The notes under the pieces: generated by a model
The model's database searches: none
Told to the model about the DNA's origin: nothing
Seen by the model: the letters and a program-made list of their open reading frames with translations, nothing else
Shown here: piece after piece, positions 1-64,000 of the stretch
Numbering within the stretch: the first letter of the stretch is position 1
Layout: the number at the start of each line of letters is the position of its first letter
Position numbers and translations under genes: made by a program
Source of the DNA: Candidatus Shapirobacteria bacterium
Lineage (GTDB): Bacteria > Patescibacteriota > Microgenomatia > UBA12405
Direction: 5' to 3'
Assembly (NCBI GenBank): GCA_028704885.1
Contig: JAQWEN010000001.1
Span: forward strand, 587,107 to 651,106
Length of the DNA: 64,000 nucleotides

Positions 1-1
1 A

Positions 2-148
2 AAAGAAAAAGGAGTTCATGGAGATGACGTGACTAGATTGTATAACGAAGGAGAATTTAATAAAATTGCTGATTATGTGGCTAGAGATGCAGTAGCTACA
101 ACCGAATTATATTTAATTTGGAAAAATTACATGAGCGGACAAATCTAG
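2..148 (+). CDS. 3' end (48 codons) of an ORF truncated by the window start. The C-terminus weakly resembles RNase H-like (YprB-type) exonucleases.
   Basis: Open frame from position 2 to TAG at 146-148; translation ...GVHGDDVTRLYNEGEFNKIADYVARDAVATTELYLIWKNYMSGQI*. Confidence 0.3.
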   Translation, partial: KEKGVHGDDVTRLYNEGEFNKIADYVARDAVATTELYLIWKNYMSGQI

Positions 149-351
149 ATTGTCAGTTATTCAGACTATCAGTTAATCAAATAAATAAGAATGGATATAG
201 AAAATAAATACGAACAAGAATTATTTTTCCAAATTGAGGTGGAAAATAAAAAAGAAAAGCAAAGTCATAAACAAAAAAAGGTGGTTAAATTGGCGTCGGA
301 AAACTTAAAAAAAATGGTAATGGACAGATTAGAAGGAAAAACTGGTGAATG

Positions 352-1080
352 TTAAAAAACAAAAAATAAGACTAAAGATAGGATAAAGGTGTAGATTCCA
401 AAAATCCAGAATTTTTTGCTGACTAAAACTTTTTTAAGAATCCCTAGAGTAAAAATCCCAACAATAAAAGTAAGTATAAAGGCTAATAAATATTGGGTGT
501 TAAAAAGACCGGCAGTTGATAAATCTTTGGCACTTAGAATAAGAGCTCCAAAAGAAGCGGGAATAAAAAGACAGAAGGAAAATTTGAAAGCTTGGGTAGT
601 GGAAAAACCTAATAAAAGGGCAGCAAAAATGGTAGCACCGGCTCGGGAGACCCCCGGTAAAATGGCGACGGCTTGAAAAATACCAATAATAAGGGCTTTT
701 TTATAATCTAATTTAGAATCTTTTGATTTAAAAAATTTGGTGGAAAAAACAAAAACAGAACTTAAAATAAAGAAAAATGGTAAAAGATTAATATTAGAAA
801 AAAGAGTGTCAATTTGATCTTTAAATAAAATTCCAACTAGAGCAGCCGGAATTGAGGCAACTATAATAAATTTTAGATTGGTGAAAAAATATTTGATTTG
901 ATTTCGAAAGAAAAAAAGAACTGATAAAAAAGTAGCAGTATTGAGAAAAATATCGAGAGTAAGAGATGGAGTTAGCCTTAAAAAATATTGAGCTAAATTA
1001 AGGTGACCAGAGGAAGAAATTGGTAAAAATTCAGCAACACCTTGGATGATGCTTAATATAATTGTTTGGATTAAAGACAT
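352..1080 (-). CDS. uppP: undecaprenyl-diphosphate phosphatase
   Basis: 242 aa polytopic membrane protein with UppP/BacA signature motifs (EFLPISSSGHL ... PGVSRAGATI). Confidence 0.85.
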   Translation of the reverse strand: MSLIQTIILSIIQGVAEFLPISSSGHLNLAQYFLRLTPSLTLDIFLNTATFLSVLFFFRNQIKYFFTNLKFIIVASIPAALVGILFKDQIDTLFSNINLLPFFFILSSVFVFSTKFFKSKDSKLDYKKALIIGIFQAVAILPGVSRAGATIFAALLLGFSTTQAFKFSFCLFIPASFGALILSAKDLSTAGLFNTQYLLAFILTFIVGIFTLGILKKVLVSKKFWIFGIYTFILSLVLFFVF

Positions 1081-1122
1081 AAAATATAATAACAGAAGAG
1101 TCGTTAAAATTAATAAATTTAA

Positions 1123-1151
1123 TTGACATTATAGGTTATTTTTGATAGAAT
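1123..1151 (+). promoter_or_regulatory. sigma70-like promoter (TTGACA-17 nt-TAGAAT)
   Basis: TTGACA at 1123-1128, 17 nt spacer, TAGAAT at 1146-1151; ~150 nt upstream of the 1300 ORF. Confidence 0.4.
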
Positions 1152-1299
1152 CTGCCTTGTTGATCGAATAAAATTGATCGAACATTAACATCGTAACTAA
1201 TCAATATTGCGTTGAAAAAGTTGCAAAGAAAAAAAATAAAGCAGCAAAGCTGTTTTTAGATATAGAGACAACAAAAAAACAATAAGGAGGATATTATTT

Positions 1300-1539
1300 G
1301 TGGAAATAATGACGATGGAAGAAAAAAGTGATGATAAAATCGAACCTAGTTTCCTTGAGGTTTATTGTCAGCTTGGATTTTTTATCAAGGAGTGTTCTGT
1401 TGCTCCTAGTAGTTTTATTGCTTCCATAAGAATAAAGATCGAACATACTCAAGATCCAACGGAAATGATGGAAGTGATTAAAAAATACAAAAGTGTATTG
1501 GAGGAAATCAAAAAAACTTATGTAAAGGAGAAAATATAA
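1300..1539 (+). CDS. hypothetical small protein (79 aa), first gene of a bicistron
   Basis: AAGGAGG at 1284-1290, 9 nt before GTG 1300; overlaps next ORF by TAATG. Confidence 0.45.
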   Translation: MEIMTMEEKSDDKIEPSFLEVYCQLGFFIKECSVAPSSFIASIRIKIEHTQDPTEMMEVIKKYKSVLEEIKKTYVKEKI

Positions 1540-1781
1540 TGTTGAACATGCTGAGAATTGCTAAATTAAAGAAAATGATTCTCAGGTTCGAAAAAATTGA
1601 CAAAATTGCTCCGCTAATCAGAAAATGTCACTTCTTACCGAAAGGATTGGGAAATAAATTTCTAGATCTTCAAAAGGAATACTCATTCTATTTGTTTGGG
1701 TACTCGGTTAACGACGGTTACGGATCGGAATATTCCCTTAGACAAAAAATTGGAAAAATACGACAGCTTCTTGCTGATTAA
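1539..1781 (+). CDS. hypothetical small protein (80 aa), translationally coupled to upstream ORF
   Basis: AAGGAG 8 nt upstream of ATG; TAATG stop/start overlap; followed by terminator hairpin. Confidence 0.45.
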   Translation: MLNMLRIAKLKKMILRFEKIDKIAPLIRKCHFLPKGLGNKFLDLQKEYSFYLFGYSVNDGYGSEYSLRQKIGKIRQLLAD

Positions 1782-1785
1782 AAAT

Positions 1786-1846
1786 GGCGGTCAGGATGAC
1801 GAATTTTACCCTCGGGTAATTTTCTTTTGTCTCTGACCGCTTTTTC
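1786..1846 (+). terminator. rho-independent terminator-like long hairpin (GCGGTCAG...CTGACCGC with internal TACCCTCGGGTA hairpin) followed by a T-run
   Basis: 8 bp outer stem 1787-1794/1833-1840, T-run 1841-1845. Confidence 0.5.
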
Positions 1847-1867
1847 TTGGAAAATTTAGATAAAACA

Positions 1868-1896
1868 TTGATAAATTAGGTTAATATTGATACTAT
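1868..1896 (+). promoter_or_regulatory. sigma70-like promoter (TTGATA-17 nt-TACTAT), paralogous to the 1123 promoter
   Basis: Spacer sequence similar to that of the promoter at 1123 (shared TAGGTTA..T.TTGA). Confidence 0.35.
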
Positions 1897-1989
1897 GGGG
1901 TATAAATAACAAAGTTTAGACGACTAGTGCCTTAATGGAGTTTTTATATAAATGTTCTTTGAAAGAGATGAGAAAGGAGGAGATGAAAA

Positions 1990-2079
1990 ATGCCAGATTG
2001 GTTTTATTATTTAACCATGTTTCTGAGTTTGTTTGTGGTTATCTATCGTTTCCATGATTGGCAGAGAAAAAATCAATAA
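1990..2079 (+). CDS. hypothetical 29 aa hydrophobic peptide
   Basis: AGGAGGAG 7 nt upstream of ATG 1990; MPDWFYYLTMFLSLFVVIYRFHDWQRKNQ*. Confidence 0.3.
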   Translation: MPDWFYYLTMFLSLFVVIYRFHDWQRKNQ

Positions 2080-2105
2080 ATGTCTTTGGTGATTGGAGGA
2101 GCGAA

Positions 2106-2255
2106 ATGGATGCTGTTTATGTTTCTATATTGGCAATATTGACTTGTGTCATTATCGAAATAATCAGATTGTTTATCGAAAAAGTAAAACAACACAAACA
2201 ACAAAAACATTTTTTATTATCCTTGGAAAAAAAGAGGAGAACAAGTGGAGTTTAA
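2106..2255 (+). CDS. hypothetical 49 aa single-TM protein
   Basis: GGAGGAG 5 nt upstream of ATG 2106; hydrophobic segment SILAILTCVIIEIIRLFI; terminator follows. Confidence 0.35.
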   Translation: MDAVYVSILAILTCVIIEIIRLFIEKVKQHKQQKHFLLSLEKKRRTSGV

Positions 2256-2268
2256 GGATCTTCGAGAA

Positions 2269-2322
2269 GCGGTCGAATGACCAAATTTACCTTCGGGTAC
2301 TTTTGACATTGACCGCTTTTTT
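2269..2322 (+). terminator. terminator-like hairpin, paralog of the 1786-1846 hairpin (GCGGTC...TACCTTCGGGTA...GACCGC + T-run)
   Basis: Same architecture and ~70% identity to the terminator at 1786. Confidence 0.45.
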
Positions 2323-2470
2323 CATGTAATTAGTGGTAAAATAGGCCTATATTAATAATATATTATTAATAAAATTATTTCGGCTAATTTGAACGAAGCG
2401 TTCAAAAGAGACGATTTATATAGAAAGTTCTTTTAAATTTGAAGAAAATTAAAAAGAAAGGACAATAATT

Positions 2471-2791
2471 ATGTGGATTTATTTGCCTTGGATTTTGGTA
2501 GCAGTTTTTTTTATTCTTATTGGTTGGTGGATGGTTATGTTTCACCTTAACAAAAAAAGAGTTAAAAAACTGGTGTGGATGATTCTAAGTTTTAATGGAA
2601 AAGATTCGGAAACACGAGAAATTCGCGAATTAATTAAAAAATGTTATCTTTATCCATATAAAAACGAAATTGTTATCTTCTTTTTAACTCTTAAAGAGAA
2701 AGCTTACGATTGTGAAGATATTTTTAGATCCAATATTTTTATGGCTCAATATTTATTAATGAAACCAGTAGATAACGAGGTAGTTATTTAA
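2471..2791 (+). CDS. hypothetical membrane protein (106 aa)
   Basis: AAAGGA RBS before ATG; N-terminal TM helix. Confidence 0.45.
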   Translation: MWIYLPWILVAVFFILIGWWMVMFHLNKKRVKKLVWMILSFNGKDSETREIRELIKKCYLYPYKNEIVIFFLTLKEKAYDCEDIFRSNIFMAQYLLMKPVDNEVVI

Positions 2792-2825
2792 AATTGGAGA
2801 AAATAATAAATAGGAGGATAAAAGA

Positions 2826-2960
2826 ATGGAAATGTGGTTGATTGTTTTTATTGCTATCGCTGTAATAATTTCTTTTATTTTTGTTTTTGTTTTGGCTTTA
2901 TGTAAGATATCTGGTGAGGCATCAAGGAAAGAAGAATCGATGGCAGAGAAGAAGAGGTAG
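2826..2960 (+). CDS. hypothetical 44 aa single-TM peptide
   Basis: AGGAGG 2813-2818, 7 nt before ATG 2826; MEMWLIVFIAIAVIISFIFVFVLALCK... Confidence 0.4.
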   Translation: MEMWLIVFIAIAVIISFIFVFVLALCKISGEASRKEESMAEKKR

Positions 2961-3000
2961 TAAAAATAGAAAATGGCTGAAAAAGAAGTAAAAAGAACAA

Positions 3001-3046
3001 AAACCGGCAGGAGTTTGCAAAAGCAAATTAGTGCCGGTTTTTTTTG
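3001..3046. terminator. bidirectional rho-independent terminator between the small-ORF cluster (+) and rpsI (-)
   Basis: AAACCGGC...GCCGGTTT stem with T-runs on both strands. Confidence 0.55.
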
Positions 3047-3053
3047 GAAAAAA

Positions 3054-3467
3054 TTAACGCTTTGGAGATTGCTTTTGGCGTCGGGATTTACCACCAGTAC
3101 CGACCATTCTTCTTTCTTTGACTCGAGAATCGACAGTTAATAAACCAGTTGGTTTAATAATTGCTTTGAAAGATTCATTGATTTTAACTAGAGCTCGGCA
3201 AAGGGCGAGACTAAGAGCCTCAACTTGACCGGCTTTACCACCGCCAGTGATTTTAGTTTCAAAATGATACTTAGCAACAGTGTCAGTGACTAAAAATGGT
3301 CTATCGTAGGCAATTTGAGCAGTTTTTCCAGGAAAATATTTATCAGCTGAAATTTTATTGACAGTTGAATCCCCTTTTCCGGAAAATAATTTAACTGTAG
3401 CAACAGCAGCTTTTCTTCTACCAATTGCGTAAGTATAAGTGTTTGAAGTTATTTTTTTTGTAGCCAT
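3054..3467 (-). CDS. rpsI: 30S ribosomal protein S9
   Basis: S9 family sequence (GGGKAGQVEALSLALCRAL ... RRQKQSPKR). Confidence 0.93.
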   Translation of the reverse strand: MATKKITSNTYTYAIGRRKAAVATVKLFSGKGDSTVNKISADKYFPGKTAQIAYDRPFLVTDTVAKYHFETKITGGGKAGQVEALSLALCRALVKINESFKAIIKPTGLLTVDSRVKERRMVGTGGKSRRQKQSPKR

Positions 3468-3472
3468 AATCT

Positions 3473-3889
3473 TTATTTAGTGAATTTTTCGGCGAATTTA
3501 TGATCAGCGCCAACAAAAACTTTTAATCTAGTCATTCTGACATCTCTTAATTTATTTTTTGGCAACATACCGTAGACACCATGAGTAATTACCTGACGAG
3601 CATCTTTTCTCATGAGTTCACCAAGAGTGAGTTCTTTCAAGTGACCAGACCAGGCAGTGTGATGATAATAAACTTTTTGCTTTAATTTACGACCAGTAGT
3701 GACAATATCAGCAGCATTAATGGCAACAACATAATCACCATCATCTCGATGGTAAGAAAAATCAATTTTACCTTTGCCCATTAGTAATTGAGCAATTTCA
3801 GTACAAATACGACCTAAGGTTTTACCCTTAAGATCGACTAAATGCCAACTTCTTTCGACTTGGCTACCTTTTACAACTGTAGTTTTCAT
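3473..3889 (-). CDS. rplM: 50S ribosomal protein L13
   Basis: L13 family sequence; conserved rplM-rpsI pair. Confidence 0.93.
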   Translation of the reverse strand: MKTTVVKGSQVERSWHLVDLKGKTLGRICTEIAQLLMGKGKIDFSYHRDDGDYVVAINAADIVTTGRKLKQKVYYHHTAWSGHLKELTLGELMRKDARQVITHGVYGMLPKNKLRDVRMTRLKVFVGADHKFAEKFTK

Positions 3890-4362
3890 TATTTGATCTC
3901 CTTTTTGGCTGCTTTAGTTTTTTTAGCAACAGTTTTTTTAACTTCTTTGTTTTCTTTCTTGACTTTGTTTTTAATATTTTCTTTTTTCTCAGGCAAAAAG
4001 TTGACAGTTTTGACGAAACTATATTTGACGATTAAAGCATCATCACCAAAACGTCGTTTGATTTTAGTAATGGTGGTAAAGTTTGATTTTTGATCACCAA
4101 AAACTGATTTGAAGTTAGAAACGACACGATTAACCCAAGTTTGATCTTGGAGAACTTTAAATAATTCTCTTTTGGCGGTTAATTCTTCTTTACTAATAAT
4201 AGTGTTAGCCAAAGCTTCTACCATAGGAATAATAGCTTTTACTTTTGCTTCAGTGGTTTCAATTGAACCATGAGTAAACATGGCTTTAGTTAAAGACTTT
4301 ATTAAAGCTTTTCTTTCATTAAAATTACGGCCTAATTTTTTTCCTGCCATTCGATGTCTCAT
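3889..4362 (-). CDS. rplQ: 50S ribosomal protein L17 with Lys-rich C-terminal extension
   Basis: MRHRMAGKKLGRN... L17 N-terminus; follows rpoA. Confidence 0.92.
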   Translation of the reverse strand: MRHRMAGKKLGRNFNERKALIKSLTKAMFTHGSIETTEAKVKAIIPMVEALANTIISKEELTAKRELFKVLQDQTWVNRVVSNFKSVFGDQKSNFTTITKIKRRFGDDALIVKYSFVKTVNFLPEKKENIKNKVKKENKEVKKTVAKKTKAAKKEIK

Positions 4363-4365
4363 AGT

Positions 4366-5283
4366 TTATTTCCAAGTGAAGCCTCTTTCTTTTAACCAGG
4401 CATCGATAACTTTTAATGATTTTTCACCAACATTTTTAGCTTTGCTGACATCTAAACGACCGGCTTTGATTAAAGCATCGATAGTTGGATAACCAGCTTT
4501 CTTAAGAGCATTGGTAACTCTTAAAGGAAGTTCAATTTCTTCAACAGAAATATCACTACCGTGTGGATTTGGAGAAGCTAAAAGAGTAATAACTTCTTCT
4601 TCAAATTCTTTTGGATCGACAATTTGAGAAAAAGAACTAATTAAATCTTTAGCAGCCATTTTTAGTGCATGGAGAGGATCAACAGAACCGTCGGTCCAAA
4701 TTTCCATGGTTAATTTGTCGTAATTTGATTTTTTACCTAAACGAGTTGGCTCAACGGTATAATTAGTCTTAATAACTGGAGTAAATGAAGCATCGAGAAT
4801 TATTTCACCAACAATATCAGTTTTTTGTTCTTTAGCTAGAGTATAACCAACTCCTCTTTCAACAGTCAAAGACATTTTAATAGATGACTTATTGTCGGCA
4901 AGAGTAGCAATAACTTGATCTGGATTGGAAACTTTACATAAATCAGTATCAGTAATATCAGCAGCGGTAACGATTCCTGGACCTTTCTTTTCGAGAGTTA
5001 ATTCAATAGGTTCGTTTTGATTATATTCAAATTTAATTTTTTTAAGGTTTAAAGATACTTCAACTAAATCTTCTTTAACTCCAGGAAGAGTGGTAAAAAG
5101 GTGATTAGCACCATCAACTCTGATTTTGGTAATAGCAGCACCAGGAATGGTAATTAATAAAACGCGTCGCAAACTGTTTCCAAGAGTGTGACCGAAGCCA
5201 CCAACTAATGGACTAAGCTCGAACTTACCGTATTTTTCTTCTGTCTTTACGGTTTTGACATTAAACTTGTTTGTTTCGATCAT
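4366..5283 (-). CDS. rpoA: DNA-directed RNA polymerase subunit alpha
   Basis: RpoA N-terminal domain motifs (ELSPLVGGFGHTLGNSLRRVLL), 305 aa. Confidence 0.93.
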   Translation of the reverse strand: MIETNKFNVKTVKTEEKYGKFELSPLVGGFGHTLGNSLRRVLLITIPGAAITKIRVDGANHLFTTLPGVKEDLVEVSLNLKKIKFEYNQNEPIELTLEKKGPGIVTAADITDTDLCKVSNPDQVIATLADNKSSIKMSLTVERGVGYTLAKEQKTDIVGEIILDASFTPVIKTNYTVEPTRLGKKSNYDKLTMEIWTDGSVDPLHALKMAAKDLISSFSQIVDPKEFEEEVITLLASPNPHGSDISVEEIELPLRVTNALKKAGYPTIDALIKAGRLDVSKAKNVGEKSLKVIDAWLKERGFTWK

Positions 5284-5301
5284 TGTAGCTCCTTTTTTTT
5301 A

Positions 5302-5934
5302 TTATCTTGAATAATATTCAATTATTAAATTGACATCAATATCTTGGCCAATTTCTTCTCTAACTGGAGTAGAAATGACTTTGACAGTAAGGTTTTTTTT
5401 GTTTAAATCAAGCCACTGAGGGGCTTTAAAATCACTTTCCATGGCAGGAAGGACATCTTTATAGTTATTAATAGTTTTAGCGTCAAAACTGACTAAATCA
5501 CCAATTTTGGTTTCATAAGAGGAAATGTTGAGTTTTTTGCCATTAATTAGGACATGTTTATGACTGGTTAATTGTTTAGCTAAAGATCTGGACAAAACCA
5601 AACCTGATTTATAAAGAACATTATCCAAACGTTTTTCGAGAAGAATCATTAAATTGTCACCGACTAAGCCTTTGAGTTTTTTGGCTTTGAGATAATAGTT
5701 TTTAAATTGGGTTTCTTGGACACCGTAAATTCTTTTAGCTTTTTGTTTAGCACGAAGCTGAATACCGTAGTCAGTAGGCTTGCTGCCACCTTTGGCACCA
5801 TGCATACCTGGTTTAACAGCACCTTTCTTTTCGATTGGACACTTAGAAGAGTTGCAACGAACACCTTTCAAATAAAGTTTAGAACCAGCAGTTCGACAGA
5901 GTCGACATTTTGTATTTAAAGTAATTCTTGACAT
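5302..5934 (-). CDS. rpsD: 30S ribosomal protein S4 (zinc-finger form); longest ORF extends to 5979 but likely start is MSRITL at 5934
   Basis: CRLCR...C..SKC zinc-binding N-terminus; internal Met avoids overlap with rpsK. Confidence 0.88.
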   Translation of the reverse strand: MSRITLNTKCRLCRTAGSKLYLKGVRCNSSKCPIEKKGAVKPGMHGAKGGSKPTDYGIQLRAKQKAKRIYGVQETQFKNYYLKAKKLKGLVGDNLMILLEKRLDNVLYKSGLVLSRSLAKQLTSHKHVLINGKKLNISSYETKIGDLVSFDAKTINNYKDVLPAMESDFKAPQWLDLNKKNLTVKVISTPVREEIGQDIDVNLIIEYYSR

Positions 5935-5944
5935 ATTTTTTTGT

Positions 5945-6355
5945 TTAAACTCTTCTTTGTTTTGGAGGTCTTGGACCATTGTGAGGAATTGGAGTGATAT
6001 CAGAGATCATATCGACATCAAAATCTCTTTTGGTGCGAAGATATCTAAGAGCAGCATCCCGACCTGAACCTGGACCTTTCAAATAAACAGCTAATTTTTT
6101 AACACCATGTTTTTTGGCTTCTTCTAGGGTTTTTTCAATGGCAGTAGTAGCGGCATAAGGAGTAGATTTTCTGGCTCCTTTAAAACCACAGTTACCTGAA
6201 CTTGACCAGGCAACAGTTTTACCCTTGGAATCAGTAATAGTAACAATAGTATTATTAAAAGTTGATTGAATATAAAGTCGACCTTCAGCAATATTTTTAA
6301 ATGTTTTCTTTTTGACGACTGTATTAGTAGTTGTTTTAGTTTTTTGTTCTGCCAT
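5945..6355 (-). CDS. rpsK: 30S ribosomal protein S11
   Basis: S11 family sequence. Confidence 0.93.
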   Translation of the reverse strand: MAEQKTKTTTNTVVKKKTFKNIAEGRLYIQSTFNNTIVTITDSKGKTVAWSSSGNCGFKGARKSTPYAATTAIEKTLEEAKKHGVKKLAVYLKGPGSGRDAALRYLRTKRDFDVDMISDITPIPHNGPRPPKQRRV

Positions 6356-6366
6356 TTTTTTATTAA

Positions 6367-6786
6367 TTATTTATTACTATTGATGCTAGCGTCTTTTTGG
6401 GCGGTTTCAATTTTTGCCCAAGCTTCTTTGGTTAATGAACCGACAGTCTTTTTCTTACCTTTTCGGGTACGAGCATTGGTTTTGGTTCTTTGACCATGAC
6501 ATGGAAGACTAACAATGTGACGAATACCACGATAAGCTTTGATGGCTTTTAAACGATCAATGTTTTCGCGGATTTCTTTTTTAAGATCACCTTCGACTTT
6601 AAAACCTTCGAGAGCTTTCATTAAATTAGAGACATCGTCGCGAGACAAATCTTTAATTCTAGTATTTAAATCGATTTTGGCTTTTTTGGCCAATTCAATA
6701 ACATTGGTTCGACCAATGCCAAAGAAACGGGTTAAACCAATTTCGGCTCTTTCATTATCTGGAATTTCAACACCAACGATTCTCAT
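6367..6786 (-). CDS. rpsM: 30S ribosomal protein S13
   Basis: MRIVGVEIP... S13 family. Confidence 0.93.
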   Translation of the reverse strand: MRIVGVEIPDNERAEIGLTRFFGIGRTNVIELAKKAKIDLNTRIKDLSRDDVSNLMKALEGFKVEGDLKKEIRENIDRLKAIKAYRGIRHIVSLPCHGQRTKTNARTRKGKKKTVGSLTKEAWAKIETAQKDASINSNK

Positions 6787-6792
6787 ATTTAA

Positions 6793-6906
6793 TTAACCCT
6801 GTTTTTGGGTATGTCTTTTGGTAGAACAAATAATACGTCGAACTCCTCGGCGGAGAACTACTTTACAGTTTTTACATCGACGTTTAATACTAGATTTTAC
6901 TTTCAT
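6793..6906 (-). CDS. rpmJ: 50S ribosomal protein L36 (37 aa; not in ORF track because <60 aa)
   Basis: Hand translation [37 protein letters not shown] matches the L36 C-x2-C...C...H zinc ribbon. Confidence 0.85.
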
Positions 6907-6963
6907 ATAGGAACTTGGATATTGTAACCTAAAAAGTCAGCAATATCAAAGAGTAAATTTAAT

Positions 6964-7167
6964 TTATATGCGATAGACAATTCTGCCCTTCTCTCCTTCT
7001 GGACTAAGGACTAAAGAAACATTGTCTCCAGCCATAACTCGGATGTGATGCATCCTAAGTTTGCCGGCTAAATGAGCAATAATGTCATTGCCATTTTCGA
7101 GTTTAACTCGATATAAGGAATTAGGCAAGACTTCGGTTATTTGACCTCTGACGGTTGGTTCTTTCAA
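6964..7167 (-). CDS. infA: translation initiation factor IF-1
   Basis: S1-like OB fold sequence, ...GKLRMHHIRVMAGDNV...GRIVYRI. Confidence 0.88.
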   Translation of the reverse strand: MKEPTVRGQITEVLPNSLYRVKLENGNDIIAHLAGKLRMHHIRVMAGDNVSLVLSPEGEKGRIVYRI

Positions 7168-7751
7168 TTTTGAGGTAAACTATTAACTTTTTGACAGATG
7201 TCTTCGAAAATTGGTTCGATAGGACGATTACCATTGACTCTAAATAAGAGATTTTTGGCTTGGAAATAATCCATAATTAAACCATTGTTATCGTCGTAAA
7301 ATTTTTGACGAGCAGCCATGGCCTCTGGAGTATTGTCGGTACGAGCGGCATCTTGAAATTCAACACCTCTGGCGGCGCGACGAGCTTGAATTTCCTCAAA
7401 GGTAACATCGAGATGAATAATTAGATCTAGAGGTTGATTTTGAGATGATAAATAATTTTCAATAAATTGACCTTGACTTAGCATTCGAGGGAAACCGTCA
7501 ATAATAAAATTTTGATTATTAATTTTGGTTAAATTAGTAGTTAAAATAGTAAACAAAATCTCGTCTGGAACCAAATTTCCGCCATCGATATAGGATTTAG
7601 CTTTTAAACCAAGTTCGGAATTTGCGGCTATTTCGTCTCGAAGAAGTTGACCAGTTGAATAGTGGGTTAAATTATATTTTTCAGCAATAAGTTTGGCCTG
7701 AGTGGATTTACCACAGCCTGATGGACCAATTATGAATAGATTTAGAGCCAT
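7164..7751 (-). CDS. adk: adenylate kinase
   Basis: P-loop GPSGCGKSTQ and Adk LID/NMP-binding features. Confidence 0.9.
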   Translation of the reverse strand: MALNLFIIGPSGCGKSTQAKLIAEKYNLTHYSTGQLLRDEIAANSELGLKAKSYIDGGNLVPDEILFTILTTNLTKINNQNFIIDGFPRMLSQGQFIENYLSSQNQPLDLIIHLDVTFEEIQARRAARGVEFQDAARTDNTPEAMAARQKFYDDNNGLIMDYFQAKNLLFRVNGNRPIEPIFEDICQKVNSLPQN

Positions 7752-7767
7752 TTTTTTTAATTAATAA

Positions 7768-9048
7768 TTAATAAGATAATTTGTCGTAATTTTGCATTTG
7801 AACGACATTTTCTAATTTGCGAGTTAATTCAATAACGACAGAGACAACGATTAGAACGCTGGTTCCACCAATAGTTAAAGTAGTTATTCCAGTAATCTTT
7901 TGAATTATAGAAGGAGCAACAGCAATTAGACCTAGAAAAACTGAACCAATAACAATAACCCGATTAATTAGATATTTAAGACGTTTCTCAGTGGAAATGC
8001 CGGGACGAATACCGGGGATGAAACCACCTGATTTTCGGAGTTCGTCAGCAATATCTTTTGGTTTGAAAATAACTGAGGTGTAGAAAAAAGTGAAACCCAT
8101 GACTAATAAAAAGTAGAAAACCATATAAAAATATCCATCGGTTCTAAAAATATTAGCAAAAGTGGTGGCAGTAGAGGCAATAAAATGATTTGGAACTTTA
8201 CCTAAAAATTGGCCTAAAAGAGAGGGAACAGTAGCAAGAGAGACAGCAAAAATGATTGGCATAACTCCAGCAGTATTAATTTTGATAGGAAGATAAGTGG
8301 ATTGACCACGCTTGGCGTAATTTATAGGAACACGAAGAATTGCTTCTTCGACCAAAACGATACTTAAAATTAAGGCAAAAGCCATAGCAGCAAGAATGAC
8401 TAGGTTTAAAGTATTTTGAGGATTAGAAAAATCGGTAATACTAAAAGTTTGAATAAAACTAATTGGCAAACGAGAAATGATACCGGCGAAAATAAGCATG
8501 GAAATACCGTTACCAACTCCATAAATATTAATCATTTCGCCCAAGAAAATCATTATCATGGTGCCAGCTAACATACTAAAAATCATACCAACAATCATAA
8601 TTGGATTTAAATCGGTAATGATATTTTGGGATCGAAGAATAGTAAACATACCAATACCATTAATGATGGCGAAAGGAATAGTGGCAATACGAGTATATTG
8701 ATTAATTTTGGCCCGGCCATATTCCCCTTCTTTTTGAAGTTCTTCAATTTGAGGGATAACTAGGGCTAAAAGCTGCATCATAACTGAAGCATTGATATAA
8801 GGAGATAAACCAAGAGCAGCAATAGAAAAATTGGCAAGAGTGCCACCAGAAAAAATATCTAAAAGAGAAAGTAATTGATTTTGAGAGAAAAACTGCTTAA
8901 GAAGAGTCAAATTTACACCAGGAACTGGGATGTGAGCAATGAGACGAAAAAAAATTAAAAGTAAAAGAGTGATTATTAATTTTTTCCTAAATATTGGGGT
9001 TTTTAAACCCTCAACATATAGAAGAAGAGACTTGGCTATCAAATTCAT
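7768..9048 (-). CDS. secY: preprotein translocase subunit SecY
   Basis: 426 aa 10-TM protein in the canonical position after rplO. Confidence 0.92.
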   Translation of the reverse strand: MNLIAKSLLLYVEGLKTPIFRKKLIITLLLLIFFRLIAHIPVPGVNLTLLKQFFSQNQLLSLLDIFSGGTLANFSIAALGLSPYINASVMMQLLALVIPQIEELQKEGEYGRAKINQYTRIATIPFAIINGIGMFTILRSQNIITDLNPIMIVGMIFSMLAGTMIMIFLGEMINIYGVGNGISMLIFAGIISRLPISFIQTFSITDFSNPQNTLNLVILAAMAFALILSIVLVEEAILRVPINYAKRGQSTYLPIKINTAGVMPIIFAVSLATVPSLLGQFLGKVPNHFIASTATTFANIFRTDGYFYMVFYFLLVMGFTFFYTSVIFKPKDIADELRKSGGFIPGIRPGISTEKRLKYLINRVIVIGSVFLGLIAVAPSIIQKITGITTLTIGGTSVLIVVSVVIELTRKLENVVQMQNYDKLSY

Positions 9049-9497
9049 TACTCTATATTACCACCCGCGGCAATAATTTTGTTTTGGGCAACTTTCGAAA
9101 GAGAAAGACCTTTAAATTTTAGAGCTTTAGTGATGTTACCAGTGGCAAGAATCTTAAAACTAGAATGAAAGTTTTTAAGAGAAGTTTTTGAGTTTTTAGC
9201 AAGTGAAGCAGCATCAACAATTTCATTGACTTTAAACCATTTTTCAATTTGATTTAAATTGATATTGACAATATTTTTTTGATTTTGGAGACGATGTTTA
9301 CCTCTCATAAATGGAAGTCGTTTGATCCAAGATTTTTTGTGTTTAGTGCCAGCAAAAGCTAGAGCCGTTGAACCTCGAGCTTTGTCACCTTTAGTGCCAC
9401 GACCAGAAGTGTGACCACCAAGACCTGAACCGATACCACGACCGCAACGACGAGCTGGTTTTTGAGTAATTTTAGTTAGTTTAGATAAAATTTCCAT
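9048..9497 (-). CDS. rplO: 50S ribosomal protein L15
   Basis: L15 family Gly/Arg-rich N-terminus. Confidence 0.92.
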   Translation of the reverse strand: MEILSKLTKITQKPARRCGRGIGSGLGGHTSGRGTKGDKARGSTALAFAGTKHKKSWIKRLPFMRGKHRLQNQKNIVNINLNQIEKWFKVNEIVDAASLAKNSKTSLKNFHSSFKILATGNITKALKFKGLSLSKVAQNKIIAAGGNIE

Positions 9498-9498
9498 A

Positions 9499-9966
9499 TT
9501 ATTTCTTTAGAGTAGAAAGAGCTTCTAAAGCAGCCCAAACATTAATTGATTTATTTTTAGAACCAATGATTTTACTGACGATATCTTGGATGCCAGCCAA
9601 TTCGACGACAGATCGAACTGGACCACCAGCAATAAGACCACTTCCTTTTTTACCAGGTCGAATCATAACAATAGCGCCTTTGAATTTCAAAGTGACAGCG
9701 CCAGAAATAGTACCGTCAACAATTGGAATAGTAATTAAACTTTTTTGAGCTTTTTTAATACCCTTTTGAATAGCATCAGCAACACTCTTGGCTTTACCTA
9801 AACCAACACCAACTCGGTTTTTTTTATCACCAGAGACAACTAGAGCCGTGAAATGGATTTGATTTCCGCCTTTAGTTTTTTTGGAAACTCTTTTAATTTC
9901 AACAACCTTGTCAGTAAATTCGCTGACTGGTTTTTCGTATTTTTGATATCTTTGATTATTATCCAT
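9499..9966 (-). CDS. rpsE: 30S ribosomal protein S5 (directly followed by rplO: no L30 gene)
   Basis: S5 family sequence; 1 nt gap to rplO. Confidence 0.92.
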   Translation of the reverse strand: MDNNQRYQKYEKPVSEFTDKVVEIKRVSKKTKGGNQIHFTALVVSGDKKNRVGVGLGKAKSVADAIQKGIKKAQKSLITIPIVDGTISGAVTLKFKGAIVMIRPGKKGSGLIAGGPVRSVVELAGIQDIVSKIIGSKNKSINVWAALEALSTLKK

Positions 9967-9970
9967 AAAT

Positions 9971-10315
9971 TTAAAAATTTAAACCTTTAGAGCGGGCGCC
10001 ATCAGCAAGAGCTTTAACTCGGCCATGGTAACGGTAAAGACCGCGATCGAATCTAACTTTAATAATCTTTTTTTCTAGGGCAAGAATAGCAATTTGTTCA
10101 CCAACGGCAGTAGCTTTTTCAGTTTTAGTACCTTTGGCTAATTTTAAACCTTTAGTAGAAACAGCAACTAAGGTTTTACCGTGTTTATCGTCAATAATTT
10201 GAGCCCAAAGATGTTGATTACTTCTGAAGACTGTTAATCGAGGAACGCCTGAATTAAGGGCTAATTTAGCTCTAACTCTGTTTTGACGTCGTTGTTTTGG
10301 GTTGTGTATAATCAT
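9971..10315 (-). CDS. rplR: 50S ribosomal protein L18
   Basis: L18 family. Confidence 0.9.
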   Translation of the reverse strand: MIIHNPKQRRQNRVRAKLALNSGVPRLTVFRSNQHLWAQIIDDKHGKTLVAVSTKGLKLAKGTKTEKATAVGEQIAILALEKKIIKVRFDRGLYRYHGRVKALADGARSKGLNF

Positions 10316-10323
10316 ATTATTTT

Positions 10324-10863
10324 TTAGGCTTTAGCTTTTTTACCAGCTTTAAGTTTAATAAATTCATCAGCATATCTAATACCTTTACCTTTGTAAGGTT
10401 CTGGTGGTCTGACTTTACGGATATTGCTGGCGATTTGACCAACTTTGGTTTTGTCAACGCCAGTAATTATAATTTTAGTATCTTCTGGAACTTCAAAGAA
10501 AACGCCGGTTGGAGCAGTAATATCGACTGGATGAATAAAACCGACATTAAGTCTAACTTTATTACCCATAAGAGTAGCTTTATAACCAGTACCTTTAATT
10601 TCCATAGTTTTTTTCCAAGGCTCGACAACACCTTTGATCATATTATTTAAATGAGCTCGGGTAGTACCGTGATTGGCTTTGGTTTTTTTATCTTCAGAAA
10701 GACGAGTAACGATAACCTGATTGTCTTTAACTTCGACATTAATTTTTAAAGGTAAAATTAGTTTTAATTCCCCTTTTGGACCAGTAACGGTAATTTCGCT
10801 AGAATTAACAGCAACAGCGACTCCGGCTGGGATATTGATTAATTGTTTTCCTATTCTTGACAT
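10324..10863 (-). CDS. rplF: 50S ribosomal protein L6
   Basis: L6 family. Confidence 0.92.
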   Translation of the reverse strand: MSRIGKQLINIPAGVAVAVNSSEITVTGPKGELKLILPLKINVEVKDNQVIVTRLSEDKKTKANHGTTRAHLNNMIKGVVEPWKKTMEIKGTGYKATLMGNKVRLNVGFIHPVDITAPTGVFFEVPEDTKIIITGVDKTKVGQIASNIRKVRPPEPYKGKGIRYADEFIKLKAGKKAKA

Positions 10864-10869
10864 AATTGT

Positions 10870-11259
10870 TTACCAGATTTCGGCAATAATTTCTCCACCT
10901 AATCCTTTGACCTTTGCCTCTTTTTGAGACATAACACCGCTGGAAGTGGAAACAATGATTAATGACTTGGGATTTTTACCCCAAGGAAGGGAAGACTTTT
11001 TTTCGTAAATACGACGACCAGGCTTGGAAAATAAACGAACGTCGTTGACGCGAGGTTCATTATTGTCATAAGCTAAAGTAATAGTCATATCTTTTTTAAC
11101 ATCGCCTACAATTGAAAAATCGGCAATATAGCCAGTTTTCTTCAAAAGAGCAGCCATGGCAGTACAAAAATTAGAAACTGGAGCAGAAATAGTTTTTCTA
11201 CCAGCTCTGTAGCCGTTTTTTATTCTAATTATAAAATCGATAGATGTTGATTGATGCAT
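10870..11259 (-). CDS. rpsH: 30S ribosomal protein S8
   Basis: S8 family. Confidence 0.92.
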   Translation of the reverse strand: MHQSTSIDFIIRIKNGYRAGRKTISAPVSNFCTAMAALLKKTGYIADFSIVGDVKKDMTITLAYDNNEPRVNDVRLFSKPGRRIYEKKSSLPWGKNPKSLIIVSTSSGVMSQKEAKVKGLGGEIIAEIW

Positions 11260-11267
11260 AATTTTAT

Positions 11268-11453
11268 TTACCAGCTAGCTTTTTTAACACCAGGAAGCAT
11301 ACCTTCATGGGCTAATTTGCGAAAGCAAAGTCGGCAGATGCCAAATAAACGAATAAAACCACGAGGTCGGCCACATATGTGACATCGATTGTGATGTCGA
11401 ACGCTATATTTTAATTTTTTGTCTTCTCGGACTATTTTTGCTGTGGTAGCCAT
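11268..11453 (-). CDS. rpsZ: 30S ribosomal protein S14 type Z (zinc-binding, 61 aa)
   Basis: [22 protein letters not shown] CxxC...CxxC motif. Confidence 0.92.
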
Positions 11454-11456
11454 AAT

Positions 11457-11996
11457 TTATTTTTTTTCAAAAGGGAAACCTAGGGCTGATAATAACATTT
11501 TTGCTTCCTCTTTTGAAGAGGCATTAATATTTAGAGTAACTTGAACAGATCTAATTTTATTAATTTTATCAAGATTTATTTCGGGAAAGAAAGTTTGATC
11601 TTTAATAGTTAGGTTGTAATTACCTTCAGAATCGAATGCGGTATCTGGTAAACCTTTAAAATCACGAAGTCTTGGCAAAACTAAATTGAATAATTTTTCA
11701 ACAAAATCATACATTCTGGCGCCTCGAAGGGTAACTTTAAGAGCTAGAGGATCATTTTGACGAAGTTTAAAAGCAGAAACAGCTTTTTTAGCTTTACAAA
11801 GCTTTGGTTTTTGACCGACAATAGCAATTAATTCTTCGGTGGCAGCAGTAAGAGCTTCTTGGCTTTCACGAGCTTCAGCAACACGATAATTAATGACTAC
11901 CTTTTTTAATCTTGGTAAAGAAAAAATATTACGATCTTTTGAAGTAGCCTTGATCAAATTTTCTTTAATAGTGGTATCAATGATTGTTTTTAACAT
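11457..11996 (-). CDS. rplE: 50S ribosomal protein L5
   Basis: L5 family. Confidence 0.92.
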   Translation of the reverse strand: MLKTIIDTTIKENLIKATSKDRNIFSLPRLKKVVINYRVAEARESQEALTAATEELIAIVGQKPKLCKAKKAVSAFKLRQNDPLALKVTLRGARMYDFVEKLFNLVLPRLRDFKGLPDTAFDSEGNYNLTIKDQTFFPEINLDKINKIRSVQVTLNINASSKEEAKMLLSALGFPFEKK

Positions 11997-11998
11997 AA

Positions 11999-12325
11999 TT
12001 ATTTTTTAGAAACAGGAGTATTTAAAACAGATTTACACTTTCGGCAAATTCTAGATTTTTCACCTGATTTATCGATTAAATAAGCAACTCTAATGGTTTT
12101 TTTACAACTAGGACAGATTACAGCGACTTTAGAAATAGTAATAGCTCTTTCTTTTTCAATAATTGATCCTGGTCGACCTTGGCTTGGTTTAATGTGTTTT
12201 TTATACAAATTTAAACCTTTAACTACAACCTGGTCTTTTTTAGGCATAGCTTTAACAACTTCACCTTCACGACCTTTGTCTTTTCCGATTAAAATTTTGA
12301 CTTTATCACCTTTTAAAATTTTCAT
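11999..12325 (-). CDS. rplX: 50S ribosomal protein L24 with C-terminal CxxC...CxxC zinc-ribbon extension; start MKILKGD with AGGAGG RBS
   Basis: KOW motif KGDKVKILIGKDKGREGEV; AGGAGG 9 nt upstream of ATG at 12325. Confidence 0.9.
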   Translation of the reverse strand: MKILKGDKVKILIGKDKGREGEVVKAMPKKDQVVVKGLNLYKKHIKPSQGRPGSIIEKERAITISKVAVICPSCKKTIRVAYLIDKSGEKSRICRKCKSVLNTPVSKK

Positions 12326-12326
12326 A

Positions 12327-12698
12327 TTAGTAAACCTCCTGAGCCATGGAAGCAATTTTATTGAATCCTAAATCTTTAATTTCACGAGCAATTGGTCCAA
12401 AAATTCTGGTACCTCGTGGGTTGTTTTGAGAATCGATAATAACACCAGCGTTGTCATTGAAACGAATGTAAGAGCCATCAGCTCGACCAAATTCTTTTTT
12501 GGTACGAACGATAACCATTTTGACTTTTTCTTTTTTCTTAACTAAACCATTTGGGATAGCATCCATAACAACAGCCATAACAATATCACCGATAGTACCT
12601 TTCTTGTGAAAAGAACCTTTGTAAACATGAATAACCTGAGCTCTTTTTGCTCCACAATTATCGGTTGGTTTAATAATACTTCTTAATTGGACAGACAT
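12327..12698 (-). CDS. rplN: 50S ribosomal protein L14
   Basis: L14 family. Confidence 0.92.
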
Positions 12699-12700
12699 AG

Positions 12701-12961
12701 TTATTTAGACTTTTTGATAATGGCTAAGGTAGTAAATCTTTTAAGTTTGCTTAAAGGTCGAGTTTCTCGAACTTTAACAATATCACCAGTTTTGGCTGAA
12801 AGATTATTTTCAGCATAAATATTTTTATGCTTTCTAAAAATCTTTTTATAAAGAGGATGGCTTTTAGTATATTCAAGAGAGACCACAATAGTGTTGGTCA
12901 TTTTGTCAGAAATGACGCTACCTTCGAAGGTTTTACCGTTAGTATTAATTTTGTTTGTCAT
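12701..12961 (-). CDS. rpsQ: 30S ribosomal protein S17
   Basis: S17 family. Confidence 0.9.
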
Positions 12962-13154
12962 TTTTCTTTTCTTGAATAAGAGTTGAGATTAAAGAAATCT
13001 CGTATTTAATTTTTGAGAAGACAGAAGTGTCCTTTTGATTACCAGTGGCTGATTTTGCCTTGGCTTCAATAAATTTCTTGCGAAGATCTAAAAGATTTTT
13101 TAATAGTTCCTCAACACTTTTTTGTCTGTAGGAAATTTTATCAGTTTTTTTCAT
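12945..13154 (-). CDS. rpmC: 50S ribosomal protein L29
   Basis: L29 family, 69 aa. Confidence 0.88.
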   Translation of the reverse strand: MKKTDKISYRQKSVEELLKNLLDLRKKFIEAKAKSATGNQKDTSVFSKIKYEISLISTLIQEKKNDKQN

Positions 13155-13165
13155 AAAATCTACCC

Positions 13166-13567
13166 CTATTTTCGATTAACGATTTTGCACACAACTGGTA
13201 ACTTAGCAGCAGCTAGATTTAAACCTTCTTTGGCTTCGGTTTCAGTGACACCAGAAACTTCGAAGATAATACGACCGGGCTTGACCACGGCGACATAACC
13301 TTTAACATCACCCTTTCCGGCACCCATAGTTCCAGTACCTTTTTCAGTAAATGGTTTATCAGGGAAAATTCGACACCACATACGACCGTTTCTTTTAGTG
13401 GCATGAGCAATGGCCTTACGAGCGGCTTCTAATTGATTGGCAGTAATCCAGCTACATTCGAGAGATTTGAGGCCGTATTCACCAAAAGCAACTAAGTTGC
13501 CTTTAGAATTACCTCTCATTTTGCCTCGGAAGGCTTTTCTGTATTTAGTTCTACTTGGTTGTAACAT
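13166..13567 (-). CDS. rplP: 50S ribosomal protein L16
   Basis: L16 family. Confidence 0.92.
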
Positions 13568-13573
13568 AATTAT

Positions 13574-14215
13574 TTAGCCTAAACATAAATAAACTTTAAC
13601 TCCGATATATCCGGATCTGGTTAGAGATGGACATTCGTGATAATCAATTATTGATCGAATAGTACTTAATGGTACTGTACCTTGAGAAAATTTTTCTCGG
13701 CGACCGATTTCGGCACCATTGATACGTCCAGAAAGAATAATTTTAATACCCTTAGCGCCAGAAGCAATTGATTTTTCCATGGCGGATAAAACAACTCGAC
13801 GATATGGCATTCTTTTGGTTAATTGGAAAGCAATTTTTTCAGCAATTAATTTGGCTGAAAGATCGGCATGTTTGAATTCTTCAACTTGAATTTCAACACC
13901 TTGTTTACCGCTGGCTTTGAAAAGTAATCTTTGAACTTCTTTTTTGATAGTCTCTAATTCTTTACCACCACGACCGATGACTAAACCAGGTCGAGAAACA
14001 ACTAAAATTAATTTCATTTTTTTAACAGAACGTTCAATTCTGATAGAAACGATACCGGCGGAATTAAATTTAGATTGAAGGAAATCTCTAATTTTTTTAT
14101 CTTCTAAAAGATAGATGGCGTATTTTTTAACACCAGCATACCAGGAAGATTGCCATTGAGGGCTGTTTTTGACAGTCTCTAATCTAAAACCAATTGGATT
14201 AATTTTTTGGCCCAT
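13574..14215 (-). CDS. rpsC: 30S ribosomal protein S3
   Basis: KH domain + S3 C-terminal domain. Confidence 0.92.
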   Translation of the reverse strand: MGQKINPIGFRLETVKNSPQWQSSWYAGVKKYAIYLLEDKKIRDFLQSKFNSAGIVSIRIERSVKKMKLILVVSRPGLVIGRGGKELETIKKEVQRLLFKASGKQGVEIQVEEFKHADLSAKLIAEKIAFQLTKRMPYRRVVLSAMEKSIASGAKGIKIILSGRINGAEIGRREKFSQGTVPLSTIRSIIDYHECPSLTRSGYIGVKVYLCLG

Positions 14216-14217
14216 AG

Positions 14218-14703
14218 TTACTTTTGATTACCTTTAACATGAATAATAAGTCGACTGTGTCTTTTTTGAATTAGACCTCTGGCAAATCTGGAACCGTGGG
14301 CTTTATCCATACGTTTCATTTTTAAGCCTTCGTCAACTTTGAGTAGATCGAATTTTAAAGTGTTAGTGTCTAAATTGAAATTATTTTTAGCATCAGCAAT
14401 GACATTTTGAAGAGCCTTGATCATGATACGAGCAGATTTGGTATTGGTAAATTTAAGTCTAGCTAAAGCATCAACTGGGGATAATTTTCTGATGTTATCG
14501 GCTAAAAGTCGCAATTTTCGAGGAGAGATCATAAGATCTTTATTGAAATATTTAGCAATTTTAGTGTGGGATACTTCAACCTTTGGAGTTTCGATAACTT
14601 TTGAAACTGCCTTAACTTCGACCTTTTTAATGTCTTTTTTAACAACAGCTTTTTTAACGGCTGGAGTTTTGACTTTAGTAATTTTTTTAATTTCTTTTGG
14701 CAT
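14218..14703 (-). CDS. rplV: 50S ribosomal protein L22 with Lys-rich N-terminal extension
   Basis: L22 family core. Confidence 0.9.
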   Translation of the reverse strand: MPKEIKKITKVKTPAVKKAVVKKDIKKVEVKAVSKVIETPKVEVSHTKIAKYFNKDLMISPRKLRLLADNIRKLSPVDALARLKFTNTKSARIMIKALQNVIADAKNNFNLDTNTLKFDLLKVDEGLKMKRMDKAHGSRFARGLIQKRHSRLIIHVKGNQK

Positions 14704-14709
14704 AATTGT

Positions 14710-14982
14710 TTACGTCTTTTCAATAACACGTTTAACGACACGTCCGTGACCTTTAAAGGTACGAGTAGCCGAGAATTCGCCTAAGCGATGGCCAACCATA
14801 TCTTCAGTGACATAGACATTAATAAATTTTTTACCATTGTGGACTTCAAAATTTCGGCCAACAAACTCTGGAGGAATCTGGCTTCTTCTGGCCCAAGTTT
14901 TGATGGCCTCATTGCCACCCTTAGCTACTTTTTCAAATAGTTTTTTGTCAATGTATGGACCTTTTTTGGAACTTCTAGACAT
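14710..14982 (-). CDS. rpsS: 30S ribosomal protein S19
   Basis: S19 family. Confidence 0.93.
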
Positions 14983-14983
14983 A

Positions 14984-15727
14984 TTACTTTCGATGCTTAA
15001 TTATTAATCGATTGGAGGCATTTTTACGTTTTCTGGTTTTTTTGAAGGCAGATTTACCCCATGGTGTTTTTGGATGCATACCAATAGAGCTTCGACCTTC
15101 ACCACCACCGTGTGGATGAGAGTGAGGATTTTGAGCCACACCTCTAACGGTTGGACGAATACCACGAAGTCGTGATTGACCAGCTTTAGTTAATTTTTGA
15201 TTTGAATGATCGGAATTACCAACTTGACCAATGGTGGCAAAAGAATCAGCGTTAAAAATTCTGATTTCACCAGATGGAAGTTTAATGGTGGCTTTGTTAC
15301 CATCAATACTTTGAATATAAGCAGCAGAGCCAGCACTTTTAATTAATTGGGCATCTTTGCCTTTTTGAAAAGATAAACAATGAACAGGAACACCAACTGG
15401 AATATTTTTAAGAGGTAAACAATTGCCGTCTTTAATTGGAGCATTAACAGAAGAAACGACAACGTCACCGACTTTTAAACCAGTAGGAGCTAAAATATAA
15501 GACTTAGCACCATCTTCGTAAATTAAAAGAGCAATATCGGCGGTTCGACCAGGATCATATTCAATAGTCGAAACTTTAGCATTAATATCAAGTTTACCTC
15601 TTCTCCAATCAATTTCTCTGATAAAACGCTTTTGTTCACCACCGCGATGTCGGATGGAAACATGACCTTGGTCGTCTCGACCGCTGGTTTTTTTCTTGAT
15701 AGTTAATAAAGATCTAATTCTGGTCAT
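14984..15727 (-). CDS. rplB: 50S ribosomal protein L2
   Basis: L2 family (...GGGEGR...), 247 aa. Confidence 0.92.
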
Positions 15728-15730
15728 AGA

Positions 15731-16027
15731 TTATTTAAGATTGAGTTTTAATAATTCAATTTTGGTATTTTTTTCGACACTAATAATAGCCTTTTTAAGA
15801 TCAGATTTTTTAATTGGTAATCTTTTTTGGCGATCGGTCTTCATTTTACCTTTAACAATAACAGTATTAATATTTAGGGGTTTGACACCGAAAACAGCTT
15901 CAAAAGAAGATTCAATTTGACCTTTGGTGGCATCTTTTTTGACCCAAAAAGCATATTTACCATTTTCTTGTTGTGACAAGGTTTTTTCAGTAAAAACTGG
16001 TTTTAAAACTATTAAATTTGATTGCAT
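15731..16027 (-). CDS. rplW: 50S ribosomal protein L23
   Basis: L23 family. Confidence 0.9.
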   Translation of the reverse strand: MQSNLIVLKPVFTEKTLSQQENGKYAFWVKKDATKGQIESSFEAVFGVKPLNINTVIVKGKMKTDRQKRLPIKKSDLKKAIISVEKNTKIELLKLNLK

Positions 16028-16029
16028 AT

Positions 16030-16665
16030 TTATTTAGATAAAATGTCTAGAGTATCTTGACTAAAAATCAAAAAGTTTTGATTAGAAAGATCGTAAACAT
16101 TTAAAGATTTAAGGGACAAAAGATTAGTTTTAGGAAGATTTCCAAAAGCTCTTTTGAGGTTAGGAATAGTTTCGGTTGTAATTATCCCAACTTTCGAACT
16201 TTTTGATAATACTTCATCTGCAGCTCTAAGTCCAGTGAGTAATTTAATTCCCTCTTTGGTTTTTGGAGCTAATTTTTCAAAAGAATCGATAATTATAATT
16301 TTTTTATCTTGAGCAAATTTAGTAAGAATAGAATTTAAAGCAACGACTTTCATTTTTTTAGAAAGATTAAGTTTGTAGTTTTGAAGACCATCTGGACCCA
16401 TAGCACTACCACCACCGACAAAGATTGGGGCGGTTCGATTACCATGACGAGCACGACCAGTACCTTTTTGGGCATAAACTTTTTGACGAGTACCAGCAAC
16501 ATCAGATCTTGTTTTTGCCTTAGCATAGGAAGATCTTTGGTTGGCTAAATAAACACGAATAGCTTGAGAAATTAATTTTTCGGAAATTTTGGTATCGAAA
16601 ATTGACTTTGGTAAGGCAATTTCTCCAACTTTTTCTGCTTTAATGTTATAGATTTGAGTTTTCAT
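16030..16665 (-). CDS. rplD: 50S ribosomal protein L4
   Basis: L4 family. Confidence 0.92.
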   Translation of the reverse strand: MKTQIYNIKAEKVGEIALPKSIFDTKISEKLISQAIRVYLANQRSSYAKAKTRSDVAGTRQKVYAQKGTGRARHGNRTAPIFVGGGSAMGPDGLQNYKLNLSKKMKVVALNSILTKFAQDKKIIIIDSFEKLAPKTKEGIKLLTGLRAADEVLSKSSKVGIITTETIPNLKRAFGNLPKTNLLSLKSLNVYDLSNQNFLIFSQDTLDILSK

Positions 16666-16667
16666 AG

Positions 16668-17288
16668 TTAGATGGTCTTTTTGAGAGTAATCCAGGAGTT
16701 GAAATGACCGGAAAATGAACCACTAATTAATATTTCGTTAGTTTCAGGATTAATAGAAATTATTTTTAAATTTTCAATGGTTTTATTAACATTACCAAAA
16801 TGACCTGGCATTTTTTTACCACGGACAACTTTACTTGGAGTTTGAGCACCAATTGAACCAGGATGTCGAACACGATCGGAAGCACCTAAAAGAGGTTGCT
16901 TTTTGAAGCCGTGTCGTTTGATAACACCAGCAAATCCATGACCTTTGGAAATACCGGTAGCATCAACTTCCTCACCAACAGTAAAAACGGTATCAATAGA
17001 AATATTGCTACCAATTTCAGGAATTTGGTCGGAAGTTAAATCAAATTCTTGAAAACCCTTTGGAAGAGTTTCAATTTTTAATTTGGTTAACTTGGTAGAA
17101 GTGGACTTATCGAGCTTTTTTCTTTCACCATAGGCAACTTGAACAGCTTGATAGCCATCTTTTTCTTGATTTTTAATTTGAGTGACAGTTAATGGTTTAG
17201 CAATACATTTAGTAACGGCAATTCTTTTGCCGTCTTCGGTGTAGATGCTGGTCATTTGACCTTTTTTGACAAGAAATCCTGAAATCAT
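16668..17288 (-). CDS. rplC: 50S ribosomal protein L3
   Basis: L3 family. Confidence 0.92.
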   Translation of the reverse strand: MISGFLVKKGQMTSIYTEDGKRIAVTKCIAKPLTVTQIKNQEKDGYQAVQVAYGERKKLDKSTSTKLTKLKIETLPKGFQEFDLTSDQIPEIGSNISIDTVFTVGEEVDATGISKGHGFAGVIKRHGFKKQPLLGASDRVRHPGSIGAQTPSKVVRGKKMPGHFGNVNKTIENLKIISINPETNEILISGSFSGHFNSWITLKKTI

Positions 17289-17292
17289 AGTT

Positions 17293-17604
17293 TTACATTT
17301 TAACTTCTATTTCCACACCAGAGGGTAAATCTAAATGCTGAAGACTATCCACAGTTCGAAGACTGGTATTCGAGATATCGATAAGTCGCTTGTGAGTAAG
17401 TATTTGGAAATGCTCACGAGCATTTTTGTCGGTATGAGGACTAGTTAGAACAACAATGGTTTTTCTCTCAGTTGGTAAAGGTATTGGACCTTCCACTTGA
17501 GCACCAGCAGTAACCACAGTCTCAACGATCTTCATCGCTGCTTCATCGATAATACGATGATCGAAAGATTTTAATCGAATACGAATGCGGTTACCTTTGG
17601 CCAT
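17293..17604 (-). CDS. rpsJ: 30S ribosomal protein S10 (start [12 protein letters not shown]; ORF track start at 17643 overlaps tuf)
   Basis: S10 family N-terminus begins at the internal Met, which removes the overlap with tuf. Confidence 0.9.
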
Positions 17605-17608
17605 ATAT

Positions 17609-18781
17609 TTATTTGATAATTTCTGTAATAGCACCGGCACCAACGGTTAAGCCACCTTCTCGGATAGCAAATCTTTGGCCTGGTTGCATAGCTACAGGTT
17701 TAATTAATTTAATAATAACGTTAGTATTATCGCCTGGCATAACCATTTCAGTACCTTCTGGTAGAGTAATGTCGCCGGTTACATCAGTAGTTCTGATGAA
17801 AACTTGAGGGCGGTAACCACTAAAAATTGGGGTATGTCGACCACCTTCTTCTTTTTTAAGGAGAAGAACTTCAGCTTTGAATTCAGTGTGAGGAGTAATT
17901 GAACCTGGTTTGGCTAAGACTTGACCTCTTTCGATATCATCTTTTTCAACTCCGCGGAGCAATAATCCAACGTTATCACCAGCTTGACCTTGATCAAGAG
18001 ATTTCTTAAACATTTCCACACCAGTAACAACAGCTTTTCGAGTGTCTTTTAAACCAACGATTTCAATTTCATCGTTGACTTTAACGGTACCTTTTTCAAT
18101 TCTACCGGTAGCAACAGTTCCTCGACCTTTAATGGAGAAAACATCTTCAATTGGCATTAAGAAAGGTTTGTCAAATTCACGGACGGGTTCAGGAATGTAA
18201 GTATCAAGAGCTTCCATCAATTTCTTAATAGATTCAACACCATCAGCATCACCATTGAGAGCCTTGAGAGCTGAGCCACGAATAATTGGAGTTTCGTCAC
18301 CTGGGAAGCCGTATTTAGTTAATAAATCACGGATTTCCATTTCGACTAAGTCTAAAAATTCAGGATCAGTAACGAGATCACATTTATTTAAGAAAACGAC
18401 CAAAGATGGAACGTTAACTTGTTTAGCTAACAAAACGTGTTCTCTGGTTTGAGGCATAGGACCGTCTGGTGCAGAAACGACGAGAATAGCTCCGTCCATT
18501 TGAGCAGCACCAGTGATCATGTTTTTGACATAATCAGCATGTCCTGGACAATCGATGTGAGCGTAATGTCTCTTCTCAGTTTCGTATTCGATATGAGAGA
18601 TAGCAATAGTAACGATTTTAGAAGCATCACGAACTGTACCACCCTTAGCAATATCTGCATAGGATTTTCCACCACCTTGAATTTTAGAAATAGCGGCGGT
18701 TAAAGTTGTCTTACCATGATCAACGTGACCGATAGTACCGACATTGACGTGTGGCTTATTTCTTTTAAAAGTATCTGCCAT
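17609..18781 (-). CDS. tuf: elongation factor Tu
   Basis: [10 protein letters not shown] ... DCPGHADY GTPase motifs, 390 aa; AAGGAG RBS. Confidence 0.95.
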
Positions 18782-18854
18782 TTGATTTTTCTCCTTTTTA
18801 TGTCTTTTTTTAGACGAAATACTAAATTAATAATTTAGATTAAAATGCTTTTAG

Positions 18855-18883
18855 ATTGTACCAGCTGTACTAAAGCTTTGCAA
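18855..18883 (-). promoter_or_regulatory. sigma70-like promoter for tuf (TTGCAA-17 nt-TACAAT on minus strand)
   Basis: -35 at 18878-18883, -10 at 18855-18860 (reverse complement). Confidence 0.4.
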
Positions 18884-18990
18884 CATACAAAACGTAGCAA
18901 TTTAATGCTGATTTTAGAAAATAATTTATCTAAATCGAGTTAACCAAAATTTTAACATAAATAAAGAGAAAAAGTTTGATGATGAAAATA

Positions 18991-19037
18991 AAAAAAAGGC
19001 CTCAAACGTTAATGTCAGTAAACTGACTGTTTGAGGC
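18991..19037 (-). terminator. rho-independent terminator after the 19056-19568 gene
   Basis: 9 bp stem GCCTCAAAC/GTTTGAGGC with nested hairpin, followed on the minus strand by T8. Confidence 0.6.
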
Positions 19038-19055
19038 ACTTTAAGTGGAATAAAA

Positions 19056-19568
19056 TCAGAAAGGAATGAGAGTGAAGTAAGTATAAGGGCCTTCATCGAG
19101 AAAGTCAGCATAGTAAAGAACCCCTTCAATAATACAAAGACTGCCAGGAAACATCAGATTCATTGAATAACTTTTAACAGTAGTTCTTTTGTTTTTTTTT
19201 GAAGGTAAAAGACTAAAATTGTTCGTAAGATCAAGATCATTAAAGTTAATGAAAGTTATTTTTATTTTAGGACTAGCTTCCAAAAAAACTCGAAAAGGTA
19301 AATATTGCCAACCACTGTTAAAAAAAGAGAAGACATAGCAGCCATATTCAATAGAGGAATGAACTCTAAAAAAATAACTATCATCGGTTATAAGAAAATT
19401 TATGTCATCGGATTTATCTTCTGGACGGGATTGATTGTTGGTTACCACCTCATCAGCGTTTTCTTTCTCAATGTCTTGATTGTCCTTGGAATTAGGCAAT
19501 TTTGATTCTAAAGAGAAATTATTTTTATTGATTTCGAACCAAACGCAAATGTCTGGATAATTTGCCAT
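19056..19568 (-). CDS. hypothetical protein (170 aa) inserted between fusA and tuf; start MANYPDI with AAGGAAGG RBS
   Basis: Own RBS and own terminator; acidic low-complexity middle region; no recognisable family. Confidence 0.55.
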   Translation of the reverse strand: MANYPDICVWFEINKNNFSLESKLPNSKDNQDIEKENADEVVTNNQSRPEDKSDDINFLITDDSYFFRVHSSIEYGCYVFSFFNSGWQYLPFRVFLEASPKIKITFINFNDLDLTNNFSLLPSKKNKRTTVKSYSMNLMFPGSLCIIEGVLYYADFLDEGPYTYFTLIPF

Positions 19569-19673
19569 GGGTGATAACACTTCCTTCCTTTTATATATTT
19601 TATTCTAGATTTTTAAGGTTCTTGCTGGCAAGTATATTCTTTTTAATTTTGATTGTGAAGAAGGTATTTAATT

Positions 19674-19704
19674 AAAAAAAATACCCCCGAATTAACGGGG
19701 GTAT
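19674..19704 (-). terminator. rho-independent terminator after fusA
   Basis: ATACCCCCG-loop-CGGGGGTAT hairpin followed on the minus strand by T7. Confidence 0.65.
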
Positions 19705-19725
19705 TCAAATTTCTAGAAATTTTAG

Positions 19726-21828
19726 TTAACCGTTGGTTTTGGTGGTTAATTTTTCTTGAATATCACGAGGAACGGGATCATAACGGCAAGGTTCCATGTA
19801 GAACGATCCTCGGCCTTGAGTTAAGCTTCTGATGACAGTAGCGTAACCACCGATGGCTTCTAATGGAACGAAAGCATGAATGGTAGTAAAACCATGACTG
19901 TCTTCAGTACCATTGATTTGACCTCGACGGCTGGAAAGATCACCAATGACAGAGCCTAAGAATTCAGATGGAGTATTAACTTCAAATTTCATAATAGGTT
20001 CGAGGATTAGAGGTTTAGCGGCAGCAAAAGCATCTTTAATAGCGTAATTTCCGGCTAGTTTGAAAGCCATTTCAGAAGAATCGACTTCGTGGTAAGTTCC
20101 ATCGTAAACAGTGACCTTAATATCAGTGGCTGGGAAACCAGCAATAATACCTTTTTGAAGAGTTTCTTTGACACCTTTTTCAATAGCAGGAATGAAGTTG
20201 GCGGGAATAGCACCACCTTTGACGCCATTAATGAATTCATAACCTTCCCCTCTTCCTTTTGGTTCAACATGAATTTTACAATGACCATATTGACCATGAC
20301 CACCTGATTGGTGAATATATTTACCTTCACCATCAGCCTTGGCAGAAATAGTTTCACGATAAGCAACTTGAGGAGAACCGGTCTTAACATTGACGCCGAA
20401 TTCTCTTTTTAAACGATCAACAATAATTTCAAGATAAAGTTCTCCCATACCGGCAATAATAGTTTGACCAGTTTCTTGGTTATAAGTGACTCGGAAAGTA
20501 GGATCTTCAACAGCTAAACGATTTAAAGCAGCTCCCATTTTTTCTTGATCATCAGCGGTAGCTGGTTCAATAGAAAGAGAAATAACTGGTTCAGCAAATT
20601 GAATTGGAGAAAGAGAAATAATATTGTTAGCATCGCAAAGAGTGTCACCAGTGGTGGATTCTTTTAAACCGATACAAGCAACGATTTCTCCAGCAAAACC
20701 TTCTTCAAGACCTTCTCTTTTGTCAGCATGCATCAAAAGTAAACGACCAATGCGTTCAGATTTCTGTTTAGTAGTGTTGTAGACTTCAGTTCCGGCTTTT
20801 AAAGTACCAGAATAGACACGAACATAAGATAAAGTTCCAACGTGTGGGTCGGATTGAACTTTAAATAATAAAGCTGATAGTGGTTCAGTTTTAATTGGTT
20901 TTCGAGTGATAACATCGTTGGTTTCTGGATCATATCCTTCAATTGGAGGTAAATCTAAAGGGGAAGGAAGGTAATCAACGATACCATCGAGAATTGGATG
21001 AATACCTTTATTTCTCCAAGCAGCACCACAATAAACAGGGAAAAGTTTTCGATCAATAGTAGCTTTTCTAAGAGTGGCTTTTAATTCTGGAATAGAAATT
21101 TCTTGATCATTTAAAAATTTTTCCATAAGAACTTCATCTTCACCAGCAATTCTTTCAACCATAAGAGCTCGAGCCTTAAGAGCTTTATCTTTGTATTCAT
21201 CAGTGACTGGTTTTCGAGTAAATTCCAAACCTTCTTCGTCCTTATCGTAGACAATCATTTCCATATTCATCAAATCGACGACACCAATATGGTCATGTTC
21301 TTCGCCGACAGGAATAACGACGGGGCAAATTGGGGCATGAAGCTTTTCAGTAATACTATCGAGAGTGCCTTGAAAAGAAGCACCAATTTTATCCATTTTG
21401 TTAACAAAAGCGATTCGAGGGACACCATATTTGTCGGCTTGTCGCCAAACAGTTTCAGATTGAGCCTGAACACCGGCATTAGCATCAAAAATCATAATGG
21501 CACCATCAAGAACACGAAGAGAACGTTCTACTTCGGCAGTAAAATCGACATGTCCCGGAGTATCAATAATGTTCAAACGATAATCTTTCCAAAAAGTAGT
21601 AATACAAGCAGATTGAATAGTGATACCACGTTCTTTTTCTTGAACCATAGAATCGGTGGTAGTTGAACCTTCGTCAACAGAACCAATTTTGTGGATTTTT
21701 CCAGTATAAAAAAGAATACGTTCAGTAGTGGTAGTTTTACCACCGTCGATATGGGCGATAATTCCGATATTTCGGACTTTATCCATAGGTACGTCGCGAT
21801 TTTTAGTAAGTTTAATTTGTTCAGCCAT
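19726..21828 (-). CDS. fusA: elongation factor G (start MAEQIKLT; ORF track extends to 21870)
   Basis: AHIDGGKTT ... DTPGHVDF GTPase motifs and EF-G domains II-V. Confidence 0.95.
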   Translation of the reverse strand: MAEQIKLTKNRDVPMDKVRNIGIIAHIDGGKTTTTERILFYTGKIHKIGSVDEGSTTTDSMVQEKERGITIQSACITTFWKDYRLNIIDTPGHVDFTAEVERSLRVLDGAIMIFDANAGVQAQSETVWRQADKYGVPRIAFVNKMDKIGASFQGTLDSITEKLHAPICPVVIPVGEEHDHIGVVDLMNMEMIVYDKDEEGLEFTRKPVTDEYKDKALKARALMVERIAGEDEVLMEKFLNDQEISIPELKATLRKATIDRKLFPVYCGAAWRNKGIHPILDGIVDYLPSPLDLPPIEGYDPETNDVITRKPIKTEPLSALLFKVQSDPHVGTLSYVRVYSGTLKAGTEVYNTTKQKSERIGRLLLMHADKREGLEEGFAGEIVACIGLKESTTGDTLCDANNIISLSPIQFAEPVISLSIEPATADDQEKMGAALNRLAVEDPTFRVTYNQETGQTIIAGMGELYLEIIVDRLKREFGVNVKTGSPQVAYRETISAKADGEGKYIHQSGGHGQYGHCKIHVEPKGRGEGYEFINGVKGGAIPANFIPAIEKGVKETLQKGIIAGFPATDIKVTVYDGTYHEVDSSEMAFKLAGNYAIKDAFAAAKPLILEPIMKFEVNTPSEFLGSVIGDLSSRRGQINGTEDSHGFTTIHAFVPLEAIGGYATVIRSLTQGRGSFYMEPCRYDPVPRDIQEKLTTKTNG

Positions 21829-21853
21829 TAGATTTATAAAATATAATAAAAAA

Positions 21854-21876
21854 CCGTTGCATTGAAGCAACAGCGG
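21854..21876 (-). promoter_or_regulatory. hairpin + T-tract on minus strand ~25 nt upstream of fusA start (attenuator, or terminator of antisense read-through)
   Basis: CCGCTGTTGCTTCAATGCAACGG followed by TTTTTTATTATAT on the minus strand. Confidence 0.35.
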
Positions 21877-21958
21877 ATGGACTTATGATACCATGGGTAA
21901 ATATAAAACAAAATCCCTCTAAATCTACCTTTGATAAAAGGGAAACTTATAATTAATT

Positions 21959-23167
21959 ATGAAAAAAAATGTGGCAATAATCGGGGCGGGAATTGGCGGA
22001 TTAACCGCCGGTTATGAACTGACTAAAAAAGGATATAAAGTAACTGTTTTTGAAAAAAATAAAGAAATTGGCGGTTTATTGTCGGATTTTAAAATTGAAG
22101 GCGAAAGTTTAGAAAAAACTTATCATCATATTTTTAAAACTGATAAAGAAATAATTGGTTTAATCGAAGAATTAGGATTAATTGATAAATTAAAATGGCA
22201 TAAAAGTTCCGTATCTCTTTTTTATAACGATAAATTTTACCCATTTTCAGGCGCAATTGATTTATTAAAATTTGGGGAATTGGATTTAATTTCTAAAATT
22301 AGACTGGGAATGATTTATTTGTGGTTAAAATTTGATGGAAATTGGAAAAAATATGAGAAAGTTACCGCTTCAGAGTGGATGGAAAAATGGGCGGGAAAAA
22401 GGGCTTATGAGGTGATTTGGAAACCGTTATTAAAAGGTAAATTTCATGATTATAACGATAAAGTATCAATGGCTTGGCTGTGGGCGAGAATTCATACTAG
22501 AGGCGGATCAAAAGGTGGGCCAGCCGACGCTAAAGCTATGGCGGGTAAAGAAGTGTTGGGTTATATGAATGGTGGATTTGGACAGATTAATAACAAATTG
22601 GCCGAAAAATTGGGAATAAAAACTGGAATTGAAGTTGATATTAAAAATTTAGAAAAAGAATTTGATTTGATAATCGATACTAGACCGATTAAAAATATTG
22701 ATTATATTGGAGCGGTGGATTTGATTTTTTCATCAAAACAAAGCTTAAGTAATTTCTATTGGCATAACATTAATGATTTAAAATCCCCTTTCTTGGTGTT
22801 GGTACAACATACCAATTTAATGGGGAATAAAAATTACAATGGCAAAAATATTTACTATTTAGGAACCTATGTGCCACAGGACCATAAATATTTTAAAGTC
22901 GATGACAGAGAAATTGAAAAAGAATTTTTTGATTATTTAAAGAAAATTAAACCGGAATTTGATGAAAAACAAATTTTGGAAAAGAATATTTTTAAGTTTA
23001 AGAATGCCCAGCACATCGTTAATACAAACTATAAAGTGCCGGATTATAAAGTTGGAGAAAAAATATACAATTTAAATTTTGCCCAAATTTACCCAGAGGA
23101 TAGGGGGATTAATTTTGCCGTAAAAGAGGCAAAAAGGTTGGTGGAAATGATTAATAAAGAAAATTAA
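21959..23167 (+). CDS. FAD-dependent oxidoreductase (amine-oxidase / UDP-galactopyranose-mutase-like superfamily)
   Basis: N-terminal dinucleotide-binding IIGAGIGGLTAGYEL...VFEK...GG; HHIFKTDKEI resembles the UGM HIFHT motif; 402 aa. Confidence 0.55.
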   Translation: MKKNVAIIGAGIGGLTAGYELTKKGYKVTVFEKNKEIGGLLSDFKIEGESLEKTYHHIFKTDKEIIGLIEELGLIDKLKWHKSSVSLFYNDKFYPFSGAIDLLKFGELDLISKIRLGMIYLWLKFDGNWKKYEKVTASEWMEKWAGKRAYEVIWKPLLKGKFHDYNDKVSMAWLWARIHTRGGSKGGPADAKAMAGKEVLGYMNGGFGQINNKLAEKLGIKTGIEVDIKNLEKEFDLIIDTRPIKNIDYIGAVDLIFSSKQSLSNFYWHNINDLKSPFLVLVQHTNLMGNKNYNGKNIYYLGTYVPQDHKYFKVDDREIEKEFFDYLKKIKPEFDEKQILEKNIFKFKNAQHIVNTNYKVPDYKVGEKIYNLNFAQIYPEDRGINFAVKEAKRLVEMINKEN

Positions 23168-24042
23168 GGAGCAGTAGTTCCAGTTAAAATCCAATTATAA
23201 AGAATGATTTGATTTAAAATCATGTCAGCAGATTTTTGCGGATCAATTTCAGCCATTAAAAGACCAGTTTTTATTCCATATAAAGAAGAAATGACCTCGG
23301 TATTTTGACTATCTTCTTTTAAGAGATATTCTTTTTCTACAATATGGCCAAGCTCGTGCATGCTAGTTTTAATAACAGATGGGTCATCTATCTTTAGTTC
23401 ATTAATCATAATAATATGTCCAGCTGGATTTTTGTGGTCTATTTTTTCTGAAAGTCCTTGTTTTTCAATATCACTTAAAATTTCTGGAGTTGAACTATAT
23501 CGGTCTTGATGGATACCTAAAATGTCCTTCATTCCTGAATTTAGATGACTATATATATTGCCATTTTTTAGTTGAGAGTAAAGCTTAGGGTAATCCTGAA
23601 ATGGTTCAATAATTACAGGCGTATCAGTATTATTAGTGATAGTTTCAGAAATTTTAGTGATGATCTCTAAATTAGAAGATTTTTTTGATTCGCTTATAAT
23701 TGATTCGATTTTTGGAAAAATTTTATAAGGATCAGGAATATTTTCAACAGCATCAATAACTGAAATATATTCATAAGATCCTTTATATTGACCAAATATA
23801 GTTTCTGTTATTGTATTTTTTTCAGCACATTTTGGAAAATAATGAATATTTGTAGATTTTGACGCTTGCTGATCATAATACTCATAATTTTGGTAAATAT
23901 CTGTTAAAACTTTACTTAAAACCTGATGATCTTTACGATTTGGATCAAGAGTGTCTAATTGTTTTTTAAGAGATTCTTGACGATTTCGATCAACTTCTAC
24001 TTCTTTTATTGGTGGTTTAAACCCATCCACATTACCTTCCAT
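23164..24042 (-). CDS. hypothetical protein with HExxH zinc-metallopeptidase motif (SMHELGHIVE)
   Basis: HELGH near C-terminus; start overlaps rfbD stop by 11 nt. Confidence 0.45.
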   Translation of the reverse strand: MEGNVDGFKPPIKEVEVDRNRQESLKKQLDTLDPNRKDHQVLSKVLTDIYQNYEYYDQQASKSTNIHYFPKCAEKNTITETIFGQYKGSYEYISVIDAVENIPDPYKIFPKIESIISESKKSSNLEIITKISETITNNTDTPVIIEPFQDYPKLYSQLKNGNIYSHLNSGMKDILGIHQDRYSSTPEILSDIEKQGLSEKIDHKNPAGHIIMINELKIDDPSVIKTSMHELGHIVEKEYLLKEDSQNTEVISSLYGIKTGLLMAEIDPQKSADMILNQIILYNWILTGTTAP

Positions 24043-24928
24043 AATTAGTTTGGTTTTTAATTTCTTCTAAACCTTCAGCAAGAGTTTTGAAATTTAGACC
24101 GAGAGATTTTACTTTTTCATTTGAAGTAATTAGAGTTTTTTGCCAAGGACGACTGCCTTCCGGTTGAGATTTTATAAATTCATCGAGACTGGAAGCAGAA
24201 ATTAAATTTTTATCAAAACCAAAAACTTCGGCAACTTTTAAACACATGTCATAAGGTGAATGAGAAGATGAACCGACTAAATGATAAATACCGGTAGTTT
24301 TGTGATCAATAAAATAAGCCAAAGCAGCGGCAATATCATCAATAAAAGTGTAAGTGCAAATTTGATCGGAAAACATTTTAACTTCTTCTTTATTCTTTAG
24401 TTTGGCAATAACTTTGCGGATAATATCGACTTTGGTTTCGAAATCAGAGCGATAAGGATAGGTAATACGAGAAATATTGTAGTTGTTATAATCAGAATCA
24501 GTAATTACTTTTTCGCCTAGATATTTAGTTTCACCGTACCATTCAATTGGAGTGGGAATATCAGTTTCCAGATAAGGAGTGGATTTAGTGCCATCAAAAA
24601 CAAAATCAGTGGAAATATAGATTAACTGTTGATTATATTTTTGGGCTAATTCTAAAATATTTTGAGTACCGACAACATTGAGTTGATAACAAAGACCATC
24701 CTTGTTATTACGTTGTTCCCAGGCAGCATTGGTATCGGTAAAAGCGGCCAAATGAAGGACAGCGATAGCATCACTGTTTTGGCTGAAAGCTGCTGAAAGG
24801 TTGGCGGCATCGAGAATATTAACGCCAGTATCAAGAGAAAAATCAACAAATTCAAATTTGTCTTTTAATAGTTCGACAATACGAGAACCAACTAAACCTG
24901 AAAGACCTGTTCCAATTATTTTTTGCAT
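24032..24928 (-). CDS. rfbD: dTDP-4-dehydrorhamnose reductase
   Basis: RmlD family sequence with N-terminal Rossmann GTGLSGLVG. Confidence 0.8.
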   Translation of the reverse strand: MQKIIGTGLSGLVGSRIVELLKDKFEFVDFSLDTGVNILDAANLSAAFSQNSDAIAVLHLAAFTDTNAAWEQRNNKDGLCYQLNVVGTQNILELAQKYNQQLIYISTDFVFDGTKSTPYLETDIPTPIEWYGETKYLGEKVITDSDYNNYNISRITYPYRSDFETKVDIIRKVIAKLKNKEEVKMFSDQICTYTFIDDIAAALAYFIDHKTTGIYHLVGSSSHSPYDMCLKVAEVFGFDKNLISASSLDEFIKSQPEGSRPWQKTLITSNEKVKSLGLNFKTLAEGLEEIKNQTNYGR

Positions 24929-25002
24929 ATATTAATCCTCTCTGTCCCTCGAAAAGCTCGGGACATCTCCCCTTAACAAAGGGAGAATTCTTTAATTATT
25001 AA

Positions 25003-25557
25003 CTAAAATATTTCTTGATTTTTAATTTCTGAAAGAGTGGGCCAGAGTTTATCTTTTTCTGACAAAATTATGTTTTCAATTTGAGGCCAGTCAATTTTTA
25101 ATTCTGGATCATTCCATAAAATTCCGCCTTCTGATTCTTTGTTATAAAAATTAGAGCATTTATATTGGAAATCAGCAATATCGGAAAGAACTAAAAAAGC
25201 ATGAGCAAAACCCTGGGGAATAAAAACCATCCTTTTATTTTCTTCACTAATTAAAATTGCTTCGTGTTGGCCAAAAGTTGGAGAATCTTGGCGAATATCA
25301 ACAGCGACATCGAGAACTTCGCCACGAGTACAACGAACTAACTTATCTTGAGCAAAGGGAGGTTTTTGAAAATGAAGGCCACGAAAAACACCTTTGGTAG
25401 ATTGGGAATGATTATCTTGGACAAATTCAATATCAATACCATTTTCGGCAAAAACTTTTTTGGAATAGGTTTCCATAAAAAAACCACGATCGTCAGTAAA
25501 AACTGATGGTTCAATTATAATCAATCCTTCAAGTTTGGTTTTGAGAAAATTTGGCAT
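25003..25557 (-). CDS. rfbC: dTDP-4-dehydrorhamnose 3,5-epimerase
   Basis: RmlC cupin sequence (...RGLHFQ...). Confidence 0.85.
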   Translation of the reverse strand: MPNFLKTKLEGLIIIEPSVFTDDRGFFMETYSKKVFAENGIDIEFVQDNHSQSTKGVFRGLHFQKPPFAQDKLVRCTRGEVLDVAVDIRQDSPTFGQHEAILISEENKRMVFIPQGFAHAFLVLSDIADFQYKCSNFYNKESEGGILWNDPELKIDWPQIENIILSEKDKLWPTLSEIKNQEIF

Positions 25558-26567
25558 TATTTATTTAAACTATTTAATTTAATGTAAAATTCTTCGGCTT
25601 CTTTTTTGGTTTCCTGCCACCAAATTTGATTCTGAGTATACCAATCGACGGTTTGTTTCATACCAGATTCGAGATCATACTTTGGCTCCCAACCTAATTC
25701 TTTATTAATTTTATCCCAATTTACGGCGTAATTATCATGAGCTGGACGATCGGCGACGTATTCCAAAGAATCTTCACCTTTATTCATTAATTTTAAAATA
25801 AGTCGGACTAATTCCATGTTACTAGTCCCTTTTTTAAGACCACCAATGCAATAAGTTTCACCTATTTTACCGTTTAATAAAATAGCTTCGATGGCCCGAC
25901 AATGATCTTCAACATGAAGCCAATCACGGAAATTTAGACCTTGACCATAAACTTTGATCTTGCCACCACTTAAAAGACTGGTGATAGAACGAGGAATCAT
26001 TTTTTCGGGATGCTGGAAAGGACCGTAGTTATTAGAACAATTACTAATAGTCACAGGCAAACCGAAAGTTTTAAAAAATGAGCGAACTAAATGATCAGAA
26101 GAAGCTTTGGAAGCGGAATAAGGGCTGGAAGGATCGTAAGGAGTGGATTCGTTGAATTGATCAGTAGAATCTAGCTCAATGGTACCAAAAACTTCATCAG
26201 TAGAAATATGATGAAAACGCTTGATTTGATATTTTTTAGCAGCCATTAAAAGATTGTAAGTGCCAAGGACATTGGTGCGGACAAAAAGAGAAGGATCATC
26301 AATGGAACGATCGACGTGGGATTCAGCGGCAAAATGGACAATAGTGTCAACTTGAGAAACTAACTCATCAACGATTTTTTCATCTAAAATGTCACCTTTA
26401 ACAAATTTGTAATTCGGAGAGTTTTCAAATTCAACTAGATTGCGAGGGTTAGCAGCATAAGTCATCTTGTCGAGATTGATGATGGAATCTTCGGGATGAT
26501 TTTTGAACCAGTACTTAATAAAATTTGAACCAATAAAACCTGAACCGCCGGTGATTAAAATTTTCAT
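25557..26567 (-). CDS. rfbB: dTDP-glucose 4,6-dehydratase (start MKILITGGSGFIGS)
   Basis: SDR extended family, GGSGFIGS and YxxxK (YSASKASSD). Confidence 0.88.
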   Translation of the reverse strand: MKILITGGSGFIGSNFIKYWFKNHPEDSIINLDKMTYAANPRNLVEFENSPNYKFVKGDILDEKIVDELVSQVDTIVHFAAESHVDRSIDDPSLFVRTNVLGTYNLLMAAKKYQIKRFHHISTDEVFGTIELDSTDQFNESTPYDPSSPYSASKASSDHLVRSFFKTFGLPVTISNCSNNYGPFQHPEKMIPRSITSLLSGGKIKVYGQGLNFRDWLHVEDHCRAIEAILLNGKIGETYCIGGLKKGTSNMELVRLILKLMNKGEDSLEYVADRPAHDNYAVNWDKINKELGWEPKYDLESGMKQTVDWYTQNQIWWQETKKEAEEFYIKLNSLNK

Positions 26568-26817
26568 AGTAAGCCAATTGTAATTCAAGAGAGGTGTCTA
26601 TTGCAAGTTTAGGTTTAGCCTTATAAATTGACTATTAACCTATTATAGGATATAATTGGTCTAAGTTTGATGTATTTTTAGGTTAAAAGCTGATTTAAAA
26701 AATTCATCAGTACATTTAAAATCAGATTTGTTGAATAGATTTTAATGAGCGGAAATGTGTTCCCCTATTTGAGGAATAGATTCCCGTTCATTAGAATGAG
26801 GAGAAAGAAGAGAAATA

Positions 26818-27120
26818 ATGGAAGATACTAAGATTTATGTCAAAGAAAATGTCTCAATGTTTTGTCCAGAAATAAACCCAGAAGAAAGAAATAATATTCC
26901 ATTGTCGTCATTGTTAGATCTTTCTTTTATTAATGTTTGGAAAAAAAGTGAATCGTTTATCCGATTCATGTGTTCTAGTTCTAAACTATATGACCATTTA
27001 ATGGTCGAATATGACATAGGAGGAATAAAAAATTTCCTGATTGTTGCAATTATTTGCCCAGGAAACGTCCTTCGAGAATTAGATCTGCCAGAGTTCAATC
27101 ACAAAGACTATCTACGATAG
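26818..27120 (+). CDS. hypothetical protein (100 aa)
   Basis: GAGGAG RBS upstream of ATG; no family recognised. Confidence 0.4.
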   Translation: MEDTKIYVKENVSMFCPEINPEERNNIPLSSLLDLSFINVWKKSESFIRFMCSSSKLYDHLMVEYDIGGIKNFLIVAIICPGNVLRELDLPEFNHKDYLR

Positions 27121-27271
27121 TAAATTTTTATTTCTCCTCTCTTGTCTATTTAACATTTTTGAAAAACCCCGGCGGGAAAGTGATGCATGAGCATTCATTT
27201 TTCTAGTCGGGTTTTTTATTTGAAAAAAAATCCCCCGCTTTCACGAGGGATTTAAATTGTTAGTTAAAAAC

Positions 27272-28693
27272 TTATTCTTCAGCTTCAGTCGGAGTAGCAG
27301 ACTTGGTTGAAGTCTTAGTGACAGTTGGAGTCACTTTGGTGGTTGCAGAAGCACCAGTGCTTAGATCGGTACCGATAGTGAAAACCGCATCATAGGTGGC
27401 AGTTTTAGTTAGATCAGTAGTATAAGTGGCTGGGAAATCGGTAACTAAAGCTGATTCAAAATAAGCTGAAGTACTGGCTGATTTAACACTAACTGAATTT
27501 TCAGTAGCATTGGTTTTAGCATTACCGACAGCAATATTTTCAAAACCCAATTTAGTTAACATGGCTTTGACGGTGGCGGCTTGACCATTAATGTCGGTAG
27601 CATTTAAAACTTGGATTTTAATGGTTTTATCTATTTCAGCAATAGTCGGAGTTGGAAGTGGAATTTCGGTTGGAGTAATAGTGGTTTCGACAATTTCGCT
27701 AGTATCAGCGGGAGTTTCAATTTCACTGGTATTTCGGTTTAAAACAACCCAAATTATAATTGAAGCGAGAGCAGCAGTAAAAATAAAAACTGCGATAATA
27801 GGGAGGATATTCTTTTTTTTGTTTTCCATATTTTTTTTAGGTGAACTAATATTGGTTGGTGATCCTATTATATCAGTATTATGGGTGATGGAGGTAGATA
27901 TTTCACCTAAGACTGGCAGAGGTAAATTGGAGGCTTTGGAAAGACTTTGGGCAATTTGAGATTCGTTATAAACGGTTTTGTCCATTTCAGTAGTGGTAAT
28001 TATTTCTAAATCGCGACCCTCGGGAATATAAATTTTCTTGGTAATACTGGAAAAATAAAAATTTGAATAATTGACTATTTTCTGGATGTCAAGACTTGGG
28101 CCTTTAAGATTGATAGTTAAATAAACTGAATTATTTTTGGAAAGAAGAAGAGTATATTCTTGATCGTTTAAAGGATAAATTAGAAAAAATTCTTGTTTAT
28201 AAATTGAAGAAATAGTATTGGAGATGGCAGTGGAAACGGAAGTTATTTGGCTAATTTTGACACCAATTACACTTAAATTTTCTTTGAGTTGATCTAATTT
28301 AGGTTTATCATAAATAAAAGACTGAATTATTGTTTTGTCGTTAACTTGGGTTATTTTGTAATCAAGTGCATCGGGATCGATTTTGAAATTGACTAAACTG
28401 GCAGCCAAACTAATGACTTCTTTTTTATCAATAGTTTCAATCTTAGTATCGTAAGTAAAAGACTTGGTAAAAACAACATCATCAGGAATTAAAACAGAAA
28501 CTGAATCAAATTTATTTTGTTTAAAATATAGGATTAGGGATTCGAGATCTTTGTCGCTGCATTTTTGCCAAAGATTAAGATCGAAACTTAAGGTGTTATT
28601 TTCCTTGCGATCAATATAAAGTTCGACCGTTTTAGACTTCGGCCACAAAGTGAGTTTTGGTTTGGAGAACAACGACATAGTTAAGTATAACAA
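27272..28693 (-). CDS. membrane-anchored hypothetical protein: cytoplasmic N-domain, one TM helix, extracellular LytR_C-like domain and Thr-rich tail
   Basis: TM ILPIIAVFIFTAALASIIIWVVL; C-terminal IKIQVLNATDINGQAATVKAMLTKLGFENIAVGNA resembles LytR_C. Confidence 0.5.
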   Translation of the reverse strand: MLYLTMSLFSKPKLTLWPKSKTVELYIDRKENNTLSFDLNLWQKCSDKDLESLILYFKQNKFDSVSVLIPDDVVFTKSFTYDTKIETIDKKEVISLAASLVNFKIDPDALDYKITQVNDKTIIQSFIYDKPKLDQLKENLSVIGVKISQITSVSTAISNTISSIYKQEFFLIYPLNDQEYTLLLSKNNSVYLTINLKGPSLDIQKIVNYSNFYFSSITKKIYIPEGRDLEIITTTEMDKTVYNESQIAQSLSKASNLPLPVLGEISTSITHNTDIIGSPTNISSPKKNMENKKKNILPIIAVFIFTAALASIIIWVVLNRNTSEIETPADTSEIVETTITPTEIPLPTPTIAEIDKTIKIQVLNATDINGQAATVKAMLTKLGFENIAVGNAKTNATENSVSVKSASTSAYFESALVTDFPATYTTDLTKTATYDAVFTIGTDLSTGASATTKVTPTVTKTSTKSATPTEAEE

Positions 28694-28734
28694 AAACGCC
28701 CCGAGTGGGGCGTTTTAAAAAGTTTTAAATATTT

Positions 28735-29217
28735 TTACCAACGGAGATGGGCAAAAGCCTTATTAGCATCGGCCATTCTTTCGATTTCAAGTCTTTTATT
28801 GACAGCAGCACCTTCATTATTAAGAGCAGATAGAAGTTCAGCCACTAATTTTTCAGCAAAAGAATGATATTGCTTGTTAGCTTTGGCACGAGCAGCAGAA
28901 ATGAGCCAGCGAAGAGCTAAAGAACTTTGACGAGTACCACGGACTGGAGTTGGAACTTGATAAACAGCTCCACCAATTCGGCGGGGTCTGACTTCGATTT
29001 TTGGTCGAATGTTTTCTAAAGCTCGATCGAGAACTTCAACGACATCTTCTTTAGGAAATTCTTTTTTAAGCAAATCAAGAGCATCATAAACTTGTTTTTC
29101 AGCAGCAGTTTTTTTGCCGTCTTTTAAACAAGCATTAATTATTTTGCTAATAGTAACATTGCCATAGATAGTATCTGGAAGTACTTCTCTAGTTTTATTG
29201 ATTCCTTTTCTGGACAT
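28735..29217 (-). CDS. rpsG: 30S ribosomal protein S7
   Basis: S7 family. Confidence 0.93.
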   Translation of the reverse strand: MSRKGINKTREVLPDTIYGNVTISKIINACLKDGKKTAAEKQVYDALDLLKKEFPKEDVVEVLDRALENIRPKIEVRPRRIGGAVYQVPTPVRGTRQSSLALRWLISAARAKANKQYHSFAEKLVAELLSALNNEGAAVNKRLEIERMADANKAFAHLRW

Positions 29218-29240
29218 ATTTTTTTATTTTATAAATTAAA

Positions 29241-29663
29241 TTAAGCGGTTTTGGCGACAGCTTTCTTGGCACCATATTTACTGCGGGACTGCATACGTCC
29301 AACAACGGCACCAGCGTCGTATTTACCACGAATAATACGATAACGAACACCTGGTAAATCTCTAACTCGGCCACCTTTGATACTAACGATACTGTGTTCA
29401 GCCAAATTATGACCAACACCAGGAATATAAGCGGTAACAGAAGCGTGATTGCTAAGTTTGACCTTAGCAATTTTTCGCAAAGCTGAGTGTGGTTTCTTTG
29501 GAGTCATAGTTTTGACAGAAATAACCACTCCTTTTTTAATTGGATTTATATTGAGGGTTGGTCGATTAGTAATGGTATTAAAACCATTACGAAGAGCAAC
29601 TGTTCTGAGCTTTTGAGTTCTCTTGGTTCGACCAGTTTTGATTAGTTGATTAAATGTTGGCAT
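29241..29663 (-). CDS. rpsL: 30S ribosomal protein S12
   Basis: S12 family. Confidence 0.93.
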
Positions 29664-29665
29664 AT

Positions 29666-32600
29666 TTATTTTTGATTTTTACTGACAGGGATCAATCGTC
29701 CGATAATAACATTTTCCTTGAGACCAATCAAGCCATCGACTTCAGCAAGTAAGGAAGCTTCGGTCAAAACACTGGTGGTTTGTTGGAAGGATGCAGCAGA
29801 TAACCAAGAACCAGTAGTTAAGGCAGATTGAATTAATCCGAGTAATACTTTTTTACCAACGGCAGCTTTGCCGTTGTTATTAGCTTTGGCTTTGTCGTTA
29901 GCAGCATGGAAAACAGCGGCGGTAACGATTTGACCATAAAGGAAAGTGGTATCACCTGGGTCTTCAATTTTGATTTTGTCACTCATTTCTTTAACCATAA
30001 CTTCTAGATGTTTATCATGAATACCAATTCCTTGAGATTCATAAACACCTTGAATGCTGTTGATTAAATATCTTTGAGCAAATTCAATTCCCTTAACATC
30101 CATGATTTCTCGAACATCGAGAGATCCGGAACAGAGCTGAGTTCCTTGAGCAACTAAATCACCATCAGCAATTAGAAGGGTAACGTTTGAAGGTAAGAGA
30201 TAAGTAATAGTTTTAGCATTATTATCTTGATCTTTACCGCTAAGTTTTATTTCATAGCCATCAACGGTTTCTTTAACTTTTACTTTACCGCTAATTTCGG
30301 CTAAAGGTGAAGGAAGCTTTGGAGTTCGGATTTCAAATAATTCCTGAACACGTGGTAAACCTTGGGTAACATCGACGCCGACGACACCTCCGGTGTGCTT
30401 GGTTCGGAGAGTAAGCTGAGTTCCTGGTTCACCGATGGATTGAGCAGCGATAACACCAACCGGAACACCAATTTGAACCATTCTTCGGGTAGAAAGATCC
30501 CAACCGTAACACTTTTGACATAAACCAGTTTCAGCATTACAAGTAAGAGGAGAACGGATATTAACAGAGCCGATTTCGTTCTTTTCAATTAAAGCAACTT
30601 CATCATTATTTAATAAAGTCCCCTTTTCAATTAATACTTTTTTGGTTTTAGCATCAATAATATCAGTGGCTAAAACTCGGCCTAAAATTCGGCGAGAGAA
30701 ATATCTTTCTCGGCCTTTTTCATTGGCATCAATAGTAATGAATTTTTCAGTACCGCAGTCTTCTTGTTTAATGATAGCGATATGAGCAGCATCAACCAAT
30801 CTTCGAGTTAAGTAACCAGCATCAGCAGTTTTTAGAGCGGTGTCGGCTAAACCTTTTCGGGTTCCACGAGCACCAGTAACGTATTCAAAAACTGAAAGAC
30901 CTTCTCGGAAATTGGATTTGGTTGGAAGTTGAACGATTTTTCCAGTTGGATCGACCATCAAACCTCTCATACCGGAAAGCTGTTTAATTTGATCTTTTGA
31001 AGCACGCTTGATACCAGCGGCAGAAATGATACGGATTGGAGAATCGATATCAAGAGTAGCCCAAGTTTTTTCAGCGATTTCTTCGGTTTTTTCCATCCAA
31101 ATAGCTTGAGAAAGACGTTTCTTTTCATCATTACTGATTAAGCCATTCTTGTAGTTTTCTTCGATTTCCAAAACTAATTTATTAGCTCCATGGATAATAT
31201 CTTCTTTTTCAGGTAAATTTCCACAATCAGCCATAGATAAAGAAAGACCAGAAAGAGTGAAACCAGCAAAACCAATGTCTTTGAGAGAGTCAATTAGTTT
31301 GACTGTTTTCCAACGGCCAGCAATTTCAATTGATTTAACAACTAAATCATTAACTGATTTAGAACCAGCCATGGCTTCATTTAAGAATGGGAATTCTTTT
31401 GGAAGGATTTGATTGAACCAAATACGACCATAAGTGGTTTTAGTTAAAACACCATTTAATTTGGCGACAATTAATTCTCTTAAGCCAATTTTCTTGGATT
31501 CGTAGGCTAATTCAACTTCAGCTTCATCGGCAAAAATTGATAAACCTTCGAAATTTTCGGTCTTTTCTTTGTCTAAATCTTCAGATCGGACAGAAGTGAT
31601 GTAATAACAACCAACGGCCATTTCTTGGGTTGGAACAGAAACTGGATTACCATCAGAAGGCTTGAGCAAGTTGTGAGATGGCAACATTAATCTTTGAGCT
31701 TCTCGTTGAGAGGCATCGGAAAGAGGTAAATGAACACCCATTTGATCTCCATCAAAGTCAGCATTGAAAGCTTTACAGACACAAGGATGAAGTCGGATGG
31801 CAAGACCATCGACTAAAATTGGTCGGAAAGCTTGGATAGAAAGTTTATGTAAAGTTGGAGCACGATTTAATAAGACATAAGTCTTTTTAGTGACTCTTTC
31901 CAAGATATCATAGACTTCGTTGACACGATGATCAATTAAGTTTTTAGCACTTTTAATGTTGGCAGCAATGCCAGTGGACATAAGTTCACGAAGAACGAAT
32001 GGTCGATACATTTCAAGAGCGATTTCTTTTGGAAGACCGACTTGATTTAGTCTTAATTCTGGACCGACAACGATAACTGAACGACCGGAATAATCGACAC
32101 GCTTACCGAGCAAATTGCGTCGGAAACGACCTTTCTTACCGCGTAAAAGATCAGAAAGAGAGCGAGGAACCCGCTTAGCACTTTTTCTTTTATTTTTAGA
32201 ACTTTTTTGAGCGTCAATTAAAATATCAACTGATTCCTGGAGCATTCTTTTTTCATTTCGCAAAATGATTTCTGGAGCACCAAGTTTCAATAATTTTTTA
32301 AGACGATTATTACGATTAATAAGACGTCGATATAAATCATTTAAATCAGAAGTAGCAAAACGGCCACCGGTTAATTGGACCATAGGACGCAAATCTGGTG
32401 GTACAACTGGAACTTGGGTAAGAACCATCCATTCTGGATTGATTTTATTTTCAATCATGCCGTTTAAAATACGGATTTTGTACATGATTTTCTTTTTCTT
32501 AAGTTTAGAACTGGTTTTGTTTAATTCCTTTTTAAGGTTTTTGACTGATTCAACTAAATCAATTTTTTTCAAAACCTCGTAGAGAGCTTCAGCTCCCATT

Positions 32601-33397
32601 TTGGCAGTGTAAAAAATATCGGAAGAAAATTGTGATAAATAAAAGCTTTCTTCATCGGAAAGAGTCGATAAAACCTGAATATTTTGGATTTTTTCTTCCA
32701 AATATTTCATTAAGCCATCGATACGATTTTTTTCAGATAAAGCTTTATTTTCCAATTTTTGAACATCCTGTTTTAATTTGATGTCGCGTTCTTCTTGAGC
32801 AATAAAAAGCTGATCTTTATTTTTAATCTTTGATTTAAGTTCTTTTTTCTCTTTATCGGTTTCTTCGGTTTTAATTTCAATAGCTTTTTTAGTATCGACA
32901 TTAATTTGATCAATTCTTTTTTTAGAATTGTTCATTAAATTGTCTAAAGCTTCTTTACGTTTGGAATCATCAACAGAAGTAATGAGATATTTAGTGAAAT
33001 AGACGACTGATTCGAGATCTTTTTGAGGAACATCGAGAATAACTCCGATTGGAGATGGAGTGTTTCTGAGATACCAAAGATGAGTGGCGGGAGCAGCCAA
33101 AGAAATATGACCCATTCTTTCACGACGAACCTTGGAAGTAGTAACTTCAACTCCACAGCGATCACAAATTACGCCCTTAAATCGGATTTTTTTGTATTTT
33201 CCACAGTAACATTCATAGTCTCTTGATGGTCCAAAGATTTTTTCACAAAAAAGACCGTCTTTTTCGGGACGCCAAGATCGATAATTAATAGTTTCTGGTT
33301 TTATAACTTCGCCAGTGGACCAAGATAAAATATCTTCAGGAGAAGCTAATTTAATTTGGAGACCGGTAAAGTCGATCATACTTTTAAATTTAAACAT
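29666..33397 (-). CDS. rpoC: DNA-directed RNA polymerase subunit beta'
   Basis: NADFDGDQM catalytic motif, zinc-binding N-terminus, 1243 aa; ATGA overlap with rpoB. Confidence 0.95.
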
Positions 33398-36300
33398 TAT
33401 TGTTCCTCCTTAATAACTAATCCTTCGACTTCAGCTTCCACTTCTACCGGAATTTCCGGTTCGATGTCTTCTGGTTTTATTTCAACCGGAGCAGAAGTTT
33501 CTTCCTCGACAGTGTCATCGATTTCTCGAAGACCAACTGGAGAAATATCGAGAGCTAAACCAGCTAATTCTTTGGTTAAAACTTTGAAAGACTCTGGGAT
33601 GGCTGGTTCTGGAATTGATTGACCTTTAATAATGGCTTGGAAGGCATGAGTACGACCTTCGATGTCATCGGATTTAATGGTCAACATTTCTTGAAGAGTA
33701 TGAGCAGCACGATGTGCTTCTAGAGCCCAGACTTCCATTTCCCCTAATCTTTGTCCACCCATTCTGGCTTTTCCACCGAGAGGCTGTTGGGTAACTAAAG
33801 AGTAAGGACCAGTAGAACGAGCATGAACTTTATCATCAACCATGTGGACGAGCTTTAAGATGTAACCAATACCAACAACGGATTGTTGATCGTAGGCTTC
33901 ACCAGTTCGACCGTCATAAAGTTGACTTTTGAAAGTGGTAGGTAAACCAGCTTTGGTTAACTCAGCTTCGATTTCAGCTTCAGAATATTTTTCAAAAACT
34001 GGAACGGCATATTTTTTACCAAGTTTGTAACCAGCGTAAGCAAGAGCAACTTCCAAAATCTGGCCTAAATTCATACGAGCAACGACAGAAAGCGGAGACA
34101 TAACCATGTCGATAGGAGTACCGTCGGCAAGATGCGGCATGTCGTATTGCGGCATAATTCGGCAAATAACACCTTTATTTCCGTGTCGTCCGGCGATTTT
34201 ATCACCTTCTTGAATACGTCGAATTTGAGCGACGTAAACTTTGACAACTTTATTAACGCCTGGATCAAGTTCATCACCTTTTTCTTTATCTAAAATATCG
34301 ACCTTAATAACAACTCCACCTTCACCATTAGCAACACGAAGAGAAGTATCTTTAACTTCACGAGCTTTTTCACCGAAAATGGCTCTTAAAAGTCTTTCTT
34401 CAGCGGATAATTCTTTTTCACCACGAGGTTCGACTTTACCAACCAAAATGTCATTTGGGCCAACAGTGGCACCAATCATAATGATACCGTCTTCAGTTAA
34501 TTTAGCTAATTCACTTTCGGAAACATTAGGAATATCTTTAGTTAATTCTTCGGAACCTAATTTAGTTTCAACAACTTGGGCAGAATATTCGTAAATTTGA
34601 ACATTGGTTAAAACGTCTTCTTTAACTAATCTATCGGAAATTAAGAAAGAATCTTCATAAGATAAACCATCGATGGAAGCATAAGCAACCAAAAGATTAC
34701 GACCGATCGATAATTCACCACCATCGGTGGATGGACCATCAATCAATAAATCACCTTCTTTAATAACATCACCGGTATTTACAACCACTTTTTGGTTATA
34801 ACAAGTACCATATGGTGAAGTTCTTAAAAATTTAGTTAAATTGTAAGTTTCAGTTTTGCCATCAGCACTAATTTCACTGGCTTCACAACCAGGTTCAGTA
34901 GCTTTTTTATCGAGAGCAACAATTATTTTACTGCCATCAACATAGGTAACTTTACCCGAATGTTTGGCTAAAACTGTTCGTCTCATTGAAGTGGTAACAG
35001 TGGCTTCCATGCCAGTACCAACATAGGGAGATTCTGGAGAAATTAAAGGAACAGCTTGAGTCTGCATGTGGGAACCCATAAGAGCACGAGTAGCATCATC
35101 ATGATCGACAAAAGGAATTAAAGAAGCCGAAGCACCAACGATTTGATTTGGAACCAAATCAATTAATTCAACTTGACTAATTGGACCTTCAATAAATTCA
35201 CCTTGATAACGAATTGGAACCCATTCTTGTTTGGCAAGGAAATTTTCGTCAAATTTAATACCTAAATGAGTGATTTTCTTTTCGTATTCATCTTCAGCAT
35301 CAACATAAATGAAATCTTTAGAAATGGTGTAACCACCTTTGGTTTTTTCTAGTTTTCTAAAAGGAGCTTCTAAAAAGCCATATTTATTGATTTGAGCATA
35401 AAGAGCAAGATAAGTAACCAAACCGATGTTTGGACCTTCTGGAGAACGAACGGCACAAATACGACCATATTGAGAACTGTGAACGTCACGGATTGAGAAA
35501 GCGGCACGTTCTCGGGTAAGACCACCAATACCAACAACAGTGACTCTTCGAAGTAAATCAAGTTCAGCTAGAGGATTGGTTTGATCCAAAATAGCAGAAA
35601 GTTGATTTGATCTAAAAAATGTATTGAGAGCAGAAATTAATGGTTGAGGATTAATCATTTGAGAAGGAGCTGGTTTTTCTTTGGTAGAAATTAAGCTCAT
35701 TCTTTCTTTAACCATTCTTTCGAATCTGGCTAAAGCTGGGCGAATAGCAATTTGAGAAACGATTTCGCCACTGCGTCGAAGACGACGATTAGCAAGGCTG
35801 TCGATATCATCAAGTCGTTTAACTTCACCTTTTTGGAGTTGGATTAAATATTTGACGGTAGCAACTAAATCTTCTTTTCTTAATACCCAATTTTCTTTGT
35901 CTTCATCACTAACTTTGAATCCAAATTTTTTGTTGATTTTATAACGACCGACATTACCTAATTCATAGGTTCGTAAATCAAAAAATCTTTCGTTGAAAAA
36001 TTTTTGAGCATTTTCGAGAACAACTGGTTCACCTGGACGAAGTTTACGATAAAATTCCAAAACGGCTTCTTCAGAAGTCTTGGAAATATCGGCTGAAATA
36101 GTAGCATTAATGAAATCACTAAATTCGGCAATTAATTGTTTGTCACCCATTTGGCAAGCGGCTCGCAAAATGATAGTGGCTGGGAATTTCTTTTTTCGAT
36201 CAATTCTGGCAAAAACAACATCTTTTTTACCAATGAAAAATTCGAGCCAAGAACCACGAACAGGTCGGATTTCGGCATTATAAAGAGTTTTGCCAGTGGC

Positions 36301-36741
36301 AGGATCAGTTTCACCAGTGAAATAAACACCAGGAGATCGGACCAATTGATTAATGACACCTCTTTCAATACCGTTGATAATGAAAGTTCCTTCATCGGTC
36401 ATGGTGGGGAGGTTTAAAAAGAAGACTTCTTCTTCACGGACATTACCGGTTCTTTTGTTGGTTAATTTGGCCTTAATACGGACAGGAACAGTGTAATTTA
36501 TACCTTTTCTTTTGGCAAGATCTGGAGAGACAACAATTGGATCGTAGGTCAATTGACCAAGTTCGAGCTCCCAGTTATTACCGGTGTAATCACTGATTGG
36601 GGAAATGGCTTGGACTGTTTCTATGAGTTCTTTTTCTAAAAATTCTTTCCAGGATTCTTTTTGAATTTGAATTAAATCTAACTTAGGAAGCTGAGGGTAT
36701 TTTTTACCCCATTGAGTTCTTTTTACGGAAGGCATCAACAA
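33397..36741 (-). CDS. rpoB: DNA-directed RNA polymerase subunit beta
   Basis: RpoB conserved regions, 1114 aa, acidic C-terminal tail. Confidence 0.95.
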   Translation of the reverse strand: MLMPSVKRTQWGKKYPQLPKLDLIQIQKESWKEFLEKELIETVQAISPISDYTGNNWELELGQLTYDPIVVSPDLAKRKGINYTVPVRIKAKLTNKRTGNVREEEVFFLNLPTMTDEGTFIINGIERGVINQLVRSPGVYFTGETDPATGKTLYNAEIRPVRGSWLEFFIGKKDVVFARIDRKKKFPATIILRAACQMGDKQLIAEFSDFINATISADISKTSEEAVLEFYRKLRPGEPVVLENAQKFFNERFFDLRTYELGNVGRYKINKKFGFKVSDEDKENWVLRKEDLVATVKYLIQLQKGEVKRLDDIDSLANRRLRRSGEIVSQIAIRPALARFERMVKERMSLISTKEKPAPSQMINPQPLISALNTFFRSNQLSAILDQTNPLAELDLLRRVTVVGIGGLTRERAAFSIRDVHSSQYGRICAVRSPEGPNIGLVTYLALYAQINKYGFLEAPFRKLEKTKGGYTISKDFIYVDAEDEYEKKITHLGIKFDENFLAKQEWVPIRYQGEFIEGPISQVELIDLVPNQIVGASASLIPFVDHDDATRALMGSHMQTQAVPLISPESPYVGTGMEATVTTSMRRTVLAKHSGKVTYVDGSKIIVALDKKATEPGCEASEISADGKTETYNLTKFLRTSPYGTCYNQKVVVNTGDVIKEGDLLIDGPSTDGGELSIGRNLLVAYASIDGLSYEDSFLISDRLVKEDVLTNVQIYEYSAQVVETKLGSEELTKDIPNVSESELAKLTEDGIIMIGATVGPNDILVGKVEPRGEKELSAEERLLRAIFGEKAREVKDTSLRVANGEGGVVIKVDILDKEKGDELDPGVNKVVKVYVAQIRRIQEGDKIAGRHGNKGVICRIMPQYDMPHLADGTPIDMVMSPLSVVARMNLGQILEVALAYAGYKLGKKYAVPVFEKYSEAEIEAELTKAGLPTTFKSQLYDGRTGEAYDQQSVVGIGYILKLVHMVDDKVHARSTGPYSLVTQQPLGGKARMGGQRLGEMEVWALEAHRAAHTLQEMLTIKSDDIEGRTHAFQAIIKGQSIPEPAIPESFKVLTKELAGLALDISPVGLREIDDTVEEETSAPVEIKPEDIEPEIPVEVEAEVEGLVIKEEQ

Positions 36742-36798
36742 ATTTAATTATTAAAAAAAGGGGCGAGTTATGTTCCAACGGCTCGACCGAATGAGGGT

Positions 36799-36827
36799 AT
36801 TATAAATCCTTTGTCAAGAACGGTCAA
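36799..36827 (-). promoter_or_regulatory. near-consensus sigma70 promoter for rpoB (TTGACC-17 nt-TATAAT on minus strand)
   Basis: -35 reverse complement at 36822-36827, -10 at 36799-36804; ~50 nt upstream of rpoB start. Confidence 0.5.
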
Positions 36828-36843
36828 CAGGCAGGTTTTAGGT

Positions 36844-37560
36844 TTATTTAGTAGTTGCTGATGGAGTGGCGGTTGGAGTGATTTTTTTAGCTGAAATAGT
36901 TGCTGTTGGAGTAACAGTCTTAGTCGGAGTAATAGTGGCGGATTTAGTGGCAACGGTTGGAGTGGCACAGGCTTTTTCGGTGCAAGTAATAATATCTTTA
37001 GACTCACAACTGCAAGTATTACAGCCATCGGCTGAAGCAAAAGATTCTCCTATTTGGTAAGTTTTATCATTTAAAAAGCAGGTACCAGAAACCAAAGTTG
37101 GGGAAGTTTCAATGGTATCAAAACTGGAAGAATCAGAATTATCTGTATTTTTTTGGTCTTTTAAGAAAACAAAAGCAAGGGCAACAGCGACAAAAAGAAA
37201 AATAATTAGAGCAATTATAAAAATAGCTTTAAAAAAGCCACCACCAGATTTGACTGGAACAGAAATACCAAGATTTTGGAGTTGTTCTTCTGGTGATTTT
37301 GGCGGAGTTTCGATTGGGGGAAGTTTGTCAGTGTTGGCAGAATATTGATTTAAAACCTGTTGATAATTATTGGAGGGAGCCGAGGTTTCTGGTTGGGGTT
37401 GAAGTTCTGGTTCTGGAGTGATTTCTATTTCTGGACGAGGTGGTACTTCGACAGGCTCAGTATTGACAGGTTCTTGAGGAACTGGCTCGGGATTAATAAT
37501 TGGAGTTTGATTAATAGGATCTTGATTTGGGATTTGATTTTCCATGTAATAGTTTCCCAC
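36844..37560 (-). CDS. hypothetical secreted/membrane protein: Pro-rich N-terminus, TM helix, small 6-Cys domain, Thr-rich tail
   Basis: PEPVPQEP repeats; TM FFKAIFIIALIIFLFVAVALAFVFL; cysteine pattern C-x18-C-x2-C-x-C-x8-C-x5-C. Confidence 0.5.
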   Translation of the reverse strand: MGNYYMENQIPNQDPINQTPIINPEPVPQEPVNTEPVEVPPRPEIEITPEPELQPQPETSAPSNNYQQVLNQYSANTDKLPPIETPPKSPEEQLQNLGISVPVKSGGGFFKAIFIIALIIFLFVAVALAFVFLKDQKNTDNSDSSSFDTIETSPTLVSGTCFLNDKTYQIGESFASADGCNTCSCESKDIITCTEKACATPTVATKSATITPTKTVTPTATISAKKITPTATPSATTK

Positions 37561-37585
37561 CTTTGAATGGTAGTGTCAATAAAAT

Positions 37586-38752
37586 TTGATAGAATTGGGG
37601 ATGAAATTTTTTATTAAAACATTTGGATGTATCCAAAACACGGCTGATTCAGAACGAATTAAGGCTTTTTATTGGAATAAAGGATACAAAGAAGTTGATA
37701 ATTGGCGAGAAGCTGATTTGGTGGTTATAAACACCTGTATTATCAGAGAATCGGCAGAGAATAGAGTGTACGGATTGATTAATGAAATCGATAAATGGAA
37801 TCGAAACCCACCTGCCCTGCGGGCACCCTCCCTTGACAAGGAGGGCTTAAAAAAAATTAGTATTGTAGTTACGGGGTGTTTGGCAGGATTGGCAAATAAA
37901 GATAAAACTGGGAAAAAGTTGGCGCAATTAAAAAGAGATTTTCCCGAAGTTTCGGAATTTTTACCGATTGAAAAAATCAGTTATAAAATTGATCCCATTA
38001 GGGATAAAAAAGATTTAGCATTAATTCCAATTAGTTTTGGCTGCAGTAATTTTTGTAGTTATTGTATTGTCCCCTTTGCCAGAGGTCCAGAAATTTCTCG
38101 ACCAATGGAAGAAATTTTAAAAGAAATTGATGTAGTGATTAAAAATGGATTTAAAGAAGTGTTATTAATTGGACAAAATGTGAATTCATATCTCAATCCA
38201 AAACCCCTCTTTAATTCTCCCCTTGATGAAAGGGAGAACACTAATTACGTTGTACATATGGGCAAAAAAAGACTTCATAGTTCGTTTCATATTTTATTGG
38301 AAGAAGTAGCCAAAAAAGATTTGCAAAAAATTTCTTTTGTCAGCAGTAACCCTTGGGATTTTTCTGATGAATTAATTGCCACAATTGCTAAATATCCAAA
38401 TATTGATCGCCTTTTACATTTGCCTTTTCAAGCTGGTGATGATGAAGTGCTTAAAAAAATGAATCGAGGATATACTCAAAAAGAATATTTAGACCTAGTC
38501 AAGAAGATCAGATCTCAGATTTCAGATGTCAGATTTTCAACAGATATAATTATTGGTTTTCCTGGTGAAGATGAAAAGGCTTTTCAGAATACAGTGAAAT
38601 TGTGTAAAAAAGCAAAATTTGAAATTGCTTATTTAAATAAATATTCTCCCAGAAAAGGGACTGTGTCGGCAAAATTATATAAGGACGAGATCCCTCAGAG
38701 TGAAAAGAAAAGACGATGGAATGTATTAAATGATTTGATTAACAAAAAGTAA
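37586..38752 (+). CDS. MiaB/RimO-like radical SAM methylthiotransferase (start probably MKFFIKTFGC); no C-terminal TRAM domain
   Basis: UPF0004 N-domain (FGCIQN), radical SAM CSNFCSYC. Confidence 0.75.
   Translation: MIELGMKFFIKTFGCIQNTADSERIKAFYWNKGYKEVDNWREADLVVINTCIIRESAENRVYGLINEIDKWNRNPPALRAPSLDKEGLKKISIVVTGCLAGLANKDKTGKKLAQLKRDFPEVSEFLPIEKISYKIDPIRDKKDLALIPISFGCSNFCSYCIVPFARGPEISRPMEEILKEIDVVIKNGFKEVLLIGQNVNSYLNPKPLFNSPLDERENTNYVVHMGKKRLHSSFHILLEEVAKKDLQKISFVSSNPWDFSDELIATIAKYPNIDRLLHLPFQAGDDEVLKKMNRGYTQKEYLDLVKKIRSQISDVRFSTDIIIGFPGEDEKAFQNTVKLCKKAKFEIAYLNKYSPRKGTVSAKLYKDEIPQSEKKRRWNVLNDLINKK
38711..38748 (+). repeat. 38 bp direct repeat, left copy (3' end of the MiaB-like CDS)
   Basis: AGACGATGGAATGTATTAAATGATTTGATTAACAAAAA, identical to 40083-40120. 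Confidence 0.85.
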
Positions 38753-38768
38753 AAATCATTTTTGCTTA

Positions 38769-39062
38769 TCATTCTATACTCAAATACTTCTTTATTTTAT
38801 CCAATTCTTCTAAGATGGAATTTAATTTTAGATTGGTTAAATTAACTTCATTTTCATCATTTTGGAAAAACATACCAATAGGTTGATTGGTAATTTCGGA
38901 AATTCTTTTAAGAGTAGGAATCGGAGGGATGGCGCGACCAGATTCGTAAGCACTAATGGTTTTATCAGATATGGAAAGTCTGTCGCCAAGCTCTTTTTGC
39001 GACAATTTAGCCAATTTTCTGGCTCGATTTATGGCTTTACTTAATGCTAAAACTTCGTTCAT
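38769..39062 (-). CDS. XRE-family helix-turn-helix transcriptional regulator (97 aa)
   Basis: HTH LSQKELGDRLSISDKTISAYESGR. Confidence 0.8.
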   Translation of the reverse strand: MNEVLALSKAINRARKLAKLSQKELGDRLSISDKTISAYESGRAIPPIPTLKRISEITNQPIGMFFQNDENEVNLTNLKLNSILEELDKIKKYLSIE

Positions 39063-39162
39063 AAAATTAAACCCATTAGTTTAAAAAATGGGAGGATTTT
39101 GATTATAACACATCTATTTTTATTAGATTAAATAATATATTTAAGTATATTTAATATAATTA

Positions 39163-39179
39163 ATCTATTGTAAATAGAT
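39163..39179. promoter_or_regulatory. 17 bp palindrome ATCTATTGTAAATAGAT in divergent intergenic region (candidate operator of the XRE regulator)
   Basis: Perfect 7 bp arms around GTA, located between divergent genes. Confidence 0.35.
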
Positions 39180-39356
39180 CAAAATAGTGTATTATTGGGT
39201 TAAGAATAAATTTATTGTTCAAAAATAAATTTAATACGCACCTTGACCAAAAAACAACAAAAAACTTACAGAACAATAAGCTGTTCTGAATAAAGTTTTT
39301 TGTCTATATAGAACCAATCTACGGTGTCGAAAACAAAACACCAGAAAGGCAATGCT

Positions 39357-39578
39357 ATGAACGGTCCTCGAGGTACTCTTTATCATCCCGACATGGGCAA
39401 CAACATCGAAAGCTCTGTCACTTTCAGAAGAGACGGATCTGCTCATCAAACAGTCTATGATCGTGACGGTGGCGGCCGCTATTCATGGGATGAGCGTGCA
39501 GATGGCACAGCCAGCGATCCTCATTTCACTGATCAAGACGGCAGAAATGAACGCGACAGGCACCCATTTGGTCGATGA
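39357..39578 (+). CDS. hypothetical small protein (73 aa) encoded in a conspicuously GC-rich (~50%) segment; longest ORF starts at GTG 39324
   Basis: AGAAAGG RBS 7 nt before ATG 39357; Asp/Gly/Arg-rich; contains GCGGCCGC; followed by a double hairpin and T-run. Confidence 0.4.
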   Translation: MNGPRGTLYHPDMGNNIESSVTFRRDGSAHQTVYDRDGGGRYSWDERADGTASDPHFTDQDGRNERDRHPFGR

Positions 39579-39616
39579 CCAAACAAAAATCTGCACTATC
39601 GATTAGTGTATTTTAT

Positions 39617-39702
39617 GGAGATAAATGATAAATTTAATCATAATTTATCTCCAGATGGAGGTTATTTATAATAATAATTAACCTCCATTCTCCCTTTTTT
39701 TT
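39617..39702 (+). terminator. tandem hairpins (10 bp and 8 bp perfect stems) followed by T8
   Basis: GGAGATAAAT...ATTTATCTCC and GGAGGTTA...TAACCTCC then CCCTTTTTTTT. Confidence 0.55.
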
Positions 39703-39708
39703 AAAAAT

Positions 39709-40080
39709 ATGCCAAAAATTTATTCAAATAAAAAAACTATAAACATTCCTTTTCCAAATAAAGTCTTTGATCTTTATCTTGATAAATTTAAGGTGAAATC
39801 AGAAGGTGAATTGAATGATCAAAATATCTTTTTTATTATTAAAGACTGTTATAAAGATTTTAAAGAGGGATCTTTATCTTTAGATAATTTTTCCAGTATT
39901 GGAGGATATCTTTTTGATAAATTAAAACCCAGTTCTAAATCCAGTAAATTTGGATCTGTTTTATTAGATATTGGTGAGTTAAATTTCTATGTCAGAAATA
40001 CAGAATCAAAACCAAAATTTTCAGAAATAAATAACTTTCTTTCAGATATTGAAGAATTTTTTGAAAAATACGAAAATTGA
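39709..40080 (+). CDS. hypothetical protein (123 aa)
   Basis: ORF only; no RBS; ends 2 nt before the right direct repeat. Confidence 0.35.
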   Translation: MPKIYSNKKTINIPFPNKVFDLYLDKFKVKSEGELNDQNIFFIIKDCYKDFKEGSLSLDNFSSIGGYLFDKLKPSSKSSKFGSVLLDIGELNFYVRNTESKPKFSEINNFLSDIEEFFEKYEN

Positions 40081-40082
40081 AG

Positions 40083-40120
40083 AGACGATGGAATGTATTA
40101 AATGATTTGATTAACAAAAA
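40083..40120 (+). repeat. 38 bp direct repeat, right copy (duplicated 3' end of the MiaB-like gene)
   Basis: Identical to 38711-38748; the flanks are degenerate. Confidence 0.85.
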
Positions 40121-40126
40121 ATAATT

Positions 40127-40894
40127 TTATTGAACTGCATTCTGAGCAGTGATGGATTCGAAGAAGAAGGAAGGAATTTGATAAATATTTCTGGTTTTAA
40201 TTTGAGTTTTAACTCCGTCGCCGGCAGTACCTACAGCAGTTAATTCTTCACCCTGAAGGGGAAATACGGAAGAACCAGATAAAGTTAAATTAGTAGAAGA
40301 ACCTAATGGAGTAACTACCAGTAATAAGGCATCTTCAGTCCCAATCGGAAAATTAATAGTTTTACTGGCACTGTAGGTATAGCCAGTAACAGCAGGAGCG
40401 GTATTACTAAAATTGTAACCAGAACGGCTAACACTATAGTTAGTACCAACTCTAGAATAATAATCTATTTTAACTGCACCAGTAAAAGTATCATCCACTT
40501 TCAAACTTAAAGTAGTACTTTTTGAGTAATAAACACTATCGATAGTACCATCATTATTATGGTTAACTAACCAAAATAATTGAGGAGTATTGGATGAAAC
40601 TTTACCTTCAGAAGTAAGACTGTTAGCATTACCGATAGATAAAGAACTGACGACGGCACTATTACCATCACCAGGATTATATTGAGTATTATTATTTAAA
40701 AGATAATTATTAATTCCGGATTCAGCAGTATTAAAAGCTTCTTTTAATAATTCTTCGTCAGTATCAACTTTAGTATCAGTAACTGTCTTGCGGGAAGCAG
40801 ACATACCCAAGGTTAAAAGAATAGCAGAGGCCAAAAGAACAATGATGGCAATTTGACCTTGGTTGGATTGATTATTTTTTATTTTGTTTGTCAT
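40127..40894 (-). CDS. PilX-like N-terminal-domain protein (minor pilin-like); start MTNKIK with GGGGGAA RBS (ORF track extends to 40915 via TTG)
   Basis: N-terminal hydrophobic segment followed by ...EELLKEAFNTAESGINNY resembling the PilX_N AEAG motif. Confidence 0.4.
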   Translation of the reverse strand: MTNKIKNNQSNQGQIAIIVLLASAILLTLGMSASRKTVTDTKVDTDEELLKEAFNTAESGINNYLLNNNTQYNPGDGNSAVVSSLSIGNANSLTSEGKVSSNTPQLFWLVNHNNDGTIDSVYYSKSTTLSLKVDDTFTGAVKIDYYSRVGTNYSVSRSGYNFSNTAPAVTGYTYSASKTINFPIGTEDALLLVVTPLGSSTNLTLSGSSVFPLQGEELTAVGTAGDGVKTQIKTRNIYQIPSFFFESITAQNAVQ

Positions 40895-40896
40895 GT

Positions 40897-43611
40897 TTAG
40901 TTCCCCCATTGCCAATTAGTTAAAACTTTGGCTAAAGATCCAGGAAGATTGAAAATCATTTGAGGATTATGATTAACAACTACGGCTGGATTTAAATTAT
41001 TATTTGATCCGCCTAGATCTCGACCGGAAAAATTAATATCACTAGCGGCATAAAGACTGCCATTAAAAGTTAAGGCAGTGGTATTGGTACCAGCAGCGGT
41101 AATATTGTTGGCAACTAAAATGCCATCGACTTGGGTGACATTGTTGGCAATAGAAATGTTGCCGCTAACAATTATCATTAAGAAGTTTCCACTTTTTAAT
41201 ATATTTCCATTAATAGTTAAATTACCATTAACAAAGAAAATATTATTAGGATCGGAACCAAGATCACTAAGACTGGTTATAGTTTTATCTCCTGTCAAAA
41301 TTGTACCAATACTGTTTTTGTTGTGATATTGACTGAGGAAGTAATTATAATTAGTATTATTAATAACTAATTTAGCAGCGGCAGATTGATAGTACCAAGC
41401 TTGAGCATTACTAAGTGGATCGCGACCAGCGTTACTAATATTAGGAGCGGAAATTAAACCACTGGGACTGATTTTACAATTGGCAGTGGTACAGGTAACC
41501 GGAACTCGATTGGCAATTCCAAAATTACTAACCACTCCACCACCAACCGTCTGCCACCAGGGATCTTGATTAACCACACCAGAAAAATCAACTGTCAATG
41601 AAACACTAGAGTCATAAGGACTAATTGGAGAGGTGCCAGTTAAAGCGATGTTTGACTGACAACTGGAGTTTCCATTAAATCTCATTTTTATAGTAGACTC
41701 ATTCATTTTTATATCATCATTAAAATCTAGAGTATAACTTTTACCCCAAACTAAATCATTTCCAGTACTGGAAAAGGAATGTAAAGAAGTAAGAGTCATA
41801 TTTTTATCGCCGGCAGCCGCATTTTTAAAAGTCAAATTCTTAAAATTAATATCATTAACATAACTGCTAAAACCAATAGAAGGAGAAGGACAATAAACAG
41901 ATGGGTTAGCACCACTGCCATCAAAAATATTTCCAGAAACAGGAACATTACAATTCCAATATTTGAATGAACGATTAGTATCAGTGGTAACGACAGAACC
42001 AGTATAAACATTAACATCAGAAGCTGAAACAGTGATTTTTTGTAAATCGGTCGAAGAAATCTGAGCTGTAGTGATATCAAAAATAGCTGTGACATTATTA
42101 CCGCTTCTACTGATTGATGAATAATTAAATACTTGAGAGCCAAGAGTTAATTGAATATTATTAATATCGGCTCCACCCTGAGCATCAGAATAAGTCACTA
42201 CAAATCTGGCCGTAGTCGGACTGGAAGTACTCGTAAAATCTGATTGACAAATATGATTACGATTATCAGTTTCAGCCGCAACTACAGTATTATTAATATT
42301 TTCAATTACTAAGGTGGAAAAAGCTGGAGGATTATCCCGAACAGCAGAACAAGGAGTATCTAATGTCTGAGCAGCAACACAAGTACCATTAGAACCACTG
42401 CAAGTCCACTTGTATAATCCATCAGATCCAATATTATCTGTCCAATTTATTGTGCCGACAGCACATAAGTTTGAAGCCGGAAGAGAAGAATAAGTGCCAC
42501 CATTAGCAGTTCCGCAAGCACCAATAATGTTATTAACCGGCGTTTTAGTACCAGTACAAGTTCCGCCACAACCATCATCAAAAGTCTGATCAGGGCAGTA
42601 ATCTCCGGAAATTGAACAATCAGCTGGACATTGTTTAACACAACGACATTTAGCTGCATTGGCACCAGAACCAGTACACAACCCAGTTAAATAAACTGGA
42701 TTAGAATAATTGGCTGGATCATCACAATTTCCTCCAAAAGCAGCACAAGTGGCCGCATCGGCTGAACTTCGAGATTCACAAACAAAAGAAGGGGTAATTG
42801 GAATTCGACAAAGACAAGCTGAAGTACTGGGACAAAGACCTGACTTAGTGGTGGTGTTGGCAATGGCAGTCGTACTGCAAGTTCCACCAGCATTAGCACA
42901 AGCCCCACCGGCAGGAGTGTAACAACCAGAAGAAGATGTTCCACAATCAGTGGAACAATAGGAAGAATTTAAACCGGGATTTTTACAACATCTACCAGCA
43001 CCACATACATTATCATTTTCACAAATAATAGTATAATTGTTTATATTTTTTTTATAACATTGCTGCGAGCTATTTCCACAGGGTCTACATCGATTATAAC
43101 TGTACCAACAATCGCCGGTAGGCTCATTTCCCCAAGCCGCGTCACAACTGCTATACCAACCAGCAGAATTATTACAATACAAATTACCAACACAACCAGA
43201 ACCGCCTTTCTTCCAAACATTATCACCAAGACAATTACAATAAGAATCTGAGTGCCACTTACATAGCCCAGTACTATTTCCACCTGGTAAAGGATCAAAA
43301 AGATGACCAGGTTCAGCTACTGTCGAATCAGCCCAACTTGTCCAGGCATAACAAGCAGAGGCTCCAGTTTCAAAACAAGCTGCAGAAGTAATACCATTTA
43401 CACCAGCAGCATAATCAATACCATTAAGGCCATGACAACCAGTAAATACACACTCGGCCTCAGGGCAAGAAGAACTGGAATAGGAAATAGTATAACCGGT
43501 AGGACAGTTTTCATAAATATTAATGCAATAAGCAGAGACATCATCTCTAAAGAGAAAAAAACTTGTGAATAAAAAAACTAAACAAAATAATATTTTTTTA
43601 ATTATGGACAT
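40897..43611 (-). CDS. large secreted protein (904 aa): signal peptide, ~430 aa extremely Cys/Gly/Ser/Thr/Asn-rich region, C-terminal parallel beta-helix-like repeats
   Basis: N-terminus MSIIKKILFCLVFLFTSFFLF; dozens of Cys; C-terminal N/G/T-rich repeats (NGNLTINGNILKSGNF...VANNITAAG). Confidence 0.6.
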   Translation of the reverse strand: MSIIKKILFCLVFLFTSFFLFRDDVSAYCINIYENCPTGYTISYSSSSCPEAECVFTGCHGLNGIDYAAGVNGITSAACFETGASACYAWTSWADSTVAEPGHLFDPLPGGNSTGLCKWHSDSYCNCLGDNVWKKGGSGCVGNLYCNNSAGWYSSCDAAWGNEPTGDCWYSYNRCRPCGNSSQQCYKKNINNYTIICENDNVCGAGRCCKNPGLNSSYCSTDCGTSSSGCYTPAGGACANAGGTCSTTAIANTTTKSGLCPSTSACLCRIPITPSFVCESRSSADAATCAAFGGNCDDPANYSNPVYLTGLCTGSGANAAKCRCVKQCPADCSISGDYCPDQTFDDGCGGTCTGTKTPVNNIIGACGTANGGTYSSLPASNLCAVGTINWTDNIGSDGLYKWTCSGSNGTCVAAQTLDTPCSAVRDNPPAFSTLVIENINNTVVAAETDNRNHICQSDFTSTSSPTTARFVVTYSDAQGGADINNIQLTLGSQVFNYSSISRSGNNVTAIFDITTAQISSTDLQKITVSASDVNVYTGSVVTTDTNRSFKYWNCNVPVSGNIFDGSGANPSVYCPSPSIGFSSYVNDINFKNLTFKNAAAGDKNMTLTSLHSFSSTGNDLVWGKSYTLDFNDDIKMNESTIKMRFNGNSSCQSNIALTGTSPISPYDSSVSLTVDFSGVVNQDPWWQTVGGGVVSNFGIANRVPVTCTTANCKISPSGLISAPNISNAGRDPLSNAQAWYYQSAAAKLVINNTNYNYFLSQYHNKNSIGTILTGDKTITSLSDLGSDPNNIFFVNGNLTINGNILKSGNFLMIIVSGNISIANNVTQVDGILVANNITAAGTNTTALTFNGSLYAASDINFSGRDLGGSNNNLNPAVVVNHNPQMIFNLPGSLAKVLTNWQWGN

Positions 43612-44774
43612 AATAAATTAACCAATAATGCGTTTTGAAGAAGACTCTTTGACCAAATATTACGTTCTTCAATTAGAAAAAAGCCGCCTTCACCGTTTAA
43701 TTTTCTAAAACTGCCATCACCATCCCAATATTTGGAAATAAAGACACTTAAAAGTTTTTCTTCACTAGACTGATATTTTGAGTTGTTATCATATTTAGCC
43801 AATTCCCGATTTAAAAAGGCACATTCAAGATTCATTCCTTCAGATTTTGCCCCCTGATCTGTAAAATAAAGACTATAAACATCTTTAGCCCAATCAAGAT
43901 ATTTTTGTTCTTTATTGACCGAATATAAATCTAATGAAGAAATAGCTAATAAACATTTATCATTGGCTGAAAAATTAACATAATCCAGATAATATCCCTG
44001 AAGGAGCTTATTAAAATAAGCATTGGCAACATCTAAATCATTCTGTTTTTGGCTGGACTTATATCGAGCCACGAAGTCACTCGGAAAAGTAACAAACCAT
44101 TTATAGTTCTGATTAATACTCTGGTCGCTTTTGAAAACTAAATCTTTCGTTTTATCAGGATTTTGCCAATCATAATAATCAACCTGAGAAATTACATTAA
44201 TATCAGACTTTGTCTTTTCACTATATATATTTTTTACTTCATCACTACTGATATAAGTGCTAGTCGTACAAAGCTTATGAACTTTATCAAGATATTCCTG
44301 ACTTAAAATTTTTTGATCAGTTATTTCCAAAAGCAATCGACAGTTCCAAAAATTATTTTGAACCTGCATCTTATCAAGCTGTTGGTAATAATAATCAATA
44401 TCTTTTTTAAGAATAGAAATTTCATCTGTATCACCAGTTTTTTGGATATATTTATATCTGGCCCAAATGGCAGGAATGGCATCATGACCACTTAAACCAG
44501 CCTCTTGAGGGCCATTACAAGTTTTTTTTTCAAAATCGCAGTCAATAAAACCAAAATATTTTCCATTTTCGTCTCTTTTGGAATTAATCCAAGTCAATGT
44601 TTTCTTGGCATAGCCACAATATTTCTTTTCAGCAGCAGTAAACTTGTTTTTAGGGCTAAGATCTTTTTTAAACAAACCAATTTTATTACCAATAAAAATA
44701 AAACCAACCGAAACAATTACTATCAAAAAAATCGAAACTATTTGAAGCAAACTAAAACCTTTTTTTGTGTCCAT
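43602..44774 (-). CDS. type IV pilin-like protein with class III (prepilin) signal (390 aa)
   Basis: MDTKKG/FSLLQIVSIFLIVIVSVG matches the KG-FxLxE prepilin cleavage pattern with Q at +5. Confidence 0.45.
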   Translation of the reverse strand: MDTKKGFSLLQIVSIFLIVIVSVGFIFIGNKIGLFKKDLSPKNKFTAAEKKYCGYAKKTLTWINSKRDENGKYFGFIDCDFEKKTCNGPQEAGLSGHDAIPAIWARYKYIQKTGDTDEISILKKDIDYYYQQLDKMQVQNNFWNCRLLLEITDQKILSQEYLDKVHKLCTTSTYISSDEVKNIYSEKTKSDINVISQVDYYDWQNPDKTKDLVFKSDQSINQNYKWFVTFPSDFVARYKSSQKQNDLDVANAYFNKLLQGYYLDYVNFSANDKCLLAISSLDLYSVNKEQKYLDWAKDVYSLYFTDQGAKSEGMNLECAFLNRELAKYDNNSKYQSSEEKLLSVFISKYWDGDGSFRKLNGEGGFFLIEERNIWSKSLLQNALLVNLLCP

Positions 44775-44819
44775 CTAATGAAACTATAAAGCATTTCAGA
44801 AAAAATTCAATTATTTGTT

Positions 44820-45950
44820 TTATTTAAGATCACCAGGATTCCAATCAGGCATGGATTTTCTATTTTTATTAATCTCATCGGCAGTACCGCCAAAAAAATC
44901 AACTAAACCTTCCTTAAATATTTTTTCAAATGAAACTTGAATTGTTTCGGATCTAAAAGGTTGGGAATATTTTTCTCCATAACGGACCTTGGCACCTATA
45001 TAACCAGCATGAGCCATTTCCTTACAAAATTGTTGACCGTTTTTACAATATAAATTCCACCAGCAATAAGCAGATAAACCTTCCTTAAAATAACCTGGAT
45101 ATTTAGCAAATTCTCCTCCCAAATTAAGCATCTTAATACCTACAGATTCTATATATAATGGTCCTCCTAATAAAGTATTCATATATGGAATTTCCGACTT
45201 TAAACCTTCTTTTGATAGATTCCAAACAAATTGACCTTCTTCATTGTAGGTGTAAACAAAACCCGATTTTTCATTAAATCGATTAATAATAAAAGATCTC
45301 ATACCATTATCTGTCAATAGTTTAAGATAATTCGAATCGTAAACTTCCATTTCTTTAATAGCTTTTTTGAAACCAGAGACAACATTATCCTGACAATTAA
45401 TCATAGCTATGGCTGGACTGCCATCTTTATGACTAATAATTGAAAAATTTTCAATATTACTATATTCTCCGGTTTTACCATATTCAATAATCTGCTCTCG
45501 AGTTAAATAATCATCCACCTTATTAAATTCATCTTCATTAGAAGATAAAGAATTTTCGTATATTTTTAATAAATCTTTGGTAAATTGAAGTCTTTCGGCA
45601 GGAATGCCGTCTAATTCTGATTTAGTTTCAGTGGTTGTCGGGGTAGGAGTGGGTTCAGGGGTAGGAGTGGGAGCCTCGGTATTATAAATAGTTTCAGTTG
45701 GAGTTGGATTTAAGGTGTCACTAGCAGCTATTGGAGCAACACCATAATCGCCACCTTCAGGTCCAAACAATTTACTTGAACCAACATAAACACCGGCAGC
45801 AACCACAGTTCCTGCAAGACCAACAGAAATAGCTTTAACTAAATTCACTCTATGACTTTTGTGTTCATCTTCATGATGACCTTGATGTAAACCTTTTTGA
45901 ACATCTGGGTGTTTCATTACACCTTGTCCTGTTTCGACTGTATTTATCAT
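44820..45950 (-). CDS. hypothetical membrane-anchored protein (376 aa) with His-rich N-terminus, TM helix, Pro/Thr linker
   Basis: TM LVKAISVGLAGTVVAAGVYVG; PTPTPEPTPTPTTT linker. Confidence 0.5.
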   Translation of the reverse strand: MINTVETGQGVMKHPDVQKGLHQGHHEDEHKSHRVNLVKAISVGLAGTVVAAGVYVGSSKLFGPEGGDYGVAPIAASDTLNPTPTETIYNTEAPTPTPEPTPTPTTTETKSELDGIPAERLQFTKDLLKIYENSLSSNEDEFNKVDDYLTREQIIEYGKTGEYSNIENFSIISHKDGSPAIAMINCQDNVVSGFKKAIKEMEVYDSNYLKLLTDNGMRSFIINRFNEKSGFVYTYNEEGQFVWNLSKEGLKSEIPYMNTLLGGPLYIESVGIKMLNLGGEFAKYPGYFKEGLSAYCWWNLYCKNGQQFCKEMAHAGYIGAKVRYGEKYSQPFRSETIQVSFEKIFKEGLVDFFGGTADEINKNRKSMPDWNPGDLK

Positions 45951-45988
45951 TTTTTCTAGATTTTATTATAACCTATAATCTAGTAAGA

Positions 45989-46017
45989 ATTATATCGTTT
46001 ATAGTTAATTTTGTCAA
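45989..46017 (-). promoter_or_regulatory. perfect-consensus sigma70 promoter (TTGACA-17 nt-TATAAT, minus strand) for the 45950-40127 operon
   Basis: Reverse complement of 45989-46017 = TTGACAAAATTAACTATAAACGATATAAT; 5' UTR contains the TCTAGATT...AATCTAGA inverted repeat. Confidence 0.5.
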
Positions 46018-46226
46018 TGTTTACCGTTGTATCTGATATAGTACACATTTATTACACACTGGCCGTATAATTTTAATATGTATCGATTACACATTAATTA
46101 CTGTGATTTTAGGTACAAAATGACAGTGGAAATTAGATTAATTATTAATTAATATAAAACAATCAGTTGCGATATATATTAGAGCAGATAGATATTGATG
46201 TTTCGCCTTTTATTCGGTTCTAGTTG

Positions 46227-46254
46227 TTGACAGAGTAGATTACTCTAGTATTAT
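46227..46254 (+). promoter_or_regulatory. sigma70-like promoter (TTGACA-16 nt-TATTAT) ending 6 nt before the KilA-N start (leaderless-type arrangement)
   Basis: TTGACA 46227-46232, TATTAT 46249-46254, ATG 46261. Confidence 0.4.
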
Positions 46255-46260
46255 TTTGGT

Positions 46261-47076
46261 ATGAAAAAAATAATTACACAGGGAATACAGATTGCTGTTA
46301 TAAAAAATAACAAAGAAGAATATATTTCTTTAACCGATATGGCTAAGTTCAAAAACCGTGAACTAACTGGAATTGTTATTGCTAATTGGCTATCAACTAA
46401 ATATACTATTCAGTTTATTGGAGCTTGGGAACAAGTTAATAACCCAAATTTTAATGTTATGGAATTCAATAACATTAAAAATGAAGCCGGATCTAATGGT
46501 TTTATATTATCTTCTTCTAAATTGATTCAAAAAACAAATGCCATTGGTATTAGATCATCCACGGGTAGATATGGAGGTACTTTTGCTCATCGCGATATTG
46601 CTTTTGAATTTGCCACTTGGCTATCTCCCGAATTTAAGCTTTATTTAATTAAAGAATTTCAAAGATTAAAAATTGAGGAAAATGAAAGATTAGCTCTTGG
46701 TTGGGATGTTAAAAGACAGTTGACTAAAATTAATTATCGTATTCACACAGATGCTATTAAAGAAAATTTAATTCCTGTTTCAATCACTAATAATCAGGCC
46801 AAAATTATTTATGCCAATGAAGCTGATGTTCTTAATATGGCCCTTTTTGGTAAAACTGCTAAAAATTGGCGAGAGGAAAACAAAAATAAAGAAGGCAATA
46901 TTCGTGATTATTGTGATGTTACCCAATTAGTAGTTTTAGCTAATCTTGAGGGGATAAATGCTGATTTAATTCATCAAAATTTATCTCAATCAGAAAGATT
47001 GATTAAGTTAAACCAAATAGCCATTTATCAGATGAGATCATTGATTGGTAATCCGTCTATTAAAAAATTGAAGTAA
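46261..47076 (+). CDS. KilA-N domain-containing protein
   Basis: YISLTDMAKF...GRYGGTFAHRDIAFEFATWLSPEFKLYLIKEFQRLK matches KilA-N/APSES-type DNA-binding proteins of phages. Confidence 0.75.
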   Translation: MKKIITQGIQIAVIKNNKEEYISLTDMAKFKNRELTGIVIANWLSTKYTIQFIGAWEQVNNPNFNVMEFNNIKNEAGSNGFILSSSKLIQKTNAIGIRSSTGRYGGTFAHRDIAFEFATWLSPEFKLYLIKEFQRLKIEENERLALGWDVKRQLTKINYRIHTDAIKENLIPVSITNNQAKIIYANEADVLNMALFGKTAKNWREENKNKEGNIRDYCDVTQLVVLANLEGINADLIHQNLSQSERLIKLNQIAIYQMRSLIGNPSIKKLK

Positions 47077-48012
47077 TTATTTCAGATAGTTGGCGATGTT
47101 GGAGTTGTGCTGATCAAGAGTGGCGGCATAGTGCATTTGATTGTCATTGCCGGTAAGGTAGTAAAGATAATTTGATTCGGTGGGATGAAAAGCGGCATAA
47201 ATTGAATCATAGCCAGGGTTACAAATGGGGCTGGGCGGAAGACCGGGATTTTTATAGGTATTAAAAGGAGAAAGAATAGAAATATCGGCAGCGTCTAAAT
47301 CTACCCAATATTTGGCTGGTTTCTCTTTAGAATCGCGGGCATATTGAACGGTAACATCTGATTGGAGAGGCATATTTATATTAATTCTATTCATTAAAAC
47401 GCCAGCAACCCCCTGTTTTACTTTTAAAGTTCGAGCTTCGTGTTCAATAATGGAAGCTAAAACCAAAATTTGTTTGTCGGTTAGTTTGGTATTGGTGGCA
47501 TCGACTTTGGCTTGGGCAAATTTTTTATCAAAATTAGTTTCAATAACTTTGAAAATTTGATCGGCGGTGTAAAAAGTGGGGATTAAATAACTGTCGGGAA
47601 AAAGATAGCCTTCTTTGCCAGTAAAAGAAGTTCCTTTAGGAAAAGAATCAATGTTTTCTTCGACACGAGTGCCTTCGATGATTTTTAACCAATAATCACT
47701 GACGCCGCCTTTGGAAAGTTTGGTAATTAAATCCTGATTAGACAAGGAAGGAGAAATACGGAAAGTCCCCGCTTGAATTTTACTATTTAATCCCAATTTA
47801 TAGGCATAAAATAAAAAGGAATATTTATTCCTAATTAAGGATTTTGATTTTAAATTTTGGGAAATATTTACCAAACTGTCACCCTCTTTGATAACAAACA
47901 TAATATTGTTTTTATCGGTAGAAACAGCTTGACTGTTGATTTTTAGATAGGAAAAAATGACCGCTAATAAAATAGCGACAGAAAGGGTGATAATTGTAAA
48001 AACCCGAGCCAT
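47077..48012 (-). CDS. mltG: endolytic murein transglycosylase MltG/YceG-like
   Basis: N-terminal TM anchor + YceG domain sequence. Confidence 0.75.
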   Translation of the reverse strand: MARVFTIITLSVAILLAVIFSYLKINSQAVSTDKNNIMFVIKEGDSLVNISQNLKSKSLIRNKYSFLFYAYKLGLNSKIQAGTFRISPSLSNQDLITKLSKGGVSDYWLKIIEGTRVEENIDSFPKGTSFTGKEGYLFPDSYLIPTFYTADQIFKVIETNFDKKFAQAKVDATNTKLTDKQILVLASIIEHEARTLKVKQGVAGVLMNRININMPLQSDVTVQYARDSKEKPAKYWVDLDAADISILSPFNTYKNPGLPPSPICNPGYDSIYAAFHPTESNYLYYLTGNDNQMHYAATLDQHNSNIANYLK

Positions 48013-48014
48013 TT

Positions 48015-48212
48015 TTAGATCTCGTCGAATAAAGCTCGACGATAAGTGCCCTTAGCACCGTCGTAAATAAAAATACGACCACACTTGCAGGTGACAGTGG
48101 TTTTGTCTCTGACATCTTTTTTGACACCATGAGAAAGTGGAGTACCACAACCAACACATCGACCTTGTGATAATAACCAGGCTTGGATGGGGGAAATTAG
48201 ATTTTTGATCAT
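48015..48212 (-). CDS. small zinc-ribbon protein (65 aa)
   Basis: CVGCG...CKCG cysteine pairs. Confidence 0.45.
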   Translation of the reverse strand: MIKNLISPIQAWLLSQGRCVGCGTPLSHGVKKDVRDKTTVTCKCGRIFIYDGAKGTYRRALFDEI

Positions 48213-48227
48213 AATTTTATTAAATTA

Positions 48228-48614
48228 TTAACCGACTATTCTTCTTAAGATAACTGCGGCAGCCACCGAATCAATTAATTTCTTATAATCTTTCTTTTTA
48301 TTCTTGTTTTGAATGTAAATTTGCTGAGCTTCGATGGTGCTGACAGCTTCTTCAACTGTCTCGATATTTAATTTTAACACAGAACGAAGCTTGTCGACGA
48401 AGGCCTTGGTAATATCAGCAAAATAGCCTTCAGAAACACCAACGTAAAGACCATCAATTTTATAATCAGCAATAATTTTTTGAAGATTGGCAATAACTTG
48501 ATCGTCGTTTTTAATGGCAGGAATGGGAGTGATGATATCAAGAATGGAAACAGCCAAACCAATGTTTTTAGTACCGTAATCGATGGCGAGATAGTTCATA
48601 GAAAGATTATACAT
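48228..48614 (-). CDS. ruvX: Holliday-junction resolvase-like RuvX/YqgF
   Basis: LAIDYGTKNIGLAVS N-terminal motif (start may be the internal MNYLAIDYG). Confidence 0.75.
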   Translation of the reverse strand: MYNLSMNYLAIDYGTKNIGLAVSILDIITPIPAIKNDDQVIANLQKIIADYKIDGLYVGVSEGYFADITKAFVDKLRSVLKLNIETVEEAVSTIEAQQIYIQNKNKKKDYKKLIDSVAAAVILRRIVG

Positions 48615-48663
48615 TATTAACCCACCCCAACCCCTCCCTTGACAAGGAGGGTTAAAATTATAT

Positions 48664-49206
48664 ATGTCATCAAAACGAGGCCCTTGGAGAGTAATCGATG
48701 TTAAAAATGTTTACAAAAATTCGTGGATTGAAGTAAAAGAAGATAAGGTGATTAGGCCTGATGGAAATAAAGGAATTTTTGGAGTAGTAAAAGTAAAATC
48801 GGGAGTATCAGTATTACCCATCGATGATAATAAAAATATTTATTTAATTGAACAATTTAGATATGTTTTGGGGAAAAAAAATATTGAAGCAGTTAGTGGT
48901 GGTATAGAAAACAAAGAAAAACCTCTAGACGCTGCTAAAAGAGAACTTAAAGAGGAAACTGGTATTGAAGCAAAAGAGTGGGTGGATTTGGGTAAAATTA
49001 ATCCACTTACAATAATAGATTCAACAAATTATCTTTTTATCGCTAAAAATTTGACTTTTTTAAACGCAAGTCCTGAAGGAACTGAAAACATTAAACTACT
49101 GAAAATACCTTTAGAAAAAGCAATTAACTGGGTTATGGAAGGATTAATTACTAACTCTCTCACAGCACTTTTGATTTTAAAAATAAAAGAGTTAAAAAAT
49201 TCTTAA
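48664..49206 (+). CDS. NUDIX hydrolase
   Basis: Nudix box GGIENKEKPLDAAKRELKEETGI. Confidence 0.8.
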   Translation: MSSKRGPWRVIDVKNVYKNSWIEVKEDKVIRPDGNKGIFGVVKVKSGVSVLPIDDNKNIYLIEQFRYVLGKKNIEAVSGGIENKEKPLDAAKRELKEETGIEAKEWVDLGKINPLTIIDSTNYLFIAKNLTFLNASPEGTENIKLLKIPLEKAINWVMEGLITNSLTALLILKIKELKNS

Positions 49207-49922
49207 TTAACTGCAAGGCTGGATTTGATGATGAGGCGGCGGAGATAGGTGCCAGGGGGGCTACAAGTTATAAGAGTAAGATTTTTTTGATCGAAACGCT
49301 GCTCAAGAACTGAAAGATCGGTAGGTTTGACTTCAAACATTTCATCGACAATGTATTTGTATTGGACGCTATCATAGTCAATAATTATTTCATCGCCCTG
49401 CTCAAGTTTATAAAGAGTAGAAAAAATAGTTAAATAGGATTTTGGATTGAAAAATTGAGGTAAAACGGAATGACCGAAAACAACAGCATTACCAAGTTGT
49501 CCAGGAAGAGCGGTTTGAGGATATTGAATTAAACTTTTTTTTAAGTCCATACTGCCAATAGTAACAACAGCATCTTTAATTTTTAATTTGGGAATAGATA
49601 TTTTATAAGTGGAATTATTATCATTGGAAAAAAGTTGATTATTATCACTGGAATCAGCGATAAACCAATTATTAATTTGAGTGTAATCGGTAGTAACGGC
49701 GCCCAAAATATTTTGAGAACCGTTGTAAGATTTTAGAGATAAAGGATTAATCATCTGACTGAAACTAAGAGAAGATTGAAGCTGAAATTTAAGGATAGGA
49801 AAAATAGCTGAAAGGAAAAAAAATAGACCGACAACCATGAGAAGGATGGCTAAATTTTTCTTTTTAGCAAAAAACCTACTTTTTGGGGAGGGTGGTGATT
49901 TTTTAAGATAAAGATAGCTCAC
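49203..49922 (-). CDS. sortase-family transpeptidase
   Basis: N-terminal TM; catalytic His (VVFGHSV), TLxTC (LTLITCSPPG) and Arg. Confidence 0.75.
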   Translation of the reverse strand: MSYLYLKKSPPSPKSRFFAKKKNLAILLMVVGLFFFLSAIFPILKFQLQSSLSFSQMINPLSLKSYNGSQNILGAVTTDYTQINNWFIADSSDNNQLFSNDNNSTYKISIPKLKIKDAVVTIGSMDLKKSLIQYPQTALPGQLGNAVVFGHSVLPQFFNPKSYLTIFSTLYKLEQGDEIIIDYDSVQYKYIVDEMFEVKPTDLSVLEQRFDQKNLTLITCSPPGTYLRRLIIKSSLAVN

Positions 49923-52090
49923 GGCGATTCATTTTTAACTTCAATAAAAATATTTTTGGGGCTAAAAGGCAAAATATTGAAAATTTTAAAAGTAATTTTT
50001 AAATTATAGTCGTAAACTCGACTAATAGTTTTTTTAATTATCTCTTGAGCTTTTTTGGTAGTCCTACCAGAAATGTTTTTCTTGAGCAATTCGGTATCAA
50101 TTTTAGGTAAAGAAGAGCCTTTAATATTTAAACTGCCGGTAGCTTTATTAGTATCTAATTTGTCGATTTTTAGGGTGAAAACAAAAGAATCAGGATTTAT
50201 TTCTGAATCAGAATAACCGGTCTCTTTGGATAAAAATTGAGCTAAAATTTTATCTTTTAATTCGTTCTTGAAAACAAAAACACTAACTGTAGATTCGGCA
50301 GAGGCGGTTAAATCATCGGTTTCCTCCCCGACTTCACGATTAAGCTCAGTTTTGCCTTTTTTGGTTTGAATAGTTTCTTCAATGGCATCGTTTGAAGTAT
50401 TAAAATCCTGATTTATTTTTTGATCCGCTTCTTCTTTAAGTTTTATAGCCAATTGAGATTCGGCATTAACTTTGTCCTGCTGGCTGACAGCACTAATTTG
50501 ATCTTTAGTGCCACCAGTAAAATCGACATTACTTTTAACAACAATGGATGTTTCGGGGAAATCTTTAAATCTTAAGACAGAATCCTTGGAAATATTAAAT
50601 TCTGGACCAATATCGGAAGCAGAAATAACGGTTTTTACTTGACCAAAATTCATAGTGCCGGTTTCAAAATTGGAACTACTGGAAGCAATTTGGACGGCGT
50701 TAATTAATTCAAAATTTTGATTTTTGGAATCAATTAAAATTGATCCTTTGGGAATATTTTGAACTTTTTCGACTTTATTAAAAATCGTAACTTCACCAGT
50801 GGCTTTATTGCCAACAGTTTTTTGACCAGTAGTTTTTACGGTAACAGAAGAATTAACAGTTATATTTTTTTTGTCGACAGGAATAATTGAAGAAGTAAGA
50901 TCAGCAGCATCAGAATCAAGGGTAATATTAATAGTTTTGTCGAATTCATAGGGAGTAACAAAAAGAATTAAATTGGCTTTGGAAAGTAAAAGAGGAAGAA
51001 GGAGAATAATTAAGACGGCAGGAAAAATAAATAATAAATATTTATTTTTTAATTTGGGTAATTTAAAATTTATTTTTGGGAGCTTAAAAGAAATTGGTTT
51101 TTTTTCTTCTTCAAAACCCTTCTCCACCAAAGGCGGATTCTCCCCTTGATGTAGGGGATAAATTATTTCTGGTTTAGGTAAATCTTTAATAAAACCTAAA
51201 TCTTCAAAAGGAACTTCTTCTAAATTTTCTTCGGGAATTTCGGCTGCTTCTGGCATTTCTTCAACTTCTTCCAAATCTTCAACTGTTTTTATTTCTTCTT
51301 TTTCCTCTGGTTCTTCAATTTCTGGTGACTCAACTGGAGGTACAGCTTGATGACTAGGATTTCCACCACCAATCATTTGGGAAGTAATGGCTTTGAAAAA
51401 AATATTTATCAAATCGTGATCTTGATAAAGTTTAATCTCGGGAAAATGGAGAAAAGTTTCAATATTTTTTTTACCAACCCAAGGAAAATTTTTAAGATTT
51501 TCAATAATTGAATCGTTAACTTGGCCGTAAACATAAATTTGAGGAGGAAGAGTTGATTCCAAATTTAACTCTAACAAAGAATCTTCGACAAGCTGGGCAT
51601 TAAAATCACCATCAAAAACTTTTCTGATTCGATTTTTAATTTTACCAAGATAAATTAGAGATAATTCGAAGGCGTTTGATTCTAAATAAAGATTGATAAA
51701 ACTGGCGGGAAAATCGTCTGGTTTGTTGGATTCTTCAATAATGGCTTCGTCGTTAGACATAAAACCGGATGGTTTTAAATCGAGTTCTTTTAAAAGAGGC
51801 AAAATAACATCGGATCTTTCTTTGGTAATTTTGCCGTCTTGGCCAACCCAGGATGAAGGAATGACTAAGCCAACAAAAATCGGTTCTTGATCTTCGGAAA
51901 TGTCGGCACTAGCGGCAGCACTAGAGAGAGATTCATCGGCGGCTTTTAAAATTGATTGATGATTGTTAATATCACATTCAACTCGAGGGCCAATTGAGGC
52001 GACATAATAGCGGCCATTACCCCAGTTAATTAGAGAAACCAAAATACTGTCGGCTTCAATATAAAATAGCCAAAAACTATTAATACCCAT
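49919..52090 (-). CDS. large membrane protein (723 aa): FtsA/PilM-like actin-fold N-domain (weak), acidic linker, TM helix, large extracellular region
   Basis: N-terminus FWLFYIEADSILVSLINWGNGRYYVASIGPRVECD; EEPEEKEE linker; TM LLFIFPAVLIILLLPLLLS; 4 nt overlap with sortase gene. Confidence 0.5.
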   Translation of the reverse strand: MGINSFWLFYIEADSILVSLINWGNGRYYVASIGPRVECDINNHQSILKAADESLSSAAASADISEDQEPIFVGLVIPSSWVGQDGKITKERSDVILPLLKELDLKPSGFMSNDEAIIEESNKPDDFPASFINLYLESNAFELSLIYLGKIKNRIRKVFDGDFNAQLVEDSLLELNLESTLPPQIYVYGQVNDSIIENLKNFPWVGKKNIETFLHFPEIKLYQDHDLINIFFKAITSQMIGGGNPSHQAVPPVESPEIEEPEEKEEIKTVEDLEEVEEMPEAAEIPEENLEEVPFEDLGFIKDLPKPEIIYPLHQGENPPLVEKGFEEEKKPISFKLPKINFKLPKLKNKYLLFIFPAVLIILLLPLLLSKANLILFVTPYEFDKTINITLDSDAADLTSSIIPVDKKNITVNSSVTVKTTGQKTVGNKATGEVTIFNKVEKVQNIPKGSILIDSKNQNFELINAVQIASSSSNFETGTMNFGQVKTVISASDIGPEFNISKDSVLRFKDFPETSIVVKSNVDFTGGTKDQISAVSQQDKVNAESQLAIKLKEEADQKINQDFNTSNDAIEETIQTKKGKTELNREVGEETDDLTASAESTVSVFVFKNELKDKILAQFLSKETGYSDSEINPDSFVFTLKIDKLDTNKATGSLNIKGSSLPKIDTELLKKNISGRTTKKAQEIIKKTISRVYDYNLKITFKIFNILPFSPKNIFIEVKNESP

Positions 52091-52124
52091 ACATAATAGA
52101 ATACTATATTTTCAGAGATTCTGC

Positions 52125-53903
52125 CTATTTTAGGACAGCATAGATACGGCGTTTACCAGATCCGGCGGATTCTTCTTTGATAATTTCAAATTGACTAAGT
52201 TGAGATAAATTTTCGACATGAGGGCCAGTGCAAACTTCTTTGGAAAAATAATTTTCTTTGGAACCAATGGTGTAAACAGTAACTATTTCGGGGTATTTAT
52301 TACCAAAGAAAGCAAGAGCCCCCTGTTTTTGTGATTCAATAAAAGGCATAGTTTCAACTATTACTGGCAGTTTTAATTTAATTTGGGCGTTAACCAGATC
52401 TTTGATAGTTTTCAGTTCATCAGTTGTCAGTTTGTCAGGGTGAGTAAAATCAAAACGAATTCTTTCACTAGTAATATTAGAACCGGCTTGCCCGACATGA
52501 TTGCCTAAAATTTTTCTTAAAGCAGAATGAAGTAAATGAGCGGCGGTGTGAAATTTAGTAATAATTTCCGAATTATCGGCTAAACCTGATTTAAATTTAC
52601 CAGCAGATAAAGTTTGTGATTGTTTTTGATGATTTTCTTTGGCTTGATTAAATTCATCAATATTTAAAGTTAAATTATTTTTGGCTAATTCTTCTTGAAT
52701 CATTTCGACAGGAAAACCAAAAGATTCGTAAAGAGTAAAAGCTTCTTTACCAGAGACAGAGTGATTCTTCCCAAGAAGTTTATTAATCTCTGCCAATCCC
52801 TTGTCTAAGGTTTTGCGAAATTTATTTTCTTCAGCTTCTAGAAGAGAAAGTATTTTGTCTTTATTTTGATTTAAAGATGGATATTCCCCACCATAATTAT
52901 CTTGATTGTCCAAAACGGCTTGAGCAATATTAAAAATAAAGTTAGTTTCAATCCCTAAAATTTTTCCTTGTCTAATTGATCTTCTGATTAAACGACGAAG
53001 AACATAACCAGCTTCTTTATTACTAGGCTCGACACCATCAGCAATAATAAAAACAGAAGCTTTGATATGGTCGGCAATAATTCTAATGGCTCGAGTGTAA
53101 TTTTGATCGGAATAATTTTTGCCAGAAATTTCTTCTATTTTTTTAATTATTGGCTGCCAAATGTCGGATAAATAATTATCCTTAAAACCGGATAAAATAG
53201 CGGTGGTTCGCTCGACACCCATGCCAGTATCAACATTTTTTTGAATGTTGGGTGAAAATTTACCAGTTTCGTCTTTATAATAACCCATAAAAACATCATT
53301 CCAAATTTCAATGATTCTCCCCTGTTGACAACCAGTTTCAAATTCGACTGGGCCAGCTTCTGGTTGAGTGTCAACAAACATTTCAGTGTCTGGACCGCAA
53401 GGACCAGCATTGCCAGCTGGACCCCACCAATTATCTTTTTTGGGTAAATAGTGAATATGATCTTCGCTGATGCCAGAATTTAACCATAGATCGTGTGATT
53501 CGATATCTTTGGGGGCATCAACATCACCTTCAAAACAAGTGACGTGCAGATTTTTGGGGTCGATATTTAATTCTTTAGTTAAAAATTGATAACTCCAGGG
53601 AATCATTTCTGTTTTAAAATAGTCACCTAAAGACCAATTGCCTAACATTTCAAAAAAAGTATGATGATAAGTGTCGCCAATAGCTTCAATATCACCAGTA
53701 CGAACACATTTTTGAACATCAGTTAATTTCTGACCAAAAGGATGAGGCTGGCCTAAAAGATAAGGGACTAAAGGATGCATACCGGCAGAAATAAAAAGAG
53801 TAGTGGGATCGTTTTGAGGAATTATACTGGCAGAAGGAATTTCGACGTGACCTTTTGATGTAAAAAAATCGATATATTTTTTTCTTAAATCTCTTGCATT
53901 CAT
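52125..53903 (-). CDS. alaS: alanine--tRNA ligase (short form, 592 aa, lacks C-Ala domain)
   Basis: AlaRS catalytic core and editing domain (HTAAHLLHSAL). Confidence 0.88.
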   Translation of the reverse strand: MNARDLRKKYIDFFTSKGHVEIPSASIIPQNDPTTLFISAGMHPLVPYLLGQPHPFGQKLTDVQKCVRTGDIEAIGDTYHHTFFEMLGNWSLGDYFKTEMIPWSYQFLTKELNIDPKNLHVTCFEGDVDAPKDIESHDLWLNSGISEDHIHYLPKKDNWWGPAGNAGPCGPDTEMFVDTQPEAGPVEFETGCQQGRIIEIWNDVFMGYYKDETGKFSPNIQKNVDTGMGVERTTAILSGFKDNYLSDIWQPIIKKIEEISGKNYSDQNYTRAIRIIADHIKASVFIIADGVEPSNKEAGYVLRRLIRRSIRQGKILGIETNFIFNIAQAVLDNQDNYGGEYPSLNQNKDKILSLLEAEENKFRKTLDKGLAEINKLLGKNHSVSGKEAFTLYESFGFPVEMIQEELAKNNLTLNIDEFNQAKENHQKQSQTLSAGKFKSGLADNSEIITKFHTAAHLLHSALRKILGNHVGQAGSNITSERIRFDFTHPDKLTTDELKTIKDLVNAQIKLKLPVIVETMPFIESQKQGALAFFGNKYPEIVTVYTIGSKENYFSKEVCTGPHVENLSQLSQFEIIKEESAGSGKRRIYAVLK

Positions 53904-53924
53904 AGGGAGATTATACCTTATTCC

Positions 53925-54212
53925 CTATTTTTTTGGTTTGACAAACATCTTGGGAGCTGGTTTTTTGGGAGCAGTATATTCAACTTCTTTTATTTCTTTA
54001 ATAACTTCTTTTTCTTTTTCGCCCCTAGTGGATGTTTTGATTTCACCGATTAAATCTTGAAAAAAATCTTTAACTTTTGATTCAAAATTTTGGATAACTT
54101 CTTTATCACTATTTTTATTAATCAAAATAGCCGAAAGAGCACCAACAGCAGCGCCAAGACTTAGACCAAAAAGAAAACCGGAATTAGTTTTTTCCTCTTC
54201 TTTATTCGTCAC
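53925..54212 (-). CDS. small membrane protein (YtxH-like GxxxG-rich N-terminus)
   Basis: GFLFGLSLGAAVGALSAIL. Confidence 0.4.
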   Translation of the reverse strand: MTNKEEEKTNSGFLFGLSLGAAVGALSAILINKNSDKEVIQNFESKVKDFFQDLIGEIKTSTRGEKEKEVIKEIKEVEYTAPKKPAPKMFVKPKK

Positions 54213-54462
54213 TTTTTTTATTTTTGTTTAAATTACTAAAAAAAGAAAAACCATTTTTTAAACCCATCAAAACTTCAGAAAAAGAAGAAATTGGTTTGGC
54301 CACAGAATCGGTAATTAAATGAGTGTCGTCGAGAATAATGTTGGTTTTTTTAAGAGTAACCGAAAGATCTTTTAATAAGCGAATAAAATAAATGCCAGCG
54401 ACAATAATAATGGCAGTAATGACAATTAGACTGACGATGATGACAATTTGAGTGATATCCAT
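54202..54462 (-). CDS. small membrane protein (DUF948-like)
   Basis: N-terminal TM IVIIVSLIVITAIIIVAGIYFI. Confidence 0.4.
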   Translation of the reverse strand: MDITQIVIIVSLIVITAIIIVAGIYFIRLLKDLSVTLKKTNIILDDTHLITDSVAKPISSFSEVLMGLKNGFSFFSNLNKNKKSDE

Positions 54463-54491
54463 ATAATCAGTATAAACTATTTTTGAAAAAA

Positions 54492-55097
54492 TTAATTGGT
54501 TTTTAAGACTTTTTCTTCAACAGTGGTTTTGCCACTGGGTGATTTTGATTCAACTGTAATTTTTAGTTCACCGCCAGAACTAGCTTGAATTTTCTTTTGA
54601 AAATTACCCTTATCATCAACGATAATCAAATCCTGATTAATACGAATAGTAGAATCTGGATCGGTGATACCGGAAAGATCAAAACTATTATTGGCAATAT
54701 TTTCCGGCCAATTAACCTTTAATTTTGGCGGACGATTAAATTTTAGGTATTCTGAAGTAAGATAAAAAATAAAACTGACAAGAATTAATCCGATTAAAAT
54801 ACTAAAAGTAAATTGAGGAGTAAAAGAGAGATTCTCTTTTTTAAGTGATTTGTTTTTTTTGTTTTGTTCAAAATCACGACGAAAAAAAGATAACATTTCC
54901 TGGCCGTTTAATCCCAAATAATCGGCATAATCTTTGATAATCAAAGAACAATAAGGCTCTTGAGGAAAACATTTAACCTCCTCGTCTTCGATGGCAATTA
55001 AATATTTGACGGGAATTTTTAATTTTTTGGAAACGTCCAATAAATCATATTCCTTGTCAAGACGGGTGTTTTTTAAAATAGATGAAGTTCGAAGCAT
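54492..55097 (-). CDS. RodZ-like cytoskeleton protein (HTH + TM)
   Basis: N-terminal HTH-like LLDVSKKLKIPVKYLIAIED, central TM. Confidence 0.5.
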   Translation of the reverse strand: MLRTSSILKNTRLDKEYDLLDVSKKLKIPVKYLIAIEDEEVKCFPQEPYCSLIIKDYADYLGLNGQEMLSFFRRDFEQNKKNKSLKKENLSFTPQFTFSILIGLILVSFIFYLTSEYLKFNRPPKLKVNWPENIANNSFDLSGITDPDSTIRINQDLIIVDDKGNFQKKIQASSGGELKITVESKSPSGKTTVEEKVLKTN

Positions 55098-55105
55098 AAT
55101 TAAAT

Positions 55106-57226
55106 TTATTCAACCGATCCTTCACCTTGATTATGAGGCATTAAAATGTCTCGGGCCTTAGCACCGTTTGAAGGACCAATTAAACCAGCACTTTCAATTT
55201 CATCTAAGATTTTGGCAGCTCTGGCATAACCAACACTTAATTTTCTTTGGAGATAAGTTGTTGAGGCTTTACCAGTGTCTTGAATTAATTTAACAGCACT
55301 ATCATAAAGAGGATCATGTGGACCACCATCGGTAGAAACCATAGTTGACTTACCATTGCCGGCAGAGACTGGCTGATTAGTAATTTCATCGTTATATTCA
55401 GTAGCTTTTTGATTTTTAAGGAAATCAATTAGAGCAACTAATTCTTTATCGGAGACAAAACAGCCTTGAATACGAACTGGTTTGGCTAGATCTGGGGGAA
55501 TGTAAAGCATATCTCCCCTGCCTAATAATTTTTCAGCACCAGGAGTATCAAGAATAACCCGAGAATCGGTAACTGAAGTAACAGCAAAAGAAATACGAGT
55601 AGGAATATTAGCTTTGATAAGACCGGTAATAACATTAACTGATGGACGTTGAGTAGCTAAAATTAAATGAATACCAACAGCCCGAGCCATTTGAGCGATA
55701 CGACAAACATTATCTTCAACCTCTGATGGGGAAAATAACATAATTTCGGCTAATTCATCAATAAAAATTAAAATGTAAGGCATGGATTGAAAGCCAGACA
55801 AATTATTGTAGGATTCAATATTTTTAGCACCAACTTCGGTAAAAGTTTTATAACGGCGTTCCATTTCAGCAACTGCCCATTTTAAAGCAGAAATAACTTT
55901 TTCTGGATCGACGATGACTGGAGTTAAAAGATGAGGAATGCCATTATAAGGAGTAAGTTCGACTCTTTTTGGATCGACCATAATCATTCTGACTTCTTGA
56001 GGTGAAGCACGGAAAAGAATATTAGCAATCCAAGAATTAACACAAACAGATTTACCTGAACCAGTTTGACCGGCAATTAAAACGTGAGGCATTTTGGTAA
56101 TATCGGCAACTCGAGGATTACCAGCAACATCTAGACCTAATGGAACAGTAATTTTATTCTTGGCATTTTTCATGGCATCAGACTCAATAATTTTTCGAAT
56201 AGGAACAACTTCAAGGGTTTTATTAGGAACTTCAATACCAACTAAAGAACGACCAGGAATTGGGGCTTCGATACGAATTTGACCACCAGGAGCCGACAAA
56301 GCCATGGCTAAATCATTACTTAAACTGATGATTTTGGCTAATTTAGTACCAAGAGCAACTTCAAGAGCATATTGAGTAACAGAAGGACTGTTGTTGTATT
56401 CGACAACTTTGGCGCGAATACCAAAAGATTCGAGAGTTTTTTCGATAGTATTGGCATTATAACGAACATCGCCTCGATCGGCTTTGGCGCCAGGGGTGGA
56501 ATCAAAAATTGAAAGAGGTGGATATTCCCAAATTTGATTATTTGATAAAGATTGAAGCGGCGAAGAAGATGAAAGCGGTAATTGGTTTGGTGATTTCATA
56601 ACCGGAGGAACATTAACAACGTTGGGGTCGTCTTTTTCTTTTGTTTCTTTTTCGGATTTAAAAGGAGAAAGCTCCGACAAAAATTTACCGACGTCTTTTT
56701 GAGGTTTTTCTTTTCTGTTTTTACTATTACCAATAGTGTATTTTTTAAGAGCTTTGAAAATATTAATAAAAAATTTAACGATTTGACCGATGTTAGTATC
56801 GAAAAGAATGACAAAACCAGCAATGCCAGAAAAGAAGAAAATGAAAAAGCTAGGTAATTCACCAGTTAAAATGGTAACTTGATTACTAAAAAATAGACCA
56901 ATAGTTCCCTGTTTTAAAAGACCTAAAAGAGAAATAAACATAATTAAAGATCCAAAAAAAACATTTAATTCTTTTAGAGGAATTTTAATTTTGGCAAAAA
57001 GAAAAGAAGTAAGTAGGAGCAAAAAAGGAACAAAAACGGAAATTAAACCAAAATATTCGGTTAGTTTAATATTGATATTAGTTAAAAGAGGACCGGATTG
57101 AAGAAAAGAAAAAAGAGTAAAAATAGAGAGGACAATAAAAATAATAAAAAAGATGGTTTTTATTGTCTCCGGTTTTAATCTTAAAACTGGAAATAGATGT
57201 TTTTTCTTGCGACCTCGTTTAGCCAT
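55106..57226 (-). CDS. ftsK: DNA translocase FtsK/SpoIIIE
   Basis: N-terminal TM helices, Walker A IAGQTGSGKS, C-terminal gamma winged-helix. Confidence 0.9.
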   Translation of the reverse strand: MAKRGRKKKHLFPVLRLKPETIKTIFFIIFIVLSIFTLFSFLQSGPLLTNINIKLTEYFGLISVFVPFLLLLTSFLFAKIKIPLKELNVFFGSLIMFISLLGLLKQGTIGLFFSNQVTILTGELPSFFIFFFSGIAGFVILFDTNIGQIVKFFINIFKALKKYTIGNSKNRKEKPQKDVGKFLSELSPFKSEKETKEKDDPNVVNVPPVMKSPNQLPLSSSSPLQSLSNNQIWEYPPLSIFDSTPGAKADRGDVRYNANTIEKTLESFGIRAKVVEYNNSPSVTQYALEVALGTKLAKIISLSNDLAMALSAPGGQIRIEAPIPGRSLVGIEVPNKTLEVVPIRKIIESDAMKNAKNKITVPLGLDVAGNPRVADITKMPHVLIAGQTGSGKSVCVNSWIANILFRASPQEVRMIMVDPKRVELTPYNGIPHLLTPVIVDPEKVISALKWAVAEMERRYKTFTEVGAKNIESYNNLSGFQSMPYILIFIDELAEIMLFSPSEVEDNVCRIAQMARAVGIHLILATQRPSVNVITGLIKANIPTRISFAVTSVTDSRVILDTPGAEKLLGRGDMLYIPPDLAKPVRIQGCFVSDKELVALIDFLKNQKATEYNDEITNQPVSAGNGKSTMVSTDGGPHDPLYDSAVKLIQDTGKASTTYLQRKLSVGYARAAKILDEIESAGLIGPSNGAKARDILMPHNQGEGSVE

Positions 57227-57242
57227 GAATTAGTATACCGTT

Positions 57243-58664
57243 TTAGTAGCTTTGTGCAAATAGCCAACGATGTTTTGACGGCTGTCCACAGTGAATACAA
57301 ACTCCAGCTTCATCTTTTTGACCATCAGGAAGACAACGAGTAGTGGCTTTAGTTTCTTCTTTAATTTTTGCCTCACAATCGGCAGATTCACACCAATGAG
57401 CGGAAATAAAACCACGAGTGGTGGACATTATTTTTTTGAATTCATCATAAGAATCAACTGAAAAAGTATTATCTTGAGTAAATTTCTGGTGCTTTTCTAA
57501 TAGATTGCTTTGGATGTCAATTAAAAGTTGATCAATAGTTTTTTCCAAATCGGCAATTTTGACAGTTTGTTTTTCTAGAGTGTCGCGACGGACAACAACA
57601 GCTGAATCAATATCGGCTTCTTTATCGCCTATTTCTAGACGAATAGGAACACCTTTCATTTCCCATTTATTAAATTTAAAACCAGCAGTTTCACCGGCTA
57701 AATCATCAATTTGAGAACGATATTTTGATTTTAATTGATCAAAAATAGAATTAGCTAATTTAATAGCTTTTTCATGGCCAGGAATTGGAACTATAACTAA
57801 TTGAGTTGGAGCAATTTGAGGAGGAAAAACTAATCCATTGTCATCCCCATGAACCATAATTAAACCACCGATTGATCGAGTGGAAAGTCCCCAACTGTTT
57901 TGATAAGGATAAAGTTTGTCACCATTTTGATCTTGAAGCGACCAATCAAAAGATTTGGCAAAATTTTGACCAAGATCATGAGAAGTACCAGCTTGAAGAG
58001 CTTTGCCATTTGGCATTAGGACTTCAATAGTATAAGTTTTGCTAGCACCACCAAATTTTTCTGTTTCACTTTTAATACCAGTAACACCATACATGGCCAA
58101 AAGATCGGAATAAGTTTTTTTATAAAGATTTAAAGCCCATTGAACCATTTCTTGATTTTCTTGGTCGGTGGCATGGGCACAATGACCTTCCTGCCATAAA
58201 AATTCAGTGGTTCTTAAAAAGAGATAAGTGCGTTGTTCCCAACGAACAACATTACACCATTGATTCATCATGACTGGTAAATCGCGCCAAGATTGAGTCC
58301 ATTTTTTGTACATTTCGTACATGATGGTTTCAGAAGTAGGACGAACAATTAGTTTTTCGGTTAATTCTTGACCACCACCGATAGTGACAATGGCTAATTC
58401 AGGGGCAAAACCAGCAACATGTTCTTTTTCTTTTTTTAAAAAACTTTCAGGAATAAACAAAGGAAAATAGGCATTTTGAACACCTTTTTCTTTGATAAAT
58501 TTATCCATAAAACTTTGGATTCTTTCCCAAATGGCATAACCATAAGGACGAATAACCATACAACCTTTGACTGGGGCATAATCGGCCAATTCGGCCTTAA
58601 CCACAAGATCGTTATACCACTCTGATAAGTCTTCGGATTTTAATTTTATGAATTTTTTAGTCAT
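57243..58664 (-). CDS. proS: proline--tRNA ligase (archaeal/eukaryotic-type, 473 aa)
   Basis: Class II aaRS motifs; no INS editing domain; C-terminal zinc-binding domain. Confidence 0.88.
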   Translation of the reverse strand: MTKKFIKLKSEDLSEWYNDLVVKAELADYAPVKGCMVIRPYGYAIWERIQSFMDKFIKEKGVQNAYFPLFIPESFLKKEKEHVAGFAPELAIVTIGGGQELTEKLIVRPTSETIMYEMYKKWTQSWRDLPVMMNQWCNVVRWEQRTYLFLRTTEFLWQEGHCAHATDQENQEMVQWALNLYKKTYSDLLAMYGVTGIKSETEKFGGASKTYTIEVLMPNGKALQAGTSHDLGQNFAKSFDWSLQDQNGDKLYPYQNSWGLSTRSIGGLIMVHGDDNGLVFPPQIAPTQLVIVPIPGHEKAIKLANSIFDQLKSKYRSQIDDLAGETAGFKFNKWEMKGVPIRLEIGDKEADIDSAVVVRRDTLEKQTVKIADLEKTIDQLLIDIQSNLLEKHQKFTQDNTFSVDSYDEFKKIMSTTRGFISAHWCESADCEAKIKEETKATTRCLPDGQKDEAGVCIHCGQPSKHRWLFAQSY

Positions 58665-58729
58665 GAGTGATTATAGCTTAAGAATTTAAGTTTCGCTTTA
58701 TATTAGTATAGACGTTGTTTATGTTATTA

Positions 58730-59353
58730 GTAGAGACGCCATGCATGGCGTCTCTACATTTATTATTTTTTATAATATTTATCTTTGTTCCAGTTTTTAA
58801 TATTATTTTTAATATATTGTTTGATGATTAAATACTCTTTTTCATTTTGAATAATGTGGTCATGAAAACGGGGTTGCCAGGAAAAAAATATGGTTTTTGG
58901 ATTTATTTGACGAGTAGTGGCGGATTTAAATTGTTTTATTACTAATGGAATTGTTTGAGAAGAACGAATAGCTATTCGATGATAATAATAATTATTGTAT
59001 TTTATTGATAGAGACGCATCATGATGCGTCTCTACTGAATTTGACAATGGTTTTGATAGGTTTAATAGTATATGAACATGATTTGGCATAACAATATATT
59101 CATTTAAAATTACATTTGAAAAATGTTTTGGAATATTAATTAAACATTGATTGGTAATAATTCCCATTTTTGATAATTCCATTTTATTGTTAATAATTTT
59201 TCCAAAGAAATTATTATGATTGTAGGTGCAGATAGTGATGAAATAAAATCCAGGAGTAGAATAATCCCAATTTAATAAGCGAGATGATTTTAATTTAAAT
59301 TTGTCAGCAAATTTGGTTGGATTATCGACAAGTGCCATATATGGCGTCTCTAC
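58730..59353 (-). mobile_element. IS200/IS605-family-like minimal element: Y1 HuH transposase gene flanked by GTAGAGACGCC-containing palindromes
   Basis: 28 nt perfect palindrome 58730-58757; partial copy 59334-59353; see the CDS below. Confidence 0.6.
58763..59338 (-). CDS. tnpA: HuH Y1 transposase (IS200/IS605 TnpA / REP-associated tyrosine transposase-like)
   Basis: HuH motif PNHVHILL; C-terminal QPRFHDHIIQNEKEYLIIKQYIKNN resembles the RAYT QRRFW(D/E)H motif. Confidence 0.7.
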   Translation of the reverse strand: MALVDNPTKFADKFKLKSSRLLNWDYSTPGFYFITICTYNHNNFFGKIINNKMELSKMGIITNQCLINIPKHFSNVILNEYIVMPNHVHILLNLSKPLSNSVETHHDASLSIKYNNYYYHRIAIRSSQTIPLVIKQFKSATTRQINPKTIFFSWQPRFHDHIIQNEKEYLIIKQYIKNNIKNWNKDKYYKK

Positions 59354-59367
59354 AATATAAAATTATT

Positions 59368-61116
59368 TTATACTTCGATAACTAAGGGTAAAACCATGGG
59401 TTGGCGGCCGGTTTTCTTGTAGATAATCTCTTCAAGAAAAGCTTGGATTTCTTCACGAATGAAATCCATGTTGGCTGGGGAACTGGTGGCTTGATTAAAT
59501 TTATTAGTAATTTCGAGCTTTAAAAAGTCGATAAGCTCGGTGTTTTCTTTCATAAAGACGAAACCTCGACTTAAAACGACCGGAGCTTTAACTAATTTAC
59601 CGGATTCTTTTTCAATCAAGAGAACAACAGAAAACATGCCATCTTCGGCGAGAGTTTTTCGGTCTCTTAAAACAGTGGTACCAACATCACCGACTCCAAA
59701 TCCATCAATTAAAACTTTTCGAATAGAAATATGGAAATTAGTGTCGACAGCGCCATTGCTATGAAAAGTGGCCGAAGCATCAAAATCGGGTAAAATTACC
59801 TGTTCTTCGGTATAACCTAATTTTTTAGACATTTGTTGATAATCTTTAAGATGTCGATAGTTACCACCGATTGGCAATAAAAATTTTGGTTTTAATAAAT
59901 TAATTAAAAGAGCATGTTCTTTTTGGTAACCGTGACCGGAAACGTGTAATTCTTCTTTTTCACCATAGACCACTTCAGCTCCCATTTTAGAGAGAAGATC
60001 GATCATATTGTAAATGTTAGAAGTTGTGCCAGGAATATAATCTGGAGAAGAAAAGATGACTTTATCGCCAGCTTTTACTTTTATTTTGTGTTTACCCATG
60101 ATCATTTTACTGAGAGCCGAATCTGGTTGACCAGCAAAGCCGGCAACTAAGAAAAGCAATTTGTTTTCGTTGAAGTTTTTGACTCTTTCGACGGGAACGA
60201 TATCAGTATCGTTTAAAGTTAAATAACCTAAATCTTTGGCAATTTTAATAGCTCGATCGACAGAAAAGCCGACAATAACTATTTTTCGACCAACACTTTT
60301 GCCGTATTCAATGGCTTGAGTCCAACGAACAATATTACTGGAAATTGAAGTAACAAAAACGCGACCTTTAGCGGAAACAATTTCTTGTTTAAAATTTTGA
60401 GCAATAGAAGATTCTGAAGGCGACCAACCTTCTTTATCGGCACCTAAACTATCCGACATTAAGGCAATGACTTTACCAGTTTGACCAACTCGAGCTATTT
60501 TTTGATAATCAGCGCCTTTGCCGTCTAGTGGAAATAAATCAAATTTGAAATCAGAACCATGGTAAAAAATACCCATAGGAGTAGTGATGGCAAAATGAAA
60601 AGTATCAGGAATGGAATGAGTAACGCGAATTGGGTCAATAATAAAAGGACCTTTGGTTATAGGTAAGGTGGTTTCATCATAAACCTGAAGATTAGCGCGG
60701 ATTTGAACTTCACCGAGTCGGGCTTCAATAAAAGCAGCCGCTAGTTTAGGAGCGTAAACTGGAATATTTTGGCCTAAAATCGGCAGAATAAAACGGACAG
60801 CTCCAATATGGTCTTCATGGCCATGAGTAATAAAAATACCTAAAATTCGGTCTTTTTTGTCTTGTAAATAATGAGTATCGGGAATTTGAAGATCGACACC
60901 AAAGGCATCTTCTTCAGGAAAACCGACTCCACAATCAACGATAATAATTTGACTTTTGGCAAGATCGCCATTGGGAATGAACTCATAAACAAACATGTTT
61001 TGAGTGACATCGCCAAAGCCCCCGAGGGAGCTGATTCGCACCGAATCATTACCGGATTTGTATTCTCGGACTTGATTTGGAGCATTAATAAAATTTGTGT
61101 TTTGATTTTTTAACAT
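59368..61116 (-). CDS. rnj: ribonuclease J
   Basis: Metallo-beta-lactamase HGHEDHIG + beta-CASP + RNase J C-terminal domain, 582 aa. Confidence 0.88.
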   Translation of the reverse strand: MLKNQNTNFINAPNQVREYKSGNDSVRISSLGGFGDVTQNMFVYEFIPNGDLAKSQIIIVDCGVGFPEEDAFGVDLQIPDTHYLQDKKDRILGIFITHGHEDHIGAVRFILPILGQNIPVYAPKLAAAFIEARLGEVQIRANLQVYDETTLPITKGPFIIDPIRVTHSIPDTFHFAITTPMGIFYHGSDFKFDLFPLDGKGADYQKIARVGQTGKVIALMSDSLGADKEGWSPSESSIAQNFKQEIVSAKGRVFVTSISSNIVRWTQAIEYGKSVGRKIVIVGFSVDRAIKIAKDLGYLTLNDTDIVPVERVKNFNENKLLFLVAGFAGQPDSALSKMIMGKHKIKVKAGDKVIFSSPDYIPGTTSNIYNMIDLLSKMGAEVVYGEKEELHVSGHGYQKEHALLINLLKPKFLLPIGGNYRHLKDYQQMSKKLGYTEEQVILPDFDASATFHSNGAVDTNFHISIRKVLIDGFGVGDVGTTVLRDRKTLAEDGMFSVVLLIEKESGKLVKAPVVLSRGFVFMKENTELIDFLKLEITNKFNQATSSPANMDFIREEIQAFLEEIIYKKTGRQPMVLPLVIEV

Positions 61117-61155
61117 AAAAAATTCTTGTGATTATATATATAAATAATAATAAAA

Positions 61156-61183
61156 TCTGAACGGCAACCACAAAATGTTCAGA
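61156..61183 (-). terminator. hairpin (TCTGAAC...GTTCAGA) followed on the minus strand by a T/A-rich run, downstream of the Lon-like gene
   Basis: 7 bp perfect stem. Confidence 0.4.
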
Positions 61184-61358
61184 GTAAATAAATAATTCTT
61201 ACTTAATTTTACTAAATAATTTCCAAATTAAATGGAATGATTTATTGAGGGATTAAATTGCTTGACCGTTTCTAAAACCAAATTGGGTGAACGAAGTCTT
61301 TAACCAAAAGTAAGATTCTTTAAAGTCATTTTAACAAAATTAAGAGTAAAAGGCAAAT

Positions 61359-62420
61359 TTACCATTGAGGCAAGAAAGTTTTGACGTTAGATTCGTCGAC
61401 AATCACCTGTCGGCTTTTACCTTCTAAAATGACTTTGGCAACCTTGCGACACATGCCTTCAATATTACGTTGGAGAGTACGAACACCAGCATCGAAACCA
61501 AGAGGACGGACAATTTGAGGCCATAAATTGTCGCCGATTTTTAAATCATCAGAAGTTAAACCGGTACTTTTTAGAGCTTTTGGTAAAAGATAATTTTTAG
61601 CAATAACTTCTTTTTCTTCGTCAGTGTAAGACGGCATTTGAATAATTTCTAATCTGTCCATAACAGCAGTGGCAATTCGAGAAGTGTTGTTGCAGGTGGC
61701 ACAAAAAATGACTTGGGAAAGATCGACTGGATAATCAAGATAATGATCGACAAAATGACCATTTTGTTCTGGGTCGAGAAGCTCAACGAGAACACCCATG
61801 ATAGTGTTTAAAGCGTCGTCGGCAACACGATCAATTTCATCTAACAAAATAACTGGATTGCGGCTTTTACAATTGACGAGACCTTTGATAATCTGACCTG
61901 GTTCAGAATCGGGACGAGTACGGGAATAGCCACGAAGATAATGAGCATCACCAAGGCCACCGAAAGGAATTCTGACAAGTTCGCGACCCATGACATTAGC
62001 AATTGATTTGGCCATAGTGGTTTTACCAGTACCAACCAAACCGACAAATAAAATAATTGGAGCTTGAATTGTTTCGTTGGGATTGCGATTTTTTTGCAAA
62101 GACAAAACAGAAATATATTCCAAAATTCTTTCTTTAATGGTTTCCAAACCATAGTGCTCTTGGTCTAATTTTTCTTTGGCAAAACGTAAATCTAAAATAT
62201 CTTTGGTTTCATTGAACCAAGGAATGGCAATAATCCAATCAATATATTTAGAAGCATTGTAATAATTTTGCCAAAAAGTTTCTTCGTTTTGAGAATTAAT
62301 TTCGAGTTGAGAAAAAAGTTCTTGTAATTTTATACCTAAATTATCGGGTATTTTGACAGCAGAAACTTTATCAACAAGTTTTTTAATCGCCTCTTTGGTG
62401 GTTAGAACAGTGGAATCCAT
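61359..62420 (-). CDS. Lon-type AAA+ ATPase module without LAN or S16 peptidase domains (353 aa)
   Basis: Aligns to the Lon AAA+ region: HYGLETIKERILEY, Walker A GLVGTGKT, Walker B ILLDEID; stop where the Lon peptidase domain would begin. Confidence 0.7.
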   Translation of the reverse strand: MDSTVLTTKEAIKKLVDKVSAVKIPDNLGIKLQELFSQLEINSQNEETFWQNYYNASKYIDWIIAIPWFNETKDILDLRFAKEKLDQEHYGLETIKERILEYISVLSLQKNRNPNETIQAPIILFVGLVGTGKTTMAKSIANVMGRELVRIPFGGLGDAHYLRGYSRTRPDSEPGQIIKGLVNCKSRNPVILLDEIDRVADDALNTIMGVLVELLDPEQNGHFVDHYLDYPVDLSQVIFCATCNNTSRIATAVMDRLEIIQMPSYTDEEKEVIAKNYLLPKALKSTGLTSDDLKIGDNLWPQIVRPLGFDAGVRTLQRNIEGMCRKVAKVILEGKSRQVIVDESNVKTFLPQW

Positions 62421-62524
62421 TAGAAAAGTATAAGCTATTTAGACACTAATGTCATGGCTAAAAACTTTAAAAACTTCATTCTAAAATAAAACGGAAAAAT
62501 TTTGTATTTTTTAAATCAATCTAT

Positions 62525-63115
62525 TTATTTATTTTTGCTTATATTATTGTTTTTAATCCATGATATGAATTCATCAAATACTTTAGGTTTCCATATCTTA
62601 TTGTCGTAGGACGTTTGTTCTTCTTTTGTAAATTCTGAATATGTTTTTTTATAATTTTCTGGTATAAAAATTCGATCAACTTCACGTACTTTGTTTATAT
62701 TATCTATTTTTAGACTGTATGAGACTATTCCTTTTAATTTTCCGTGAAAAATTTTAATTGTATTTTTGTTTTTATAACATATTACATTGTCAACTTCCCA
62801 AGTCCTATCCTTATTTCCTTTAAGTAGTTTTATTATTCCGTTAGCACCAATATATTTTTCAGCATATTTAACATATGTCTTAGGAAATCCATTAAGTCCA
62901 TTAATATAAAAAGCTGCATCAATAACAAACACCGGCTTCTTAATTTGACTATATGCGAATTCGGCTTTTTCTTTGGCAATTTCTTCAACATCTTCCGATC
63001 TGGATTCAGGTAGTTCTAAAGCAAATTGTTTTAAACCTATTCCATTAAGTTTAAAAAAATCATTTGCGTGATTAAATTTCCATGAATTTGATGTTGCAAA
63101 ATATAATTTGTTCAT
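62525..63115 (-). CDS. non-canonical purine NTP pyrophosphatase (Ham1/RdgB/ITPase family)
   Basis: N-terminus LYFATSNSWKF (ATxNxxK) and FIPENYKKTYSEF motifs. Confidence 0.65.
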   Translation of the reverse strand: MNKLYFATSNSWKFNHANDFFKLNGIGLKQFALELPESRSEDVEEIAKEKAEFAYSQIKKPVFVIDAAFYINGLNGFPKTYVKYAEKYIGANGIIKLLKGNKDRTWEVDNVICYKNKNTIKIFHGKLKGIVSYSLKIDNINKVREVDRIFIPENYKKTYSEFTKEEQTSYDNKIWKPKVFDEFISWIKNNNISKNK

Positions 63116-63122
63116 TTTATTT

Positions 63123-64000
63123 TTATGGATATATTTTTTTATTACGAAAAGGATATTTTAATATAAAAGAAAAAGTTCCAATTAAACTTCCTTCTAAACT
63201 TTTTAAGACATAAGACGGAGGTAGAGGATATTTTTTAAAAAAACTTTTTAATAAGTTTTTTATTACATATAGATGGTGCCCTAATAAACCCCAATAGAGA
63301 CTACGAAAATCAAAATGTTTAGCGAAAATATAAAGTTGATAGGCAGAATTGCCAACACCATAAGTATATAGTTTATTTTTGAGAGATTTTTTATCTGTTG
63401 GATGTTTATGATATATGATTGCGGTTGAATCGTATTCAACATCATAACCGGCTTTAATGACTCGATAAACAAATTCCAAAGAATTACCATGTCCGATTGG
63501 AGAACCACCGCCAAGAAAAGTAGCATAAGGGCCAACTTTATCAAATACTTTTCTACTTATCATATTGTTTGCTCCGGCAGCAATTTTATTAATTGGCCAA
63601 GGAATCATTTTGTAATCTTTTATTAAATCTATATTTTTATATAGTTTTGAATTAATACCTTTACTTAAACCACCTTTTTTTTCCCATAAATTGGCAACGT
63701 TATTTTTATCGTTGAAGATGCAAACATTTCCAGATACATAACCCAAATTTTTATTTTTTGTAAAATGTTGTAAAAGTTTTTCTACCCAATTTTTATCCTT
63801 TATTATTACGTCATCATCTGTATTAATAATATATTCACCATTAGAAACTTTCATTCCTGTATTTAAGGCAAAAGATTCACCTTTTCTATTTTCTTTAATA
63901 TAAACAACTGGATATTTATTACAAAGATCTAAAGTTGAATTGTCTGTTGAATTATTATCAATAATAACAACTTCAATATTAGGATCTCCTAAAATGTAAA
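63123..64000 (-). CDS. family 2 glycosyltransferase, 5'-truncated by window end (reading frame stays open to position 64000)
   Basis: Hand translation upstream of the track start gives ...VVIIDNNSTDNSTLDLCNKYPVVYIKENRKGESFALNTGMKVSNGEYIINTDDDVII (GT2 DxD region); no stop before window end. Confidence 0.7.
   Translation of the reverse strand, partial: YILGDPNIEVVIIDNNSTDNSTLDLCNKYPVVYIKENRKGESFALNTGMKVSNGEYIINTDDDVIIKDKNWVEKLLQHFTKNKNLGYVSGNVCIFNDKNNVANLWEKKGGLSKGINSKLYKNIDLIKDYKMIPWPINKIAAGANNMISRKVFDKVGPYATFLGGGSPIGHGNSLEFVYRVIKAGYDVEYDSTAIIYHKHPTDKKSLKNKLYTYGVGNSAYQLYIFAKHFDFRSLYWGLLGHHLYVIKNLLKSFFKKYPLPPSYVLKSLEGSLIGTFSFILKYPFRNKKIYP

Follow-up and report, generated by a model that had tools for sequence, protein, structure and literature searches.

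Three tandem small-gene modules in the uppP–rpsI gap of a Candidatus Shapirobacteria bacterium: a probable lineage-specific island

Genomes of the Candidate Phyla Radiation (CPR) are tiny and encode many unannotated small proteins, and to our knowledge very little is known of gene regulation in these organisms. In a Candidatus Shapirobacteria MAG, the gap between the minus-strand genes uppP and rpsI, which takes up the entire interval 1081–3053 of the window (the whole stretch of DNA that was analysed, 64,000 nucleotides long), contains a series of small ORFs on the plus strand. An earlier note on this DNA had seen in them a duplicated family of toxin–antitoxin (TA) or bacteriocin/immunity-like cassettes, and the question raised by the locus is whether this is what they are. 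The present study points to another answer, namely that the gap probably holds three small-gene modules, each a transcription unit of its own, that form an island specific to one clade of Candidatus Shapirobacteria. This explanation covers the architecture and evolution of the locus, not its physiology. A search of the literature found nothing relevant on such a locus.

Location and Organization of the Modules

The genes for ribosomal protein S9 (rpsI) and uppP are neighbours in 31/31 relatives. The distance between them is 30–70 nt in distant relatives and 0.5–2.7 kb, with small plus-strand ORFs, in the near clade, where about 20 related genomes or metagenome contigs (referred to below by L numbers) carry a similar array at the equivalent site. 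At least four modules are present in L100, and two to three in L041, L043, L071, L076 and L103. The window has three, all on the plus strand and so antisense to both rpsI and uppP, and each runs from a sigma-70-like promoter, whose spacer carries a shared ATAGG box, through a conserved 5' leader and one or two small ORFs to a long, putative terminator hairpin (Table 1). The earlier note had described two paralogous modules, all features of which were found in place; it is their number that changes, since promoter P3 and a conserved leader before p106 make up a third. The island of the window contains no tRNA, and no integrase was found in it or in its 20-kb neighbourhood. The gap of L102 includes an rve-family transposase.

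Table 1. Features of the uppP–rpsI region (positions in the window)
Feature	Position	Strand	Description
uppP/BacA	352..1080	-	Left boundary gene; Pfam BacA, E 3e-57; next to S9 in 31/31 relatives
Promoter P1	1123..1151	+	TTGACA, 17 nt (ATAGG box, TGn extended -10), TAGAAT; 11/12 match
Leader 1	1152..1230	+	Structured 5' leader with RNA helices P1 (a hairpin extended by UGUU/GAAC), P2 and, within P2, P3
Small hairpin GCAGC/GCUGU + U5	1237..1258	+	Candidate attenuator or pause site closing leader 1
p79	1300..1539	+	Small, acidic, soluble protein; starts with GTG, 9 nt downstream of AAGGAGG; NCBI start is ATG 1315
p80	1539..1781	+	Basic four-helix protein, family B without TM helix; pI 9.9
T1	1787..1846	+	Long hairpin (GCGGTC...GACCGC, 1787-1840) + U-run; putative intrinsic terminator
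Promoter P2	1868..1896	+	TTGATA, 17 nt (TTAGG box, TGn), TACTAT
Leader 2, copy 1	1897..1989	+	Conserved box GGAGUUUUUAUAUA..GUUCUUU, predicted SD pairing; nhmmer match 1913-1985, E 1e-10
p29	1990..2079	+	Hydrophobic peptide, candidate gene; GGAGG as RBS at a distance of 8 nt; a single TM-like stretch
p49	2106..2255	+	Single-TM peptide, basic tail, candidate gene; RBS TGGAGGAG; TM score 2.7
T2	2269..2322	+	Long hairpin (GCGGTC...GACCGC, 2269-2316) + U-run; putative intrinsic terminator
Promoter P3	2333..2361	+	Degenerate -35 GTGGTA, AAATAGG box, -10 TAATAT
Leader 2, copy 2	2362..2470	+	5' hairpin UUUGAACGAAGCGUUCAAA; conserved box; downstream of it GUUCUUUU, predicted to pair with AAAGGAC (SD); nhmmer 2386-2453, E 1e-8
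p106	2471..2791	+	Family B with N-terminal TM helix; orthologs P0010, P0011
p44	2826..2960	+	Family C, single-TM peptide, charged tail; perfect AGGAGG
Hairpin	2996..3045	.	A-run/T-run flanks; -24.2 kcal/mol, z -6.0; also present in L103
rpsI (S9)	3054..3467	-	Right boundary gene; final gene of ribosomal-protein operon

Promoters and Terminator Hairpins

The two promoters reported previously, with -35 and -10 elements 17 nt apart and related spacers, were recovered as P1 and P2, and the spacer length is constant. A promoter nearly identical to P1 lies at the equivalent position in L003, L011, L017, L037, L049, L071, L076 and L103, the T1+P2 junction is near-identical in L071, P2-type promoters occur in L004 and L100, and the region around P3 (2309–2440) shares 92% identity with L103. 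The spacer pattern AGGTTA..TTGATA common to P1 and P2 is unique in the window, but was itself built from those two sites. When metagenomes were scanned with the promoter pattern, 38/49 matches were unrelated consensus promoters of other organisms, and in IMG/VR viral contigs there were no matches.

The long hairpins of common sequence, each directly followed by a T-run, were likewise found at both of the sites where they had been noticed. Two hairpins of the form GCGGTC...GACCGC occur in the 64 kb against none expected; they fold with -29.6 (T1) and -25.6 kcal/mol (T2), with z about -6.5, and share a 28-nt core of 86% identity. Fifteen copies from 11 loci, 45–70 nt long, could be aligned to a consensus RCGGUY...UUGACCGY + Us in which CGGU...ACCG is invariant, and in all of them the hairpin and U-run stand at the 3' end of the unit, as predicted of an intrinsic terminator. 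The alignment contains covariation, its 15 copies being related to each other. In about 0.5 Mb of related Shapirobacteria DNA the hairpin, like both leaders described below, is confined to the rpsI–uppP gap. Since the hairpin is specific to this locus and four of the six ORFs are conserved as proteins (p79, p80, p106 and p44 have homologs), the view of a common genome-wide terminator beside unconserved ORFs fails. The hairpin at 2996–3045 is a predicted bidirectional terminator that would serve both module 3 and the convergent rpsI operon. A viral origin was considered and rejected, the 16 matches of the hairpin pattern in IMG/VR all being unrelated by fold and composition.

Counterparts of T1 are present in L017, L049, L037, L004 and L100, and the nearest counterparts of T2 in L007, L041, L043 and L103. 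Each subtype is thus represented in other genomes, and T1 and T2 did not arise by a recent duplication confined to this one. The idea of a duplicated cassette family holds in a wider sense, in that promoters, leaders and hairpins each form a family with several members in the window and others across about 20 related loci, and p80 and p106 are paralogs.

Leader RNAs

The covariance model of leader 1 (R1) scores 98 bits at the window and found nine loci, two of them outside its training set. In the alignment 91.7% of cells are paired, against at most 41% in slid controls, with six pairs changed on both sides, figures that come from nine sequences related to each other (and related sequences can beat shuffles without any structure) and from a CM-derived alignment biased towards the modelled structure. 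The G-U pairs agree with the plus strand. Rfam 15, searched with positions 1–6000, gave two chance-level matches (E 0.34 and 0.58), both far below gathering. Leader 1 precedes soluble proteins. The position of the small hairpin that follows it is kept in L049, L103, L102 and L017, with two compensatory stem types, CAGC/GCUG and ACGG/CCGU.

In the MFE structure of the first copy of leader 2, UUCUUU is paired with AAAGGA. The second copy folds with z -3.0, and its SD is paired at a probability of 0.91 versus 0.39 in shuffles; among the ten cases analysed, masking of the SD is clearly above the shuffled control in three only. RNAalifold supports the 5' hairpin alone, and this hairpin covaries. 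Leader 2 is mostly found upstream of single-pass membrane proteins.

Encoded Proteins

The first module carries, as had been described, a bicistron of 79 and 80 aa overlapping at TAATG, with a GGAG-type RBS for each ORF. The sole homolog of p79 (pI 5.2) is an 84-aa ORF in L071 with 34% identity. Its assignment as a diverged member of family A was tried and dropped (HMM E 0.44; hhalign probability 0.2–1.2%), and homology between families A and B was also tested and rejected. Homologs of p80 are present in L004, L017, L076, L099, L102, L103 and L105. It is a paralog of p106 (BLASTP E 7e-5), and both match a 132-aa protein of L004. Family B numbers about 10 clusters, every one of them adjoining S9. 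An AF2 model of p80 from a 13-sequence alignment has a pLDDT of 90.5 and supersedes an earlier five-sequence run (pLDDT 67) whose Foldseek matches were meaningless. With the newer model Foldseek found no neighbour, the best E being 3.9 in the PDB and 2.3 in BFVD, and sequence-profile searches of the PDB returned designed coiled coils only. Family B thus appears to be a new basic four-helix domain, found only at the rpsI–uppP locus, free in p80 and tethered by a TM helix in p106.

The two hydrophobic peptides of the second module, and beyond them the TM protein p106 and the TM peptide p44 with its perfect AGGAGG, were all confirmed as ORFs. For p29 and p49 no homolog was detectable anywhere, and these two are treated as candidate genes from their RBS, hydrophobicity and position. 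The peptide p44 has 49% identity to a 50-aa peptide of L103 and also matches in L076 and L004, with pN/pS 0.58. Searches of all six ORFs and their relatives in Pfam, NCBIfam, PADLOC and PHROG gave nothing above noise, and a word-indexed homology search matched p79 and p80 to themselves only.

Conservation of Control Elements and Turnover of ORFs

Nucleotide similarity between genomes is limited to P1+leader 1, T1, P2, T2 and P3+leader 2. The promoters, leaders and hairpins are 80–92% identical, comparable to ribosomal-protein genes, whereas the intervening ORFs have either been replaced or are diverging 7–10 times faster than S9. Between the window and L103, identity is 91.9% for P3+leader 2, 87.5% for S9 and 71.8% for uppP. 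Values of dS are 0.56 for S9 and 1.0 for uppP, and those of dN are 0.36 for p44 and 0.55 for p80 versus 0.05 for S9; pN/pS of the downstream ORFs is 0.5–0.6. In L049, leader 1 and T1 are kept at 89% and 84% identity and a family A protein replaces p79 and p80 between them, and L103 has a 63-aa two-TM protein at the position of p106. Strong purifying selection acts on the control elements.

Proposed Explanation and Alternatives

On this evidence, each module would be transcribed from a sigma-70 promoter that is close to the consensus, has an extended -10 and carries the conserved ATAGG box in its spacer (P3 having a poor -35). The RNA would begin with one of two leaders, the first multi-helical and closed by a weak hairpin and U-run, the second with a 5' hairpin and a U-rich box, and these may set the level of expression, leader 1 by attenuation and leader 2 by masking of the SD. 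The long hairpin would end the module as an intrinsic terminator and insulate it from the other modules and from the convergent ribosomal operon. The products would be abundant small proteins, cytoplasmic or anchored in the membrane, and the array probably evolves by duplication and by recombination at its conserved punctuation. That the promoters, leaders and terminators are functional is suggested by their sequence and conservation.

A more ambitious version, which is speculative and rather doubtful, sees in the locus a dedicated array for the diversification of small proteins, whose ORFs are exchanged, duplicated or replaced at the leader and hairpin punctuation, with leader 1 as a sensing attenuator, and which might be of use to an episymbiotic CPR bacterium in its dealings with hosts or phages. 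The repertoire that such an array would hold consists of the basic four-helix domain, TM peptides and Cys-rich basic peptides, with two new classes of leader RNA and one hairpin family.

It is unlikely that the modules with TM peptides (p29/p49, p44 and perhaps p106) are type I TA-like, with the toxin silenced by leader 2 through SD masking and by an unseen RNA antitoxin. In size and TM content p29, p49 and p44 do resemble type I toxins, each having one hydrophobic stretch and a charged tail in fewer than 60 aa (peptides of this kind at the locus have 29–55 aa and one TM helix). Leader 2 is far better conserved than the peptides and is able to pair with the SD, and tandem modules with conserved non-coding parts recall the Ldr/Rdl and Ibs/Sib repeats. 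A faint match of p49 to CD_typeI_toxin (NCBIfam, C. difficile; E 0.09) reaches 13 bits against a cut-off of 60, however, and is explained by hydrophobic composition; otherwise none of the type I toxin families searched for (Hok, Ldr, Ibs, TisB, Fst, TxpA and others) was matched in Pfam or NCBIfam. Sigma-70-like promoters on the opposite strand were absent from 9/9 leader 2 regions scanned, and across the island promoter-like sites of the minus strand are at chance level; an RNA acting in trans, or one with an atypical promoter, could still play the part of antitoxin. The same leader 2 also stands upstream of proteins of 105–190 aa and of a soluble protein of 133 aa, and high expression is suggested by RBSs that are both strong and accessible, together with promoters close to the consensus.

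A further reading takes RNAs as the main products, with leader 1, the small hairpin and its U-run forming an sRNA of about 105 nt or an attenuator sensing a ligand or protein, and the ORFs being secondary or partly spurious. Leader 1 is conserved like ribosomal-protein genes while the ORFs downstream are swapped, contains no ORF (from the ORF list) and has a covarying structure, and the hairpin and U-run keep their position through two compensatory stem types. This hairpin is weak (-3 to -7 kcal/mol), though, is absent in L076 and in L071 has a stem without a U-run, and the lack of an Rfam family match means that no ligand can be proposed. The ORFs have strong RBSs and are conserved as proteins (the pN/pS values and the clusters of family B given above), and the reading seems distinctly improbable.

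Very little speaks for p79 and p80 as a type II TA system, in which an acidic antitoxin upstream would be translationally coupled to a basic toxin downstream, beyond the TAATG overlap, the sizes of 79 and 80 aa, the pI values of 5.2 and 9.9, and the arrangement in five loci (the window, L004, L017, L102 and L103) where a family A or p79-type ORF directly precedes family B, L099 having a 69-aa ORF between the two. Profile searches of both proteins matched no TA or defence family (RelE/ParE, MazF, PIN, HicA, Doc, HEPN and others), the confident model of p80 is without a neighbour among solved structures, and p79 has no match to a DNA-binding domain (RHH, HTH, AbrB or Phd/YefM) in Pfam, NCBIfam, PADLOC or PHROG. 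The pairing is not kept across genomes. Partners are separate or differently combined in L003, L007, L009, L011, L037, L049, L071 and L076: family A is alone in L003, L009, L037, L049 and L011, family B is alone after leader 1 in L076 and both alone and fused to a TM helix in L007, and the ORF behind the sole p79 homolog (L071) encodes an unrelated basic Cys peptide. Family A spans a pI range of 4.8–9.9, and the locus is fixed, single and without mobility. A profile search with family A, linker and family B fused had nothing but Shapirobacteria proteins, six in number, among the matches listed, a figure from which the W-rich linker may have cost candidates.

A bacteriocin/immunity cassette or a mobile-element or prophage remnant, suggested by the small hydrophobic peptides, the content that varies among close relatives and the transposase of L102, is most improbable, as the peptides begin directly with the TM segment and have no double-glycine or Sec leader, no C39/ABC transporter or modification gene occurs within 10 kb and no bacteriocin family matched, the island of the window is without tRNA or integrase, the viral contig scans gave nothing for the promoter and unrelated chance matches for the hairpin, and all homologs occupy the same chromosomal site, neither scattered nor mobile. 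With no family match, no kept pairing and a single chromosomal locus, the proposal that these are TA or bacteriocin cassettes is unsupported.

Significance and Relationship to Known Systems

The island of autonomous modules preferred here is a clear comparative case in which non-coding control elements vary no more than ribosomal-protein genes but the proteins under their control turn over. It adds two leader RNAs without an Rfam entry, a promoter whose spacer holds a conserved box and a locus-specific terminator family, and supplies candidate regulatory RNAs, a confidently modelled domain without structural relatives and a hot spot of gene gain beside a ribosomal operon. Should the modules turn out to carry genes of conflict or of host interaction, they would suggest that small proteins are diversified in a manner specific to CPR bacteria; otherwise the locus keeps its use as an example of how promoters, leaders and terminators are put together in an uncultured phylum.

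Among known systems, phage morons are autonomous promoter–ORF–terminator units inserted between two genes (the concept of Hendrix and Juhala). The modules resemble them in carrying what appear to be their own sigma-70-type promoter and factor-independent terminator around one or two small ORFs, and in lying between two genes that are 30–70 nt apart in relatives. Unlike morons, they are chromosomal, at one fixed site of a CPR bacterium with no prophage context, and are tandem, with common leaders and one terminator family. Tandem type I TA repeats are known from E. coli (LDR ldr/rdl, SIB ibs/sib) and H. pylori (aapA/IsoA), and share with the island the tandem modules, TM peptides of up to 60 aa and conserved, structured leaders that would mask the SD; here, in contrast, the scans showed no promoter for an antisense or antitoxin RNA, soluble proteins or ones of 80–190 aa make up half of the ORFs, and no toxin family is represented. 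In the variable surface protein loci vlp/vsp of Mycoplasma, highly conserved 5' regions precede divergent coding regions, and the likeness extends to clustered genes, near-identical promoters and leaders, and a host-associated bacterium with a reduced genome. The modules differ in having no lipoprotein signal peptides, protein repeats, or homopolymer tract or invertible element that would allow phase variation, and in the constancy of their 17-nt promoter spacers.

With integron cassettes the locus shares variable ORFs between conserved imperfect hairpins and an array at a fixed site, and the diversification array considered above would in effect be the chromosomal counterpart of a cassette array, with the means of its own expression. 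Unlike such cassettes, however, the modules have their own promoter and leader and no integrase in the 20-kb neighbourhood, and the aligned hairpins show by eye no attC core (GTTRRRY), their stem base being RCGGUY/UUGACCGY. T1 and T2 are like intrinsic terminators in being GC-based hairpins followed by U-runs, and the A-run and T-run flanks of the hairpin at 2996–3045 are as in the bidirectional type; the T1/T2 family stands apart from ordinary terminators in its unusual length (45–70 nt), its sequence-conserved stem base and its restriction to one locus.

The uppP–rpsI locus and its relatives

The gap between uppP and rpsI (1081–3053, 1973 nt in the window) is bounded on both sides by minus-strand genes, and beyond it on the rpsI side the ribosomal-protein operon occupies the next 15 kb. 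Every candidate gene of the gap lies on the plus strand, convergent with rpsI and divergent from uppP. Judged from sequence, the best-supported reading of this island is an array of autonomous promoter–leader–ORF–terminator modules kept at one chromosomal site, in which the punctuation is strongly constrained and the coding content turns over.

Related loci were collected by a scan with S9, which gave 31, and metagenome and Logan contigs were added. S9 and uppP are adjacent and on the same strand in 31/31. More distant relatives, together with L006 from among the near ones, have a gap of only 30–70 nt; it measures 0.5–1.4 kb in most near relatives, and up to 2.7 kb in the metagenome and Logan examples, among which L100 holds at least four modules. 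Given the short gap of distant relatives against 0.5–2.7 kb elsewhere, the island is an insertion hot spot confined to one clade and sited between the terminator of S9 and the start of uppP, not a universal feature.

At the uppP end, a minus-strand −10-like hexamer (1081–1095; TATTAT in the window, TATAAT in relatives) stops some 5 nt short of the ATG whether the island is present or absent (L003–L033 gaps), and no SD accompanies it; the uppP mRNA is probably leaderless in translation. This uppP promoter stands back-to-back with P1, the first predicted promoter of the island. At the other end of uppP, a plus-strand ORF of 54 aa (191–355) is convergent with the gene, the two sharing 4 nt at the 3' end of uppP. 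Identity is 40–94% across nearly all relatives, and the ORF is annotated as hypothetical with no Pfam hit on record.

Modules, predicted promoters and terminator hairpins

The six small ORFs (p79, p80, p29, p49, p106 and p44, named by length in amino acids), their RBSs and a TAATG overlap match the description in the earlier note, and its two promoter-like sites with related spacers, P1 and P2, are likewise present. A third module was also found, in which promoter P3 is followed by a conserved leader and then by p106. Neither the ATAGG-box promoter nor the hairpin, whether taken whole or by its apex, recurs in the 64-kb window outside the island.

Features of the uppP–rpsI gap and its boundaries
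Feature	Position	Strand	Observation
uppP/BacA	352–1080	−	Left boundary of gap
P1 + leader 1	1104–1264		BLASTN, 75–89% identity to eight loci
P1 promoter-like site	1123–1151	+	Shared spacer AGGTTA..TTGATA
Leader 1	1152–1230		5' leader RNA
T1	1778–1855		BLASTN-similar segment
T1 hairpin	1787–1840		GCGGTC...GACCGC, T-run
T1–P2 junction	1802–1896		BLASTN-similar segment
P2 promoter-like site	1868–1896	+	Shared spacer AGGTTA..TTGATA
P2	1868–1950		BLASTN-similar segment
Leader 2	1897–1989 and 2362–2470	+	Core common to at least 10 other modules
T2	2267–2322		BLASTN-similar segment
T2 hairpin	2269–2316		GCGGTC...GACCGC, T-run
P3 + leader 2	2309–2440		BLASTN, 92% to L103
P3 promoter, third module	2333–2361	+	AAATAGG spacer box as in other modules; poor −35
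p44-plus-terminator segment			BLASTN, 73% to L103
rpsI	3054–3467	−	Right boundary; last gene of ribosomal-protein operon

Directly after the −35, an (A/T)(A/T)ATAGG box is conserved in the spacers of P1, P2, P3 and all related modules. Since promoter spacers are not normally conserved, this box may be a regulator binding site or a lineage-specific sigma contact.

The long terminator hairpins of shared sequence reported earlier are both there, as two matches where none was expected, with folding energies of −29.6 (T1) and −25.6 kcal/mol (T2), z-scores of about −6.5 and a 28-nt core in common (86% identity). Fifteen aligned copies from the island and its relatives, a small and phylogenetically related sample, form a single family: CGGU...ACCG never varies, pairing holds in 96% of cells, covariation is seen at the closing pair (G-C in 10, A-U in 5) and a U-run follows every copy. 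The search for further copies that had been proposed was run with a regex and nhmmer on 0.47–0.53 Mb of Shapirobacteria DNA (64 kb of this genome and 1.5–20 kb fragments of relatives). Matches were confined to the rpsI–uppP gap, the sole exception being one chance regex match within an S9 gene; in the DNA searched, the motif is not a common terminator. T1 resembles the copies of L017, L049 and L100, and T2 those of L007, L041, L043 and L103; because each resembles copies from different loci, the two are old paralogs and no private duplication. The predicted terminators could plausibly insulate strongly promoted modules from one another and from the convergent ribosomal operon.

Leader RNAs

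For leader 1, the same structure comes from single-sequence folding, from RNAalifold and from hand drawing: a first hairpin extended by UGUU/GAAC, and then an outer helix around an inner hairpin. In seven MAFFT-aligned sequences 90.6% of cells pair, compared with 20–39% in slid controls, and six pairs change on both sides, compared with 0–1, in what are small samples of phylogenetically related sequences. The G-U pairs are consistent with plus-strand transcription. A covariance model found exactly one copy at each of nine loci, including two that had no part in building it (L103, 86 bits; L102, 59 bits), and no further match in the 513 kb searched; Rfam gave no match. About 10–16 nt 3' of leader 1 there is a weak hairpin with a U-run, its stem existing in two compensatory types across loci, which may be an attenuator. 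Between this hairpin with its U-run and the RBS region comes a short box that is conserved in several loci, (G)AUAUAGAG(A/G)C (1259–1270 in the window; also in L103, L003, L102 and L071).

Leader 2 has covariation support limited to its 5' hairpin. Most predicted structures pair its conserved GU(A/U)CUUU box with the SD, and the statistic for this pairing is clear in some modules only, with 0.91 against 0.39 in the third module of the window. Leader 1 is upstream of soluble proteins in every case, and leader 2 is almost always upstream of TM proteins.

Small proteins of the island

No island protein had a match in Pfam, PHROGs, PADLOC or NCBIfam. Protein p106 is a paralog of p80 (BLASTP E 7e-5), and each of them matches, within one frame, a 132-aa protein of L004. 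An exhaustive profile search extended this family (family B) to about 10 clusters; all that can be placed adjoin S9, with BacA flanking the other side wherever the contig extends that far. The domain is basic (pI 9.4–9.9) and occurs either free, as in p80, or after an N-terminal TM helix, as in p106. An AF2 model from 13 sequences has four helices (pLDDT 90.5, pTM 0.78), for which Foldseek found no neighbour in the PDB (best E 3.9) or BFVD (best E 2.3). A family of TM peptides includes p44 and members in L103, L076 and L004. One homolog of p79 was found, in L071 (34% identity); p79 is unrelated to family A, the commoner occupant of its position. Searches for homologs of p29 and p49 found none.

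The most serious rival to the modular array is that the TM peptides would have a type I toxin–antitoxin-like role, with which the arrangement of leader and SD is compatible and for which an antitoxin RNA may yet exist. The broader toxin–antitoxin and bacteriocin readings of the earlier note fail on membership: there are no family or fold matches, conserved pairing, export genes and mobility are absent as well, and no sigma-70-like antisense promoter was seen in nine leader 2 regions.

Constraint on punctuation and turnover of coding content

The modular array also accords with how similarity is distributed, as BLASTN similarity between the window gap and other gaps is restricted to control elements. 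Between the window and L103, identity is 87.5% for S9, 92.8% for L13 and 71.8% for uppP, with synonymous divergence of 0.56 (S9) and 1.0 (uppP); set against these values, the identity of the control regions indicates that they evolve more slowly than synonymous sites. The ORFs show the reverse pattern, with a dN of 0.36 for p44 and 0.55 for p80 against 0.05 for S9, though their pN/pS of 0.5–0.6 stays under 1. Replacement of whole ORFs is seen in L049, where leader 1 (89% identical) and T1 (84%) enclose one family A protein in place of p79 and p80, and in L103, where a 63-aa two-TM protein in the p106 position follows P3 and leader 2 and is itself followed by a clear p44 homolog and the window's rpsI-side terminator. 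Because conserved flanks surround non-homologous ORFs, we infer that recombination takes place in the control elements or close to them.

Other contents of related gaps

Several relatives encode a family of small, very basic peptides (..IYFxFDxKPPKKxKK.., often with a CxxC...C motif) whose ORFs overlap family B genes or come straight after them (L004 gap 917–1075; L071 501–680; L100 1914–2060 and ~3167–3256; L103 ~2297–2413). The window showed no copy of it. Two gaps carry other proteins and are devoid of promoter, leader or hairpin elements: in that of L008 (1416 nt) the S9 strand encodes a 409-aa Cys-rich repeat protein, and that of L019 (733 nt) has a 206-aa protein. In L102, an rve-family (IS-type) transposase gene (123–1208) is at the usual uppP position, adjoining a family A and B bicistron and S9, consistent with a gap that tolerates insertions. 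Some related islands, though not that of the window, have an extra GC-rich hairpin, CCCTCC-CTTGACAA-GGAGGG, with TTGACA within the loop; it lies 5' of some module promoters or past the last module (L071 ~40–75; L076 gap 45–80; L100 2765–2800 and 4003–4035).

Follow-up and report, generated by a model that had tools for sequence, protein, structure and literature searches.

In the 64-kb stretch of DNA that we analyzed (the window), rpsG and fusA are separated by 6.9 kb of rhamnose-sugar and cell-envelope genes (Table 1). Reading from rpsG to fusA, the minus strand carries the gene for a LytR_C membrane protein, a spacer, rfbB-rfbC-rfbD and the gene for an HExxH protein, and a flavoprotein gene converges on the latter. 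In Reyranella and other controls, the rpsG-fusA gap was less than 250 bp. The original prediction had described the str region as split between these two genes, and every gene it described was recovered in place, including a small plus-strand ORF in the spacer. This ORF matched no family and none of the relatives had a homolog of it; it may not be a gene.

Table 1. Features of the rpsG-fusA interval and its flanks (window coordinates).
Feature	Position	Strand	Evidence
rpsL	29241-29663	-	ORF
rpsG (ribosomal protein S7), last str-operon gene before the block	28735-29217	-	ORF; Pfam Ribosomal_S7 on identical gene in L001
Terminator-like hairpin, GC-rich stem and T run, directly 3' of rpsG	28693-28716	-	-15.1 kcal/mol
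LytR_C membrane protein, 473 aa (468 from ATG)	ORF 27272-28693; 27272-28678 from ATG	-	PF13399
Terminator-like hairpin 3' of LytR_C protein gene	27228-27253	-	-15.2 kcal/mol
Variable spacer	26589-27227	.	contains plus-strand 100-aa ORF
100-aa ORF, non-conserved	26818-27120	+	ORF only
rfbB/rmlB, dTDP-glucose 4,6-dehydratase, 336 aa from ATG	25557-26567; ORF reaches 26588	-	TIGR01181
rfbC/rmlC, dTDP-4-dehydrorhamnose 3,5-epimerase	25003-25557	-	TIGR01221
rfbD/rmlD-like reductase	24032-24928	-	Pfam RmlD_sub_bind
Orphan zincin-like HExxH protein, 292 aa	23164-24042	-	invariant HELGHxxE; no Pfam/NCBIfam match
FAD-dependent oxidoreductase, 402 aa, NF005560 (PRK07233) family	21959-23167	+	NF005560; Amino_oxidase and NAD_binding_8
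fusA leader: extended -10-like box, hairpin and U run	21853-21893	-	conserved box, hairpin
fusA (EF-G), 700 aa from probable ATG at 21828	19726-21828; ORF to 21870	-	Pfam EF-G domains on identical gene in L001
Strong intrinsic-terminator-like hairpin 3' of fusA	19679-19706	-	11 pairs, 6 GC, then TTTTTTTAATTA
tuf	17609-18781	-	ORF

The membrane protein had been predicted to carry an extracytoplasmic LytR_C-like domain and a Thr-rich tail. Both are present: PF13399 matched with 34.6 bits (cutoff 22.2), and the Thr/Pro-rich tail is predicted to be disordered. From the N-terminus, the protein consists of a cytoplasmic actin-like domain (residues 1-263), a TM helix (about 292-315), a Thr/Pro-rich linker, the LytR_C domain (about 355-435) and the tail, and its AF2 model had a pLDDT above 90 for both domains. 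Foldseek matched the cytoplasmic half to PilM (5eq6, E 1.5e-12), FtsA and cyto-EpsL/GspL (1yf5, TMt 0.57). The same architecture is seen in the type II secretion protein GspL and in PilM(+PilN) of type IV pili: about 260 aa of actin-like domain in the cytoplasm, a single TM helix and a small outer domain of alpha/beta type. As in GspL, no nucleotide-binding (phosphate-binding) DxG motif was recognizable in the sequence of the first beta-hairpin of the actin-like half. However, no sequence-level match to the PilM or GspL families was found, the outer domain is LytR_C instead of the PilN/GspL type, and the gene sits after rpsG in a window without secretion or pilus genes.

LytR_C has been described as a non-catalytic interaction domain in VirR and Cei, and in mycobacteria it mediates contacts with LCP ligases and influences the integrity of the wall (PMC11832169). 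Like VirR (Rv0431) and Cei (Rv2700) of Mycobacterium tuberculosis, our protein combines a TM segment with an extracytoplasmic LytR_C domain, and a Pfam search found no LCP transferase domain in it. Weak matches were obtained to Cei over the TM and LytR_C region (33 bits; cutoff 150) and to PDB entries 6q10 and 2m5y; unlike VirR and Cei, the protein has an additional 263-aa cytoplasmic actin-fold domain and Thr/Pro-rich linkers. Because an actin-fold half is joined by a membrane helix to a non-catalytic LytR_C, with no LCP domain, the protein is probably a scaffold, and the LytR-type attachment function once proposed for it is not supported. We infer that such a GspL-like scaffold would use LytR_C to link a partner in the cytoplasm with the cell wall or with proteins that assemble the wall, comparable to the LytR_C-only VirR and Cei.

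We then assigned the rhamnose genes. RmlB and RmlC passed the NCBIfam equivalog cutoffs (TIGR01181, 461 bits, cutoff 365; TIGR01221, 257 bits, cutoff 156), whereas the RmlD-like reductase matched RmlD_sub_bind of Pfam (158.7 bits) and stayed below the cutoff of TIGR01214 (147.7 bits, cutoff 224). A tblastn search with the RmlA of a relative found no rfbA in the window, so the three genes form the dTDP-rhamnose branch without rfbA, as had been proposed. RmlB, RmlC and RmlD would turn dTDP-glucose, supplied by an RmlA encoded elsewhere, into dTDP-L-rhamnose for a surface glycan. As in the rmlABCD operon (rfbBDAC in enterobacteria), the genes are adjacent and co-oriented, but rmlA is absent from the window, in one relative rmlB stands alone, and they lie inside the rpoBC-rpsLG / fusA-tuf region instead of beside glycosyltransferase genes in a polysaccharide cluster. 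No glycosyltransferase, flippase or LCP gene was found in the block or among the scanned window ORFs upstream of rpoB, indicating that the complete glycopolymer module once suggested is not present here; nor was a type IV pilus gene found nearby that could link the parts into one pathway.

The HExxH gene overlaps the end of rfbD by 11 nt, as the original prediction had it, and the overlap recurs in relatives. Its product is an orphan zincin-like protein with an invariant HELGHxxE and a C-terminal YNWxLTGTxAP motif. The family is small (21 homologs; 32 cluster representatives among 1.84 billion), searches of Pfam and NCBIfam returned no match, and the AF2 model (pLDDT 90) had no fold match in the PDB beyond weak zincin/IrrE hits. 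ImmA/IrrE (Peptidase_M78) and other small zincins likewise have an HExxH motif that is followed, 16 residues on, by a conserved Glu. Peptidase_M78 matched 7 of the 21 family members weakly (best E 0.006), and weak structural matches were to phage zincins, IrrE and the M78-like regulator PrpR (6cyy). However, none of these matches was significant, no HTH repressor gene is adjacent, nothing known corresponds to the first 200 residues, and the distant family members occur as the C-terminal domain of large proteins anchored in the membrane.

The flavoprotein gene is convergent with the HExxH gene, as predicted, with 3' ends overlapping by 4 nt, and divergent from fusA. By its score (385.5 bits, cutoff 252), the protein fully belongs to NF005560, a family without an assigned function, and it contains Amino_oxidase and NAD_binding_8. 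It had been tentatively proposed to be UGM-like, with a link to galactofuranose. The GR2-type FAD-binding N-terminus (NAD_binding_8) is common to UGM (Glf) and the PPOX/CrtI/amine-oxidase proteins, and the alignment with E. coli UGM (1i8t) spans residues 7-326, some 80% of the flavoprotein, with shared RIxxR, HIF-like and SPF..QH-like motifs. However, no GLF domain was found in the flavoprotein or among its 120 best listed homologs, and the essential diphosphate-binding Arg of UGM (Arg278) aligns to Val/Ala. In the PDB comparison, PF1083 (3nrn), PPOX (1sez) and phytoene desaturase (PDS, 5mog) had better E-values than UGM. A UGM-like identity is not supported, though the protein may be distantly related to the UGM fold. 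The PPOX model TIGR00562 also remained below its cutoff (57 bits, cutoff 98).

An upstream hairpin and a terminator of its own had been predicted for fusA, and both were found. The leader contains a conserved, promoter-like extended -10 box (TGGTATCAT, 21893-21885) and a stable hairpin with a U run (21874-21853) located 25 nt upstream of the ATG. TGnTATCAT was invariant in the four loci with an aligned box (alignments of the window, L011 and L090, and of L092 and L003), and the hairpin was kept with different stems in L011 and L090 (-10.4 to -13.3 kcal/mol, z -2.4 to -3.9). Since the flavoprotein gene is read from the other strand, fusA would rely on its own promoter, this conserved leader hairpin and its own terminator.

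We compared the interval with that of relatives. The frame of rpsG, LytR_C protein, rfbB and onward, flavoprotein and fusA was found in 13 independent lineages (the window/L001, L003, L006, L007/L010, L011, L012, L013, L014, L090, L094, L095, L096 and L097) from NCBI, ENA, JGI and Logan assemblies. Compared with the window, these loci were 78-91% identical in rpoC, 41-75% in the LytR_C protein and 50-71% in the flavoprotein. As block proteins served as the entry to most contexts, genomes that carry the block are overrepresented in this sample. In a scan with rpsG, which does not select for block genes, the block was present in all five loci with at least 64% S7 identity and in no locus with 54% or less; the block genes are missing from more distant genomes. 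The arrangement was also present in five of the six contexts reached via flavoprotein homologs.

Only the middle of the block varies: rfbB alone, rfbBCD, rfbABCD, rfbBCDA, or rfbBCD with the HExxH gene, rmlA being inside the block in L013 and L096. rmlB is present in all 13 lineages. The middle of L090 is rmlB alone, and this speaks against rhamnose itself as the conserved product. The conserved frame has three parts: a single-pass membrane protein gene directly after rpsG, a dTDP-6-deoxyhexose unit (rmlB always, rmlC and rmlD usually), and an NF005560-type flavoprotein gene divergent from fusA. The HExxH gene was found only in the window subclade (the window, L003, L006, L007 and L095), where this orphan zincin gene lies in the slot after rmlD that rmlA occupies in L096. 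The spacer is 2-73 bp in compact relatives, and 0.6-1.5 kb with differing ORFs in L003, L006, L007 and L095. The hairpin after rpsG has equivalents in L003, L007, L012 and L095 but none in the compact relatives L013, L090, L094, L096 and L097; the one after the LytR_C protein gene also occurs in L003 and L007. In the compact relatives, genes 2-50 bp apart behind rpoBC-rpsLG are predicted to be co-transcribed with them, whereas in the window subclade the predicted terminators and the variable spacer would cut the block into separate units.

The shared order could also reflect neutral synteny, in which the membrane protein, rml, zincin and flavoprotein genes are functionally unrelated and an insertion-tolerant junction of Patescibacteria was frozen by descent. 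Unrelated genes do occupy this junction elsewhere (TGT in L021, an OmdA-like gene in L019, an ECF sigma factor and others in L018), the fusA-tuf gap is variable too, and the middle of the block varies freely. In L092, a close relative with a 95% identical fusA, only the flavoprotein-fusA pair is retained, so that as a unit the block is dispensable; this pair was found in every lineage with fusA in view. However, the LytR_C protein and rmlB genes adjoin at 2-14 bp in compact relatives and are kept together down to 41% LytR_C-protein identity, longer than chance adjacency usually lasts, and the zincin gene overlaps rmlD. We consider this explanation rather unlikely.

Much less credible is the island of the original prediction, a coherent glycopolymer module (rhamnose, galactofuranose via UGM and a LytR-type ligase) recently inserted into the str operon. 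The genes do interrupt an operon contiguous in most bacteria, their GC is slightly lower than that of the flanking translation genes, and the flavoprotein aligns with UGM as described above. However, the module lacks its LCP, GLF and Arg278 signatures, the frame extends through 13 lineages down to 78% rpoC identity, and GC and GC3 of the block are ordinary, inside the range of the window and its other non-ribosomal genes. No tRNA gene, no meaningful att-like repeats around the block and, in Pfam/NCBIfam profile searches, no integrase, transposase or other mobility-gene family were found. The synteny in relatives contradicts an island, as the arrangement is shared across the lineage and probably ancestral. 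A chimeric contig joining ribosomal genes to unrelated DNA is practically out of the question: the source is a metagenome-assembled genome, but the identical sequence occurs in an NCBI MAG and a Logan assembly, and independent ENA, JGI, NCBI and Logan assemblies from different samples have the same order.

Taken together, these data make it probable that the block is old, vertically inherited and characteristic of Shapirobacteria-type Microgenomates, and not an acquired island. The envelope block between rpsG and fusA is, on this reading of its inheritance, a hallmark of the lineage.

Checking of the ORFs in the window showed that the coordinates and gene list of the original prediction for the rpsG-fusA region were correct (see the table). 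The genes rpoB, rpoC, rpsL and rpsG lie in this order on the minus strand, and between rpsG and fusA stands a block made up of a gene for a membrane protein with a LytR_C domain, a spacer, rfbB, rfbC and rfbD (rmlB, rmlC and rmlD), a gene for an HExxH protein and a convergent flavoprotein gene. The HExxH protein is identical to one encoded on JAQUEN010000003.1 of the Candidatus Shapirobacteria MAG GCA_028685145.1, and the 21 kb around the gene on that contig correspond to the window in every gene. Rfam at gathering thresholds and a tRNA scan returned nothing across the whole window.

Features of the rpsG-fusA region and of other parts of the window
Feature	Position	Strand	Remark
fusA-tuf gap	18782-19725		0.9 kb beyond fusA; followed by tuf, rpsJ and rplC, all minus
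174-aa ORF	19056-19580	minus	within the fusA-tuf gap
Predicted terminator	19706-19679		strong; after fusA
fusA	19726-21870	minus	probable ATG at 21828
fusA leader hairpin and U run	21874-21853
Extended -10-like box, TGGTATCAT	21893-21885
Flavoprotein	21959-23167	plus	402 aa
HExxH protein	23164-24042	minus	292 aa
rfbD	24032-24928	minus
rfbC	25003-25557	minus
rfbB	25557-26588	minus	after the spacer
100-aa ORF	26818-27120	plus	in the spacer
GC-rich hairpin and T run	27253-27228		after the LytR_C gene
LytR_C protein	27272-28693	minus	473-aa ORF; 468 aa from ATG at 28678
GC-rich hairpin and T run	28716-28693		after rpsG
rpsG	28735-29217	minus
238-aa ORF and UPF0004 + radical-SAM gene	36844-38752		upstream of rpoB
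Four consecutive ORFs	40127-45950	minus	262, 904, 390 and 376 aa; partly overlapping; no Pfam match
KilA-N and IS200-like Y1 genes	46261-47076; 58763-59338		Y1 transposase match weak
Sortase gene and 723-aa ORF	49203-52090		sortase gene overlaps the end of the ORF

The block had been read as an island planted in the str operon, to be checked by synteny with related Patescibacteria. We gathered genomic contexts through homologs of the HExxH protein, through a scan based on rpsG and through homologs of the flavoprotein, and all fetched loci (numbered with an L) were then searched with profiles. A frame consisting of rpsG, the LytR_C gene, rfbB and what follows it, the flavoprotein gene and fusA was found in 13 independent lineages (window/L001, L003, L006, L007/L010, L011, L012, L013, L014, L090, L094, L095, L096 and L097), most of these contexts having been reached through the block proteins themselves. 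The assemblies were drawn from NCBI, ENA, JGI and Logan, and identity to the window across the frame loci was 78-91% for RpoC, 64-88% for S7, 41-75% for the LytR_C protein and 50-71% for the flavoprotein. The rpsG scan took one genome per species and did not select for block genes; it relied on exact peptide patterns and so returned mostly unrelated bacteria, with only about 12 informative loci. Among these, each of the five loci whose S7 is at least 64% identical carried the block, and profile searches detected no homolog of the LytR_C protein, flavoprotein or HExxH protein in loci with 54% or less.

The composition of the block is also typical: GC of 0.29-0.36 and GC3 of 0.16-0.30 fall inside the span of values shown by the remaining window genes. 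The tRNA scan found no tRNA gene in the window, the only flanking repeats were low-identity, AT-rich matches at chance level, and no integrase, transposase or other mobility-gene family was matched in the block by Pfam or NCBIfam. Because the frame recurs in 13 lineages and in five of five close loci of the rpsG scan, with typical GC and no tRNA gene, repeats or mobility genes, the arrangement is essentially universal in the lineage. The block is therefore not an island but a lineage trait, passed on vertically and characteristic of one lineage of Patescibacteria. Mobile-element-like genes were seen in the window only at a great distance from the block: one encodes a KilA-N domain protein, and the other gives a weak match to an IS200-like Y1 transposase. 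In one close relative, L092 (EF-G 95% identical), nothing of the frame remains but the flavoprotein gene paired with fusA, beside different genes; in that locus (11337-18412) the flavoprotein gene is followed by a BtpA-family gene, a gene for a 1516-aa protein with a faint PRTase-CE match and a phosphoglucose isomerase gene.

More distant genomes, with RpoC about 51% identical, carry their own, unrelated genes at the rpsG-fusA junction. The gap is 0.1-0.5 kb in L015-L017, whereas an OmdA-like gene occupies it in L019 and a tRNA-guanine transglycosylase gene in L021, and in L018 an ECF sigma factor gene and others are found, with fusA more than 10 kb away. In the proteobacterial controls of the rpsG scan, rpsG adjoins fusA. 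Since distant genomes carry unrelated genes there and the controls do not, the junction seems, as a rule, to be permissive across this part of the tree, and it is the specific content that defines the Shapirobacteria-type clade. The gap between fusA and tuf is variable as well, a second insertion site in the str/S10 region: the window has one ORF there, L003 has five small ORFs, L097 a 213-aa ORF, and L094 a YafQ/ParE-type toxin pair with ORFs of 552 and 271 aa. Several TPA MAGs in this comparison (L010, L015-L019 and L021) are titled 'uncultured Gammaproteobacteria' or 'Pseudomonadales', labels that look wrong. S7 and RpoC of L010 are 88-91% identical to those of the Shapirobacteria window and the same block is present; in the others RpoC is colinear and about 1240 aa long, which sets them apart from the proteobacterial controls. 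No rplKAJL cluster was found upstream of rpoB in the window, where we saw a gene for a 238-aa protein with weak Cys-rich Pacifastin/VWC-like matches and a divergent UPF0004 and radical-SAM (MiaB/RimO-like) gene. The 723-aa ORF overlapped by a sortase gene has no Pfam match, and the two genes might encode a sortase together with the substrate or pilin on which it acts.

The ends of the frame are fixed, with the LytR_C gene behind rpsG and the flavoprotein gene divergent from fusA, and the middle differs among lineages. It consists of rfbB alone in L090, of rfbBCD in L011, L094 and L097, of rfbBCD plus 2.6-5.4 kb of ORFs without families in L012 and L014, and of rfbBCD plus the HExxH gene in the window, L003, L006, L007 and L095. 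The rmlA gene (rfbA) lies within the block in two lineages, ahead of rfbBCD in L013 and behind it in L096, so that the slot behind rfbD holds rfbA in L096 and the HExxH gene in the window. In the compact genomes (L013, L090, L094, L096 and L097), the gap from rpsG to the LytR_C gene is 17-50 bp and free of hairpins, and that from the LytR_C gene to the next gene is 2-73 bp. Because these gaps are short and the first lacks hairpins, the layout suggests one transcript running on from rpoBC-rpsLG. The subclade with the HExxH gene has a spacer of 0.6-1.5 kb with non-homologous small ORFs between the LytR_C gene and rfbB. A GC-rich hairpin and T run follow both rpsG and the LytR_C gene in the window, L003 and L007, and only rpsG in L095; none was detected at either gene end in L006. 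The 100-aa ORF in the window's copy of this variable spacer is not conserved, so it is doubtful that it is a gene.

The rml genes were assigned with family models. RmlB, the dTDP-glucose 4,6-dehydratase, and RmlC, the 3,5-epimerase, both passed at the equivalog level (TIGR01181, 461 bits against a cutoff of 365.1; TIGR01221, 257.1 against 155.75). The third protein is an RmlD-like 4-reductase with 158.7 bits for Pfam RmlD_sub_bind (cutoff 27) and 147.7 bits for TIGR01214, under the cutoff of 224. A tblastn search with the RmlA of L013 found no glucose-1-phosphate thymidylyltransferase in the 64-kb window, which bears out the original remark that rfbA is missing there. A decayed rmlA in the 680-bp spacer was rejected, tblastn giving no signal. 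The 100-aa ORF, the HExxH protein and the 174-aa ORF between fusA and tuf had no family match in Pfam or NCBIfam, nor did the HExxH protein and the two small ORFs match PHROGs or PADLOC.

The LytR_C protein had been taken as evidence of LytR-type attachment. Its sole Pfam match is LytR_C (PF13399; 34.6 bits against 22.2) at residues 357-442, behind a TM helix, and the LytR_cpsA_psr catalytic domain was absent in the Pfam search. The Cei equivalog NF035953 covers the TM and LytR_C region below its threshold (33.1 bits against 150). An AlphaFold model built from an alignment of 44 homologs has two confident domains, residues 1-263 and 355-435 (pLDDT about 90 or above), joined by a TM helix at about 292-315 and disordered Thr/Pro-rich linkers, and a disordered Thr-rich C-terminal tail; profile match and model agree on a LytR_C-only architecture with a TM segment and an extracytoplasmic LytR_C domain. 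Foldseek against the PDB matched PilM (5eq6, E = 1.5e-12), FtsA (3wqu, E = 6.5e-10) and cyto-EpsL/GspL (1yf5, E = 9.8e-9, TM-score 0.57-0.58 normalised to the target), followed by Ppx/GppA and Hsp70, and because of the PilM, FtsA and GspL matches the N-terminal half is an actin-like (ASKHA) fold. Attachment by this protein is thus not borne out: LytR_C is not the LCP (LytR-CpsA-Psr ligase) transferase domain, the catalytic domain is absent and the N-terminal half is actin-like.

The protein shares the cytoplasmic actin-like fold with the GspL/PilM platform proteins but not sequence-family membership: Pfam and NCBIfam models of PilM, GspL and FtsA gave no match at E < 0.01, and PDB sequence searches with the protein or its profile gave nothing significant. 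Because the first beta-hairpin (KLTLWPKSKTVELYI) lacks the Asp-x-Gly phosphate-binding motif, the sequence favours a GspL-like scaffold without enzymatic activity over an ATPase. The mycobacterial LytR_C-only proteins VirR and Cei are without catalytic activity; VirR contacts LCP ligases via LytR_C, and both have an effect on the permeability of the wall (PMC11832169). No secretion or pilus ATPase or platform genes were present among the scanned window ORFs upstream of rpoB, and no secretion or pilus genes in the 10-kb flanks of the relatives. We hold with middling confidence that the protein, in the manner of GspL, connects a cytoplasmic partner with the wall across the membrane.

The convergent oxidoreductase had been considered possibly similar to UDP-galactopyranose mutase (UGM, Glf), and a comparison of Glf/UGM with PPOX/CrtI had been proposed. 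The protein matches NF005560 (PRK07233; 385.5 bits against a cutoff of 252), a family labelled 'hypothetical protein', and carries Amino_oxidase and NAD_binding_8 domains. The GLF domain (PF03275) gave no match at E < 0.01 and was absent from the best 120 homologs listed, each of which has 57% identity or more to the window protein, their named sources being Shapirobacteria and a few Woesebacteria; several of them are annotated as 'protoporphyrinogen oxidase'. When a 33-sequence profile of the flavoprotein was searched against PDB sequences, PF1083 (3nrn, of unknown function; 2e-12), PPOX (1sez; 3e-12) and phytoene desaturase (4e-9) had better E-values than E. coli UGM (1i8t; 2e-8). These three align only over the N-terminal 170-230 residues, the FAD-binding part, whereas UGM aligns over residues 7-326, leaving the C-terminal 75 residues unaligned. 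In common with UGM are the motifs RIxxR, GG(Y/F) and N.xD...P(Y/F)..(I/L)(I/V)(E/Q)H, and the mobile-loop R170 of UGM aligns to the invariant R177 of the flavoprotein. The PYTRIIEH segment of 1i8t aligns to SPFL(V/A)L(V/I)QH, which places V280 (Val or Ala in the family) at the position of R278, an arginine essential for UDP diphosphate binding in the E. coli enzyme. The scores for the PPOX equivalog TIGR00562 (57.4 against 97.85) and for TIGR02731 (37 against 569) were below the cutoffs.

With no GLF domain and with Val/Ala at R278, the protein is by its sequence not a UGM according to the defining tests run, all of which it fails, and galactofuranose synthesis is unsupported; a distant UGM-like fold is possible. 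The PADLOC candidate-defence model PDLC01086 ('C3a186', C-3',4' desaturase) also matched at 134 bits, which probably reflects the shared flavoprotein superfamily and not a defence role. The assignment corrects a tempting over-annotation, that an NAD_binding_8 flavoprotein must be a UGM, and it concerns a widespread family that several records call protoporphyrinogen oxidase, yet whose member here falls below that equivalog cutoff.

The HExxH protein is rare, with 21 homologs among 5.8 billion clusters and 32 cluster representatives among 1.84 billion in a profile search. In the 21 sequences, H229, E230, H233 and E236 (HELGHxxE) are invariant and E249 is nearly so, giving the HExxH and third ligand of zincins, and a C-terminal YNWxLTGTxAP motif is conserved in the family. 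The model is confident (pLDDT 90) and had no PDB fold match (best E = 0.2); PDB sequence searches with the protein or its profile gave nothing significant. Weak matches were found in BFVD to a phage 'zincin protease' and IrrE (E = 0.009-0.13) and to Pfam Peptidase_M78 (7 of 21 members, best E = 0.006). In distant members the domain is C-terminal in proteins of 575-3515 aa, most with an N-terminal membrane anchor, and it is probably extracellular there; a Big_2 domain in one of these proteins was the only Pfam match among them. The sequence of the stand-alone window protein has no signal peptide and no TM segment. In each of the five lineages that have the gene, its start and rfbD share 1-11 nt, and the protein reads as a putative orphan gluzincin-type hydrolase recruited to the rml unit in one subclade.

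Because the flavoprotein gene is on the opposite strand, transcription from rpsG cannot simply continue into fusA. An extended -10-like box, TGGTATCAT, lies in the 130 bp between the divergent flavoprotein gene and fusA, and its TGnTATCAT core does not vary among the aligned loci that cover it. The leader hairpin and U run begin about 10 nt past the box and end 25 nt before the fusA ATG. The stem sequences differ in L011 and L090 with the structure kept, and the hairpin is stable in all five lineages (-10.4 to -13.3 kcal/mol, z -2.4 to -3.9). Possible roles are those of an attenuator or of a stem-loop that stabilises the 5' end. The separate terminator and upstream hairpin originally ascribed to fusA were both found.

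Taken together, the original prediction was right in what it observed and only partly right in its interpretation. A module for rhamnose, galactofuranose and LCP attachment is not demonstrated, there being no LCP domain and the UGM tests having failed; the block is a dTDP-6-deoxyhexose unit between two conserved proteins of unknown function. A wider reading, which we regard as improbable, is that the actin-fold/TM/LytR_C protein would be an undescribed, Shapirobacteria-specific GspL-like scaffold, co-transcribed in compact genomes with the RNA polymerase and ribosomal genes, that would link some partner in the cytoplasm to the assembly of a surface glycan built on a 6-deoxyhexose (rhamnose-type). 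The NF005560 flavoprotein, for example as a UGM-fold enzyme acting on a dTDP-sugar, and the orphan zincin would then be new accessory enzymes of this pathway. Literature searches on CPR with rhamnose and LytR, on Shapirobacteria and on PRK07233 found no description of the arrangement.

This Patescibacteria group accepts insertions at the rpsG-fusA and fusA-tuf junctions, both of which are invariable in most bacteria, and the block provides a clean synteny marker for one of its lineages. The LytR_C result also corrects an over-annotation, as the presence of this domain does not make a protein an LCP ligase. Compared with relatives, the synteny itself turns out to be ordinary; the real unknowns are the GspL-like/LytR_C fusion, the flavoprotein tied to fusA and the rare zincin domain. 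In hosts that are unculturable, the fusion, right behind ribosomal genes, the flavoprotein family and the zincin domain, which also caps large surface proteins, merit structural and biochemical work.

Follow-up and report, generated by a model that had tools for sequence, protein, structure and literature searches.

A 1.37-kb islet between att-like repeats at the 3′ end of a miaB-family gene in a Candidatus Shapirobacteria genome

In the genome of a member of Candidatus Shapirobacteria (CPR), a 1,372-bp segment with three genes, encoding an XRE repressor, a 73-aa protein and a 123-aa protein, lies at the 3′ end of a gene for a MiaB/RimO-family methylthiotransferase, here called miaB. Empty sites in three relatives indicate that this 1.37-kb segment is an insertion, and comparison of the two gene ends indicates that the element supplied the replacement end of its target. 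[quoted passage not shown] The features of the locus are collected in Table 1, with positions in the window, i.e. the whole 64-kb stretch of DNA that was analysed.

The miaB reading frame is listed with 388 aa from a TTG start, and the corresponding database protein, P0169, has 383 aa. It matches NCBIfam TIGR00089 (E=2.5e-97) over model positions 1–360 of 429, and scores above the MiaB/RimO subfamily cut-off (326.4 against 251) and below that of the MiaB equivalog (308.7 against 355.3). Pfam and NCBIfam detected the UPF0004 and Radical_SAM domains and no TRAM domain. As the absence of TRAM and the sub-cut-off MiaB score are shared with the relatives, neither is an effect of the insertion. Likewise, the MiaB proteins of relatives stop at the same position, after the C-terminal ...RRWNxLNDLINKK, so that the target gene has not been truncated; the spare copy of the last 14 codons carried in by the island restores its reading frame.

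The closest relative found, L109, has a MiaB that is 89% identical, and here, as in L017 and L022, the miaB stop codon is followed after 11–47 nt by a homologue of the convergent 262-aa gene. With the island cut out in silico, the window aligns with L109 as a single colinear HSP of 2,047 nt at 80% identity. The sequence-only reading of this DNA had proposed looking for an unoccupied site in which miaB stands directly before the pilin-like gene, and these three relatives provide it. That reading had also described the locus as site-specific integration into a gene 3′ end; the empty sites bear out the insertion and the replacement end, but not a site-specific recombinase as the agent; no integrase was found in the island, in the tested window ORFs or beside this hot spot of relatives. 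The same sites, that of the closest relative included, contradict a history in which the miaB end was duplicated in place long ago and genes gathered later between the copies; the only argument for it is that the repeat exists, and we regard it as scarcely credible. No second copy of the miaB end was found in the 12 closest species representatives (0/12), the 38-nt core of the repeat is perfectly identical between its copies, and none of the relatives has a duplicated 38-mer around unrelated DNA, an arrangement which the earlier reading had thought would point to such a duplication.

The perfect direct repeats of 38 bp (AGACGATGGAATGTATTAAATGATTTGATTAACAAAAA), first noticed by eye of a model from the letters alone, occur in exactly two copies in the window, also with up to 3 mismatches tolerated, and in 0/100 shuffled sequences; the suspicion that the 38-mer could be a common genomic repeat is thereby contradicted for these 64 kb. 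Between 40130 and 48100, no third miaB end was detected even in degenerate form. Contrary to what had been stated, the 38-mer does not coincide exactly with the final 38 nt of the coding sequence, which reaches 4 nt beyond it and closes at 38752 with the last sense codon and stop (AAG TAA). When extended, the repeat is 46 nt long at 96% identity, with two mismatches and the TAA stop codon inside, and with one 2-nt gap allowed it reaches about 51–53 nt (alignment score 85, null maximum 28). A gap of 2 nt separates the attR-like copy from the stop codon of the convergent 262-aa gene.

The two mismatches are both found at inner edges of the repeat, the left one in attR and the right one, the G before TAA, in attL, and the element-derived end encodes the same final amino acid and stop as the native miaB end. 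This is the pattern to be expected from an exchange between attP and attB and not from a target-site duplication, and it bears on the alternative that the insertion itself made the repeat, either through widely staggered cuts that leave a long target-site duplication, as Cas1-type integrases do with CRISPR repeats, or through a single crossover of a small circle that carried a miaB fragment. Such an origin would suit the length of the repeat and the finding that the same cargo is flanked by different gene ends (miaB here, tRNA-Tyr in L094), and CPR bacteria are thought to take up DNA. However, the inner-edge mismatches and the in-frame codon and stop on the element side point to homology that was already present on the element rather than to copying of the target, the island ends have no terminal inverted repeats (the best inverted match is no better than in shuffles, p=0.50), and RecA-dependent exchange has its lower limit not far from 38–46 bp. 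We consider it improbable that the repeat arose in either of these ways.

Table 1. Features of the islet, its target gene and its flanks (positions in the window)
Feature	Position	Strand	Evidence or remark
MiaB/RimO-family radical-SAM methylthiotransferase, no TRAM domain (target gene)	37586..38752	+	Pfam UPF0004 and Radical_SAM; NCBIfam TIGR00089
attL-like repeat copy	38707..38752	+	perfect core 38711–38748; working miaB end (last 14 codons, stop)
XRE-family HTH regulator, 97 aa	38769..39062	-	HTH_3 E=5.5e-13; HTH_19 E=6.3e-13
Divergent regulatory region	39063..39356	.	alignment with L006 and L095
73-aa GC-rich gene	39357..39578	+	small protein, conserved; beta meander of four strands predicted
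Three conserved hairpins between the 73-aa and 123-aa genes	39592..39690	+	MFE -30.1 kcal/mol, z=-5.5
123-aa gene	39709..40080	+	all-helical bundle protein
attR-like repeat copy	40079..40124	+	perfect core 40083–40120; displaced ancestral miaB end, non-coding
262-aa protein gene, native neighbour downstream (pilin-like operon, first gene encountered)	40127..40915	-	right flank of empty site; homologues directly after miaB in L017, L022 and L109

An assembly artefact, in which the assembler threaded into the chromosome a small free circle that had about 40 bp in common with it, appears very improbable. The island does assemble alone as a 1,394-nt Logan contig, L002, and many homologues are on contigs of 1–1.6 kb. 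The length of L002 is, however, that of a unitig of the integrated form broken at the 38-nt repeat with k=31 (30+1334+30 nt), for which reason it was rejected as a circle. Both junctions are present in the NCBI MAG contig JAQUEN010000003.1 as well as in the window, which continues about 23 kb beyond the end of that contig, and since a repeat of 38–46 nt is shorter than ordinary reads, the junctions would presumably have been read directly. Even if a circle had been threaded in, the shared 46 bp would mark an att relationship.

All three island genes, i.e. the minus-strand XRE gene, the GC-rich small ORF and the 123-aa ORF that had been noticed between the repeats, are present and are under purifying selection (dN/dS). 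The XRE gene (dN/dS = 0.07), the stop codon of which lies 16 nt from that of miaB, has a homologue in L006 that is 79% identical and occupies the same place in the module. The 73-aa gene (dN/dS = 0.05–0.12) has a GC content of 0.47–0.51 compared to about 0.2–0.33 in its surroundings, and an alternative GTG start at 39324 would give a protein of 84 aa. Homologues of its product (n=12) are all on Shapirobacteria-type contigs and share 33 invariant residues; its AF2 model has a pLDDT of 67. A reading of the GC-rich stretch as an RNA gene was rejected, as the stretch is a protein gene, Rfam gave nothing credible in the whole window (gathering threshold) or in the island (E up to 5), and ARAGORN found no tRNA or tmRNA within the window. 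The TGA stop of the 123-aa gene overlaps the first bases of the right repeat.

The HMM and structure searches that the sequence-only reading had suggested for the 73-aa and 123-aa proteins have now been run, and matched neither of them to a family in Pfam, NCBIfam, PHROG or PADLOC, those of known toxins, antitoxins and defence proteins included; there was no informative match among solved folds, and PDB sequence profiles gave nothing significant. Pfam searches of 10 longer members of the 123-aa family and the source names of 10 clusters yielded no annotation. Two further assignments were rejected, viz. the 123-aa protein as a HEPN protein, its invariant residues not including a conserved Rx4-6H motif, and a paralogous relationship between the 109-aa accessory gene of L006 and the 123-aa family (hhalign probability 0.1). 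An HTH regulator linked to a pair of small co-oriented neighbours is an architecture that would fit type II or tripartite toxin–antitoxin loci, and our guess, drawn entirely from the neighbourhood and this architecture, is that the pair may be a toxin–antitoxin or defence module. Tripartite loci with a separate regulator are known from the omega–epsilon–zeta type, which likewise combines a small regulator and two small co-oriented genes in a compact mobile locus, and elsewhere the pair is found near AbiE and Fic cassettes. The island differs from this type in having no sequence or fold similarity to known toxins or antitoxins, and in a regulator that is divergent instead of co-transcribed.

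In the divergent region, the 17-bp palindrome (ATCTATTGTAAATAGAT, 39163–39179) which had been put forward as an operator is present but little conserved in related loci, whereas a 27-bp palindrome at 39207–39233, just upstream of a conserved GCACCTTGACC motif, is conserved and appears to be the better operator candidate. An interpretation of the operator-like palindrome as an inverted lookalike of the att site was rejected, being not significant (p=0.17). The region also contains a hairpin, CAGAACAATAAGCTGTTCTG, at 39269–39288, and a ribosome-binding site, AGAAAGG, precedes the ATG at 39357. The hairpins between the 73-aa and 123-aa genes are conserved in 7 loci, with compensatory changes absent. 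They include the tandem hairpins (39616–39690, z=-5.5) described earlier as a terminator, the last of which (39654–39690, GGAGGTTATTTA...ACCTCC) has a T-run behind it and resembles a terminator or attenuator. A terminator-like match at 39647–39662 combines the 3′ arm of the middle hairpin with the 5′ arm of the last one, and its stem differs from the long last stem.

The pair of 73-aa and 123-aa genes also occurs in other Shapirobacteria. It lies beside tRNA-Tyr in L094, L104 and L107, with a degenerate second tRNA-Tyr 3′ end after the cassette in L094 (20/24 nt, p=0.0025), between recG and rpmF in L006, L097, L096 and L108, and beside AbiE and Fic in cassette arrays that have repeats of 84–135 nt as separators (L008, L010 and L099). 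No flanking repeats of the module were found at the recG–rpmF, relA and L003 sites. To judge from these unrelated sites in several genomes, the pair behaves as mobile cargo. The content of the miaB–mltG interval varies between species, which marks it as a hot spot. In a sister strain (L093/L106, 92% nucleotide identity), the same junction between the 123-aa gene and the miaB end is followed by abiEii–abiEi instead of the pilin-like gene; this second cassette beyond the same right junction is on contigs of only about 1.2 kb, in which an integrase was not seen.

No integrase, excisionase, replication or transfer gene was found in the islet when its three proteins were compared with Pfam, PHROGs, PADLOC and NCBIfam, the only match being the HTH domain of the XRE protein, which agrees with the earlier statement that the repeats enclose no integrase. 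A search beyond the island, also proposed then, gave no recombinase among the 16 window ORFs scanned with Pfam or among 10 genes beside the hot spots in relatives. The locus has, as site-specific islands do, end repeats of which one is the 3′ end of an intact target gene and an empty site in relatives, and, as CIMEs do by definition, it retains attL and attR and lacks integration and transfer genes (PMC5704250). It could on these grounds be a strict CIME, a decayed remnant of a larger integrase-bearing element from which the integrase and other genes were deleted, leaving cargo between attL and attR. This is the documented origin of CIMEs (PMC5704250), and tycheposon islands are full of degenerate, integrase-less pieces between partial tRNAs (bioRxiv 10.1101/2020.12.28.424599). 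The junctions of the island are, however, tight, with 16 nt from attL to the XRE stop and the 123-aa stop overlapping attR, and neither gene fragments or pseudogene debris nor spare non-coding DNA was found between the att copies and the genes. A deletion would also have needed to end exactly at the att site, and the perfect identity of the 38 nt argues for a recent event, so that we hold decay to be unlikely. A decayed element, a satellite mobilised in trans and a toxin–antitoxin or defence cargo, the options offered by the sequence-only reading, are not mutually exclusive.

Other classes of element were also compared with the locus. The repeats have no GTTRRRY/RYYYAAC core motifs of attC type, folding of the modelled attP as a single strand was not superior to that of shuffled sequences, and no intI or attI was found, with no integrase among the window ORFs scanned and miaB as the upstream neighbour. 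A transposon of IS or MITE type would be accompanied by a short duplication, in place of 38–53 nt, and a transposase is absent. With regard to a dif-like 28-bp site of two half-sites (Xer/IMEX), inspection by eye shows no clear dyad in the repeat, and folding gave no strong hairpin; in all relatives this stretch is coding sequence, the conserved end of miaB. The XRE protein matches the Xer activation factor family VC1465 weakly (E=0.19). None of the genes of phage satellites (integrase, replication, capsid-hijacking) is present in the islet, and IMG/VR contained no relative of either cargo protein and no exact match of the att core; a viral fold match was not obtained, and nothing links the island to phages. 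Against the islet reading count the missing integrase, excisionase, replication and transfer genes, the module without flanking repeats at recG–rpmF, and the fact that neither an excised circle nor a mixture of occupied and empty sites was seen. The space for attP between the convergent stops, about 62 nt, is also less than would be expected of a classical tyrosine-integrase attP, which has arm sites.

From these features we infer how the islet was inserted (by site-specific recombination, with mobilisation in trans), how its genes are regulated and what the cargo does. The islet would have existed in a circular or otherwise recombining form carrying the three genes, XRE on one strand and the 73-aa and 123-aa genes on the other, together with an attachment site of about 46–53 bp that had homology to the final 14 codons of miaB and its stop codon; the 123-aa and XRE genes would have converged on this site from either side. 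A crossover with the end of the chromosomal miaB, within the 38 identical base pairs, would give an attL made of the native left arm and the element-derived stop codon, i.e. a working gene end, and an attR made of the element-derived left arm and the native right arm, i.e. a non-coding remnant. The recombinase would not be encoded by the islet, and may have been provided in trans by a helper element or the host, or may have been lost. The XRE protein would repress the divergent promoter via the conserved 27-bp palindrome, and the 73-aa gene would be transcribed first, after which attenuation at the hairpins would lower expression of the 123-aa gene. The pair would most plausibly serve in self-maintenance or conflict.

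Several known systems share parts of this arrangement. CIMEs occur, for example, at the fda 3′ end of Streptococcus thermophilus. In the streptococcal ICE/IME systems, CIMEs have attL and attR as flanks, with a protein-coding 3′ end serving as one of them, and no integration or transfer genes (PMC5704250), and other cassettes may stack at the same att, as L093/L106 suggests here. CIMEs are, however, described as decay products of ICEs and IMEs in Firmicutes that conjugative elements mobilise, in cis and following accretion with an incoming element that has a cognate integrase, whereas the island is only 1.37 kb long, has no signs of decay and lies in a CPR host, with no known conjugative elements at the site and no cognate integrase-bearing partner found. 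The tycheposon islands of Prochlorococcus resemble it in their streamlined genome, in hot spots at gene 3′ ends and in cargo remnants between partial target copies, successive integrations pushing older ones inward (bioRxiv 10.1101/2020.12.28.424599), and the tRNA-Tyr and t(m)RNA-linked contexts of the pair fit that picture. Tycheposons, though, have a tyrosine or serine recombinase and a replication module, neither of which the island contains, and target tRNA genes instead of a protein-coding gene.

Phage 21 and e14 integrate inside the 3′ end of icd in E. coli, the element carrying an alternative end and the old end being left as a remnant. As at miaB, a protein-coding 3′ end is the target and is kept functional, but phage 21 and the defective prophage e14 bring their own integrases and measure tens of kilobases, and the icd duplication is longer (about 165 bp). 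Integron gene cassettes are, like the island, about 1 kb in size, lack a recombinase of their own, are mobilised in trans and form arrays, which those of L008 and L010 superficially resemble, and chromosomal integrons commonly contain toxin–antitoxin cassettes that have promoters of their own. The attC palindrome, core sites and intI/attI of integrons were not found here, and the island repeat is instead a copy of a host gene end.

The locus is a clear yet fairly ordinary case of a hitch-hiking genomic islet. CPR genomes are very small and gene gain and loss in them is poorly described, and here a clean, datable insertion is available, with occupied and empty sites known, exact junctions and an intact target gene. 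It also defines a lineage-restricted, strongly conserved gene pair that moves between hot spots alongside AbiE and Fic cassettes. As a tentative and rather doubtful extension, Shapirobacteria, and perhaps other CPR bacteria, may possess a pool of recombinase-less cassettes of 1–1.5 kb, with their own att sites copied from the 3′ ends of housekeeping genes (miaB, tRNA-Tyr, t(m)RNA), that are shuffled between a few hot spots by a recombinase in trans, the 73-aa/123-aa pair being a new self-maintaining (toxin–antitoxin or defence) module among them. Such a pool would be a functionally integron- or tycheposon-like economy on gene-end att sites. If a trans-acting recombinase were found, the islet would be among the smallest att-bearing mobile units known and would give a handle on gene flow in uncultivated episymbionts; if there is none, it is an ordinary integrase-less islet. 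As a separate minor observation, the 84–135-nt repeats of L008 may be connected with the t(m)RNA 3′ end with which this contig begins, both having TCACTTAGGT and a TTCGA motif (p about 0.004 per copy, the copies not being independent), which is no more than a weak lead.

The end of a MiaB/RimO-family gene (miaB), at which the sequence-only reading had placed an insertion that brought its own replacement gene end, is unoccupied in relatives, and these empty sites support that interpretation. A MiaB-protein scan of GTDB species representatives yielded about 20 Shapirobacteria-type loci; in L017 and L022 (MiaB 82% and 75% identical), homologues of the 262-aa gene, the nearest one of the pilin-like operon, and of the 904-aa gene directly follow the miaB stop with none of the island genes, and in L109, the closest relative found (89%), 11 nt lie between miaB and the 262-aa homologue. 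After in-silico removal of 38711–40082, the rest of the window and L109 share a single HSP (2,047 nt, 80% identity) that extends from miaB across into the gene downstream. A second miaB-end copy, or any island gene at the miaB site, is absent from all 12 of the closest species representatives.

Even when up to 3 mismatches are allowed, the 64-kb window holds no third copy of the 38-mer flanking the island, and 100 shuffles yielded no copy at all. Gapped local alignment stretches the repeat to about 51–53 nt (score 85, null maximum 28), and the right copy translates to the identical RRWNVLNDLINKK and stop. The host gene, which has UPF0004 and Radical_SAM domains and no TRAM domain, passes the subfamily cut-off and falls short of the MiaB equivalog one; it was not truncated by the island, because miaB of all relatives ends at the identical ...RRWxxLNxLINxx position. 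Both island junctions are found in the window and in JAQUEN010000003.1, an NCBI contig of the Candidatus Shapirobacteria MAG GCA_028685145.1 that also encodes the 123-aa cargo protein. The same protein is on a 1,394-nt Logan contig that begins inside the left repeat, 8 nt in, and stops 8 nt short of the end of the right one; a circular form of this contig was rejected, as its length (30 + 1,334 + 30 nt) is exactly that of the unitig expected between two 38-nt repeat copies in a k=31 graph.

Coordinates and properties of the island and neighbouring features in the window
Feature	Position	Strand	Remarks
238-aa gene	36844-37560	-	upstream of miaB
MiaB/RimO-family gene	37586-38752	+	left repeat copy is its working end
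First miaB palindrome	37826-37846		CCCTCCCTTGACAAGGAGGG (..PSLDKEG..)
Second miaB palindrome	38217-38240		TCTCCCCTTGATGAAAGGGAGA (..SPLDERE..)
38-mer, two copies	38711-38748; 40083-40120	+	AGACGATGGAATGTATTAAATGATTTGATTAACAAAAA
Repeat in register	38707-38752; 40079-40124		46 nt, 2 mismatches, TAA stop included
miaB–mltG interval	38753-47076
XRE regulator, 97 aa		-	HTH_3 E=5.5e-13
Divergent region			294 nt; aligned with L006 and L095
17-bp palindrome	39163-39179
27-bp palindrome	39207-39233
Hairpin in divergent region	39269-39288
73-aa gene	39357-39578		GC 0.47-0.51, background 0.2-0.33
Three hairpins	39592-39690		conserved in seven loci, MFE -30.1 kcal/mol, z=-5.5
123-aa gene	39709-40080		helical bundle (AlphaFold model)
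262-aa gene	40127-40915	-	convergent; stop 2 nt from right repeat copy
KilA-N domain gene	46261-47076	+	E=1e-19
mltG	47077-48012
mltG–ruvX–sortase	47077-52090

As to how the duplication arose, both mismatches between the repeat copies fall at the inner edges. Next to the 123-aa stop, the right copy has GAAGAG in place of the native GAAAAG, which relatives also have; the left copy has AAG TAA ahead of island DNA, against a native AAA TAA ahead of the 262-aa gene. The island-derived miaB end still retains the same amino acid and an in-frame stop codon. Such a layout is what pre-existing homology would be expected to give, unlike target-site duplication, which would not produce it. From this we infer a recombination in which the incoming DNA would already have carried 46–53 bp of homology to the miaB end, and strand exchange inside the 38-bp identity would have produced attL (chromosomal left, incoming right) and attR (incoming left, chromosomal right). 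Terminal inverted repeats were not found at the island ends (p=0.50), the repeat contains no integron attC core motifs, and the modelled attP folds as single-stranded DNA no better than shuffles. The absence of an integrase between the repeats was confirmed, the island proteins having no recombinase match; since none is encoded in the 16 scanned window ORFs or in the genes flanking the relatives' hot spot either, a recombinase would either have acted in trans or been lost later. IMG/VR contains no exact match to the att core. Only 16 nt separate the miaB and XRE stops, and the stop of the 123-aa gene runs into the right repeat; this packing argues against a large deletion, rather than excluding one.

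Matches to the XRE regulator in PHROG, PADLOC and NCBIfam cover the HTH part only. In the divergent region, the 17-bp palindrome earlier put forward as an operator is present but is not among the elements conserved with L006 and L095, which are the 27-bp palindrome, the GCACCTTGACC motif, the hairpin and the RBS. The 73-aa protein has 12 homologues with 33 invariant residues (e.g. GGGRYSW, HFTDQD, RHPFGR; dN/dS = 0.05–0.12), and the 123-aa protein has 20 close homologues and, by exhaustive profile search, 137 clusters (dN/dS = 0.16–0.48). The three hairpins between them show no compensatory changes across the seven loci; the T-run directly after the last suggests attenuation between the cargo genes. 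HMM and structure searches, proposed in the sequence-only reading, were run for both cargo proteins, and neither was assigned to a family in Pfam, PHROGs, PADLOC, NCBIfam or PDB sequence profiles, nor has either any relative in IMG/VR. The AlphaFold model of the 123-aa protein is a confident helical bundle (pLDDT 84, pTM 0.78), which matches only designed and generic bundles and no viral structure; any cargo function we infer is putative.

Homologous pairs (70–81 aa and 106–123 aa), the same hairpins included, are found at a number of unrelated sites. Between recG and rpmF, where no flanking repeats are found, L006 and L108 carry the pair together with an XRE gene and one additional gene, and L097 carries it without the XRE gene; in L096 the contig starts at the 123-aa homologue, which is followed by rpmF as in the other loci. 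The pair lies immediately after tRNA-Tyr in L094/L104 and L107, and after relA in L099; in L094 the tRNA 3' end recurs in degenerate form (20/24 nt; p=0.0025 in a restricted test) just after the cassette. L003 has a member of the 123-aa family downstream of genes for an RHH regulator and an unrelated 372-aa protein. The L008 and L010 arrays (AbiEi/AbiEii, 79+123, Fic, 171 aa) contain the pair as one unit, and their units are separated by repeats of about 84–135 nt (...GTGTTCGAAGTTTGG.A.ACTCAGCTCACTTAGGTTTAAGAAATT), located at L008 1645–4737, L010 721–1574 and the ends of L099–L102; contigs break inside these repeats. At its start the L008 array has a truncated tRNA/tmRNA-like 3' end, which weakly shares short motifs, among them TCACTTAGGT, with the repeats; the array may represent tandem accretion at a t(m)RNA gene. 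In a sister strain (L093/L106; 92% nucleotide identity, 123-aa protein 91–93% identical), the junction ...GAAAATTGA plus a miaB-like end is kept, followed by a convergent abiEii–abiEi pair in place of the pilin-like gene; such an arrangement is consistent with different cassettes having stacked at the miaB end, on contigs too short to prove it.

Phage 21 and e14, at icd, are the classical cases of an element that integrates into the end of a protein gene and supplies a replacement for it; the island resembles them in both respects. Integron cassettes are similarly small and reliant on a recombinase in trans, but the island has neither attC nor intI. Prochlorococcus tycheposon islands share hot spots, stacking and partial target copies, but are defined by recombinase and replication modules, both absent here; tripartite toxin–antitoxin loci are alike in architecture only. 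CIMEs keep attL and attR without integration or transfer genes, are normally decay products, and can be joined by incoming elements through accretion (PMC5704250). They are the closest named category, as the island retains attL and attR and lacks such genes, but it shows no decay and has no known partner element. The island is an att-flanked, integrase-less islet of a known kind, distinguished by its minimal size, its CPR host and its novel conserved gene pair.

The miaB–mltG interval is a variable hot spot, because mltG–ruvX–sortase adjoins miaB in most other relatives. Across the window and L014–L025 its content varies: the pilin-like operon is present in the window, as in L017/L022/L109, nothing in L016, L018–L021/L023, and other genes in L014, L015 and L025. 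The window's interval holds no further degenerate miaB-end copy; its KilA-N gene, whose domain is frequent among phages and mobile elements, stands alone on the plus strand between the pilin-like operon and mltG. The 262-aa/904-aa/PilM pilus-like genes have the cargo module (73+123 or 123 only) beside them or no more than a few kb away, in three different gene orders (window 40127–45950; L003 7806–12296; L006/L097 9.4–12.3 kb), which may be chance given genomes below 1 Mb. Upstream of miaB, the proline-rich 238-aa protein, conserved yet fast-evolving among relatives (33–71% identity), has a cysteine-rich C-terminal domain weakly resembling Pacifastin/VWC (E=7e-6, below the Pfam cut-off). Within miaB itself, two variable loops of MiaB each contain an in-frame GC-rich palindrome, of which the second falls in a stretch absent from L109; other strains have different short inserts at the same loops (P0174 has an SDVRSQ motif in both), and hairpins of similar type are present between genes in L006/L108 and 3' of miaB in L018. 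They look like tiny palindromic elements able to insert in frame into coding sequence.
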